Shown: positions 1 to 34,887 of the stretch, piece by piece
How the letters are laid out: each line of letters starts with the position of its first letter
How positions within the stretch are numbered: the first letter of the stretch is position 1
Origin: Bdellovibrionales bacterium
Lineage (GTDB): Bacteria > Bdellovibrionota > Bdellovibrionia > Bdellovibrionales > UBA1609
DNA length: 34,887 nucleotides
Assembly: GCA_041738165.1 (NCBI GenBank)
Contig: JBGSQJ010000340.1
Span: 1 to 34,887, forward strand
Direction of reading: 5' to 3'
Program-made: the position numbers and the translations under genes
Notes under the pieces: generated by a model
What the model saw: the letters and a program-made list of their open reading frames with translations, nothing else
Database searches by the model: none
Told to the model about the DNA's origin: nothing

Positions 1-228
1 AAGCTGCCCATCTAAATCTTTGACCTGAATCCAGCTGCCCTTGGGCCTCACCACAATAAATGGCATATAGCGACCCACCCGCCAGCTGGTTTCAGATTTT
101 GAACTGGGTTTGGCCTTTAAAGTGGTGGCTCTTTTGGTGCAAACTGATGCGGGCCACGCCGCAGCCCCTGTAACAAATAGCGCTGCCAGCAAAAAACCGC
201 GTGAAGAGCGATAAATCCAACCTCTCAA
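1..228 (-). CDS. Secreted SH3b-like domain protein, N-terminal part (the gene runs off the left edge of the window)
   Basis: Absent from the ORF track because the window edge truncates it. Reverse-strand translation from TTG (228..226) gives (M)RGWIYRSSRGFLLAALFVTGAAAWPASVCTKRATTLKAKPSSKSETSWRVGRYMPFIVVRPKGSWIQVKDLDGQL with no stop. It has a signal-peptide-like hydrophobic stretch followed by a bacterial SH3-like pattern. The TTG overlaps the xthA TGA (TTGA). The start codon is uncertain. Confidence 0.45.
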   Translation of the reverse strand, partial: MRGWIYRSSRGFLLAALFVTGAAAWPASVCTKRATTLKAKPSSKSETSWRVGRYMPFIVVRPKGSWIQVKDLDGQL

Positions 229-992
229 AGGGTCAGCTCAATCATCACAGGGCAGTGATCACTCCCCATCTGTTCATCTAAAATTTCGGCCACTTTCAAC
301 TTTGGCCTGAGGTCCTCAGAAATACAAATATGATCGATTCTCCAACCTCGGTTGCTAAACCTTGCGTTTTCATAATAGGCCCACCAGGTGAATTTGTTTG
401 CTGCCTCTGGGTGAAGTGCCCGAAAACTATCAACGAAGCCCTGTTCTAAAAAAGACCTCATCCATTGCCTTTCTTCTGGCAAAAAGCCACTCTCACCTTT
501 GACCTCATTTGGATCAAACACGTCATGATCTAAGTAGGCCACATTGTAGTCTCCAACAACAATCAACGATCGCCCTTGAGCTTTCAATCCGCAAAGGTGG
601 CGGCCAAATTTTCTTAGGAACTCTTGCTTGAATTTGTGCCGCACTTCGCCCGATGCGCCGTTTGGAAAGTAAACATTAAATAGCGTGAACGCTGGATACT
701 CGAGTACCACCATTCGGCCCTCTGCATCAAACTTGGGAATTCCAAAACCAGTTTGCATATTCAATGGAGATTCACGGGCGTAAATGACCGTCCCCGAATA
801 ACCCGGCTTTGCCGCCGAGGACCAAAACGTTTTCCATCCAAGCGGAAAAGCCAAAGCATCTTCAAGTTGATCGGGATGACACTTGGTCTCTTGCAAGCAC
901 ACAAAGTCGGCGCCCGACGACTCAAGAAATTCCCAGAATCCCTTTTGCGCTACGGAGCGCAATCCATTCACATTCCAAGAGATGACCTTCAC
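225..992 (-). CDS. xthA: Exodeoxyribonuclease III (ExoIII/APE family AP endonuclease)
   Basis: Family motifs VISWNVNGLRS, CLQETK, GDYNV and GSDHCP are present. The ORF-track start at 1055 is a TTG. The GTG at 992 (VKVISWNVNG), with GGGGGA 7 nt upstream, matches the usual ExoIII N-terminus and leaves a 74-nt divergent intergenic region with the peroxiredoxin gene. ATG 1043 and TTG 1055 are alternative starts. Confidence 0.9.
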   Translation of the reverse strand: MKVISWNVNGLRSVAQKGFWEFLESSGADFVCLQETKCHPDQLEDALAFPLGWKTFWSSAAKPGYSGTVIYARESPLNMQTGFGIPKFDAEGRMVVLEYPAFTLFNVYFPNGASGEVRHKFKQEFLRKFGRHLCGLKAQGRSLIVVGDYNVAYLDHDVFDPNEVKGESGFLPEERQWMRSFLEQGFVDSFRALHPEAANKFTWWAYYENARFSNRGWRIDHICISEDLRPKLKVAEILDEQMGSDHCPVMIELTL

Positions 993-1066
993 TTGATGAT
1001 CCCCCAAAACTGTGGCAGTTGAGAACAGGTCAATAAAACCCATACCACTATTCAAGGAGTCACACC

Positions 1067-1591
1067 ATGCCTATGATCGGTCAACCAGCACCACAATTCG
1101 TAGCGCCCTCAGTTGTCGACGGCGGCGATTTCAAAGACATCAATTTGGCCGATTTCAAAGGCAAATGGGTCGTTCTTTTCTTTTATCCGCTCGATTTCAC
1201 ATTTGTTTGCCCAACTGAATTGACGCAATTTCGCGAACACATGAAGGCCTTTAAAGCTGAGGGCGCCGAAGTTCTGGGCTGCAGCATCGACAGTGTGCAC
1301 TCGCATAAACGCTGGATCAAAGATGACCTAGGAGATCTTGGCTATCCATTAATTGGAGATGTCACTAAGCGCGTGTCTAGAGATTATGGTGTTCTTCTTG
1401 AAGACAAAGGTTTTGCAACCCGTGGAACTTTCATCATTGATCCACAAGGGACTATCCAATACATGGGCATTCACAATCTGAACGTGGGCCGAGATGCCAA
1501 TGAGATTCTGCGGGTCCTTCAAGGCCTGAAATCTGGGGAACTTTGTGCAGCAGGCTGGAAAAAGGGCGACAAATTTGTTGCAACCAAGTGA
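1067..1591 (+). CDS. ahpC: Typical 2-Cys peroxiredoxin (AhpC/Tsa family)
   Basis: The peroxidatic Cys motif FYPLDFTFVCPTE and a resolving Cys in GELCAAGWKKG are present. AAGGAG lies 7 nt upstream of the ATG. Confidence 0.92.
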   Translation: MPMIGQPAPQFVAPSVVDGGDFKDINLADFKGKWVVLFFYPLDFTFVCPTELTQFREHMKAFKAEGAEVLGCSIDSVHSHKRWIKDDLGDLGYPLIGDVTKRVSRDYGVLLEDKGFATRGTFIIDPQGTIQYMGIHNLNVGRDANEILRVLQGLKSGELCAAGWKKGDKFVATK

Positions 1592-2771
1592 TCTCGCATC
1601 ACCTGGAGTTCAAGAATTCTATCAAACGGTAAATCAAACGGCGCGCGAGACCTTTTTGGGTCTTGCCGCTTGCCCTGAAATCGATTGGCCAAAGATTCTC
1701 TCACCTTCGAAAATCCAACTATCAAATATGGTTTTCGAACAGGCTCAGTCGATCGTTCAGTCGCTGTGGAACCTCAGCTGCCAACCGCCCTATCAGGCTC
1801 AGTTTCTAGACCCTATTGATGAAAAAACCCACCATGATTCGGTGCTCATGGCCTATGACTTTCATTTGGATTCAACCGGTCAACTCAAACTCATAGAGAT
1901 CAACACGAATGCTTCGGGATTCTTACTTGTTTCGCTTCTCGAAATGGTTCATTTTAAAAAAACCATCGTCAATTACACCCCACTCACAGCGCTCAAGACG
2001 TCGTTTGAACTGGCGCTGGAAAAATGGGGAGCCGATCCCAAACAAAATGTGAAGAGCGCTCTCACCGATGAAGACTGGCGTGGTCAACGAATGCTGCCAG
2101 AATTTTACATGTATCAAGAATGGTTCAAGTCTTTTGGGTGGGACTGCGAAATCGCAGAATCGAAAGATTTCAAATTTCAAAATCACGAGCTGACTTTGCC
2201 TGGCCCGAGCCGCCCTATCCAATTGGTTTACAATCGAACCACCGACTTTCACTTTGAAAAAGAAATTCATTTGGCACTCAAAAATACATATGCCGCGGGT
2301 GCGGCTTGCATCACACCCACCCCTAAGGCCTACCGCTTATTGGCCGACAAGCAGCGAATGACCGAGTGGAGTCGCCCAGGGGCCCTCGAGAGCTGGAAAT
2401 TGCCGGAGACTCAAGTGCAAGCGATTCAAAGCGCATTGCTCAGGTCGTACACTCAGGTTGACTTTGAATCTTCGGATCAAATTTGGAGCGAGAGAAAAAA
2501 ATATTTCTTTAAACCCAGACGCTCTCACGGCGGAAAATCGGTTTACCGCGGATCGAGCATCTCAAAGACCGTTTTTGAGCGCCTGATGTCTGAACCGTCG
2601 ACTATTATTCAAGAGCATTGTCCGCCATCCGAGGTCGATGGATGGAAGTTCGACCTGCGCTTTTTTGTGTTCAAAGATCAAATTCAACTCTCTGTCGCTC
2701 GCATGTACCGTGGCCAAGTTACTAATTTCTCTAGTGATCTCGGCGGCTTCACTTTAGTCGAGTTCACCTGA
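1545..2771 (+). CDS. Glutathionylspermidine-synthase-like (YgiC/YjfC-type) ATP-grasp amidoligase, substrate unknown
   Basis: The motif order is that of GspS-type ATP-grasp enzymes. MAYDFHLDSTGQLKLIEINTNASG (compare RxDxxxD..G..KLLExNADTPT) comes first, then FFKPRRSHGGKSVY, IIQEHCP, DLRFFVF and VTNFSSDLGGF at the C-terminus. The start is uncertain. GTG 1545 has GGGGA upstream and overlaps ahpC by 47 nt. TTG 1575/1578/1656 and ATG 1728 are alternatives. The segment KIQLSNMVFEQAQSIVQSL resembles the YgiC N-terminal region, which argues for a start upstream of 1728. Confidence 0.7.
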   Translation: MQQAGKRATNLLQPSDLASPGVQEFYQTVNQTARETFLGLAACPEIDWPKILSPSKIQLSNMVFEQAQSIVQSLWNLSCQPPYQAQFLDPIDEKTHHDSVLMAYDFHLDSTGQLKLIEINTNASGFLLVSLLEMVHFKKTIVNYTPLTALKTSFELALEKWGADPKQNVKSALTDEDWRGQRMLPEFYMYQEWFKSFGWDCEIAESKDFKFQNHELTLPGPSRPIQLVYNRTTDFHFEKEIHLALKNTYAAGAACITPTPKAYRLLADKQRMTEWSRPGALESWKLPETQVQAIQSALLRSYTQVDFESSDQIWSERKKYFFKPRRSHGGKSVYRGSSISKTVFERLMSEPSTIIQEHCPPSEVDGWKFDLRFFVFKDQIQLSVARMYRGQVTNFSSDLGGFTLVEFT

Positions 2772-2831
2772 CGTTTAAGTCTCATTTCAACTCGAGTCTG
2801 GACGCACATCGTCCGATAAATAAACTGAACC

Positions 2832-4670
2832 ATGAGCTTAAGAAAAAAGTCCCCATCTTCGGCCAAGTCATCTTATGAGAGCTTTTCGCAGCTTGATGGC
2901 CAACACAGCTGGCAATCCGCCGTACCTGAAGGTTCCGTTTTATATCCGGTGCGAAAGCTTTCGGGGGGCCGAGTCTCCTACTTCAATTTCGACTTGGCCC
3001 GAGAGATGGGGCTCATTGCGCGCAATCACCCAAGCGAACTGAATGCGGAATTAGAAAAGACTCTGCTCAATACTTTTTGCCTACGCATCATCAATGAGTA
3101 CGATCAAGAACACGGCTTGAATGTCGCAGACAAAAATCTAAAAGAACACCCCTACATGGCGACCCGATACCTGCAGCTTCAACACACCGACAAAAGCGGC
3201 CGAACCAGTGGCGATGGTCGCTGCATCTGGAATGGCGAGTTCAAGAGTTCGTCAGGTGTCTGGGACGTGTCGAGCCGAGGCACGGGCGTGACTTCGCTCG
3301 CACCCGGCGTGGTGGAAGCTGGCAAACCCCTGAAGTCTGGCAACACCGATCACGGTTACGGTTGCGGAATGGCAGAAATCGATGAACTCTACGGCGCCGC
3401 CATACTTGCTGAAATATTTCATCGCAATGGTATCTCCACCGAGCGCGTTCTCGCTGTCATCGATATTGGAAAAGGCGTCGGAATCGGAGTGCGGGCGGCA
3501 CCCAATTTGGTTCGCCCCGCTCACCTGTTCTTGTATCTGAAGCAAAATCGTTTTGAACCACTCAAAGCCGCAACTGACTACCTGATTTCTCGGCAGTTCA
3601 AAAATGGCGAGTGGCAAGTTAAACCCAGTAGCTATCGCCGCTACAGACAGATGTTGAGTCTTGTTGTGCGGGATTTTGCAAAGTTCGCAGCCTATTTGGA
3701 GCGCGACTATATATTTGCGTGGCTCGATTGGGATGGCGACAACGTGCTCGCCAATGCGGGTATCATCGACTATGGGAGCGTTCGCCAGTTTGGGCTCAGG
3801 CACGACCAATACCGCTATGATGATGTCGATAGAATGTCGACAAACCTCAATGAGCAAAAAGCCAAAGCGGCCCAAATTGTTCAAACTTTTGCTCAAATGG
3901 TCGACTACTTAGAAACCGGTTCGAAAAAAGCGTGGGCGAAGTTCAGCAAGTCTCGGGCCGTGGCTGAGTTCAACAAGCGCTTTGAATATCACTCACTCGA
4001 AAGATTTCTTTACCAACTTGGCCTTCCCAAGCCTCATCAGCGTATTTTGCTTAGGAGTCACCGAAGAAAAGTTGAAAACCTTTTTCAAATTCATTGTGAC
4101 CTAGAAAAAACCAAGACCTACAAACGCCTAGCCAAAGTTCATGATGGCGTGCACCGCCCTGCCATCTTCAACATGAGACGAGTTTTAAGTTCAATGACTG
4201 AGGCACTTGCCGAATTGCCGATTGAGCTTTGTGGGCCGGTTGACACCGAGGAATTTTTTTCGTGGATGGTCTCAAGTCAGGCTGCACCACGAGATCGAAA
4301 ATTGAGAGCAAATGTTCGGCGCAAGATTGAAGCTTGGCAACAAGCCTATTTTTCGCTTTTGCGTGTCGTGACCACACCTGACACCTGGGAGCCAACTCTC
4401 GCGGCTATGCACTCTCGCGCAATGAAGATCAATGACCCAAAACGAATTACGGGCAATGCTCTTATTCACATTGTCGATGAAATCTTGAAGTTCAGAAGAA
4501 GAACTTTGAGCGACAGTGAGATTCAGCTTGCCATTGACCTGCTTATTAAGTCTCAAACCCTAAATCCAGATTATGAGGGGCCCGCAAAACCCGTAAATGG
4601 GGATCTGCCACCGCCAAAACTCATGCGCAGCTTCATGGCCGTTGTACGTGGTTACGGCGAAGACATTTAG
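2832..4670 (+). CDS. Divergent SelO/YdiU (UPF0061)-like kinase-fold protein, putative protein nucleotidyltransferase
   Basis: By-eye alignment to E. coli YdiU gives four matches. SGRTSGDGRCIWNGE aligns with AGQLGDGRGILLGE, and WDVSSRGTGVT with WHLKGAGLTP. VRAAPNLVRPAHLF aligns with MRVAPSHLRFGHFE, and DWDGDNVLANAGIIDYG with HGVMNTDNMSLLGLTLDYG. The protein is longer than YdiU and much diverged from it. Confidence 0.65.
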   Translation: MSLRKKSPSSAKSSYESFSQLDGQHSWQSAVPEGSVLYPVRKLSGGRVSYFNFDLAREMGLIARNHPSELNAELEKTLLNTFCLRIINEYDQEHGLNVADKNLKEHPYMATRYLQLQHTDKSGRTSGDGRCIWNGEFKSSSGVWDVSSRGTGVTSLAPGVVEAGKPLKSGNTDHGYGCGMAEIDELYGAAILAEIFHRNGISTERVLAVIDIGKGVGIGVRAAPNLVRPAHLFLYLKQNRFEPLKAATDYLISRQFKNGEWQVKPSSYRRYRQMLSLVVRDFAKFAAYLERDYIFAWLDWDGDNVLANAGIIDYGSVRQFGLRHDQYRYDDVDRMSTNLNEQKAKAAQIVQTFAQMVDYLETGSKKAWAKFSKSRAVAEFNKRFEYHSLERFLYQLGLPKPHQRILLRSHRRKVENLFQIHCDLEKTKTYKRLAKVHDGVHRPAIFNMRRVLSSMTEALAELPIELCGPVDTEEFFSWMVSSQAAPRDRKLRANVRRKIEAWQQAYFSLLRVVTTPDTWEPTLAAMHSRAMKINDPKRITGNALIHIVDEILKFRRRTLSDSEIQLAIDLLIKSQTLNPDYEGPAKPVNGDLPPPKLMRSFMAVVRGYGEDI

Positions 4671-4707
4671 CTTGGCCTAGCGCTTAAATTCACCTATTTT
4701 GGCAGGC

Positions 4708-5682
4708 ATGTGGATAGTCACCGGAGCAACCGGATTTATTGGTAGTGCGCTCTGCTGGGAGCTGAATGAAAGTGGTCATACAGACCTACTGCTCGTCGAT
4801 CATATCCCACCAAGCGAGCGGCCCCAGATCTTGTCTAAACGGCAATTCGTGGATTTTGTTTCGGCCGATCAGCTTCTCTTGGACCTAAAGGCCGCGCCCT
4901 GGGCCAACAAAATCAAAGGTATTCTTCACATGGGAGCCTGTTCAACCACAACAGAAACCAATGAGGCCTATCTAACAAAAAATAATTTTGAATACACTCA
5001 AGTGCTGTGGAACTTTTGTACGGAAAAAAATATTCCATTTATTTATGCCAGCAGCGGGGCCTGTTACGGTGATGGCAAAAAGGGGTTTGACGATAAAACC
5101 GACTCGCGGATTTTTGAGCCGCTAAATCTCTATGGCTGGTCAAAGTTAAAATTTGATATTTGGGCCAGTGAGCAAAAGGCCGCGCCACCACGTTGGTATG
5201 GGCTGCGCTTTTTCAACGTCTATGGCCCCAACGAATATCACAAGGGCGAGCAGGCATCCGTCGTGTTCAAAGCTTTCAATCAAATTCGCGAGACTGGCCA
5301 GTTGAAACTGTTTCGCTCGCACAACACAAAATTTGCCGATGGTGAACAGCTACGTGACTTCGTTTACATAAAAGACATTATCGAATGGATGAGCCAATTG
5401 ATGATTTGCGAAGAGGTCCCATCTGGAATTTATAATATGGGATTTGGCAAAGCGCGAACTTGGCTCGATTTAGCGCGAGCCGTATTTAAAAACCTCAATG
5501 TCGAACCCAAGATTGAGTGGATGGATGTCCCTGCAAATATTCGCGATCAGTATCAGTATTTCACTCAAGCCAAAATGCAGCGCTGGATCAACGCCTCTAA
5601 TCTTAGGCCTCATTGGAATCTAGAAGACGGGATAGCGGACTACGTTAATCATTTCTTAAAAAATGAAGACCCCTATTTATGA
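4708..5682 (+). CDS. hldD: ADP-L-glycero-D-manno-heptose 6-epimerase
   Basis: MWIVTGATGFIGS (Rossmann motif), YGWSKLKFD, RFFNVYGPNEYHKGEQASVVF and QYFTQA are collinear with E. coli HldD/RfaD. ATG 4708 is preferred over the TTG at 4699. The stop overlaps the next gene (ATGA). Confidence 0.9.
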   Translation: MWIVTGATGFIGSALCWELNESGHTDLLLVDHIPPSERPQILSKRQFVDFVSADQLLLDLKAAPWANKIKGILHMGACSTTTETNEAYLTKNNFEYTQVLWNFCTEKNIPFIYASSGACYGDGKKGFDDKTDSRIFEPLNLYGWSKLKFDIWASEQKAAPPRWYGLRFFNVYGPNEYHKGEQASVVFKAFNQIRETGQLKLFRSHNTKFADGEQLRDFVYIKDIIEWMSQLMICEEVPSGIYNMGFGKARTWLDLARAVFKNLNVEPKIEWMDVPANIRDQYQYFTQAKMQRWINASNLRPHWNLEDGIADYVNHFLKNEDPYL

Positions 5683-7406
5683 CTGAGTCCACAAAGGCCA
5701 AAATTCCCAGGCACCTTCGCAAGTTTATAGTCGAACAAAACTACTCGCGCTACACGCCCGAAGATCAAGCGATTTGGCGATTTATTATGAGGCAACTCAT
5801 TCAATATCTCTCCGTGCATGCGCATGACTGCTATCTTGACGGCCTAAAAAGTACGGGCATTTCGCCCGATTCCATTCCAGATATCGATGTCATGGATCAG
5901 CGCCTTGAGGATTTCGGCTGGAGTGCCGTCCCCGTTAGTGGATTTATTCCTCCCGCCGCGTTTATGGAAATGCAAAGCCTAGGGGTGTTGCCAATTGCCA
6001 GCGATTTACGGGCGCTTTCTCACTTGATGTATACACCTGCACCCGACATAGTGCATGAGGCCGCCGGACATGCCCCTATTTTGGTGCACCCCGAGTTTTC
6101 TTCTTACCTGCACCAGTATGGAGAAGTCGCGCGGCGGGCCATCTTGAGCCGAGAAGATTTAGATCAATACGAGGCCATTCGTATTTTAAGTGATGTTAAA
6201 GAAGATCCGAGATCTACAGAGGCCGAAATCCAAGCCGCTGAATTGAAACTCAATGAAGTAAACTCAAAAATGTCTGGAGTTTCTGAGGCCGGGCTGCTTT
6301 CTAGAATGAATTGGTGGACAGCCGAGTATGGCCTTGTCGGAGATCTGAAAAATCCAAAGATTTTTGGAGCTGGACTTCTTTCGTCGGTGGGCGAATCTAG
6401 GCTTTGTCTGAGTGACAAAGTAAAAAAAATTCCACTGACTGTGGATTGCGTCGATGTCGGATACGATATCACCGAGCCTCAACCTCAACTCTTCGTTACA
6501 TCTGATTTTTCACACCTCACGGAGGTCCTCAATCAATTGGCCGAGCGCTTGGCCTTTAAAAAGGGCGGCACATCCGGGCTCGCAACGGCTCTCAAGGCGA
6601 AAACGGTCAATACAGTCATGCTCGATTCTGGACTTCAAGTTTCAGGTCAGCTTGAGTCTTTTTTAAGTTCAGGGTCCACCGTAGAATTTATTCGGTTCAC
6701 TGGTCCGGTACAGCTGAGCTATCAAGATTGTGAGCTCAGCGGCCATGGCACCAAAACTCATGCTGCGGGGTTCTCATCTCCGCTAGGACTTCTCGCAGAC
6801 GGTTCAAGGCCAAGCGACAAGTCATTTAGAAGTGGCGAGCGAATCAGATTGAACTTTCAAAGCGGAATTGCAGTCGATGGCGAAGTGACGGGCGAGATTC
6901 GAAAAAATGGCAAGCTGATTGTGCTGAACCTAAGCAAAGCCACTGTGAAGCGACAAGAACAGTTGCTTTACTCACCCGACTGGGGCCCATTTGATATGGC
7001 CATTGGAGAGAGTGTAAACTCAGTGTTTGCGGGTCCCGCGGACAGGTCTCGCTTCGGAGCAACAGACGAGTTCGTCACGAAACAGGTTCCGCCACGAAAT
7101 TACACCAAAGAGCAGCTATCTCTTCACGATCTTTACCGAAATGTCCGCAGGCTTCGCGACGAGCGGACCACGCTTTCTCAAAGTCAAACTCAAGGTCGGT
7201 TTGACGACTTGGTTGACACCTACTTGAAGATCTCCCAAGACGAGTGGCTTCCCGGCATAGAACTTTTGGAAATAGCAAGTGAGGCCGGACTTTCGGGCGC
7301 CAAATTTGATCTACTAAACCGACAACTATTGCCTGAGAACTTCAAATCGCAATTCGTAAGTGAAGCCATCCGCGATGGTCTCGAGTTGATCAGTCGCACA
7401 AAATGA
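5679..7406 (+). CDS. phhA: Aromatic amino acid (phenylalanine-4-) hydroxylase family protein, long form with a C-terminal extension of about 270 aa
   Basis: The iron-ligand motifs are present: PDIVHEAAGHAPIL (2 His), NWWTAEYGL (Glu) and FGAGLLSSVGES. These lie in the first ~300 aa. The remaining ~270 aa carry no motif I recognise. There are ATGA overlaps with both neighbouring genes. Confidence 0.8.
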   Translation: MTESTKAKIPRHLRKFIVEQNYSRYTPEDQAIWRFIMRQLIQYLSVHAHDCYLDGLKSTGISPDSIPDIDVMDQRLEDFGWSAVPVSGFIPPAAFMEMQSLGVLPIASDLRALSHLMYTPAPDIVHEAAGHAPILVHPEFSSYLHQYGEVARRAILSREDLDQYEAIRILSDVKEDPRSTEAEIQAAELKLNEVNSKMSGVSEAGLLSRMNWWTAEYGLVGDLKNPKIFGAGLLSSVGESRLCLSDKVKKIPLTVDCVDVGYDITEPQPQLFVTSDFSHLTEVLNQLAERLAFKKGGTSGLATALKAKTVNTVMLDSGLQVSGQLESFLSSGSTVEFIRFTGPVQLSYQDCELSGHGTKTHAAGFSSPLGLLADGSRPSDKSFRSGERIRLNFQSGIAVDGEVTGEIRKNGKLIVLNLSKATVKRQEQLLYSPDWGPFDMAIGESVNSVFAGPADRSRFGATDEFVTKQVPPRNYTKEQLSLHDLYRNVRRLRDERTTLSQSQTQGRFDDLVDTYLKISQDEWLPGIELLEIASEAGLSGAKFDLLNRQLLPENFKSQFVSEAIRDGLELISRTK

Positions 7407-8176
7407 AAATACATGTGGTTTTGGTACGATCTGAATATGAGGGCAACGTCGGGTCAAGTGCCCGCTCTGCCGCCAATATGGGCGCCGATTCCCTTATTTT
7501 GATTGCCCCTCAGGTTGATCATCTTGCACACGAATCCAGGCAAATGGCCGCTGGTGCCCAAGAAATGTTGAAGAGCGCCCGAGTGTACTCAGATTGGAAC
7601 AGTTTCTACTCTGCAGAAGGTCAGGGCGTTCGCATCGCCTTTTCACGGCGAGACGGAAAAAGGCGCAAAGCGATCGAGTGGTCTCACGCAGGAACTTCTT
7701 TGATCAATCGCGAGAGCACCGATCACCTTTACCTCATATTTGGGCCCGAAGCGGACGGCTTGGATCACGAAGATTTGGCGTTCGTCAATCTGACCTGCTC
7801 TTTGCCCACATTCGGAAATTTTGCCAGCTTCAATTTGTCTCAAGCCGTCATCGTCGCATTGACGGTGCTTCAACTCCAAACAATGAAATCGTCACCACCT
7901 ACGAATGAAGAAAATCCGCCAGCGCCATTTTATTTTCCAGACGACTTAATTAAGAAATGGCTGACTCAAATTGGATTTGATATTCAAGCTCGCAAAGCCA
8001 GTGCGTATTTGACTCTAAAGCGTCTTTTTTTATTGAATCAACCCACAAAGCACGAAATCAAAGTGCTCGAAGCCACACTTCAACAGACGCTGAGAAAACT
8101 CGATGAAGCCTCATTTGGGCTTTCTTTTGAACAGATTGCTGACCACCGCAGTGATATCGTCAGTGAAGATATCTAA
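7403..8176 (+). CDS. trmJ: SpoU/TrmJ-family tRNA 2'-O-methyltransferase
   Basis: The N-terminus IHVVLVRSEYEGNVGSSARSAANMGADSLILIAP and the later LIFGPEADGL and NLSQAV are SPOUT/TrmJ-like, and there is a C-terminal extension as in TrmJ. Confidence 0.75.
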   Translation: MKIHVVLVRSEYEGNVGSSARSAANMGADSLILIAPQVDHLAHESRQMAAGAQEMLKSARVYSDWNSFYSAEGQGVRIAFSRRDGKRRKAIEWSHAGTSLINRESTDHLYLIFGPEADGLDHEDLAFVNLTCSLPTFGNFASFNLSQAVIVALTVLQLQTMKSSPPTNEENPPAPFYFPDDLIKKWLTQIGFDIQARKASAYLTLKRLFLLNQPTKHEIKVLEATLQQTLRKLDEASFGLSFEQIADHRSDIVSEDI

Positions 8177-10048
8177 TTTTTGGTTTTTACGAGACTCAGC
8201 CGCGCCGCCCTGAATCTCCCGCCGCGCTTCAATGAAAGTCGGGTCAAGCTGAAGGGCCCGCTCGAAAAATGACGGGGCGGTGGCGTCGCCCATTTGACGC
8301 TTCAAAAGTCCCATCGCCATGTAATAGTAAGGAGTGCGGCGATCTTCCGCTGGCAGACTCTCGAGTCCCCTTGAAAATTCATGAAGGCCAGATTGCCCAT
8401 CAAATGATTTGGCTTTCAACGAGGCCCAAACTGTCAATAGATACTGCCTGGATGATGGCATCACCTGTTCGGCTTTGCCGAGCTGCTCAAGAGCGCCCCG
8501 AAAATTCCCCTTTTTGATTAAATCCAATGCCGTCGTCACATAGACACTTGAACGTCTCAGCTTGGTGTCTTGCTCTGTTTTGATTTCTTCAAAGAGCTCC
8601 GCGCGCCGACGCTCGTCGACCATTATGTCTCTGGCTTTGGTCACCAATTCAAAACATTTGGTGCAGAATTCGACCAACTCAGCGGACGAATCCGCAGGTA
8701 GGGCCTTTGGATTGCTCGATCTGACATAATCTTGGTAGATTTTTTCAATAAAAGCGGGTGAAGCCGAATCTGAAGCGCCAAAATATGCGAACACCTGATC
8801 GGGCCGACGATCTTTAAGAGTCTCAAAGACCTTCTTGTATCGATCAAGAGCGGCTTGTTCACGCCCGGCTCGTTTTTCATCTTCGAAAATTAACACCCGC
8901 ATCAGCACGAGGCGATGAATGCAGCGATACACCAAGTCAGCTTTCGTCTCATCTGTCTTTAAACAGGTCGAAATCGACTTTCGATCTTCTACGGCCTTTC
9001 GAAAGTCATTCATTTCAAAATATTCAGGGCTATTGAACACTTGGTTCAAAACGTCGACAAACCCAACAACTCGAAGTGGCGAATCCAATACATCTTTGTA
9101 AAAGCTCCTTAAGTAGTCTAACGCCTTAGACTCATCAAAAATTTCTGAAAGATAGCTCATGAACTCGTACATATCCACAGGGTCCGCGTTGCTCTCTACC
9201 GCCACCTCGCCCAACGCAAAGCTCAAATTGATGGCACCCGACTGACAGATGCTCTTCATATCCGCCAAAATCTGAGCTCGTTGAGCCACCGCCATAGCGT
9301 GGGGGCTGACAAGACCCGCCTCGACAAGATCTGTGAGCACAAATTTCATTTCCGTTTTTTGCTTAAAAGACTTCCAATCATCGCCGTGCAAGAGGCCATT
9401 GGCGATCAAGGCCTCGATGCTTCGCTGCCGAGACTGTTCGGAGTCCAACTCTGCGATTTTTCCATCTTTGAGTTTGGCGCCAAATATTTCTCCCGACTCA
9501 CTTGCAATCGTTAGGTCACCTGACAGACCTACTTCCATAAGAAACGTAAGGATATAGGGGAGATCATAACCCGTAATTCCATCCAGTCGCTCAACGGCTT
9601 TCGCACGCTCGCGAAGACTCGTAATATGGCGAAGTAAAAGCGAATGAACCGTCCACCTTTCGACGCCAATGATATTCTCAAATCCATTTGAAATTGCAGC
9701 CTTGATTTCTTCTAGGTCAAAAGGCTTAGTCAAATAGGCGATCGCTCCGCATTTTCCTTTGGCTTCTTCTGCAAAAGACTTGTCTTTGAAAACTCCACTA
9801 ATCAGAATCACAGGTCCGTCGGCAAACTTCGTTTTGCGCATCTCTTCGACCAGGTCCACGCCGCTCATCTTGGGCAAAAGCACATCGACAATGGCCCCTT
9901 GAATGTATTGGAGTTTTGATAAGCTCAAAGCGTCTGCCGGTCGATTGGCAACCACGGGGCGTAGACCCAAACGTTTGACCACTTCAGATAGCACTTGTGT
10001 CGTGGCTTTGTCGTCATCCACTATAAGCACTTTGGTGACATTACTCAT
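8111..10048 (-). CDS. Response regulator with receiver, PATAN/DUF4388-like and C-terminal TPR domains
   Basis: The receiver (REC) shows KVLIVDDD..., an acceptor Asp in AIVDVLLPKMSG, and a conserved Lys in AYLTKPF. The DUF4388-like segment is GYDLPYILTFLMEVGLSGDLTIASESGEIFGAKLKDGKI...LVEAGLVSPH. The C-terminus has TPR-like helices (YYMAMGLLKRQMGDATAPSFFERALQLDPTFIEA). ATG 10048 is preferred over the TTG at 10051. Confidence 0.8.
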   Translation of the reverse strand: MSNVTKVLIVDDDKATTQVLSEVVKRLGLRPVVANRPADALSLSKLQYIQGAIVDVLLPKMSGVDLVEEMRKTKFADGPVILISGVFKDKSFAEEAKGKCGAIAYLTKPFDLEEIKAAISNGFENIIGVERWTVHSLLLRHITSLRERAKAVERLDGITGYDLPYILTFLMEVGLSGDLTIASESGEIFGAKLKDGKIAELDSEQSRQRSIEALIANGLLHGDDWKSFKQKTEMKFVLTDLVEAGLVSPHAMAVAQRAQILADMKSICQSGAINLSFALGEVAVESNADPVDMYEFMSYLSEIFDESKALDYLRSFYKDVLDSPLRVVGFVDVLNQVFNSPEYFEMNDFRKAVEDRKSISTCLKTDETKADLVYRCIHRLVLMRVLIFEDEKRAGREQAALDRYKKVFETLKDRRPDQVFAYFGASDSASPAFIEKIYQDYVRSSNPKALPADSSAELVEFCTKCFELVTKARDIMVDERRRAELFEEIKTEQDTKLRRSSVYVTTALDLIKKGNFRGALEQLGKAEQVMPSSRQYLLTVWASLKAKSFDGQSGLHEFSRGLESLPAEDRRTPYYYMAMGLLKRQMGDATAPSFFERALQLDPTFIEARREIQGGAAESRKNQKLDIFTDDITAVVSNLFKRKPK

Positions 10049-10095
10049 CAATGTTATATCGGAGTTTTTCAGCTAAAAATCGACTCGACCAGAGA

Positions 10096-10515
10096 CTAGC
10101 TTGCCTGCCCGGGATGATGTTTCTTCCAGGCTTCAGTGATCTTTTTAGTTAGGGTCTCAATATTAAAGGGCTTCACCACATATCCACTGACACCGCACCC
10201 CGCCGCCTCGATAACAGCCCCTTTTTCAGACTCAGTTGTCACTAGCAAAAAGGGCAAGGCTTCAAATTCTGGGAGTGCTCGAACTTGCTTTAAAAAATCA
10301 AGGCCACTTGGACCAGGCATATTCAAATCTGACAAAACCAATCCAACTGCATTTGGAGTTTTAACAAAAAATTTCAATTTTCCCAAAGCCTCAATCGCGT
10401 CCTCAGAGGTGGTGATTTTAGAAAACCCCATCCTCTGAAGCGAGTCGACGACAATTCGACGAATATTGAGTGAGTCATCTACAACCAAAACATGTGTGTC
10501 TTTTCCAAAGCCCAT
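10096..10515 (-). CDS. CheY-like single-domain response regulator
   Basis: Receiver motifs HVLVVDDS, VLSDLNMPGPSG and YVVKPF are present. ATG 10515 is preferred because it forms a TAATG stop/start overlap with the upstream kinase gene. The ORF-track start at 10551 lies inside that gene. Confidence 0.9.
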   Translation of the reverse strand: MGFGKDTHVLVVDDSLNIRRIVVDSLQRMGFSKITTSEDAIEALGKLKFFVKTPNAVGLVLSDLNMPGPSGLDFLKQVRALPEFEALPFLLVTTESEKGAVIEAAGCGVSGYVVKPFNIETLTKKITEAWKKHHPGQAS

Positions 10516-12407
10516 TAAGCACTCCTCAATACTGATTCTATCTGGTTCCAATGGGGCAAGTGAAGATGAATTTTGGTGCCGATGCCCACATTCGATTCAA
10601 TATTAAAAGTGCCTTTCATCTTCAACACTTCGGCGCGCAAAGCATCTAGACCAACGCCACGTCCAGAGTACTCCCCCACCTCAGTTCGAGACGAAAAACC
10701 CGTCCAGGCCACGGCCTGTACCACTTCCGCGTCTGTCAGAGCCGAGATGTCTTTGTCGGGAAATTTTTCACCTAATTTTTCTCTTATGACGGCAGGGTCA
10801 ATACCTCGGCCATTGTCTTCTATCAACAGGGAGAAACCATCATCACTCAGCGTTGCCGTGACCGAGATTCTGCCGGCCTCGGGTTTTTCAGCCCATAAGC
10901 GTTCATCGGGGGTTTCAATTCCGTGATCAACCGCATTTCGAAATGCATGAACCAAGCTTGAGAAAACATCCGAATAAGCGCCTGCCGGCAGTCTTATTTC
11001 ATTGTCATTGATAAGCAAGGGTTCTACTTTTTTTCCTAAGTTTTCACTGACCGACTGCACGAGACTGTCATAGTAAGAAAGTAAACTTTTTAGCTCTACA
11101 TTTAAAAAGATGTCCTCAGCCTTGGACTTGATCGTTTCAGCCCCTTTGACTTTTGAAAGATCGTCAATCCACTCGAGCGCTTGACCCATAGACACTTCAA
11201 TCCGGCGATCTTGCTCACTCTTAGATCTTTCAATAACGCCTTCATTTTTCTTCAAAAAATCATCGTATTCTTTACGAAGAGTCTCAAGTGACACTTTGTA
11301 CTCTTCAAGGGCCGAGGGATCATTGACTCCAGTGCCCTTAAACGGTTCCAAAATTCCTTGTGAAACACGGGTCGCCAAGCGCAAGGGCCGAAGTGAAAAT
11401 ATTCCAGCTTCGCCTTCTATAGTGTGCAAAATTCGAAAGCTTTCCTGAACACTCTCTTGAGTGTCAATGCGAGTCACGAGTTGATTCAATTTCGGAAAGG
11501 TTTCTTCGACCCCAGCTAAAAATCTTGTGAACTGGTTTTTATTTTTAATGTATTTAATGATCATGCTGGCATACTGACGCTCTTCTTCGAGTGCAAGTTG
11601 AGCTTTTCGCTCTTCGGTCTTGTCTGTTGCCACAACCACTACACTGCCAATTTTGTTTGCCTCATCTCGAATGGGGTAATACTCCAGAGGCACATACTTA
11701 TTAGAATCACCTTCATAGGTTTGAGGGCCAAGAGCTTTCATGTCTTCAAATGGCAACATCTCTTGAAATACAGCGTCGATCCATTTTTTAAATGTACCCA
11801 GCTCAGCGTCCGGTACTCCTAATACCTTCCACGCCGTTTGACCTTTAGGAGTCACCGCCAACATCGCCTCGCAAGCCCGAGTGAAGACATCGCTGCAGGC
11901 GCCAGTGGAGTCGAACGTGAAAAACCCCTGTCCCAGTGAGTTCAAGATGGCCTGAAGGGTTTGATTGACTCTACGTAATTCGAGAGTTCTTTCTTCAACT
12001 AACTTTTCGAGATTTTTTGCATATTCTTCTTTTTGAGCCAGCTCAGATCGATATTTTGAGTGAAGGGCTTCCTCAAGGCTCACATCTCTTACAAAAAAGG
12101 CCCACGTGACTTCCGTCATAGGGCGAATTGCCAATTGCAGGCGCCCAACCCTCTCGTCCTTGGTCAATTTAAATCCGGTTTCGATAAATGGCGTTGGAGC
12201 ATCCCGGCCCGCAGATTTTGCATCGAACGGAAAAATACCTGGCTCATCAATTTGAATAAGGTCAGACAACAGCGCCTTTCCCATGATCCTTCTTGCGGAA
12301 GTTCCACAAAAAACGGCCGCCGCGTCATTGCAATACTCGACCTTACCGTCGGGACCGACAATAAATGCAGCATCTAAAATAGAATCAAAAACCGAGTAAT
12401 CAACCAT
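10515..12407 (-). CDS. PAS-PAS-Hpt(P1)-dimerisation-HATPase(P4) CheA-like histidine kinase lacking a CheW-like P5 domain
   Basis: The Hpt His lies in SFRILHTIEGEAGIFSL. The CheA-type catalytic core is LGKKVEPLLINDNEIRLP...LVHAFRNAVDHGIETPDERL...LLIEDNGRGID...SGRGVGLDALR...GTKIHLHLP. The protein ends about 12 aa after that, so there is no room for a P5 domain. The N-terminal ~270 aa are PAS-like (two modules). Confidence 0.8.
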   Translation of the reverse strand: MVDYSVFDSILDAAFIVGPDGKVEYCNDAAAVFCGTSARRIMGKALLSDLIQIDEPGIFPFDAKSAGRDAPTPFIETGFKLTKDERVGRLQLAIRPMTEVTWAFFVRDVSLEEALHSKYRSELAQKEEYAKNLEKLVEERTLELRRVNQTLQAILNSLGQGFFTFDSTGACSDVFTRACEAMLAVTPKGQTAWKVLGVPDAELGTFKKWIDAVFQEMLPFEDMKALGPQTYEGDSNKYVPLEYYPIRDEANKIGSVVVVATDKTEERKAQLALEEERQYASMIIKYIKNKNQFTRFLAGVEETFPKLNQLVTRIDTQESVQESFRILHTIEGEAGIFSLRPLRLATRVSQGILEPFKGTGVNDPSALEEYKVSLETLRKEYDDFLKKNEGVIERSKSEQDRRIEVSMGQALEWIDDLSKVKGAETIKSKAEDIFLNVELKSLLSYYDSLVQSVSENLGKKVEPLLINDNEIRLPAGAYSDVFSSLVHAFRNAVDHGIETPDERLWAEKPEAGRISVTATLSDDGFSLLIEDNGRGIDPAVIREKLGEKFPDKDISALTDAEVVQAVAWTGFSSRTEVGEYSGRGVGLDALRAEVLKMKGTFNIESNVGIGTKIHLHLPHWNQIESVLRSA

Positions 12408-12873
12408 TTTTTAAAAACTTAAAGTATTTAGCTTCAATGACATCAATTTCCATGACCTCACCCGAATCGTCCTTAACTTCAGACGGCGGCGTGACCTCCG
12501 AACCATTGAACTCTTTGCCATTCATAAAAAGGACCATTCGCTCGTCACCCGAGGCATCCGAATAGTAAGGCACATAAAAACTCTCAATGATCGTGCCGTC
12601 AGGCAGAAAACCCGCAACCATATTGATTTGGTCAACGATGATCTTTGGGCAGTGCCTGACAGAAAGCTTCAAGCTCGTTGGAAAGGCCTTTATCCATTTG
12701 ATCCACTCTCGAATCCCAACTGAATTGATGGCTGTCACACCTTCTAAATCGAGATTGACTTCGGCCGCAGAGCCCAAGTTCGGCGCAACAAAACTCGCAT
12801 CCTCATCGATCCCGCCCTTTACAAAGATGACGGCGATATTGCCTTCTGGCTTAACTTCTATCGTTAGTGCCAT
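12400..12873 (-). CDS. STAS-domain protein (anti-sigma-factor-antagonist-like) with a C-terminal extension
   Basis: VNLDLEGVTAINSVGIREW aligns with SpoIIAA LNLEDLSFMDSSGLGVI, and the Ser aligned to the phosphorylated Ser58 is kept. AAGGAGG lies 7 nt upstream of the ATG. The stop overlaps the next gene's start by 8 nt (ATGGTTGA). Confidence 0.7.
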   Translation of the reverse strand: MALTIEVKPEGNIAVIFVKGGIDEDASFVAPNLGSAAEVNLDLEGVTAINSVGIREWIKWIKAFPTSLKLSVRHCPKIIVDQINMVAGFLPDGTIIESFYVPYYSDASGDERMVLFMNGKEFNGSEVTPPSEVKDDSGEVMEIDVIEAKYFKFLKNG

Positions 12874-13684
12874 TTGATTTTCCTCCTTCTATTTGAAACC
12901 AATGTATACTTTTGCCCATTTCTAATCTTTTTCTCTGACTCATTTTTCGCGGAAACACACAAACCGATGTGGTCTGAGATTGAGAGCTGACCCCCAAATA
13001 CAAACTCAAGCATGCATTGAGTATCATAAAGCTGCCTATGCCAGCTCCGCCAGTTCCAAAGTTCATGGTCTGGGCGGGCCCGCACAAAACGGTTTTCTGA
13101 ATTTTCTTTAAATAGCGCGGAATATTCAGCGCGCCAAATGGGTCGGTGCAAGCCACCGCAATTCGGTCTGCACTCTGACCTATTGAGAGCTGAGCCCGTC
13201 CGGCACGCTCTAATGTCACACGGTTGCCAACGCGCTCCACACCAGGACGTGTGACTTCATCCAAAAATGCAACGGGAGCGTTGTAAATAGCATTTGTAAA
13301 CAGTTCGTCGGTCACCTGCACAATGTCGTCTATCGTACTGGCCGTACACCCAATGTCCTGCAGACTCTGGCGCGTTGCCTCTAAGACCTCTGTCTTGGCA
13401 ATCGAGTCGTTGAACTCCAAATTGAGCACCGTGCAATCGAATTCGGATTTTGGCGACGGCGAGTTTGGATTCAGCACTGTTGAAAGTGGGAATTTCAAAT
13501 ACTGCTCTGGCGACGTCAAAATTAAATTTGCGGAGGCTCTCTCATCAACAATTTCGAATCGATTGGTCTGGCACACGTGGTGAACACCTTCAGTCAAGGC
13601 CCAAGTCAACACATCTTCAGGCGACATATCCGCGCCCTCAACGATCGGGCTTTGTAGAGATTTTGCTGCTCCACCCGCGCTCAT
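12851..13684 (-). CDS. GHKL-type ATP-binding protein, RsbW/SpoIIAB-like Ser kinase candidate, N-terminally extended
   Basis: There is an N-box-like VTDELFTNAIYNAP, a G1-like ACTDPFGAL and a G2-like FGTGGAGIGSF. At 277 aa it is longer than typical RsbW/SpoIIAB proteins. The ATG follows the upstream TAG by 1 nt. Confidence 0.55.
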   Translation of the reverse strand: MSAGGAAKSLQSPIVEGADMSPEDVLTWALTEGVHHVCQTNRFEIVDERASANLILTSPEQYLKFPLSTVLNPNSPSPKSEFDCTVLNLEFNDSIAKTEVLEATRQSLQDIGCTASTIDDIVQVTDELFTNAIYNAPVAFLDEVTRPGVERVGNRVTLERAGRAQLSIGQSADRIAVACTDPFGALNIPRYLKKIQKTVLCGPAQTMNFGTGGAGIGSFMILNACLSLYLGVSSQSQTTSVCVFPRKMSQRKRLEMGKSIHWFQIEGGKSNGTNDRS

Positions 13685-13685
13685 T

Positions 13686-15518
13686 CTATGCCACTTTCCT
13701 ATTCATTTCACACATCACCATGGTGACGTCATCGATGAGCTCCGTGCCTTCTCGAAATGTGTTGATCTTGTCGACCATAAACTTGATTCGACTTGTTTCG
13801 TCCTCAAGTTTGTTGGCGCTCTCGAGCAAATTTCTTAAGAAGATTCGCTCACCCCACTTGTTGCCCGCTTGGTCTTGAACATCGACAATTCCATCTGTGT
13901 AAAAGAACAACATGTCGCCTTGTTGAATTTGAAGATGAGTCTCTTCATATTTGAAGTCTGGTCGATCTCCAAGTCTTGGCCCATTGACTTCGTTGAGCGG
14001 AACGAGATCTTTTTTCTTCATTGTTTCACCAGATTTTCGCATCAAAAATGGCGGATCATGACTGGCGCAGGCATAGGTTAAAACATTCGTATCTAGATCG
14101 ATAGCCGCAATAAAAAAGGTCATCATTATCTGACCCTTTGACGTTTGATAAATCGCGCTATTGAGTACGGTCAAGGCGTGGCCGGGACCCACGCCCGGCA
14201 TTGTCTCAATCACGGCGGCAGCAGATCTTGCCGCACTAGTGATCAATGCGGCTGGCGCACCGTGGCCCGTAGCATCTCCAATCCACAAAAACACTTTGTT
14301 TCCGATTTTCGAGTAGCTCCACCAATCCCCTCCGCACTCACTTGCGGGCTCAAAATGACCTTCAATTTTGTATTCACCAAATTCGGCGGTAGACGCTGGA
14401 AAAAGTGTTTCTTGCACGGTCTTGACTGTTGAGAGCTCACTGGCCATACGTGCCTTTTCGGCGGTCTCAGTCATCAATCTCGACACTTCAGCGGCCATCC
14501 AGTTGAAACTCTCGGCAAGACCGCCCACTTCATCACTTGAATTGGACCGAACGTTGACCTGAAAATCCCCTTGACCAATTTTCTTCGTGGCTTCAAATAG
14601 CTCTCGAATGGTTGAAGTCAATTGATTCGAGGCAAAAACGCTGATCAACAATGTGGTCGCGAGTAGCGCGGCGAAAAACAAAAGTGACTTTGACACAAGT
14701 ACGTCAACGGCTTTGAGAGCTTTGCTTTTGTCCACTTGAGAAATCACGAACAAATCACCAAGTCCCACTTGGGCGTAAGACACCAAGTAGGAACGGGCGT
14801 CTGTTAACTTGAGCTCTCCTGTTCCTTCGCTGATTTTGTCATTAAAGACTTTGGCGAGCAGGGGTACGTCGCGGGTTTCGGTGTCAGATGCGCCGATCAC
14901 CACACTCGCCGACTTTGAGTACACAATGCTTTTGTACATGCCCACCATGGCGAACGCGTTTCTGAGATCCGACGCGCGATACAATGAGAGTATCAGCATG
15001 TGGTGCGTGTCTGTCGCCTCGCCCAAGCGATAGGCCAAAAGCACTTGATCCGACGTGCTCTCGACACTCAAAATAGCCGCGCCATTTTGGACAGCTGGAT
15101 TTTGAATTTGTGCAATCATTTTGGAGTCGGCAATGAGCTTGGCCGAAGCCTCATCTCTCTCAAGCTTTCCAAGTGTCACATAAAGCCCATTTTTATCTTT
15201 TCGAACTAAGGTCACCGCCAACAGGCGATCATTCTTTTCAAAAAGCCTTTGGGCAATTGGGTTGAACGCTCCGCCCGAAAAATTAAAATTTTCGACAATG
15301 GAGCGCAGAGAGCCATAGGCTGAGTGCATTTCCATTCGAGTTTGGGTTGCGAGCGAGCGCGAAACAGTTGCACTAGAATCGAAGACGTACGCCACTTTGT
15401 CTTGTTGAAACAAATCTGTGGCCATAACCAAATACAGCCCAAGCGTGATCAAAGGCAAACTCACAAGCAAGATCAACAACTTGTATCTCAACGACAAACG
15501 TACTTTGAAATGCTTCAT
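13686..15518 (-). CDS. Membrane sensor HAMP-PP2C (SpoIIE/RsbU-like) Ser phosphatase
   Basis: Two hydrophobic segments (LLILLVSLPLITLGLYLV and LLFFAALLATTLLISVFA) flank an extracytoplasmic region of about 250 aa. The HAMP motif is IGQGDFQVNVRSNSSDEVGGLAESFNWM. The PP2C motifs are ECGGDWWSY and IGDATGHGAPAAL. ATG 15518 (MKHFKV...) is preferred; the TTG at 15548 is possible. Confidence 0.85.
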   Translation of the reverse strand: MKHFKVRLSLRYKLLILLVSLPLITLGLYLVMATDLFQQDKVAYVFDSSATVSRSLATQTRMEMHSAYGSLRSIVENFNFSGGAFNPIAQRLFEKNDRLLAVTLVRKDKNGLYVTLGKLERDEASAKLIADSKMIAQIQNPAVQNGAAILSVESTSDQVLLAYRLGEATDTHHMLILSLYRASDLRNAFAMVGMYKSIVYSKSASVVIGASDTETRDVPLLAKVFNDKISEGTGELKLTDARSYLVSYAQVGLGDLFVISQVDKSKALKAVDVLVSKSLLFFAALLATTLLISVFASNQLTSTIRELFEATKKIGQGDFQVNVRSNSSDEVGGLAESFNWMAAEVSRLMTETAEKARMASELSTVKTVQETLFPASTAEFGEYKIEGHFEPASECGGDWWSYSKIGNKVFLWIGDATGHGAPAALITSAARSAAAVIETMPGVGPGHALTVLNSAIYQTSKGQIMMTFFIAAIDLDTNVLTYACASHDPPFLMRKSGETMKKKDLVPLNEVNGPRLGDRPDFKYEETHLQIQQGDMLFFYTDGIVDVQDQAGNKWGERIFLRNLLESANKLEDETSRIKFMVDKINTFREGTELIDDVTMVMCEMNRKVA

Positions 15519-15581
15519 ACAGGTACTGTATCGGAGCGCGACACTCAATCATTCAGTCATTTATATAATAAAAATAGTCAC

Positions 15582-16697
15582 TTAAGACCATAGGCGAGCC
15601 GATGCGAAGACATTGTCCCCGACGGCGCGATAGCGAATAGATTTGGCCACCGGAGCTTGGTCTAGACTTTTTAAGTTTAGAGACTTAGACCACGACTGGC
15701 CCTGCCCTAAAATCTGGTTACCCAAGAAAAGATAAAGCCGATCAACCAAAGAATTGTTCAAAAATTCTCCTATCGTAAACGCGCCCGCTTCCACATAAAC
15801 ACTAAAAATAGAGTTCTCGAGTAGAATTTTATGAAGGTCAGATGAATTGAACACGCCCTGCAGTTGAGGAAGAACCGCCAGCCGAACCCCCTTTGGAGCT
15901 TTAAGGCCCGATTTTGCTGTGATCAGTAGAATCGACTCAGGAGGCCGAATTTCTTGAAATCGAAACTTCAAAAAATTCTCAAGAATTCTACCCTTGGGAT
16001 CGAGAACAACAAGATTTTGAGGCTTGTCTTTGAAGCGATCAAATCGACAATTGAGCTGTGGGTTGTCGGCCATGATCGTCCCCGAACCGGTCAACACCGC
16101 ATCGTAACCACCCCGAAGCCATTGCCCCATCTTTCGGGCCCGAGGGTTGGTGATCCACTGGCTTTCACCATTGCCCAATGCCGTTTGCCCATCTAACGAT
16201 GTCGCCACTTTACAGGCGTAAAAAGGTCGCCCCTTTCTTTGATTGACTAAAAAGGCTTCGCAAATCTCTTCGAGTTCGAGCTGAAGTGATTTGAATTTTT
16301 CAACTTGAATTCCAGCCGCCTTAAGAATTTCACAGCCCTTGCCAGAGACCTGAGGATTAGGATCAGTAAGTCCGTATGTGACTTTGCCAATCGATGTTTT
16401 AGCCAGGGCCTTCGCGCAAGACGGCGTACGCCCTTCATGAGCACAGGGCTCAAGTGTGACAATCACATGGGCGCCTTTGAGTCTTGAAGAATCTTTGATT
16501 TGCCCCAAAGCCATGGCCTCGGCGTGCGCTTCTCCACACTTGGCATGATAGCCCTCAGACAAAACGCGGCCGCTTGAGTCTAATATCACACAACCAACCA
16601 TCGGGTTCGGAGACACAAAGCCAAAACCCTGCCTAGCCAAGCGAATAGCTCTGGCCATGGCCTGCTCGACTGTGATCGGACCCACTACGTCTGCCAA
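15582..16697 (-). CDS. ribD: Bifunctional riboflavin biosynthesis deaminase/reductase RibD
   Basis: The deaminase zinc motifs HAEAMAL and TLEPCAHEGRTPSCA are followed by a reductase half (KVATSLDGQTAL...). The start is uncertain: TTG 16697, GTG 16685 or ATG 16658. Confidence 0.9.
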   Translation of the reverse strand: MADVVGPITVEQAMARAIRLARQGFGFVSPNPMVGCVILDSSGRVLSEGYHAKCGEAHAEAMALGQIKDSSRLKGAHVIVTLEPCAHEGRTPSCAKALAKTSIGKVTYGLTDPNPQVSGKGCEILKAAGIQVEKFKSLQLELEEICEAFLVNQRKGRPFYACKVATSLDGQTALGNGESQWITNPRARKMGQWLRGGYDAVLTGSGTIMADNPQLNCRFDRFKDKPQNLVVLDPKGRILENFLKFRFQEIRPPESILLITAKSGLKAPKGVRLAVLPQLQGVFNSSDLHKILLENSIFSVYVEAGAFTIGEFLNNSLVDRLYLFLGNQILGQGQSWSKSLNLKSLDQAPVAKSIRYRAVGDNVFASARLWS

Positions 16698-17788
16698 GAC
16701 TTCCAGTACTCTTTGAGTTCAATGCCGTGCGAATCAGGGTCGGCCATTAAGGGCGCACGGGTGTCGATCATGACCGCGATTTCATTGGTGTGAGTTGTTT
16801 GATCAACTGATTTCACAGCTTTCGGATGTGGCCCGTGCGGTAAGCCTGCTGGGTGAAAGCTCATCATGCCCGGATGCAAATTGTCGCGCGAGAAAAAATC
16901 TCCGGCGTGATAGAACAAAACTTCATCGTAGTCGATGTTCTGATGATAAAAAGGCACCTTGAGGGCATCCTTGTCACTTTCTAAGGGCCGGGGCAAAAAC
17001 GTGCAGATCACAAACTCTCGAGCCACGAAAGTCGTGTGTGCACTTGGCGGAAGGTGAGCCCGATGACTCATCAGCGGCATCATGTTGTCGACATGAAGGG
17101 TATAAGGGTAGAGGTCGCCCTTCCAGCCAATGGTGTCGTAGTAATGTTCGGCGTATTCGAACTTAGTGACTTCGTCCAGGCGCTTGACCACGATCGTCTT
17201 AACCTTGGAGCCGCTTTCTTGAACACGTGCCATTTGCTTTTCTAAATCAGGCCGCCCTAAAGATGCGGGGTCATATATCGCATGACGCCCCACTAGCCCC
17301 CGATCGGGCTGTTCATAGTGACTCGACCTGTTTTCAACGACCAAAAACACGCTCGATGAGTTCGGAATAATACTATGAGTGATGCATTTGGGGACAATCA
17401 AATACTCGCCAGCTTTGAATCCCAGCCAGCCATACTCGGTCCAGACCTCACCGTCGCCCGAGTGACAAAAGTAGAGCAAATCGCCATCACTATTGCGAAA
17501 TCCAGTTTGTGAGTGAGCCGAGTTTGGCTTCATCACCATTTGAGAAATCGTGACGTCGTTATTGAAGAGTATTCGGCGCGTGCCCTCGCCGTCAGACCAT
17601 GGCACCAAATCGTACATCCGGGGGAGCAAAGGGCCTGTGATCTTGGTCCATCTTGTGCTGGGCTGTTTTTTAATCAAATGCGAAACAGGCCCAAAGAAAC
17701 CCTTTAATCCCTGCTCTTCTTCAAAATAACCTTCGGGAATCGCCTTGTGGGCTTGGGTGGTGTAACGACCTTGAAAATAAAGACTCAT
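16685..17788 (-). CDS. hmgA: Homogentisate 1,2-dioxygenase (short form)
   Basis: The cupin-type motifs FYHQNIDYDEVLFYHAGDFFSR and MSFHPAGLPHGPHP are typical of HmgA. The start has a 4-nt overlap with the hppD stop. Confidence 0.85.
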   Translation of the reverse strand: MSLYFQGRYTTQAHKAIPEGYFEEEQGLKGFFGPVSHLIKKQPSTRWTKITGPLLPRMYDLVPWSDGEGTRRILFNNDVTISQMVMKPNSAHSQTGFRNSDGDLLYFCHSGDGEVWTEYGWLGFKAGEYLIVPKCITHSIIPNSSSVFLVVENRSSHYEQPDRGLVGRHAIYDPASLGRPDLEKQMARVQESGSKVKTIVVKRLDEVTKFEYAEHYYDTIGWKGDLYPYTLHVDNMMPLMSHRAHLPPSAHTTFVAREFVICTFLPRPLESDKDALKVPFYHQNIDYDEVLFYHAGDFFSRDNLHPGMMSFHPAGLPHGPHPKAVKSVDQTTHTNEIAVMIDTRAPLMADPDSHGIELKEYWKSWQT

Positions 17789-18828
17789 GTTAAAAAACCT
17801 CTACGTTTTTGATCTCGTTCAATCGCATCAAACAGCGCTTGAAAGTTTCCTTCACCAAACCCTTGGTGATTTTTTCGCTGAATGATTTCGAAAAAAATTG
17901 GCCCAATAAGATTTTGCGTGAAGATTTGTAGCAAGTAGCCCTCATCATCGCCATCAACAAGCACGTGAGATTGCTGAACGGCTTTGAGATCTTCTTTGAC
18001 ATTGGGAACTCGGCCCGGAATCGCCTCGTAGTAAGTGTTTGGAGGAGCATCTAAAAACTTAATCCCATTCTCTCGAAGCGCCGTCACCGACTTGAGAATG
18101 TCTGCGGTCAACAGGGCCAGATGTTGAATCCCAGAACCCTTGTACTCATCTAAGTACTCTTGAATTTGAGATTTTGATTCGGTGGGCTCGTTGATCGGAA
18201 TGGTGATTTTGCCGCAGGGCGAGCGCATCACTTTCGAGACCAAGCCGGTCTTTTCGCCTTTGATATCAAAATGCCGAACCTCAGAAAAGTTAAAGATCGT
18301 TTTATAGAAATCACACCACTTCAGCATGTCTCCGGCTGGCACATTGTTGGTGAGGTGATCAATCACCGTCATGCCAAAGCCTTTGGGGAATTTTTCGGAA
18401 CCTAAAAATTCAAAGTCGTCATCAAAATGAGATTCACCGCGGTAGCGATCAACAAAATAAACGGCCGAGTCGCCTATTCCTGCGATAGCAGGAAAACTGT
18501 GGCTCGCTCCATCATTCTTGAGTGCCAAGGATTTCGCTCCTCGCTCAACAGCCAAGCTATGTGCCTTGCCTGCGTCTTTGACCCTAAAACCCGTCGCACA
18601 AATCGATGGGCCATGGGCTTTGGCAAATTCGGCGGCGAAAGTGCCAGGCTCTTCGTTGATGATAAAGTTCACCTGATTTTGGCGATACAAAGTCACGGCT
18701 TTTTTTCGATGCCTCGCCACCTTCGTAAAACCCATTTGTTTAAAAAGTTTTTCTAGGGTCGCGGCATCTGGCGCCGCGTATTCGACAAACTCAATGCCAT
18801 CGAGTCCAAGCGGATTTTCAGTAGACAC
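17785..18828 (-). CDS. hppD: 4-hydroxyphenylpyruvate dioxygenase
   Basis: GIQHLALLT, FFEIIQRKNHQGFGEGNFQALFDAIERDQ and the VOC-fold N-terminal half are present. The start is a GTG with GGGAGGTG 4 nt upstream. Confidence 0.92.
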   Translation of the reverse strand: MSTENPLGLDGIEFVEYAAPDAATLEKLFKQMGFTKVARHRKKAVTLYRQNQVNFIINEEPGTFAAEFAKAHGPSICATGFRVKDAGKAHSLAVERGAKSLALKNDGASHSFPAIAGIGDSAVYFVDRYRGESHFDDDFEFLGSEKFPKGFGMTVIDHLTNNVPAGDMLKWCDFYKTIFNFSEVRHFDIKGEKTGLVSKVMRSPCGKITIPINEPTESKSQIQEYLDEYKGSGIQHLALLTADILKSVTALRENGIKFLDAPPNTYYEAIPGRVPNVKEDLKAVQQSHVLVDGDDEGYLLQIFTQNLIGPIFFEIIQRKNHQGFGEGNFQALFDAIERDQKRRGFLT

Positions 18829-18942
18829 AATTCACCTCCCTGACCCGGTCAAAGAACCACGATTCCCCGTTGGTGTAAAGACTGGTGACAGGTTCAAATT
18901 GAAAGGGTAGATCTGTTGGGATAGGCTTTTAAGGAGATTTAC

Positions 18943-19317
18943 ATGGCAAGTCAATTCACCGATTTTAGCAGCCAAACCGCGAATCCCGAAGATCCAAGCG
19001 TTATGGATATTGACCCGAATGAATTGTGGCAAAACCGTGAAAAAGTGGCCATCGTGGACGTCAGGCGCCCCGATTAATACACCGGCGAACTCGGGCACGT
19101 GCCCGGCTCGAAGCATATTGTTTTGGACACCCTGCCTGGCCGCATAGCCGAGCTACCCAAAGATAAAACCGTGGTTTTTGTATGCCGCAGCGGCGCTAGG
19201 TCGGGGCGCGCAGCCAGTTTGGCTCTTGAGTCTGGGTTCACAAGCGTCTTCAACATGAAGGGCGGCATGCTACTCTGGAACGAGCGCAAGCTCGAAGTTG
19301 AAGGGCGAAACGAATAA
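18943..19317 (+). pseudogene. Single-domain rhodanese (sulfurtransferase) interrupted by one in-frame TAA at 19075..19077
   Basis: AAGGAG lies 6 nt upstream of ATG 18943. The same frame reads MASQF...EKVAIVDVRRPD*YTGELGHVPGSKHIV...VVFVCRSGARSGRAA...MKGGMLLW. The stop sits where rhodanese domains have the Glu of the D-E-Y/F motif, so GAA to TAA is a single-base change. The active-site loop CRSGARS is intact downstream. Confidence 0.75.
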
Positions 19318-19318
19318 G

Positions 19319-20692
19319 ATGGGCTCCGTTTTTGTCAATCGCACGCTGAATCTCAAACGCATTCGCTACATTGGCGTCGATATGGATCACACTTTGGTTC
19401 GCTATAAAAGTGCGAACTTTGAAGAGTTGGCCCACAAAACCATGCTCAAAAAATTAGTGGATGAACTTCAATACCCTAAGTCCATACTCAATTTGGATTT
19501 CAAGTATGACCGAGCCATTCGTGGCCTCGTCATTGATAAGGCCATGGGCAATGTTTTAAAGCTCAGCCGCTATTCGGCAATTCGCGTTTCTTATCATGGG
19601 CTAAAACCCATCGACTATCGTGATCAAACTCGCCTCTACAAAAGCGTGTACATTGATCTTCGTGACCCTAATTATCTTTCGATTGATACAGCCTTTTCGA
19701 TCGCGTTTGCCGGATTGTTTATGCAGCTTGTGGACCAAAAAGATTCGGCCTTGAGCCAAGAGCTGCCTTCTTATGCAAAAATTTCGGACGATCTAAACAA
19801 GGTTCTTGATCGCGCCCATCGCGATGGAAGCCTGAAAAACGAAGTTCGCGCCCACTTAGATAAATACATTCTAAAAGATCCGAGCGTGGTCGAAGGCCTA
19901 GAGCGATTTAAAAAACACGGCAAGAAAATTTTTGTCGCCACCAATTCGGATTTTCTTTACTCCAAGCTGCTACTCGATTACACGATCGATCCGTTTTTGA
20001 AAGATCATTCGTCATGGTCGGAGCTCTTTGATTTTGTCATCACTTTGTCCAACAAACCTCGGTTCTTCATCGACAACCAAAGGTTTATGAAAATCGATCA
20101 GCAAACCGGCTGGATGACCAATATGAACGAAAAGTTGACACCCGGAATCTACCAGGGTGGTTCGGCCAATGTGTTCACTCATGACCTTGAAGTCGCACCT
20201 GACGAAATATTGTACATTGGCGATCACATCTATGGCGATATTTTGCGATTGAAAAAAGATTGCGCCTGGCGAACGGCGCTCGTTGTAGAGGAAATCGAAG
20301 ATGAAATCCAAAAAGAACGACAGGCGTCGCCTCTTACTGAAAAAATCAATGATTTGATGGCGCGAAAACTTCCCCTCGAGGCCAAGCTCGACGATCTGAT
20401 TTCTGAACAGATCGAAACCAATTCGAACAAAAACGAAGCGGCCATACGCAAACTCTTAAACGAGATTGGTGATATCGATAAAAAGCTATCCCCATTAATT
20501 CAACAACAGCAGCAGACTTTTAATCCTCTATGGGGAGAAGTCATGCGGGCAGGAATCGAAGAGAGCTACTTTGCCTACCAAGTGGACCGATTCGCTTGTA
20601 TTTACATGGCCAAGTTGTCAGAGCTTTTGGCCGAATCGCCCCGACACTACTTCAGAGCGCCAAGAAGACCACTGGCGCACGACTTTGCCTAG
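19319..20692 (+). CDS. HAD-superfamily 5'-nucleotidase of the cytosolic cN-II (HAD-IG) type
   Basis: VFVNRTLNLKRIRYIGVDMDHTLVRY matches the cN-II N-terminal DMDxT motif region. Later come FVATNSDF and IGDHIYGDIL, then a long helical tail. ATG 19319 lies 1 nt after the rhodanese TAA. Confidence 0.8.
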   Translation: MGSVFVNRTLNLKRIRYIGVDMDHTLVRYKSANFEELAHKTMLKKLVDELQYPKSILNLDFKYDRAIRGLVIDKAMGNVLKLSRYSAIRVSYHGLKPIDYRDQTRLYKSVYIDLRDPNYLSIDTAFSIAFAGLFMQLVDQKDSALSQELPSYAKISDDLNKVLDRAHRDGSLKNEVRAHLDKYILKDPSVVEGLERFKKHGKKIFVATNSDFLYSKLLLDYTIDPFLKDHSSWSELFDFVITLSNKPRFFIDNQRFMKIDQQTGWMTNMNEKLTPGIYQGGSANVFTHDLEVAPDEILYIGDHIYGDILRLKKDCAWRTALVVEEIEDEIQKERQASPLTEKINDLMARKLPLEAKLDDLISEQIETNSNKNEAAIRKLLNEIGDIDKKLSPLIQQQQQTFNPLWGEVMRAGIEESYFAYQVDRFACIYMAKLSELLAESPRHYFRAPRRPLAHDFA

Positions 20693-21423
20693 CCACCCTG
20701 TGGCTGATAGGTAAAGAGCAGGTACTCTTTTAATCCGTGACGCTCCATCACGCCCCATATTTTGCTGGGGTCCAATTTCTTTTTAGCAAATTTGCGCTCT
20801 ACGCGATAGGCAGCGCAACCTAGTCGCAACTCACCCGTCTTGTCTTCGCTCGCATTTAAACAATCAGAAAGCAGTTCGTCAGGCTGGCCAGGATTCGCAT
20901 CGAAAGGCAAAGAGGATATACTCAACACGGGGTGACCAACGAGTTTGTCTAGCCTGCGACTTAAAGAGTCTGTCACAAGATGGCTCACTTGATTCGAGGG
21001 CGCGAGCAATACCAGAATATGCCCCGCCTGCAGCAGCTCCTTGACCTCTCTGCCAAAACCTTCGCTTTGAAAAGTATCACTCGTGTAAATGCGCTGAACG
21101 ACGGCTTTGGGCCAATCAAAGCTCGAAGCCGATTCAGGCAAATAAAGAAGAATTTTTTGCCCATCGGCCAAAGCCGCCTTAGCAAAGCCGATCCATATCG
21201 AATCGTCTTGGTTGACCCTCACAGAAGCACCAATCAATACCACCCGCTCGGCCCTAATATTTTGACGAAGGCGCTTGTAAGTGACGATTCCCACTTGTTC
21301 AAAGCGTTCAAACGACGTTGGGTTCATAACGGGAATGGGCTTTGGCCGAAGGCCATAGCGAATTACGAAGTAAACTCCCGAAGACAAACTGACCGCTAAA
21401 AGAACCCAAAGCCATCTCACCAT
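20689..21423 (-). CDS. Hypothetical membrane-anchored protein
   Basis: The ORF has one N-terminal hydrophobic segment (WLWVLLAVSLSSGVYFVI) and no motif I recognise. The opposite-strand ORF 20980..21399 has a less protein-like composition. Confidence 0.5.
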   Translation of the reverse strand: MVRWLWVLLAVSLSSGVYFVIRYGLRPKPIPVMNPTSFERFEQVGIVTYKRLRQNIRAERVVLIGASVRVNQDDSIWIGFAKAALADGQKILLYLPESASSFDWPKAVVQRIYTSDTFQSEGFGREVKELLQAGHILVLLAPSNQVSHLVTDSLSRRLDKLVGHPVLSISSLPFDANPGQPDELLSDCLNASEDKTGELRLGCAAYRVERKFAKKKLDPSKIWGVMERHGLKEYLLFTYQPQGG

Positions 21424-21579
21424 AGAGGTCTTAGGGGTTAGCCTGTTTCTGCGCTTTGGTCAATGCTTCGTGTCAGGGTCCAGTTGACAGTTTGGCTCTA
21501 CAAGTCGCAATTTAACTCGAGCCTCCGCATTTGGAGGTGAGGACTTGATCCGGCACGTAGCCAAAAAAGGACAGGTACC

Positions 21580-22305
21580 ATGGCTGAGTTAAAAAACTTC
21601 TCTATATTGCTTATTGGCAACGGACACGTCGCCCAGCACCTTGGCTATTATTTAAAACTTAAAAATATTCCCTTTCAGACTTGGAATCGAAAGCAGCCCT
21701 CGAGCGACCTTGAATTGCGCTTGAAATGGGCCACCCACGTTTGGCTTGCTGTTTCGGACGCGGCCATAGAAGACCTTTCTAAGTTGGCGCTCAAAGGCCA
21801 GCTTTGGGTTCATTTTTCTGGGCGGGTCGTTTGCGATCAGACGCTTGCGCTACATCCCTTGATGACTTTTGGTGATGAGCTCTACGACCTCGAAACTTAC
21901 CAAAGCATTCCTTTTGTTGCTGATCGCGAGTTGGGCGCACTAAACCCCCTTCCAGGTTTGAAAAATCCTATTCAGTTTGTCGAACCCCGCCTGCGAAGCC
22001 TCTATCACGCGTATTGTTCATTGACGAACAATCTGACTTATCTTTTGTGGCAAGAACTACAAGAGAGATTTTCTTTGGACCTGGCGCTGCCGCGAGAGAG
22101 CCTCGAGCCCATAATTTTGCAAACAGCAAAAAATGCGGTGGCCTCCAATAATCGCTTCACCGGCCCCGTCTCGCGCAGAGAGTGGGCAACTGTCACAGAA
22201 CATTTAAAAGCGCTTTCAGAGAAACCTGAACTTCAAGACATGTATTTGGCTTACCTCAATCTGGCCAGAAAACGTGGCTATCAAAGCGCGGAGGTCACTC
22301 TATGA
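21580..22305 (+). CDS. Rossmann-fold / DUF2520-like oxidoreductase, candidate ketopantoate reductase by context
   Basis: The N-terminal dinucleotide-binding pattern is ILLIGNGHVAQHLGYYL. The C-terminal FTGPVSRREWATVTEHLKAL resembles the DUF2520 signature (TGPxxRGDxxTxxxHLxxL). There is an ATGA overlap with panB. Confidence 0.6.
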   Translation: MAELKNFSILLIGNGHVAQHLGYYLKLKNIPFQTWNRKQPSSDLELRLKWATHVWLAVSDAAIEDLSKLALKGQLWVHFSGRVVCDQTLALHPLMTFGDELYDLETYQSIPFVADRELGALNPLPGLKNPIQFVEPRLRSLYHAYCSLTNNLTYLLWQELQERFSLDLALPRESLEPIILQTAKNAVASNNRFTGPVSRREWATVTEHLKALSEKPELQDMYLAYLNLARKRGYQSAEVTL

Positions 22306-23087
22306 CAAAGCTCGACGCTCTAAAGCGCAAACAGTTAAAGAAGAAAATCAGCATGGTCACTTGCTACGATTTTTGGTCGGCCCGGTGGCTCGACAAATCA
22401 AAAGTCGACTTGATTCTTGTTGGCGACAGCGGCGCCATGATTCAAAGCGGACATAAATCCACTATTCCCGCCGATATGGACATGATGGTGGCGTTCACGA
22501 AAAACGTGGCTCAGGGAACCTCAAAGCACATCGTCGCCGATCTGCCTTTTATGAGTTATCGAAAAGGAATGGATCTGGGACTGCAAAATATTGAAAAATT
22601 GATTCGAGCTGGTGCCAACTCTGTAAAGCTCGAAGGGGCACGAGGCAACATAGAGCTCATTGAGCGCACTGTCGAATCTGGAATTCCCGTTATGGGTCAT
22701 GTGGGGCTGACTCCCCAATTTATCAATCAGTTTGGTGGTTTTAAAGTGCAAGGGCGAGAACAAGAGGCCCACGACGCCATTTTAGAAGAAGCGAGATTGC
22801 TCGAGCAAGCCGGCGCCTTTGCTGTTGTTTTGGAGTGCATCCCTCATTCGCTTGCGGCGAAAATCACCACAGAAATGAAGATTCCAACGATTGGTATTGG
22901 CGCTGGCCTTGAGTGTGATGGCCAGGTTTTGGTTCTTCACGATCTGCTTGGCCTCAATACAGATTTCAAACCCAAGTTTGTGCGGCGCTATTTAAACGGC
23001 GAAGAACTCATGCTTGAAGCGGTCGATCGTTTCTGCACCGATGTGGCCGAGAAGCAGTTTCCATCACCTGAGGAAGCTTATGATTGA
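22302..23087 (+). CDS. panB: 3-methyl-2-oxobutanoate hydroxymethyltransferase
   Basis: ISMVTCYDFWSA...LILVGDSGAM, VKLEG and GHVGLTPQ are typical PanB motifs. Confidence 0.93.
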   Translation: MTKLDALKRKQLKKKISMVTCYDFWSARWLDKSKVDLILVGDSGAMIQSGHKSTIPADMDMMVAFTKNVAQGTSKHIVADLPFMSYRKGMDLGLQNIEKLIRAGANSVKLEGARGNIELIERTVESGIPVMGHVGLTPQFINQFGGFKVQGREQEAHDAILEEARLLEQAGAFAVVLECIPHSLAAKITTEMKIPTIGIGAGLECDGQVLVLHDLLGLNTDFKPKFVRRYLNGEELMLEAVDRFCTDVAEKQFPSPEEAYD

Positions 23088-23838
23088 ACCCGTCGTTCAG
23101 CTTCCTTTGGAGATGAAAAAATGGCGAGCCTCGTATCGCGGAACGGTTGGTTTTGTGCCGACTATGGGCGCACTTCACTCAGGCCATGCCGAACTGGTCA
23201 AGCGATCGGTTTCAGAATGCGATTTCACCGTCGTCAGCCTTTTTGTAAATCCAACTCAATTTGATGACAAGAAGGACCTCGAGAATTACCCGCGCACATT
23301 CGAAGATGATTTAAAAATGCTCGAAGAGCTTGGCGTGAATGTGGTGTTTGCTCCCGACAAGGATTCGATCTACCCAGACGGGTATCGTTACCTCGTTCAT
23401 GAAAGTGAACTCTCAAATCAGTACTGCGGCAAACATCGCAGTGGACATTTTGATGGCGTACTCACCGTCGTGCTCAAACTCCTAAATATTGTAAATCCAC
23501 AGCGAGCGTATTTTGGTGAAAAAGACTTTCAGCAGCTGCGGCTTATTGAAGGATTGGCAGAAGCATTCTTTTTGGATTGTGAAATCGTTCGGGTTCCAAC
23601 TGTACGGGAAATCACAGGGTTGGCACTGAGTTCACGCAATCAGAGATTGAGGCCCGAACAGCGCGCCCTCGCCGAGTCTTTTGCCAAAATACTAAAATTG
23701 GGGAAGTCGGCGCAATCCACCAAAAAGAAACTCGAAGATCTTGGGATTGATGTGGACTATGTCGAGGATTTCGAGAACCGCCGACTAGCCGCGGTTCGAG
23801 TTGGTGAAGTGAGGTTGATAGACAATGTCGAAATCTAA
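23080..23838 (+). CDS. panC: Pantoate--beta-alanine ligase
   Basis: GFVPTMGALHSGHAELV, VSLFVNPTQF and FGEKDFQQ are present. ATG 23080 overlaps the panB stop by 8 nt. The ORF-track start at 23014 lies inside panB. Confidence 0.93.
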   Translation: MIEPVVQLPLEMKKWRASYRGTVGFVPTMGALHSGHAELVKRSVSECDFTVVSLFVNPTQFDDKKDLENYPRTFEDDLKMLEELGVNVVFAPDKDSIYPDGYRYLVHESELSNQYCGKHRSGHFDGVLTVVLKLLNIVNPQRAYFGEKDFQQLRLIEGLAEAFFLDCEIVRVPTVREITGLALSSRNQRLRPEQRALAESFAKILKLGKSAQSTKKKLEDLGIDVDYVEDFENRRLAAVRVGEVRLIDNVEI

Positions 23839-25033
23839 AGTTCTCTTTATGGTCAGTGGATCCATCGCCGCATTTAAGGCGTGCCAGGTTGTATCATCGT
23901 TGGTGCAAAATGGTTTTGAGGTGAAAGTGGCGCTGACCAATTCGGCAAAACGATTTGTCGGCCCAGTGACCTGGGAAGGTTTAACTGGCCACAAAGTTTT
24001 TGACGACATTTGGGAAGCTGGCCGAGCCATGGACCATATCGAACTTACGCGCTGGGCAGATGTAGCTGTGGTGTGCCCGGCTTCTGCCAACACTCTTGGT
24101 GAAATGGCGATGGGTCTGACAAATTCACCGATTGGTGCCTTAGCGCTCGCGTGGCCCAAGGGCAAACCCTTCTTGGTATTCCCTGCAATGAACTCTCTCA
24201 TGCTGGATTCTGTCGTCGTCCAAGAAAATCTTGAACGTCTCAAAACTCAGGGCAAAAGAATTTACCCGACTGAAAGCGGCCACCTCGCCTGCGGTGAAAC
24301 CGGTGAAGGTCGACTGATGAACCCAGAGCAAATCGTAAATCAGATTCAATTGGCTTTGCAAAAACGCGGCAAAGTGTTGATCACCGGAGGCGCCACGCGC
24401 GAGCCCCTCGATGGTGTGCGCTTTATTTCGAACGTCAGCACGGGGCAAACGGCAGCTCGGCTTGCAGATCAGATGTCGGCCCTCGGCTATGAAGTGGATG
24501 CGCTCCTGGGAATAGGGTCGGCATCGCCTCAACTTCCATGCGCAATAGAAAATTTCACTTCAGTTCGCGACTTAGAAGCTAAAATAAAAACCCGGCTTGA
24601 AAATACGTCGTATCTTGCCATTGTGCACGCGGCGGCGGTGAGTGATTTTCAAATGAAAGATCCCGCTGTTGCGGTAAAATGGAAAAGTTCCGAGAGCCTT
24701 GATCTCGAGTTGGTGGCGACGCCCAAACTCTTGCCAAATTTCAAAAATCAATCGCGCAATCCCAAAATCAAAGTGATTGGCTTTAAAATGACCCTAAATC
24801 AAAGCGAAGGTGAACTCGTCGAGCAGGCTCGAAAGATTCTAGATCGTGGCATTGACTTGGTAGTGGGCAATGACTGGGCCAGAGTGAATGCGGATCGAAG
24901 CAGGCATCCCGGGGTTTTGCTCAGCCCAGATCGAAAGCTTCGCTTTGAAACGATCACTGAGCTGGCGCGGTTACTCGACAACACAATCACAAACGAGACA
25001 AACGAAGAGGTGCAGTATGATGCTATGTCTTGA
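23825..25033 (+). CDS. coaBC: Bifunctional phosphopantothenoylcysteine decarboxylase / phosphopantothenate--cysteine ligase
   Basis: The flavoprotein half shows [10 protein letters not shown] and [11 protein letters not shown]. The ligase half shows [23 protein letters not shown] and AAAVSDF. Confidence 0.92.
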
Positions 25034-25787
25034 TATCGGAAACTCTCAGGTCTTCGGCGGAGTTTTTGCCGACGACCAAATAAAACTGCGCTTTAGACGA
25101 ACAAGTCGATCGGGCACATCGAGCGATGAGTTTGGTTTGTTTTTACGATCTGTGCTGCGCGAAAATGACTTGAATGTAGATGGAATCCGCCAAATTGCCA
25201 TTTGCACGGTGGTGCCTGAGGCCCTTCATTCGATTAAGAACGCCTGCCTGAAGTATTTTAAGATCAATCCATTCGTGCTGCAAGCGGGCGTCAAAACGGG
25301 TTTGAAGATTCGCTACAAAAACCCAGTCGAAGTGGGGTCAGACCGAATTGCAAATGCCATCGCTGCCACCCACGAAAATCCGAATCAAGATTTGATCTTG
25401 GTCGATTTTGGAACTGCCACCACTTTTTGCGCGGTCAATAGCAAAAAAGAATACTTGGGCGGAGTGATCACCGCCGGGCTTCGGCTTTCTATGGAGAGTT
25501 TAGAGATGCGAACCTCTAGACTGCCAGCTGTAGAAATTTTGCCACGCAAAGAATGCTTATCTAAAACCACTGTTGAAAGCATTCAATCGGGGCTTTACTG
25601 GGGAACGATTGGCCAGGTCAAAGAGATCACTGAACGCCTGGTCAATGAAGGCTTTGAGGGACAGCGCCCCAAGATCATTGGCACCGGCGGCTTTGCCAGT
25701 TTGTTTTCAAAAGCTGATTTATTTGATGAAGAAAACCCTGATTTAGTGCTCAAGGGATTAAATTTAGCCCTGCGGCTCAACGCTTAG
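25017..25787 (+). CDS. coaX: Type III pantothenate kinase
   Basis: [28 protein letters not shown] and [10 protein letters not shown] are present. ATG 25017 overlaps the coaBC end. The ORF-track start at 24888 lies inside coaBC. Confidence 0.9.
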
Positions 25788-25840
25788 AAAAATCAGAAAG
25801 TGAACAACGCAAAAAGAATCGATATGAAAAAGGAACTGAA

Positions 25841-26200
25841 ATGAAAATTGAAATGTTAAAAAGCAAACTTCACCGCGCGACGGTGACCGACGCCAATCTC
25901 AACTATGAAGGGTCCATTTCAATTGATCCCAAACTATGTGATGCAGCTCAGTTGATTCCGTTTGAAAAGGTGGAAGTGTATAACTGCAACAATGGCGAGC
26001 GATTTGCCACCTATGTCATATTTGGCAAAGACGGTGAAGTTTGCCTCAACGGCGCCGCCGCCAGGTTGGTGCACCCTGGAGACTTGGTGATTATCGCGTC
26101 TTACGCTAGTTTTGATCAATCCGAGGCGCTGGCCCACAAACCTAAATTGGTGATGCTTAACGACGACAATTCGATTCGCAAAATTCATTGTGACAAATAA
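25841..26200 (+). CDS. panD: Aspartate 1-decarboxylase
   Basis: [23 protein letters not shown] contains the Gly-Ser self-processing site. AAGGAA lies upstream of the ATG. Confidence 0.93.
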
Positions 26201-26332
26201 TGTTTCGAAGCCTTTTCGAACTGAGCACGGGTTAGACTTTCAATTTCTCTTGTCGCACACTACGACCACGAGGCTGTGTCAAACTGGGCTATTGCGCAAC
26301 AAACTAAAACGGAATTTTGCACCATTTTATAT

Positions 26333-26361
26333 TTGACAGGGTTTTTGTGAAGATTTGTAAA
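26333..26361 (+). promoter_or_regulatory. Candidate sigma70-type promoter (TTGACA-17 nt-TGTAAA) facing the HNH gene
   Basis: A perfect -35 hexamer at 26333..26338 is followed by a 17-nt spacer and a 4/6 match to TATAAT at 26356..26361. It lies inside a 348-nt non-coding stretch. This is a pattern match only. Confidence 0.25.
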
Positions 26362-26548
26362 CAGAAGTGCTGTTTAGAGCTTGCCGACGGCTTGGCATTT
26401 AAACTCATCCTGTGCCCTTTGAGACTGCTTTTTCTTTTGAAATACTCCCGAGCGTGCGCTCATTTTTCATTCTTCATTAAGGCTCGTTCAATCAGAAAAA
26501 ACGCCGCCTAAAATCCTAGTGTATATTCCCTCAGTATCGGAGGCACAG

Positions 26549-27439
26549 ATGACCAATCGAGAACTTGCACGTGAACTTGGCAAACTCGTAAGTGAAGAGC
26601 GAAGAATCACTCACGAAATTCTAAAGCTCATCAACAGCGCATTTGAGCGACGCGCCTATTTGGAGCATGGCTTTTCAAGTATGTTCGAATGGCTGGTAAG
26701 TGGTTTTGGTTATTCTCACTCGGCGGCTTTTAGACGAATCGAAGCCGCGCGCCTTATAAAATCTGTGCCGGATGCAGCAGAAAAACTTCAAAGTGGCGAG
26801 TTGAATCTCTCGACTTTAAGCAAGGCCCAATTCGCAATTCGCGCCCAAGAGAAATCCACGGGCCAAAAAATTCCCTAGAAAATCAAGATTGAAATCATCG
26901 GCAAAATTGAAAACAAGTCCGCTCGAGAAGCCGAGCAGGTTTTATGCTCAGTCCTACCTGAGTTCGGCTCGACCACTTTTCGGGAGCGCCGCACAGTCGT
27001 CAACGAAACCACAACCCGTCACTCGCTGAACTTCTCTAAAGACATGAGTGCGGATCTAAAACGTGCCAAAGAACTTTTGTGTGTGGGATTCGCGCTTAAG
27101 TTTCTGCTCGATAAATCAGATCCGTTGAGAATACCCAAAGCCACCGAAACTCATAATGAGAGTTCCGCCAGTAAAACCACTTCCGCAGCGGCATCGAAGA
27201 GCGTCATAAAACGAAAACTTCTCCAATCGACAAATGGCAGCTGCGTATTTAAAGATCCGCTTACGGGTCGAACTTGCGGCAGTCGCCATCAAATTGAGAT
27301 CGATCATATTATTCCAAAAGCGCTTGGCGGAAGTGACGAGCTAGAAAATCTGAGGCCACTTTGTCGGCAACACAACTTGCATTTGGCCGAACGAGTTTTT
27401 GGTAAATCCCATATGGATCGATTTCATCGGAGAAACTGA
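26549..27439 (+). pseudogene. HNH endonuclease (DUF222-like N-terminal region plus HNH nuclease motif) interrupted by one in-frame TAG at 26876..26878
   Basis: GGAGG lies 5 nt upstream of ATG 26549. ORFs 26519..26878 and 27044..27439 share a frame, and I translated the whole gap with no other stop: ...STGQKIP*KIKIEIIGKIENKSAREAEQVLCSVLPEFGSTTFRERRTVVNETTTRHSLNFSKDMSADLK.... The HNH motif is HQIEIDHIIPKALGGSDELENLRPLCRQHN. Confidence 0.75.
27178..27206. repeat. Copy 1 of a perfect 29-bp direct repeat (CACTTCCGCAGCGGCATCGAAGAGCGTCA), inside the HNH gene
   Basis: I read both copies base by base from the sequence. This one is identical to 27478..27506, which begins exactly 300 bp downstream. Confidence 0.95.
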
Positions 27440-27477
27440 TGATCTGGATGCGGAGATGCCAACCCAAAGAGAAAACT

Positions 27478-27506
27478 CACTTCCGCAGCGGCATCGAAGA
27501 GCGTCA
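27478..27506. repeat. Copy 2 of the 29-bp direct repeat, just after the HNH stop and overlapping the stop codon of the convergent metallopeptidase gene
   Basis: Identical to 27178..27206. Identity breaks at 27177/27477 on the left and 27207/27507 on the right. Confidence 0.95.
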
Positions 27507-28244
27507 CAGCTCAATCGCCGACGTTGAAACCAACAAAGTTCGCAAGCGAATTTCATTCTTCTTGAGCCAACTTTTCTCAAGTTTATAAGTCGGCATATGA
27601 AGTTCCACCAAAGACCAAAACTCCTTTGAGTGATTGAAGTGCACCAGATGAGCCAGTTCGTGCACCAAAACATAATCCAAAACAGATGGCGGAGTGAGAA
27701 TCAGCTTCCAGTTGAAATTGACGTTTCCGCTCTCAGAGCAGCTGCCCCAACGCGTAGCTTGATCTCGAATAGAGAAACGCTTGGGCGCAAGGCCCATCTG
27801 CTGAGACCAAAAGTTCAAGCGCTCACCAATCTGAGCCTTGGCGCGCCGACGAAAATGCCTAACCAGAGCCGAACGGCGCTCTTCTTTAGAGGTTGTCAAA
27901 GGGCACTTGATCACTACATTTTCGGCAAGTTCAGACACTTTCACCGCTTGGCCCCAAGTCCACAAGATCTCAATGGTCTTGCTCAGACCTTCGACCTCTA
28001 GCTGCTCTCCGCTTAACAGCTCAAGACTTGGGTACTTGGTTTTTTGTTCATTCAGTTCGGCTTCACGCTTTTGAATGAACTCTTCAGACTCCAGAACAAA
28101 TCTTTGAATCGAGCGAAGACCCAAAGTCCGATTACAAGTGACGCGAATGACCCCTTGCCAATCGAGATAAAGGTGCATGTGCCGTTGGCGGTAGCGCCTG
28201 CGGACTTCGACTTGTCTATGGGCTATTTGCATGATCTCCGGCAT
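27504..28244 (-). CDS. YgjP-like (DUF45 / M48-family) zinc metallopeptidase
   Basis: HELAHLVHFNHSKEFW is an HExxH motif in the YgjP context. The N-terminus QVEVRRRYRQRHMHLYLDWQGVIRV is typical of the family. Confidence 0.8.
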   Translation of the reverse strand: MPEIMQIAHRQVEVRRRYRQRHMHLYLDWQGVIRVTCNRTLGLRSIQRFVLESEEFIQKREAELNEQKTKYPSLELLSGEQLEVEGLSKTIEILWTWGQAVKVSELAENVVIKCPLTTSKEERRSALVRHFRRRAKAQIGERLNFWSQQMGLAPKRFSIRDQATRWGSCSESGNVNFNWKLILTPPSVLDYVLVHELAHLVHFNHSKEFWSLVELHMPTYKLEKSWLKKNEIRLRTLLVSTSAIEL

Positions 28245-28257
28245 GAACTGTGATTAT

Positions 28258-29247
28258 ATGACGAAAATGAATCAACTCCCAAGTGATCTTAGCCCTGAGC
28301 AATTCTACAAACTGACCCCTGATTTTGTGATTCAGGCCGTCGAAAGCAGCGGCTTCTTTGTGACCGGCGAATACCTGCAGCTCAACTCGTACGAAAACCG
28401 CGTGTATCGCCTCAGCCTCGAAAATCCGCTCGGTGAACAAGTCATTGCCAAATTCTACAGGCCTGGGCGCTGGTCCAAGGACGCGATTCAAGAAGAACAT
28501 GATTTTCTTGATGAATTGAACCAGCTCGGCATACACGCAGTCGCCCCGCTCAGGCAGAAAAACGGCAAGACCATTTCTGAACACGCCGGCATATATTGCG
28601 CCCTATTTAAAAAATTCGTGGGCCGAATGCCTCAAGAACTCAGCCTGTCAGACTTAAGCAAACTCGGCCGCCTGATCGCACAAGTGCACAATGTCGGGGC
28701 AGCAAAAAAAAGCAAATATCGGCCCATTATCGACGGCGAGCATATGGGGCGCGCCGCCTTGAACGTGGTTTCGCCGCGGCTTCCCAGCTCGATCAAAGAG
28801 CGTTATCTGAATGCCGCCGACGAAATTTTAGACTGGCTCGAGAGCGATTTAGATGTGAGTCGATTTCAGCGCATTCATGGCGATTGTCATCGCGGCAACG
28901 TTTTGATGCTCGATCAGGCCGGCAAGCCCCCAGAATTTTTCTTGGTGGATTTTGATGATTTTGGGATGGGCCCCGTTGTGCAGGATTTTTGGATGCTCTT
29001 TCGACATGACGAAGATGACATCGACGACGAAGTTTCTGCGTTTCTATCTGGCTACACGGAGCTTCGAGACTTCGACGAAGATCAGCTGGAATTGATGGGT
29101 CCCTTAAGAGGCTTAAGAATCCTTCACTACGCTGCCTGGATCGCTAAGCGCTGGAACGACCCGAGTTTTCCACAGATATTTCCACACTTCGACACCGAGG
29201 CCTATTGGTTCGATGAACTCAAGGCCCTTGAGAGCACACTGTCATAG
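28258..29247 (+). CDS. srkA: Stress-response Ser/Thr kinase SrkA (YihE/RdoA family)
   Basis: The protein is collinear with E. coli SrkA: LNSYENRVYRL, KFYRPGRWS, HGDCHRGNVL, LVDFDDFGMGPVVQDFWML and AWIAKRWNDPSFPQIFP. The start is uncertain (28231, 28243, 28258 or 28267). I chose 28258 because the two earlier starts lie within the divergent YgjP-like gene, which begins at 28244. Confidence 0.88.
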   Translation: MTKMNQLPSDLSPEQFYKLTPDFVIQAVESSGFFVTGEYLQLNSYENRVYRLSLENPLGEQVIAKFYRPGRWSKDAIQEEHDFLDELNQLGIHAVAPLRQKNGKTISEHAGIYCALFKKFVGRMPQELSLSDLSKLGRLIAQVHNVGAAKKSKYRPIIDGEHMGRAALNVVSPRLPSSIKERYLNAADEILDWLESDLDVSRFQRIHGDCHRGNVLMLDQAGKPPEFFLVDFDDFGMGPVVQDFWMLFRHDEDDIDDEVSAFLSGYTELRDFDEDQLELMGPLRGLRILHYAAWIAKRWNDPSFPQIFPHFDTEAYWFDELKALESTLS

Positions 29248-29301
29248 GGATTTCTTGACTTGAGGCGCCAAAACCCGCGACAACAAAGGGTCTAGAGTTA
29301 T

Positions 29302-29397
29302 GGCCGGGTCCCACGCATTAGTGGCTCTTGCCAACCCCGCCAGGTCCGGAAGGAAGCAACGGTAACAAGAGCTCTAGGTGATGTGGGGTGCCCGGTC
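29302..29397 (+). ncRNA. ffs: Signal recognition particle RNA (small, 4.5S type)
   Basis: The conserved domain IV sequence CCAGGTCCGGAAGGAAGCAAC is at 29340..29360. It is closed by a long imperfect helix (GGCCGGGTCCCACGCATTAGTGGCTCTTG paired with CAAGAGCTCTAGGTGATGTGGGGTGCCCGGTC). It occupies the classic position immediately upstream of dnaX. The ends are approximate, within a few nt. Confidence 0.85.
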
Positions 29398-29441
29398 ACC
29401 CATTTAATGAGCGCGAAATTTTCAATCGCGAGGTGCATAAA

Positions 29442-31049
29442 GTGACGTATGAAGTGATCGCGCGCCGCTGGCGCCCCCAAGACCTTACCAAGTTGGTCGG
29501 GCAAGATCACATCCGCACGACTCTAACAAACGCGCTTAAGAACAATCGCTTACATCATGCTTTGCTTTTCACCGGCCCGCGCGGAACTGGTAAAACTTCG
29601 ACCGCTCGAATTGTCGCCAAAACTCTGCGCTGCCCAAACATCAAAGACTTCGCTCCGTGCAACCAGTGCCAAGAGTGCGAAGACATCATGGCTGGGCGCT
29701 CTGTCGATGTGATCGAAATTGATGGAGCCAGCCACAACGGGGTCGACGCCATTCGTGAACTTCGCGACGCGGTTCAGTTTTTGCCTTCGAGTGGAACCGC
29801 GAAAGTTTTTATTATCGATGAAGTGCACATGCTCTCAACCAGCGCGTTCAATGCACTTTTGAAAACGCTCGAAGAACCGCCGGCACATGTTTACTTTATA
29901 ATGGCCACGACCGAAGCACACAAAATCCCGAACACCATTTTGTCTCGTTGTCAGCGTTATGATTTTAGGCGCATCCCCACCCGGGTGATCGCCGCTCACT
30001 TGCAAAGCATTTGCGAAAAAGATCAGGTGCAGTTTGAACCAGAAGCCCTTTGGCTCGTAGCTCGGCAAGCCGATGGTTCGATGAGGGACGCTCAAAGTCT
30101 GCTCGATCAAGTGATCAATTTCACCAATGCAGATCTGAAATCTGTGGCCATTGGCGAGTCTTTAGGGCTGACCAGTCGCCCCACCTTGTTTTCGCTCTTT
30201 GAAGGTGTGGTGAGTGGGTCGGTCGAAAAAACTCTTCGCTCGCTTGAACAGTTGGCCGGAAACCAAACCGACCCAAAACTTTTGCTGCAAGACTTTATGG
30301 AACTTCTTCGTTGCAGCGTCATTTTGAAATCTTCGAACTCTAGATCTTTGGTGGATTTGCCCGACTCAGAACAAGAGGAACTTCTTAAAGTCACCCAAGA
30401 ACTCAAGACCGAAGATTTGCACCTGTTTTTTGATATGGCGCTAAAGGGCGCACAGGATTTAGCTAGGTCTGTGGACTCAGTGATGACTCTTGAAATGGTC
30501 ACTTTGAGAATGACGAGCGCTCCCCGGCTTTGGAGTCAGGCGGCACAAACGGCACAGAGCCAACCGATTGCACAGCCCAAGGTTGAAGAGCCTTCCTCGC
30601 AGCGCCCAACTGTAGCGCCCTCTTTTCAACCGCCCGACCCAAACGCCCCCAACGCGCAGAAATTTCGTGAACTGGTAGAAAAAGTCAAAGGCATGAATGG
30701 CCTTGTTGGAGCCCAGCTGGAAAACTGTGTCTTAACAAATCTTGAAAACAAACAGGTCACCTTGGGCGTGGCCAGCCAACACAAATTTCTTTTTGAAAAG
30801 CTCAACCAACCGGAATTTAAGAAAAAGGTTCTCAATTACATCACGAGCTTTTGGGGGCCGGGCTATTTGCTCAACCTAACCATGGTCGACTCCACGGCAA
30901 CCGAGTCGAGCCCGCAGAAACTCAAAGAACAAGACATGCGTGACGAAGAGTCATCGCTTCGAAGAGCGGTAGAGCGCCACCCTCTGGTACAAAAAGTGAA
31001 TTCAGAGTTCAATACAGAAATCCAATCCATCAAGGAGATGAAAACATGA
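29442..31049 (+). CDS. dnaX: DNA polymerase III subunit gamma/tau
   Basis: (V)TYEVIARRWRPQDL is a typical DnaX N-terminus. The Walker A motif is GPRGTGKTSTARI, the zinc module is CNQCQEC, and IIDEVHMLS is present. GTG 29442 (AGGTG upstream) or GTG 29433 is preferred. The ORF-track start at 29388 would overlap the SRP RNA. Confidence 0.92.
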   Translation: MTYEVIARRWRPQDLTKLVGQDHIRTTLTNALKNNRLHHALLFTGPRGTGKTSTARIVAKTLRCPNIKDFAPCNQCQECEDIMAGRSVDVIEIDGASHNGVDAIRELRDAVQFLPSSGTAKVFIIDEVHMLSTSAFNALLKTLEEPPAHVYFIMATTEAHKIPNTILSRCQRYDFRRIPTRVIAAHLQSICEKDQVQFEPEALWLVARQADGSMRDAQSLLDQVINFTNADLKSVAIGESLGLTSRPTLFSLFEGVVSGSVEKTLRSLEQLAGNQTDPKLLLQDFMELLRCSVILKSSNSRSLVDLPDSEQEELLKVTQELKTEDLHLFFDMALKGAQDLARSVDSVMTLEMVTLRMTSAPRLWSQAAQTAQSQPIAQPKVEEPSSQRPTVAPSFQPPDPNAPNAQKFRELVEKVKGMNGLVGAQLENCVLTNLENKQVTLGVASQHKFLFEKLNQPEFKKKVLNYITSFWGPGYLLNLTMVDSTATESSPQKLKEQDMRDEESSLRRAVERHPLVQKVNSEFNTEIQSIKEMKT

Positions 31050-31375
31050 AAGGATTTGGCGGCGGCGGCGGAATGCAGGCCCTAATGCGACAAGCCAATC
31101 AGATGCAAGCTCGAATCAAAAAGGCTCAAGAAGAGCTGGCGACTCAAGAGTTTGAAGTCAGCGCGGGCGGCGGAGCCATTTTGGTCAAAATCAAGGGCGA
31201 CTACCAGGTGGCGTCGGTTGAGATCCAACCCGACGTGTTCACCGCCGGTGACAAAGAAATGCTTCAAGATCTTGTCGTGAGCGCCATGAACGAGGCCTAC
31301 AAACTCGTTAAAACCACCTCCGACGAGCAAATGTCTAAGATCACCGGTGGCGTTTCAATGCCTGGAATGTTTTAA
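31046..31375 (+). CDS. ybaB: Nucleoid-associated protein YbaB/EbfC
   Basis: MQALMRQANQMQARIKKAQEEL...GGGAILVKIKGDYQV is typical of the family. There is an ATGA overlap with dnaX. Confidence 0.9.
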   Translation: MKGFGGGGGMQALMRQANQMQARIKKAQEELATQEFEVSAGGGAILVKIKGDYQVASVEIQPDVFTAGDKEMLQDLVVSAMNEAYKLVKTTSDEQMSKITGGVSMPGMF

Positions 31376-31389
31376 TAGTATTTAGAATT

Positions 31390-32004
31390 ATGATTCAAAA
31401 GACGCCGTCCCTTAATCAACTGGTGCATGAACTGAGTCGACTTCCGGGCATCGGCCCTAAAACGGCTCAGCGACTGGCCTACTTTGTCTTAAGAGCGCCT
31501 CACGAATATGCACAGAGTCTTCGAGACGCACTGAAAGGCGTGAAAGAGCGCATTCGTGAATGCGCCAGATGCTTTTCTTTTACCGAAGAAGACGATCGCA
31601 TCTGCCACTTTTGTAAAGACTCGATGAGGTCAGATGAAGTCCTTTGTGTTGTTGAAGACCCCTCAGACATTGAGCGCGTGGAGTCTTCTGGCGTGTTCAA
31701 AGGCCGCTATCATGTCTTGCATGGAGCCATTTCTCCGCTCGAAGGTGTTTCTCCAAGTGACCTTAAGATTCAAGCCCTGCTCGATCGCTTAAAGCCCGAA
31801 AACGGCGGCACCGTGCGGGAAGTCATTTTGGCCTTGGACGCTGATCTTGAAGGGGATACCACGGTTCTTTACTTGGCAAAGATTCTAAAAGACATGAGTA
31901 TAAAAACATCGCGCATAGCCCACGGCGTGCCCATTGGGGGCGATATTGACTATATCGACCATCGCACCTTAGGGCGAGCTATAGAGAATCGAGTGCAGGT
32001 TTAA
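31390..32004 (+). CDS. recR: Recombination protein RecR
   Basis: The helix-hairpin-helix motif LPGIGPKTAQRLAYF, the Cys4 zinc finger CARCFSFTEEDDRICHFC and the Toprim region LCVVEDPSD are present. Confidence 0.93.
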   Translation: MIQKTPSLNQLVHELSRLPGIGPKTAQRLAYFVLRAPHEYAQSLRDALKGVKERIRECARCFSFTEEDDRICHFCKDSMRSDEVLCVVEDPSDIERVESSGVFKGRYHVLHGAISPLEGVSPSDLKIQALLDRLKPENGGTVREVILALDADLEGDTTVLYLAKILKDMSIKTSRIAHGVPIGGDIDYIDHRTLGRAIENRVQV

Positions 32005-32005
32005 G

Positions 32006-32596
32006 ATGTCGTTTATCAACTACAACGCGAAAGAGATTCACTGCAAAATTGTTTACTATGGGCCCTCACTCGGCGGTAAAACCACGAATCTTCAATGGGT
32101 CTACAACAAAACCACCGATCCAGATAAATCTACGCTGCACAGCTTGCCCGGCGACGTAGAGCGCACCTTGTTTTTTGATTTTTTGCCTTTGAACTTAGGC
32201 GAAATTCGCGGCTTTAAAACTCGCTTTCACCTTTATACGGTGCCTGGGCAGGTCGTTTACGACGCTTCTCGAAAGCTGATTTTAAAGGGGCTAGACGGAG
32301 TGGTCTTTGTCGCGGATTCGCAAGCTGAGCGGATGGAAGAGAATCTTCAGTCTATGGAGAACTTGAAAAAGAATCTCGAACAACAAGGCTACGACATCAG
32401 CGACATCCCACTCGTGGTTCAATACAACAAGAGGGACCTTCCTAACGCGTTGGCCTTAAACGAAATGCGGGCCGCGCTCAACAAGTACAATTCTCCGGAT
32501 TTTGAAGGCACCGCCAGCGAAGGCAAGGGCGTATTTGAATCCCTGAGAACCGTTTCAAAATCCATCATCAACGTGTTAAAGGGCGGAGACTTGTGA
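32006..32596 (+). CDS. mglA: Ras-like small GTPase MglA
   Basis: The protein is near-collinear with Myxococcus MglA: MSFINY...KIVYYGPSLGGKTTN, LFFDFLPLNLGEIRGFKTRFHLYTVPGQVVYDASRKLILKG and QYNKRDLPNA. The ATG lies 1 nt after the recR TAA. Confidence 0.92.
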   Translation: MSFINYNAKEIHCKIVYYGPSLGGKTTNLQWVYNKTTDPDKSTLHSLPGDVERTLFFDFLPLNLGEIRGFKTRFHLYTVPGQVVYDASRKLILKGLDGVVFVADSQAERMEENLQSMENLKKNLEQQGYDISDIPLVVQYNKRDLPNALALNEMRAALNKYNSPDFEGTASEGKGVFESLRTVSKSIINVLKGGDL

Positions 32597-32627
32597 TAGA
32601 TCACCCCTTAGACGGGGGAGATGGTAT

Positions 32628-33602
32628 TTGGCCCAAACCAAACGCGAAAAAATCCTAAAGCTTAAAGAAGAGCGCCGGGCTCTCATTCTCAGCCATTACT
32701 ACGAAGATGGTGACATCCAAGACATTGCTGATTTTGTCGGAGACAGTTTGGCGCTCGCCGAACAGGGCGAAAAATCATCGGCTCCCGTTTTGGTATTGGC
32801 CGGAGTGCGCTTTATGGCTGAAAGTGCAAAAATACTTTCTCCAGAAAAGACCGTGCTCCTTCCCGATTTGAACGCGGGATGTTCTTTGGTCGATCAATCT
32901 CCTTATGAAGCTTATTTGAAATGGCGAATGGATCACCCCGATGCGATTTGCGTGAGCTACGTCAATAGCAGCGCCGAGGTCAAATCGATCACGGATGTTT
33001 GTTGCACCTCAAGCAATGCCGAGCGAATTATTCAAAGCATTCCTCAAGACCGGCGCATACTTTTTGGACCTGACCGAAATCTTGGTCGATATTTAAGTCA
33101 GAAGCTGGGCCGCGACATGATTCTTTGGCCAGGAGCATGTGAAGTCCACATTCTCTTTTCTGAGCGCAAACTTCATGAAATGAAACAGCAACATCCGGGC
33201 GCGCTGGTGCTCGCGCATCCTGAGTGCGATGAAACTGTCCTCAGGCACGCCGATGTCATCGGGGCGACCTCGAGACTTCTGCACGAAGTGGCCACTAATA
33301 AAAACCACACTCGCTTTATCGTGGCCACAGAGGTGGGAATTTTTCATCAGATGCAAAAAGCTCGGCCCGAGGCCACATTGATACAGGCCCCCACCAATTC
33401 AGGCTGCGCCTGCAACGAATGCCCCTATATGAAGCTCAACACGCTCGACAAAATCGCGATGTGTCTAACTGATATGCGTCCGCAAATTCAATTAACACCC
33501 TCACTGATCGAAAAAGCCCGCGCCAGCTTGACCAGAATGCTCGCGATCTCTCGAGGTGAGCCCGTGCACTGGCCAGAGCGTTTCTTACCCGCCTCATATT
33601 GA
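32628..33602 (+). CDS. nadA: Quinolinate synthase
   Basis: ILSHYYEDGDIQDIADFVGDSLALA, GVRFMAESAKIL and the Cys residues in CSLVDQ, CEVH and CNECPYMK are NadA-like. The only in-frame start is TTG 32628, with GGGGAG upstream. Confidence 0.88.
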   Translation: MAQTKREKILKLKEERRALILSHYYEDGDIQDIADFVGDSLALAEQGEKSSAPVLVLAGVRFMAESAKILSPEKTVLLPDLNAGCSLVDQSPYEAYLKWRMDHPDAICVSYVNSSAEVKSITDVCCTSSNAERIIQSIPQDRRILFGPDRNLGRYLSQKLGRDMILWPGACEVHILFSERKLHEMKQQHPGALVLAHPECDETVLRHADVIGATSRLLHEVATNKNHTRFIVATEVGIFHQMQKARPEATLIQAPTNSGCACNECPYMKLNTLDKIAMCLTDMRPQIQLTPSLIEKARASLTRMLAISRGEPVHWPERFLPASY

Positions 33603-33674
33603 GACTTCACAAATTCAATTAAACTTTAGTCTAGTCTCTCCGATGAGAACAGTAAGACTAAATGAGGATGTAAA

Positions 33675-34082
33675 ATGAAAGCTCAAAGAAAAGTCGACCG
33701 AAGAATCGCAGAACGCAAAGACATTGATTCCGTACATGTGGCTGAACTGACGTCGTTGTCGAGCTACTCAGTGATAGCCCGCGAAGCGGCGATTGTCGAC
33801 GCCTCAAGATCGGGATTCCTGATGCAAATACGTAGACCCGATTTGGTTAGCGATGAATATCGAGAAAATCTATCTATGGATAATTTGGTCGGCCATCAGG
33901 TCGTAATGTTTTTGCCGCAGATGAATTTAGATTTAGATGGCACTGTGATTCGGGCTCGCCACGTGGGCAAAGGGAACTTTGAAATTGCGCTCACATTTTC
34001 AGATGATGTGCCTGAATATTGGCGAGATTGTTTAGTCGATCTTTTGCCGGCACCTGGTGAAATGAACGAAGAGCCAGTTTAG
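33675..34082 (+). CDS. PilZ-domain (c-di-GMP-binding type) protein
   Basis: Both halves of the PilZ signature are present: RRIAER (RxxxR) near the N-terminus and DASRSG (DxSxxG) about 30 aa later. GAGGA lies upstream of the ATG. Confidence 0.7.
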   Translation: MKAQRKVDRRIAERKDIDSVHVAELTSLSSYSVIAREAAIVDASRSGFLMQIRRPDLVSDEYRENLSMDNLVGHQVVMFLPQMNLDLDGTVIRARHVGKGNFEIALTFSDDVPEYWRDCLVDLLPAPGEMNEEPV

Positions 34083-34122
34083 TATGGTTTTGTTCGAATA
34101 AATAAACGCCGAATTGACCGAA

Positions 34123-34464
34123 TTAAAGATCATTAAAGAGGAATAAAATCGGGCAGGCCGCCTGCTCAAAACTCGGGTCGGTCATGGCCAAGGTTTTTGG
34201 ACTCTCAAACCCTTGCGCCTTTAAAAATTCTCGAATCACAGAACGCACATAGGGCGGAAAGAACGCCTCCGTCGGCACGCCGATGATTGGCTTTTCGCCT
34301 GAGCCCAAGACCACTTGCCCCGGCTCATCCTTCCACCAGCCAAAGTTGAGTCCGATCATGGCGTCAATCAAAGACCCGGCAGTGCTCAAAGAGATCCTGA
34401 GCCATCTTGGTCCGCCATATCCAGCGCCCACACCGTGGCCAGCATGTAGACCTCCTGGCGCCAC
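34123..34464 (-). CDS. Hypothetical protein (coding status and start uncertain)
   Basis: The evidence is the ORF only. It lies downstream of, and on the same strand as, the secreted-protein gene at 34486. I recognised no motif. An internal start (MIGLNFGWWKDEPG...) is possible. Confidence 0.3.
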   Translation of the reverse strand: MAPGGLHAGHGVGAGYGGPRWLRISLSTAGSLIDAMIGLNFGWWKDEPGQVVLGSGEKPIIGVPTEAFFPPYVRSVIREFLKAQGFESPKTLAMTDPSFEQAACPILFLFNDL

Positions 34465-34485
34465 TCCGCCCCTTCTGCTGAATAA

Positions 34486-34887
34486 TCAATTTACTGTAAC
34501 AGTGATCCGCTCAGTATCGATCGATCGACCTTGTCCATAAGCATCGTAAACGCGTACGCGAAATACGTTTTCTCCGCGGTTCAACCCTTCTGAATTATCC
34601 CAGTGGTCCTCGCCGAAAATAAGTGGTTGAACAAGGTGACCCTCAAGACGCAGCGTTACGTTCTTGTAAGAAGGTACAGTTGCTTGTTTAACAACTTCAC
34701 CGGTGCGCTCGTTGATCAATTGAACAAGAATGTCATTTGTATTGAAATTCTCCTCAATATCTCGGTCCTCAACATAGACTTCGATATTCGCCGCCCAGTA
34801 GTTTCCGCGCCCCAAGGCTTTGGGTTGTTTCGCAGGACGAATATTTGTCGAAGATTGCAAGCGCGCTGACACCATAGAGGCAAAGGT
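34486..34887 (-). CDS. Hypothetical, probably secreted beta-rich protein (the N-terminus may lie beyond the right edge of the window)
   Basis: The frame stays open to the window end (..TFASMVSARLQSS..), which looks like the end of a signal peptide. The remainder has an alternating, beta-strand-like composition (VTLRLEGHLV, VFRVRVYDAYG, ITVTVN). Confidence 0.45.
   Translation of the reverse strand, partial: TFASMVSARLQSSTNIRPAKQPKALGRGNYWAANIEVYVEDRDIEENFNTNDILVQLINERTGEVVKQATVPSYKNVTLRLEGHLVQPLIFGEDHWDNSEGLNRGENVFRVRVYDAYGQGRSIDTERITVTVN

Follow-up and report, generated by a model that had tools for sequence, protein, structure and literature searches.

Gene content of the locus

The window analysed here is the entire 34,887-nt stretch of contig JBGSQJ010000340.1 (assembly GCA_041738165.1), from a Bdellovibrionales bacterium. 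Near its start, an exonuclease III-like gene (Xth, minus strand, 225-1055) is followed on the plus strand by an AhpC/Prx peroxiredoxin gene (1067-1591), ORF1 (1545-2771) and ORF2 (2832-4670). The predicted product of ORF1 is a permuted ATP-grasp ligase, 408 residues when counted from GTG 1545, and that of ORF2 is a divergent kinase-fold protein of the SelO/YdiU family (612 residues), a putative nucleotidyl (NMP) transferase. Downstream, on the same strand, lie genes for an ADP-heptose epimerase (HldD, 4699-5682), a long aromatic amino acid hydroxylase (AAAH, 5679-7406) and a SpoU methylase (7403-8176). These genes form a seven-gene block, Xth/Prx-ligase-SelO-like-HldD-AAAH-SpoU, which is conserved across Bdellovibrionales, from metagenome-assembled genomes up to those of cultured Bdellovibrio bacteriovorus. 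A search across the window for glutathione genes, including gshA, found none, and PADLOC returned no match.

Neighboring genes are tightly packed. The HldD/AAAH and AAAH/SpoU junctions are each 4-nt overlaps, and the peroxiredoxin reading frame overlaps that of the ligase directly downstream. The alignment of ORF1 with its homologues begins only near residue 23, and the true start may therefore be TTG 1575/1578, overlapping the peroxiredoxin stop codon. The spacer between ORF1 and ORF2 (2772-2831) is exactly 60 nt, and neither a promoter-like nor a terminator-like site was seen when it was scanned. Because the gap is short and holds no terminator-like site, co-transcription of the two genes is plausible.

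Predicted folds and active sites

ORF1 is a real gene with 534 homologues, and its family was confined to Bdellovibrionales as far as was seen. The AlphaFold (AF2) model had a pLDDT of 93.6. In Foldseek searches, eukaryotic-type glutathione synthetases (GS) were the best matches (E 1e-16, TM 0.54-0.67 normalised to the query), followed by a second tier of GspS and YgiC (E 1e-13, TM 0.53-0.58). The family profile matched only homoglutathione synthetase (E 7e-4) and glutathione synthetase (E 1.4e-3) in the PDB. Among 45 family members, Pfam CP_ATPgrasp_2 was weakly matched by five and GSH_synth_ATP by one (E 0.006), while none matched GSP_synth at E 0.01 or better. The C-terminal ATP-grasp core also gave a weak match to Pfam TTL (19.5 bits, GA 20.1), as seen in 11 of the 45.

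The putative Mg/ATP element KLIEINTNASG (1887-1919, plus strand; residues 115-125), which carries E118-x-N120, aligned to IEMNTISTSF of homoglutathione synthetase 3kaj, its IEMNTIS element. E118, N120, T121 and N122 were invariant in the 45 sequences. The predicted ATP-binding Lys323 and glycine-rich lid loop, FFKPRRSHGGKSVY (2505-2546, plus strand; residues 321-334), aligned to KPQREGGGNNIY of GS, and are followed by IIQEHCP (354-360), DLRFFVF (370-376) and NFSSDLGGF (394-402). The E-x-N element is thus N-terminal to the Lys/Gly-loop. This permuted order agrees with the Foldseek results, in which eukaryotic-type GS and GspS were matched, and with the weak CP_ATPgrasp_2 matches. On the basis of the model, ORF1 is assigned to the circularly permuted ATP-grasp carboxylate-amine ligases, in the eukaryotic-GS/GspS/YgiC group.

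ORF2 is likewise a real gene, with more than 3000 homologues. It matched Pfam SelO at 27.6 bits (GA 22.8) and E. coli SelO in hhalign (93.5%, E 2.4e-7). YdiU/SelO was the only family below E 0.1 in Foldseek searches with the AF2 model (pLDDT 84.2; best E 8e-11). The score against the NCBIfam YdiU model was 29.9 bits, with a cut-off of 431, and the family profile reached no SelO sequence in the PDB.

We compared 189 SelO-like sequences, 110 from Bdellovibrionales and 79 from elsewhere, spanning several classes and phyla. The GDGR motif (3210-3221, plus strand; residues 127-130) holds R130, which corresponds to the β/γ-phosphate binder R87 of E. coli and was invariant in all 189. Within RAAPNLVR (3492-3515, plus strand), which runs into APNLVRPAHLF (223-233), R221 and R228 correspond to R170/R177 of E. 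coli and R176/R183 of P. syringae, which bind the buried γ-phosphate of flipped ATP. The segment DWDGDN...IIDYG (3726-3776, plus strand; residues 299-315) contains D303, equivalent to the general base D246 of E. coli, and the metal ligands N304 (N247) and D313 (D256). D301 takes the place of E. coli N244. These key residues were also invariant in all 189.

Deviations from canonical SelO lie around the β-3 lysine. Within SSRGTG (residues 147-152), both hhalign and MAFFT placed R149 opposite E. coli K107. R149 was invariant in the 110 Bdellovibrionales orthologues, and Cys occupied this position in 69 of the 79 other relatives; the β-3 lysine thus appears, from this comparison, to be dispensable in the subfamily. 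R149 opens an expanded "base-fixing" loop (residues 149-180; 3276-3371, plus strand), which was 32 residues long in all 189 sequences compared with 15 in E. coli and in which C178 and M180 replace E. coli D119 and R121. Following the metal-binding segment, an activation-loop-like stretch, VRQFGLRHDQYRYDDVDRMSTN (3780-3845, plus strand; residues 317-338), is highly conserved, with several family-invariant positions such as Y327, R328 and D331, and is predicted to be disordered (AF2 pLDDT <50). This stretch may serve in substrate binding or as a site of self-modification. The C-terminus ends in a conserved ...GY(R/G)EDI. ORF2 is best described as a strongly diverged SelO/YdiU relative in a distinct subfamily with its catalytic residues intact.

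These results bear out most of the initial annotation, which had placed the two genes on the same strand 60 nt apart and described a GspS-type motif layout in the first protein, a diverged SelO-like second protein and an Arg at the LKGxG lysine position of SelO. All the motifs it quoted were located. Profile and structure searches assigned neither protein to another fold, and the catalytic residues of ORF2 survived proper alignment.

Gene order and the relation between the two enzymes

Gene order was compared in about 200 related genomes, as loci rather than as whole genomes. The ligase and SelO-like gene kept the same order and orientation at about 85% of the assessable Bdellovibrionales loci. 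They were directly adjacent in a fraction of 0.50 of 103 such loci, on a par with the SelO-like/HldD junction (0.51), which makes theirs one of the two least conserved junctions in the block; the values for Prx/ligase, HldD/AAAH and AAAH/SpoU were 0.92, 0.95 and 0.98. At 29 loci, an opposite-strand lipoprotein-like gene was inserted between the pair. Each gene also occurred without the other nearby: in 10 SelO-like loci the ligase was missing from at least 5.5 kb of upstream sequence, and in about 10 ligase loci the SelO-like gene was missing from at least 7.5 kb of downstream sequence. Two assemblies kept both genes on one contig about 20-50 kb apart, and three more had them on separate contigs. 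Outside Bdellovibrionales, no ligase was found near any of 79 orthologous SelO-like loci (about 8 kb searched, with flanks of varying length; 42 of the 79 had 5 kb or more on each side). In Bacteriovoracia/Oligoflexia, an S51 peptidase gene follows the SelO-like gene at every assessable locus. Xth lay within 1.2 kb of the ligase in 91 of 94 cases, and it directly abuts the ligase at the many ligase loci where Prx is missing.

The expectation that the two genes would be neighbors in related genomes therefore held within Bdellovibrionales, where the order is usually shared, but only inside the seven-gene block, whose other members are unrelated housekeeping genes, and not outside Bdellovibrionales. 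Because of the low adjacency, the inserted gene and the absence of the ligase outside the order, the adjacency provides no specific evidence for the two-enzyme covalent-modification module proposed in the initial annotation. The tight packing is also uninformative, since 4-nt overlaps join HldD, AAAH and SpoU, whose functions are unrelated. ORF1 and ORF2 are probably core enzymes of Bdellovibrionales that act separately and are inherited vertically, and they would be neighbors through an order-wide conserved gene block. Against independence, order and orientation are kept at most loci, and the inserted genes are compatible with a shared pathway.

A dedicated module, in which one enzyme might nucleotidylate a protein or peptide to prime it and the other might attach an amino acid or amine, on the model of SidJ or TTLL chemistry, would fit the short same-strand gap and the shared order. 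In addition, one unrelated locus (L157) has a divergent SelO-like paralogue immediately preceded by a gene for a classical ATP-grasp_3/4 protein. However, this arrangement was not repeated at L237, where an EamA transporter gene but no ATP-grasp gene was present; these two were the only paralogue loci recovered. Literature searches found no description of an ATP-grasp ligase/SelO-like pairing, and in view of the separable gene order we consider a module quite unlikely. It is also unlikely, to a lesser degree, that Prx, a GS-like ligase and the SelO-like transferase are co-transcribed for one oxidative-stress response without acting on each other. The ligase would then make a thiol or another small protective peptide and ORF2 would NMPylate redox proteins, as canonical SelO/YdiU does. 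The Prx/ligase junction and the structural kinship of the ligase with glutathione synthetases are consistent with this reading. Neighborhood analyses in the literature describe oxidative-stress genes as enriched around canonical bacterial SelO, and SelO/YdiU has been linked to redox homeostasis (PMC13355359 among the sources). In E. coli, the glutathione peroxidase gene btuE is four genes removed from selO, at a distance of about 2.3 kb. However, Prx is often replaced by Xth next to the ligase, GS substrate-binding residues are mostly not kept, and no peroxidase is a conserved neighbor of the sister-class SelO-like orthologues. One upstream protein with an OsmC domain also matches α/β hydrolase families, two cluster-mates match hydrolases only, and Xth, HldD, AAAH and SpoU share no redox theme.

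The individual assignments also have alternatives. The structural and profile matches might suggest that ORF1 is the glutathione synthetase of these bacteria, a eukaryotic-type analogue of GshB, but the profile E-values are marginal and GSH_synth_ATP was matched by a single member. The Arg of the GS motif RSDY and the residues of EERN..Q, which we take to bind γ-Glu-Cys, correspond in the profile alignment to Ala103 and to R179/G180/Q181/R182..E186, and the Glu of the GS loop KPQREGGG is Ser327 in ORF1. Judging by these substitutions, the substrate pocket differs from that of glutathione synthetase. The window also has no gshA or other glutathione gene. This role is very improbable. Loss of the β-3 lysine could similarly mean that ORF2 is a catalytically dead pseudoenzyme, since canonical SelO/YdiU requires K107/K113, which binds the γ-phosphate (K107A is among the active-site mutants made). 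However, apart from this lysine, every residue that binds phosphate or metal or acts in catalysis is invariant in the 189 sequences, and such conservation is not expected of a dead site. The conserved basic K/R165 in the expanded loop or K/R121 in the Gly-rich region could replace the lysine. A dead enzyme is thus scarcely to be expected.

For two separately acting enzymes, we infer the following chemistry. ORF1 would activate a carboxylate as an acyl-phosphate and join the acyl group to an amine, with E118/N120 holding Mg, and K323 together with the SHGGKS lid holding ATP. ORF2 would bind a nucleoside triphosphate flipped as in SelO, its β/γ-phosphates held by R130, R221 and R228, plus R149 in the Bdellovibrionales clade. 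N304 and D313 would hold two metals, and D303 would activate the acceptor for nucleoside monophosphate transfer. ORF2 probably has a nucleotide and/or acceptor specificity other than that of E. coli YdiU, because the loop is 17 residues longer, Cys replaces Asp119 and the C-terminal tail is different. The remaining point of interest is this SelO-like subfamily, with its replaced β-3 lysine, longer base-fixing loop and differing C-terminus.

Comparison with known systems

ORF1 shares the permuted ATP-grasp topology of eukaryotic-type GS and homoglutathione synthetase (PDBID: 2HGS, 1M0W, 3KAJ, 5OES), with which it aligns in the E-x-N Mg element and also in the lid loop, K-P-x-R-x-x-G-G. However, it is only 12-16% identical and about 60-90 residues shorter, and the γ-Glu-Cys-binding residues and the loop Glu are not kept. 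The GspS synthetase domain, YgiC and YjfC (2IO7/2IO8, 7UKA, 7UK6) and trypanothione synthetase belong to the same superfamily. YgiC is similar in size to ORF1, which, unlike GspS, has no amidase domain. GspS/YgiC matched with weaker Foldseek E-values than eukaryotic GS, although the TM values overlap. The ATP-grasp glutamylases TTL/TTLL differ from ORF1, whose topology is of the permuted GS type, and the kinase-fold glutamylase SidJ differs from ORF2, whose structural relatives are SelO/YdiU only. The kinase fold and the ATP-grasp fold can each glutamylate proteins, the analogy drawn in the initial annotation, and as described in the literature they are not paired in either system.

The SelO/YdiU proteins (E. 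coli YdiU, 6K20/6LNA/9L29; P. syringae SelO, 6EAC; human SELENOO) are kinase-fold AMPylases/UMPylases that bind ATP in a flipped orientation. ORF2 has the same fold (TM reaching 0.73 on the target) and keeps the GDGR Arg, the two γ-phosphate Arg residues, the metal ligands and the catalytic Asp. It differs in its identity of only about 15%, in the substitutions and loop length described above, in Ala189 at the position of the α-C Glu130 (by alignment), and in lacking the C-terminal ...SCSS self-AMPylation tail. ORF2 is also about 134 residues longer than the E. coli protein (612 versus 478), with the extra part lying beyond the aligned core.

Setting of the gene pair and gene order across Bdellovibrionales

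The ligase gene (ORF1) occupies 1545-2771 on the forward strand and encodes 408 aa from a GTG start. The SelO-like gene (ORF2, 612 aa) follows in the same direction at 2832-4670. The spacer of 60 nt reported by the initial annotation is correct, and all the motifs it quoted were found at the expected positions. From the GTG, ORF1 overlaps the upstream peroxiredoxin gene (Prx, 1067-1591) by 47 nt, and the overlap is 14-17 nt if counted from the TTG codons at 1578 and 1575. Because homologues of ORF1 align only from about residue 23, one of these TTG codons may be the true start. In the closest relative, the gene caller likewise picked the long, overlapping form. Promoter and terminator scans returned nothing exceeding shuffled expectation. 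The 60-nt gap in the window carries no terminator-like site, an arrangement compatible with co-transcription there.

Homologue counts were 534 for ORF1 and more than 3000 for ORF2. The named homologues of both come from Bdellovibrionales or Pseudobdellovibrionaceae MAGs, so the window is a chromosomal piece from an organism of this kind, and its remaining genes have ordinary housekeeping functions. The aromatic amino acid hydroxylase (AAAH) gene at 5679-7406 (+) encodes a long protein (575 aa) that matches NCBIfam PRK14056 with 682 bits and continues well past the Biopterin_H core at its C-terminus. Genes for Phe/Tyr catabolism, a 4-hydroxyphenylpyruvate dioxygenase and a homogentisate-dioxygenase-like protein, lie at 16685-18828 (-). 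A signalling cluster at 8111-15548 (-) contains a response-regulator fusion of 646 aa whose long C-terminal region is uncharacterised, together with a single-domain response regulator, a PAS histidine kinase and a HAMP-SpoIIE (PP2C) phosphatase; two ORFs of this cluster (12400-13684) had no Pfam match. Between panD (25841-26200) and a YgjP-like metallopeptidase gene, two short ORFs (26519-26878 and 27044-27439, +) resemble the two parts of a split HNH endonuclease, and DHIIPKALGG...ENL..LC..HN lies in the second. They may represent a decayed or frameshifted mobile HNH gene. The bacterial small SRP RNA (Rfam RF00169, 69 bits) was located at 29302-29400 (+), directly upstream of dnaX. It extends into the beginning of the GTG ORF listed from 29388, so dnaX probably starts further downstream.

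The ligase and the SelO-like protein had been proposed to form a dedicated two-enzyme module, which, if true, would be a new case of two ATP-using folds working as a pair in covalent modification. We compared gene order at 80 SelO-like-anchored and 80 ligase-anchored loci fetched from species-representative genomes. The whole block, Xth (opposite strand), Prx, ligase, SelO-like, HldD, AAAH and SpoU, recurs throughout Bdellovibrionales, including the complete genomes of cultured Bdellovibrio bacteriovorus. In tblastn-based statistics over 129 non-redundant loci, with direct adjacency defined as a gap below 450 bp, Prx was directly adjacent to the ligase in a fraction of 0.92, HldD to AAAH in 0.95 and AAAH to SpoU in 0.98. 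The corresponding values were 0.50 for the ligase and SelO-like genes and 0.51 for SelO-like and HldD. Xth was found no further than 1.2 kb from the ligase in 91 of 94 loci. In this block of genes with unrelated functions, only two junctions are so poorly conserved, and ligase/SelO-like is one of them; its adjacency does not rise above background synteny. In the window itself, tight spacing equally joins HldD, AAAH and SpoU, whose functions are unrelated.

The junction is also frequently interrupted. In 29 loci, Bdellovibrio genomes included, an opposite-strand lipoprotein-like gene separates the ligase from the SelO-like gene. This intervening gene, exemplified by L056:4856-5725 (-) and seen at 28 other Bdellovibrionales loci, encodes a signal peptide with a Cys lipobox and has no Pfam or NCBIfam match. 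The SelO-like gene seems to have a hot spot of insertion on either side. In B. bacteriovorus (L133, L138, L142) the two genes are 0.85-4.7 kb apart. The partner was missing within 5.5-7.5 kb in about 10 loci per anchor type; this classification wrongly scored L086 as lacking the SelO-like gene, which tblastn detects there, and we rely on the tblastn-based statistics. The two genes were found on one contig some 20-50 kb apart in two assemblies, and on different contigs in three. Outside the order, the pairing did not recur in the lineages that carry the SelO-like subfamily: the ligase family was present in the flanks of the SelO-like gene in none of 79 loci from Bacteriovoracia, Oligoflexia, Gammaproteobacteria, Nitrospirota and Acidobacteriota, 42 of which had at least 5 kb on both sides. 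The typical Xth-Prx-ligase(-SelO-like) block also appeared on contigs labelled as Bacillota (L121), Streptomyces griseus (L156) and Pseudomonadota (L127) MAGs, labels that are probably binning or taxonomy errors in public records.

Taken together, the weak junction, the insertions, the partnerless loci and the absence of the pairing at the 79 loci outside the order indicate that the adjacency carries no specific signal. The initial observation was confirmed and its fold assignments were correct; the module hypothesis was not supported. Since the comparative evidence gives it no specific support, co-expression work toward a joint product can be spared. Ligase and SelO-like genes do share order and strand in about 85% of Bdellovibrionales loci, and for this reason we retain a functional link between them as a slim chance. 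A search with PADLOC for a defence system gave no match.

Fold and family of the ligase

Pfam searches with ORF1 gave only ATP-grasp matches below threshold (YheCD, 24.6 bits; TTL, 19.5 bits). Among 45 members of its family, the Pfam matches were spread over YheCD, TTL, CP_ATPgrasp_2 and GSH_synth_ATP. GSP_synth had no match at E ≤0.01 in ORF1 or in any of these 45 relatives; the GSH_synth family HMM did not match ORF1, and a single member of the 45 matched GSH_synth_ATP (E 0.006). PDB sequence searches with the single ORF1 and ORF2 proteins returned nothing useful. Among PDB entries, the ORF1 family profile retrieved homoglutathione and glutathione synthetases and nothing else (E 7e-4 and 1.4e-3, about 260 residues). 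The AlphaFold model of ORF1 had a pLDDT of 93.6 and a pTM of 0.92. Its top Foldseek matches were eukaryotic-type glutathione synthetases (GS) at E 1e-16 and TM (query) 0.54-0.67, followed by GspS, YgiC, YjfC and trypanothione synthetase at E 1e-13 to 1e-10. The entries 2io8, 7uka and 7uk6 had E 1e-13 and TM 0.53-0.58, and these TM values overlap the eukaryotic GS range. The initial description as a GspS/YgiC-like ATP-grasp amidoligase was therefore essentially right, with "eukaryotic-GS-like" being slightly more accurate in view of the stronger Foldseek E values.

Like eukaryotic-type GS, ORF1 has the permuted ATP-grasp fold, with the E-x-N Mg element (118-120) placed before the Lys/Gly-loop element (323-332). 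The Mg ligands E118 and N120 are retained, whereas the loop Glu of the GS motif KPQREGGG is Ser327. In the substrate site, the Arg of the GS 'RSDY' motif is replaced by Ala103 and 'EERN..Q' is not conserved, while the 'YFR' Arg is kept as R231. In GS, these substrate-site residues bind gamma-Glu-Cys. We rejected ORF1 as a bona fide glutathione synthetase because most of them are changed and Ser327 stands in for the loop Glu. From the ATP/Mg framework, which is invariant across the family, we infer that ORF1 is an active carboxylate-amine ligase. Within the permuted GS/GspS ATP-grasp group, it represents a new member of restricted lineage distribution.

Other neighbours and candidate partners of the SelO-like genes

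In Bacteriovoracia and Oligoflexia, a gene for a peptidase of about 220 aa lies directly 3' of the SelO-like gene on the same strand. Its product matches Peptidase_S51 (Pfam, 3e-26) and is distantly PepE/cyanophycinase-like. The pairing was present in every assessable locus of these two lineages, 64 in all, with one more having the S51 gene upstream, and the runner-up neighbour of the SelO-like gene was found in only 30 of 79 loci. Examples within the fetched loci L159-L235 are the SelO-like gene at L214:7947-9785 with its S51 gene at L214:9779-10444, and L160:9807-10466. No S51 gene was found in the window or in any Bdellovibrionales locus. The S51 pairing stands out from its background and the ligase pairing does not, making the peptidase the better-supported lead and, on gene order, a much stronger candidate functional partner of the SelO-like protein than the ligase. 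We also considered OsmC as a conserved peroxidase neighbour in Bacteriovoracia. Three members of the upstream hydrolase cluster were checked, and this was rejected, as the OsmC domain occurred in L165 only and L160 and L171 had the hydrolase only.

A divergent SelO-like paralogue (P0325), in which DYG is changed to DLS, lies in a natural-product-like cluster at L157:3625-11035. This cluster includes genes for a type III PKS and an FAD halogenase/monooxygenase, and an unknown ORF; a gene for a classical ATP-grasp_3/4 ligase immediately precedes P0325, and one for a MATE exporter immediately follows it. The sole further paralogue locus recovered (L237, in one metagenome scan) has an EamA transporter upstream and no ATP-grasp gene, so a recurrent ATP-grasp/SelO-like pairing among divergent paralogues was rejected.

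Two broader readings of these neighbourhoods were weighed. One is that the SelO-like subfamily consists of nucleotidyl transferases with a new donor or acceptor specificity acting on peptide or amide-bond substrates, and that its lineage-specific partners, the GS-like ligase in Bdellovibrionales, S51 in Bacteriovoracia/Oligoflexia and the ATP-grasp ligase at L157, would be the 'writer' and 'eraser' of one small peptide or protein tag, which the SelO-like enzyme would activate or regulate. If true, the pair in the window would be one manifestation of a modification system in predatory bacteria that centres on a kinase fold and is undescribed, though we consider this improbable. The other takes the window genes as a loosely redox-stress-themed cluster. 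Canonical SelO/YdiU is linked to redox homeostasis, and published work (including PMC13355359) reports oxidative-stress genes as enriched around it. Prx, moreover, is tightly tied to the GS-like ligase, being adjacent in 92% of the loci that have Prx. We regard a redox theme as unlikely for the cluster; the thiol-peroxidase/GS-like-ligase link may deserve its own look.

The SelO-like protein and its active site

For ORF2, Pfam SelO (PF02696, UPF0061) scored 27.6 bits against a GA of 22.8 and covered residues 191-534 only (C-lobe), and NCBIfam YdiU scored 29.9 bits against a cut-off of 431. A profile of 48 ORF2 orthologues did not reach any SelO entry of the PDB at E ≤1. The assignment was settled only by hhalign and the fold search. 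Aligned to E. coli SelO, the 48-sequence family alignment gave 93.5% probability and E 2.4e-7 over 315 columns. The AF2 model (pLDDT 84.2) retrieved solely YdiU/SelO structures in Foldseek at E 8e-11 to 2e-8 and TM (target) 0.62-0.73, with the next match at E 0.11. These two results support the initial view of a strongly diverged SelO-fold protein. Profile search of 1.84 billion representative proteins (50% clustering) recovered only 550 matches to the subfamily at E ≤1e-3, which points to a discrete, well-conserved clade apart from the broad canonical SelO family. Full-length members (630-710 bits against the family HMM) occur in Bacteriovoracia and Oligoflexia, with scattered cases in Gammaproteobacteria, Nitrospirota and Acidobacteriota MAGs. 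In the literature searched, neither the ORF1 nor the ORF2 subfamily was described, nor was their pairing.

We compared the active-site positions across 189 sequences, 110 from Bdellovibrionales and 79 from elsewhere in the subfamily, taking the residue roles in E. coli YdiU from a review and a YdiU preprint. R87, which binds the beta- and gamma-phosphates, aligns with R130 of ORF2, and the gamma-phosphate binders R170 and R177 align with R221 and R228. The general base D246 corresponds to D303, and the metal ligands N247 and D256 to N304 and D313. All six residues are invariant (189/189), so the predicted catalytic residues survive proper alignment. N244, which contacts the AMP phosphate, is replaced by D301, also invariant in the 189. 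A loss of the gamma-phosphate arginines was considered and rejected: their site is not 'GDGRAVLRS', and both are conserved as R221 and R228. The beta-3 Lys (K107; K113 in P. syringae), which binds the gamma-phosphate, is replaced by R149. The Lys to Arg call made by eye was correct, with Arg149 in 110 of 110 Bdellovibrionales sequences, and the position is Cys in 69 of the 79 members outside the order. The beta-3 Lys thus appears dispensable in this subfamily. Two distant full-length members (P0337 and P0339) retain both this Lys (VSSKGTG) and the base-fixing-loop Asp (YGDG), and have N-terminal hydrophobic, signal-peptide-like leaders. These sequences suggest co-variation of the two positions and the existence of exported forms of the subfamily.

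On these residues, we infer that ORF2 would be an active nucleotidyl transferase using the flipped-NTP mechanism of SelO, probably with a changed specificity for the donor and/or the acceptor. The subfamily keeps the full catalytic core of SelO, does without a supposedly essential lysine and has a rebuilt base-binding loop; it is therefore a natural test case for nucleotide choice (AMP, UMP, NAD) and lysine dependence in SelO. Members in cultivable Bdellovibrio bacteriovorus strains make these questions experimentally tractable. What makes the locus of interest is this unusual active site, together with the S51 lead, rather than the ligase/SelO-like pair.

In E. coli, the base-fixing loop spans 15 residues from K107 to R121, and the base is held by D119 and G120. 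All 189 subfamily sequences have a 32-residue loop. Cys178 takes the place of D119 (181 of the 189 sequences have Cys), and G120 is kept as G179. Conservation is high in the segment that follows DYG (317-338), where several positions are invariant, although it is predicted to be disordered. After the aligned core, ORF2 is about 134 residues longer than E. coli SelO (612 versus 478) and finishes with a different conserved terminus, ...VVRGYGEDI. Unlike canonical SelO, whose C-terminal self-AMPylation/redox tail ends in ...SCSS with Sec/Cys in eukaryotes, it has no Ser/Cys tail. ORF2 is thus a member of the SelO/YdiU superfamily, and a new variant that lacks the beta-3 Lys, the Asp-Gly base-fixing loop and the C-terminal tail, three features taken as conserved in the characterised family.

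Follow-up and report, generated by a model that had tools for sequence, protein, structure and literature searches.

A predicted partner-switching module without a sigma factor, clustered with kinase and response-regulator genes in Bdellovibrionota

The six genes, their products and their promoters

The minus strand between positions 8111 and 15548 of the window, which is the whole 34.9-kb stretch of DNA analysed here, is filled by six co-oriented open reading frames, g1 to g6 (Table 1). The order given in the preliminary description, PP2C phosphatase, GHKL protein, STAS protein, kinase, CheY and REC-TPR regulator, and the tight coupling of the genes are confirmed by the reading frames and by direct reading of the junctions, namely TAG-A-ATG at 13688..13682 for g1/g2, ATGGTTGA at 12400..12407 for g3/g4, TAATG at 10513..10517 for g4/g5, and a gap of about 45 nt between g5 and g6. 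The g2 and g3 frames share 23 nt (12851..12873), as had been described, but the AAGGAGG placed within that overlap lies just upstream of it. The start of g1 is most likely ATG 15518 rather than TTG 15548, because the former fits the N-termini of orthologs and a conserved CCGATA box; g5 starts at ATG 10515 and g6 at ATG 10048 or TTG 10051.

Table 1. Features of the signalling cluster (coordinates in the window)
Feature	Position	Strand	Basis or remark
g1, HAMP-PP2C membrane sensor phosphatase; ortholog of Bd2404	13686..15518	-	Pfam, motifs, hydropathy
g2, predicted RsbW/SpoIIAB-type GHKL serine kinase	12851..13684	-	Fold and motifs
g3, predicted STAS phosphoprotein with C-terminal extension; ortholog of Bd2403	12400..12873	-	Fold
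g4, soluble PAS, coiled coil, PAS, Hpt, CheA-type P4 kinase; Bd2406 family	10515..12407	-	Pfam/NCBIfam
g5, single-domain CheY-like receiver (DD 13-14, D63, K115)	10096..10515	-	Pfam REC, 1e-20
g6, REC, PATAN-like/MshEN-like, J-like, TPR; ortholog of Bd2402	8111..10048	-	Profiles
AAGGAGG, Shine-Dalgarno sequence of g3	12882..12888	-	Sequence; within 3' end of g2
Ser51 codon of g3 (motif INSVG)	12721..12723	-	Sequence; model secondary structure
His328 codon of g4 (HTIEG), predicted phospho-accepting His of Hpt	11424..11426	-	Motif conservation
CCGATA, candidate FliA (sigma-28) -10 element	15529..15534	-	16 nt before g1 ATG
CCGATA, candidate second FliA-type promoter	10057..10062	-	14 nt before g6 start, in g5-g6 gap

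In Bdellovibrio bacteriovorus, the consensus of attack-phase promoters is TTAAG-N16-CCGATA, and about two thirds of these promoters bear the CCGATA box. Among related loci, the box precedes g6 in 39 of 67, lying approximately 13-22 nt upstream except for two cases at -26/-27 and one at -62, and the g1 start in 19 of 56, the background rate being 1.6% per 83-nt stretch; none was found upstream of 97 g4 or g5 starts. Because the conserved box precedes g1 and g6 and never g4 or g5, two transcription units, g1-g5 and g6, are probable, and the single six-gene operon proposed earlier is not retained. No Shine-Dalgarno sequence precedes g1, and its mRNA is therefore probably near-leaderless.

Profile searches recognize PP2C and HAMP in g1, PAS, Hpt and HATPase_c in g4, and REC in g5 and g6, whereas g2 and g3 give no significant match in Pfam, NCBIfam or PDB sequences. 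In g1 (Pfam SpoIIE/PP2C, 8.5e-34; HAMP, 1e-8), hydropathy delineates an extracytoplasmic domain of about 245 residues between two hydrophobic segments, followed by HAMP and PP2C, and the metal-binding motifs DATGHG 415, TDG 541 and DDVT 596 are intact, so that by both profile and motifs g1 is the SpoIIE-family phosphatase that partner-switching systems contain.

The kinase part of g2 is its C-terminal ~165 residues. Its best Pfam match, HATPase_c_2, is not significant (E=0.022; 15 bits against 27.4), but the AlphaFold2 model (pLDDT 88) retrieves SpoIIAB, RsbW, SiaB and UsfX as top Foldseek hits with probability 1.0, and no variation is seen among 22 homologs at E127, N131, D181xxG184 and G212GAGxG217, the residues of the N, G1 and G2 boxes; the GHKL serine-kinase-like assignment thus stands on fold and ATP-binding motifs and not on profiles. 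The family comprises 3103 clusters at 50% identity. The extra N-terminal domain of about 85 residues is probably what is left of a receiver domain, cut short such that the part expected to hold the phospho-acceptor is missing; relatives of g2 have a full receiver-like domain in this place, which itself looks degenerate (Pfam covers half the domain, E=6e-4).

A similar picture holds for g3, where the Pfam STAS model touches 4 of 26 family members (best E=0.031), while the AlphaFold2 model (pLDDT 85) finds the anti-sigma antagonists 4hyl, SpoIIAA, RsbV and RsfB as top Foldseek hits. The earlier STAS assignment is supported by predicted fold, for g2 and g3 alike a strong line of evidence, and by a conserved serine, though not by Pfam. 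In the model, helix 51-62 follows strand 38-49 and begins with Ser51, in a position that we take to be that of SpoIIAA Ser58, and 79 of the 80 loci retain the surrounding INS[CV]GIREW motif; by its place in the predicted fold, Ser51 is a candidate phosphorylation site. The C-terminal extension is derived from a zinc ribbon, whose cysteines are retained in distant homologs and absent from all 79 loci checked of the 80 from Bdellovibrionota. In conservation g3 ranks second within the cluster (61-85% identity in the best 120 of 778 matches), after g5 (78-87% in close relatives).

The kinase g4 was earlier called CheA-like, which holds for the P1 and P4 domains. Its Hpt match barely passes in Pfam (24.7 bits, cut-off 24.6), and the ortholog in Bdellovibrio HCB-162 scores 41 bits; the motif H-T-[ILVM]-[KE]-G around the predicted phospho-accepting histidine is present in 51 of 65 orthologs. 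The P4 domain matches that of Thermotoga maritima CheA at 1.2e-24, and g4 matches CheA_Halo at 1.3e-38 over profile positions 327-545. By contrast, profile searches give neither H-kinase_dim (P3) nor CheW (P5), P2 is absent, and the G2 box was located in 55 of the 65 orthologs, all of which stop 41-50 residues past it. No MCP, CheW, CheR or CheB is present among the scanned frames of the window. The receiver g5 scores 100.8 bits with NCBIfam CheY, under the cut-off of 189.

The last gene had been described as REC-DUF4388-TPR. In g6 the REC match is solid (D55, K108) and the TPR match is sub-threshold; DUF4388 (PF14332) gives no match to g6 of the window at E-values up to 10, is weakly matched in 10 of 30 orthologs (best E=0.005), and exceeds the Pfam threshold in the HCB-162 ortholog (26.2 against 25 bits). 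A J-like domain at about 415-485 can be added, with HPD decayed to SSNPK; Pfam DnaJ matches 13 of 30 orthologs (best 2e-6), some of which retain HPD. The PATAN-like region, which follows REC in the reverse of the PatA order, includes an MshEN-like helical stretch at about 165-262. Measured against the MshEN reference, two tandem 24-residue RLGxxhhxxGhhxxxxLxxxLxxQ motifs, none of 30 close orthologs matches the published relaxed motif, 28 of 30 keep the core hhxxGhhx4hx6Q, and in the Bdellovibrio ortholog the tandem motif is, by eye, almost whole, each copy departing from it in one or two places. Since only the core is retained, c-di-GMP binding by the window protein is uncertain.

Conservation, rearrangement and the counterpart in strain HD100

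The g3 gene occurs in 186 species genomes. The 80 loci analysed here were gathered via g3 and belong without exception to Bdellovibrionota, the phylum to which the signalling cluster appears confined in the genomes found so far. The exact order is conserved in at least 27 of the 80 loci, with g1-g2-g3-g4 inline in 27. In the genus Bdellovibrio the order is rearranged: g6 directly follows g3, g4 and g5 lie within 6 kb, and at least 21 loci carry PP2C-STAS-REC/PATAN/TPR but lack a GHKL gene within 10 kb on either side and have the kinase gene on the opposite strand. Loss of the GHKL gene is the usual state in this genus. Over the same range, g1 is missing from at least 10 further loci. These losses imply either that unlinked enzymes run the switch or that the role of g3 is phosphorylation-independent. 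Judged by these gene contents, the invariant hub is the STAS protein and not the GHKL kinase, although the invariance of g3 is partly ascertainment, the loci having been gathered through it. The earlier proposal that the histidine kinase takes the slot of the sigma factor is at odds with those Bdellovibrio loci that lack the GHKL gene and carry the kinase gene on the other strand. The absence of a sigma factor is upheld, as no sigma-70-family frame was found in the whole window or within 10 kb of either side of the 80 related loci.

The partner-switch genes stay with the kinase and response-regulator genes in nearly all of the 80 loci, even where rearranged, which supports a functional linkage between them. 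The tightest junction is g3/g4, at -8 nt in 16 loci, -1 nt in nine and never more than 16 nt, with the genes overlapping in 25 of 41 loci; one distant locus (L081) also keeps it tight, with g2/g3 adjoining g4. In close relatives the whole neighbourhood is syntenic, including hppD, hmgA, ribD and spoU, and adjacency alone is for this reason weak evidence there. In the genus Bdellovibrio the metabolic neighbours are gone and the signalling genes, g2 excepted, are still clustered in a new order.

Fusion proteins of g2 and g3 were found in four independent cases, and a further fusion joins dCache-HAMP-GAF-PP2C to g2, combining PP2C, receiver-like and GHKL domains in one chain, with a g3-like gene following. 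In another lineage, a g3-like gene lies directly 3' of a g2-like gene in 39 metagenomic loci. Together with the intact PP2C motifs and the models of g2 and g3, these associations support g1, g2 and g3 as a phospho-switch. In other lineages, g2/g3 has the look of a movable cassette, fused to or adjoining GGDEF, PP2C and sigma-54-activator genes.

Primer, promoter and coordinate matches agree in identifying Bd2402-Bd2406 of B. bacteriovorus HD100 as a rearranged ortholog of the cluster; the bd2406 primers and their peptides are colinear within type C g4 genes. The HD100 locus differs in lacking g2, in an extra FecR-domain gene and in a premature stop in bd2406. Three of its parts have been studied separately. 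Bd2406, a PAS-HPT-HATPase_c 'CheA homologue', binds RomR through residues 1-305, is subpolar, and has been proposed as the ancestral RomR kinase; its deletion in HD100, where the allele is already truncated by the premature stop, gave no predation phenotype. Bd2402, a response regulator containing MshEN, has been reported to bind c-di-GMP, and Bd2405-2406 is an attack-phase operon with a mapped promoter of FliA, the global attack-phase regulator in this species. Bd2403 is annotated as a hypothetical protein. The literature found under the Bd2402-Bd2406 tags neither connects these genes nor recognizes the PP2C/STAS pair. The earlier view that this is not a described system holds for the cluster as a whole, but not for these three items taken singly.

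Proposed circuit and competing explanations

In the textbook view partner switches regulate sigma factors, and to our knowledge few outputs of another kind have been described. The reading that we favour, with about even confidence, is a sigma-less Ser-phosphorylation switch wired to a His-Asp phosphorelay, in which the phospho-state of the STAS protein tunes the relay. The analysis itself shows folds and catalytic motifs, conservation and fusions, the promoter footprint and the orthology to Bd2402-2406; from these we infer the contacts between the proteins, the direction of information flow and the cellular output as follows. The envelope-spanning phosphatase g1 and the kinase g2 would set the phospho-state of g3 Ser51. 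The output of the switch would be g3 rather than the kinase, one phospho-state binding g2 and the other a partner within the cluster, most likely g4, the P5-less CheA-type kinase to which g3 is translationally coupled, or alternatively g6. In this manner g3 would shift phosphoryl sharing between g5, which is CheY-like and probably a sink, and g6, which would also integrate c-di-GMP, making g3 a phospho-switchable counterpart of rhizobial CheS. Expression would probably fall in the motile attack phase via FliA-type promoters, with output probably into the cell-pole and motility machinery. Against this reading, g3 does not adjoin g4 in the rearranged form, g2 or g1 is missing from many loci, the bd2406 deletion left predation unaltered, albeit in a strain with a truncated allele, and g6 of the window retains little more than the MshEN core.

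The models of g2 and g3 are closest to genuine anti-sigma factor/antagonist pairs, which would suit a classical partner switch with its target elsewhere, g2 or g3 sequestering a distal sigma or anti-sigma factor, with FliA/FlgM as the obvious candidate, while the kinase and response-regulator genes form a separate system within a common regulon. Such targets need no linkage to the switch genes, as established for the Rsb proteins of Chlamydia and for HsbA-FlgM, and the cluster bears boxes of the FliA type, FliA being the global attack-phase regulator. We consider this unlikely. The boxes are not specific to the cluster, given their frequency among attack-phase promoters; no sigma-like frame lies near any of the 80 loci; the linkage of g1 and g3 to g4, g5 and g6 outlasts rearrangement, and the g3/g4 start-stop overlaps are conserved; moreover, many genomes do without g2, although an anti-sigma factor ought to be the indispensable part of such a system. 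A less probable account reverses the flow, as in HptB-HsbR-HsbA, RsbK-RsbY and SypE: the phosphorelay would be the input, phosphorylated g5 or g6 controlling g1 or g2, and g3 would act on a further target. The full receiver-like domain in g2 relatives, the single-chain PP2C, receiver-like and GHKL fusion, which resembles HsbR and SypE, and the PAS sensor domains of g4 itself would all accord with it, but g1 of the window is receiver-free and has its own extracytoplasmic sensor and HAMP, the g2 remnant has lost the phospho-acceptor region, and the receiver-like domains of its relatives appear degenerate. That two unrelated signalling modules are adjacent by inherited synteny alone, we regard as improbable to a still greater degree. 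The synteny of the whole neighbourhood in close relatives and the probable separate promoter of g6 are what it would predict, but the genus Bdellovibrio has lost the metabolic neighbours and kept the signalling genes except g2, start-stop overlaps span both supposed modules, and the distant locus keeps g2/g3 beside g4.

The favoured switch-to-relay reading can be extended, speculatively and with low confidence, to one in which a phospho-switchable STAS protein replaces the CheW/receptor coupling of a P5-less CheA-type kinase in an attack-phase circuit that senses prey or contact with a surface. The HAMP-PP2C protein would read an envelope signal, perhaps with the FecR-domain protein, and STAS Ser51 would convert it into changed His-Asp signalling directed at the RomR/MglA pole hub and at a REC-PATAN-TPR regulator that binds c-di-GMP. 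The cluster would add to the known outputs a partner switch acting on a histidine kinase or its response regulator. It provides genomic context for three items studied as orphans (Bd2406, Bd2402 and the attack-phase operon Bd2405-2406), and would join serine phosphorylation, His-Asp transfer, c-di-GMP and FliA control in one testable predator circuit. Two large families without Pfam annotation are defined, the GHKL kinase with more than 3000 clusters and the STAS partner with a tail derived from a zinc ribbon. Conserved in predatory Bdellovibrio-type bacteria, the cluster is new as one system, with three of its genes known singly.

Relation to known partner-switching and chemotaxis systems

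Like RsbU/V/W-SigB and SpoIIE/AA/AB-SigF, the cluster has a PP2C phosphatase, along with a predicted GHKL serine kinase and a predicted STAS protein in which helix 2 starts with a serine, and the predicted folds of g2 and g3 best match solved kinase-antagonist complexes of this type. In these systems, however, a sigma factor is bound by the kinase and usually encoded in the same operon, whereas none lies in or near the cluster; g2 and g3 have diverged too far for Pfam HATPase_c_2 and STAS, carry an extra N-terminal and an extra C-terminal domain, respectively, and the kinase gene is missing at many loci. Pseudomonas HptB-HsbR-HsbA and Vibrio fischeri SypE-SypA likewise join a partner switch to two-component signalling, and their STAS protein is the output with non-sigma partners, HsbA acting on FlgM. 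In HsbR and SypE the relay is the input because the receiver domain is fused to PP2C and kinase, while here g1 is a receiver-free membrane sensor and the relay genes lie downstream.

In SiaABCD of Pseudomonas aeruginosa and HenR/All4160 of Anabaena, a HAMP-PP2C sensor and a kinase similarly work through a small phosphoprotein, whose direct target is not a sigma factor. Those targets are a diguanylate cyclase or a polysaccharide enzyme, and SiaC (DUF1987) is not the g3 type of STAS. SiaA is the top NCBIfam match of g1, but at 72 bits it falls far under the cut-off of 700, and the cluster has no GGDEF gene, which places it outside SiaABCD.

A precedent for the favoured reading is CheS-CheA of Sinorhizobium meliloti and Agrobacterium, in which a small STAS-only protein is encoded beside a CheA-type kinase with two receivers. 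CheS is known neither to undergo phosphorylation nor to possess a kinase and phosphatase of its own, its operon is a full chemotaxis set (receptors, CheW, CheR, CheB), unlike the cluster, and the likeness of g3 to it is at the level of fold. CheS binds CheA, tightens the contact between CheA and CheY1 100-fold and makes the response of CheY2 sharper, thereby biasing the sink CheY. The layout of the cluster is of the same type, with the STAS gene adjoining the kinase gene and with one kinase and two receivers.

Gene layout and protein assignments

The six open reading frames of the cluster, g1 to g6, share one orientation, and the tight junctions that the preliminary description had read between them are all present in the sequence (see table). 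For g1 and g5, ortholog N-termini together with a conserved upstream box favour the ATG starts listed. Rfam and tRNA scans gave no match inside the cluster. The 3′ end of g6 overlaps a convergent SpoU-family methylase gene, and a similar convergent overlap occurs at this end in several relatives.

Features of the cluster and its surroundings in the window
Feature	Position	Strand	Sequence or remark
Six ORFs, g1 to g6	8111..15548	minus	
g1 start (favoured)	15518	minus	ATG
g1/g2 junction		minus	TAG-A-ATG, read from sequence
g2/g3 junction		minus	23-nt overlap, read from sequence
g3 Shine-Dalgarno	12882..12888	minus	AAGGAGG, 8 nt before g3 ATG, just outside g2/g3 overlap
g3/g4 junction		minus	ATGGTTGA, read from sequence
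g4/g5 junction		minus	TAATG, read from sequence
g5 start (favoured)	10515	minus	ATG
g5/g6 junction		minus	~45-nt gap before g6, read from sequence
g3 C-terminal extension	12400-12600, C-terminal half		
SpoU-family methylase gene	7403-8176		66-nt overlap with g6, 8111-8176
hppD and homogentisate-dioxygenase-like gene	16685-18828		upstream flank
Biopterin-hydroxylase-like gene	5679-7406		575 aa, downstream flank
Third FliA-like box	2812-2819		TCCGATAA, 12 nt before SelO-like ORF
SelO-like ORF	2832-4670		612 aa
Small SRP RNA gene	29302-29400		Rfam 69 bits; overlaps mechanically listed dnaX GTG start, 29388
Small GTPase gene	32006-32596		196 aa, directly after recR

The first gene encodes a HAMP-PP2C protein (Pfam SpoIIE 8.5e-34, HAMP 1e-8) with intact PP2C metal-binding motifs and a ~245-residue extracytoplasmic domain between two hydrophobic segments. 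SiaA is its best NCBIfam match; identity of the cluster with SiaABCD was ruled out by score and gene content.

Neither g2 nor g3 has a usable match in Pfam (E ≤ 10), NCBIfam or a PDB hmmsearch with family profiles, and both were resolved solely by structure prediction followed by Foldseek. The best PDB matches of the alignment-based g2 model (pLDDT 88) are SpoIIAB, RsbW, SiaB and UsfX, each with probability 1.0, and an N box DELFTNAIYNAP, a G1 box DxxGxL and a G2 box GGAGxG are invariant in 22 homologs. With 3103 clusters in an exhaustive HMMER search, the g2 family is large and unannotated, not an oddity. The g3 model (pLDDT 85) best matches anti-sigma antagonists, among them the SpoIIAA and RsbV chains of the same complexes that g2 matches. 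Its Ser51 is predicted to lie at the N-terminus of the helix after the third strand, the position phosphorylated in SpoIIAA and RsbV, and 79 of 80 related loci preserve the stretch INS[CV]GIREW. The GHKL kinase and STAS assignments proposed earlier thus find no sequence profile behind them, but the folds of the predicted models support them.

Among the 120 best of 778 matches, g3 is 61–85% identical, ranking second in conservation within the cluster, behind g5. The C-terminal extension of g3 is a former zinc ribbon: YxCxxC...CxxC is kept in distant g3 homologs and in kinase-STAS fusions (locus L081:8850-9323; proteins P0022, P0337, P0344, P0349), and the complete four-cysteine motif occurs in none of the 79 Bdellovibrionota loci checked (of 80), with flanking sequence almost invariant.

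By Pfam, g4 has PAS domains and an Hpt domain carrying His328, and its catalytic domain is an unmistakable CheA P4 (1.2e-24 to the T. maritima P4 structure). As neither P3 nor P5 is detectable in g4 and the C-terminus lies 41–50 residues past the G2 box in every ortholog where that box was found, g4 is a soluble CheA-type kinase unable to dock to chemoreceptor arrays; its earlier description as CheA-like holds for Hpt and P4 but not for P3 and P5. A CheY-like receiver is encoded by g5. For g6, described before as REC-DUF4388-TPR, the receiver is sound (D55, K108) but the remainder has little sequence support: TPR matches are sub-threshold, and DUF4388 has no Pfam match in the window protein. 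The DUF4388 threshold is passed by the ortholog in Bdellovibrio HCB-162, and among 30 orthologs Pfam matched 10 to DUF4388 and 13 to a DnaJ J-domain; in the J-like domain HPD is kept in some orthologs and SSNPK stands in the window protein. The NCBI names retrieved by cluster look-up are 'response regulator' for the g6 ortholog and none for g2 or g3.

Rearrangement across Bdellovibrionota and the genes Bd2402–Bd2406

With one genome scanned per species, g3 turned up in 186 genomes. Loci were gathered via g3, and the best 80 of the 186 were examined, all of them from Bdellovibrionales or other Bdellovibrionota. They fall into three arrangements. Arrangement A, as in the window, is hppD-hmgA-ribD-g1-g2-g3-g4-g5-g6, with g1-g2-g3-g4 inline in at least 27 loci, and arrangement B is the same minus g1 (at least 10 loci). 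Arrangement C belongs to the Bdellovibrio genus, four cultured strains among them; here a divergent FecR-domain gene separates g5 and g4 from g1-g3-g6, and at least 21 loci have no g2 within 10 kb. With start codons in the compared loci assigned heuristically, no junction is tighter or better conserved than g3→g4 (spacing of -8 nt in 16 and -1 nt in 9 of 41 loci, always ≤16 nt), and the distant locus L081 keeps it too. Genes related to tyrosine catabolism lie on both flanks in the window; this synteny is kept across Pseudobdellovibrionaceae, with no sign of a functional link to the cluster.

The FecR-domain gene, divergent from g1, is a seventh conserved gene in the Bdellovibrio genus and some close relatives (L073:5841-8009, the HCB-162 locus, and 37 other loci). 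Its product, of 722–1100 aa, combines a FecR domain with Ig/Y_Y_Y-like domains and equals Bd2405 of B. bacteriovorus HD100. The gene is absent from the window, having been lost in that lineage, where ribD abuts g1. In the 722-aa protein the FecR domain stands near the N-terminus and Ig-like domains are present too; a role as anti-sigma factor with an ECF sigma partner was ruled out by this layout and by the lack of an adjacent sigma gene.

That g1, g2 and g3 belong together is genetically proven by fusions and adjacency. A g2-type kinase is fused to a g3-type STAS domain in four independent proteins, and one metagenomic protein joins dCache-HAMP-GAF-PP2C to a g2-type module; at the unrelated locus of this PP2C-g2 fusion (L159), a g3-type gene follows it and a FecR-domain gene precedes it. 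In a separate lineage, in which the kinase has a receiver-like N-terminus, a g3-type gene lies directly downstream in 39 of 80 loci. The g2/g3 cassette also occurs with other outputs (protein P0330; the JGI contig with protein P0021; locus L094:3137-7468), in three cases being a kinase fused to PAS-GGDEF, adjoining an FHA-sigma-54 activator, or divergent from a REC-GGDEF-EAL gene. In one Bdellovibrio MAG (L025:8777-9926), two g3 paralogs stand in tandem and a g2-like gene is encoded ~2 kb off on the other strand; none of the remaining cluster genes was detected.

Several genes of arrangement C have been studied singly. A 2019 RomR study describes Bd2406 as a CheA homologue composed of PAS, HPT and HATPase_c domains. 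In HD100 a stop codon at position 306, immediately ahead of HPT, truncates it; 109J and Tiberius carry the intact form. The N-terminal fragment bound RomR in two-hybrid assays and formed subpolar foci, and deletion gave no predation phenotype. Four internal bd2406 primers taken from the same study map inside arrangement-C g4 with ≤3 mismatches, colinear and on the correct strand, and their translations (DSMGDK, KKYRAE, GMDAIK, EVPYIT) fall at matching positions. Bd2405 has 722 aa, the length of the HCB-162 FecR-domain protein; the start site of the Bd2405-2406 operon is 2312134, with a FliA motif marked (Karunker 2013, attack-phase promoter table), and this promoter shares 43/51 identities with the HCB-162 region. 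In a host-independent 109J isolate, 'hypothetical protein Bd2403' was the sole gene mutated twice among 19 mutations, by two Sanger-verified missense changes (T>P in IKWMGT, G>E in DEEGNEMEMD; HD100 coordinates 2309751 and 2309974) that the original authors considered unlinked to host independence. These are in frame on the minus strand only, 74 codons apart, and with coordinates projected from the Bd2405 start they fall within 1 nt of T69(ACG) and G143(GGG) of HCB-162 g3; Bd2403 is therefore g3, Bd2404 g1 and Bd2402 g6.

Bd2402 is cited in a later paper as a response regulator that contains MshEN and is a tight c-di-GMP binder. The MshEN tandem motif is nearly complete in the Bdellovibrio g6 ortholog, and window g6 keeps the core only; an MshEN domain was not assigned to the latter, the published relaxed motif being unmatched in close g6 orthologs. 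Rotem 2016 is reportedly the primary source for the Bd2402 binding. Among the papers found to mention the Bd2402-Bd2406 tags, none connects these genes or names the PP2C/STAS pair, and searches for Bdellovibrio with partner switching, STAS, RsbU or PP2C likewise found no description, in keeping with the earlier view of the cluster as an undescribed system. Elsewhere in the window stands a gene for an Arf/Ras-type small GTPase, probably MglA, which is notable given that MglA has RomR as a partner and RomR is contacted by the Bd2406 family. The dnaX start probably lies further downstream than the GTG that the SRP RNA gene overlaps.

Transcription units and FliA-type boxes

A consensus scan for sigma-70 promoters and terminators over 7400..19400 returned fewer sites than shuffled controls and was uninformative. 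Alignment of the otherwise unalignable upstream regions revealed a conserved [G/T]CCGATA[A/T] box. It precedes the g1 start by 13–17 nt in nearly all close relatives (19/56 loci, including three more distant occurrences) and the g6 start by 14–22 nt with three exceptions (39/67 loci, all three arrangements); no box stands before g4 (0/41 inline loci) or g5 (0/56). The CCGATA background is 1.6% per 83-nt stretch, and two of the 8 sites in the whole window are the g1 and g6 boxes. Binomial figures count related genomes as if they were independent. CCGATA is the -10 of the attack-phase FliA consensus TTAAG-N16-CCGATA, mapped in 92/140 B. bacteriovorus attack-phase promoters; the -35 match is poor at the cluster boxes. 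Given this distribution, two units, g1-g5 and g6, are more likely than the single six-gene operon first proposed. About 8 nt separate the box from the start codon, and both g1 and g6 are without a Shine-Dalgarno, which suggests near-leaderless transcripts. A third FliA-like box precedes a SelO-like ORF, which may be another attack-phase, near-leaderless gene.

Candidate mechanism and comparison with CheS

In the best-supported reading, g1 and g2 would set the phospho-state of g3 Ser51, and g3 would be the output of the switch, acting inside the cluster. A rival reading places the target outside, in a distal sigma factor or FlgM. The preliminary description had noted an operon with no sigma factor, and none was found by Pfam in window ORFs of at least 119 aa (except three) and one Bdellovibrio locus, or by phmmer with RpoE, SigF and SigB, a search of limited sensitivity, in all ORFs of the window and the 80 loci. 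In another rival, information would flow from the relay to the switch. Mere synteny might also hold the cluster together; in arrangement C, however, the metabolic neighbours are gone and the signalling genes are still together, which argues for function and against inherited synteny.

If g3 acts inside the cluster, g6 is a possible direct partner, since the Bdellovibrio form has g6 after g3 and no g2. Control of the pole or of motility in the attack phase would be the output suggested jointly by Bd2406 contacting RomR, by the c-di-GMP binding ascribed to Bd2402, by the PATAN and TPR regions of g6 and by the FliA boxes. The closest precedent for g3 acting in this way is rhizobial CheS, a STAS-only CheA binder that makes the sink CheY1 bind 100 times tighter and sharpens the CheY2 response. 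The present cluster shares this layout, coupling a STAS gene to a CheA-type kinase that has two receivers, and additionally supplies the STAS protein with a kinase and a phosphatase of its own.
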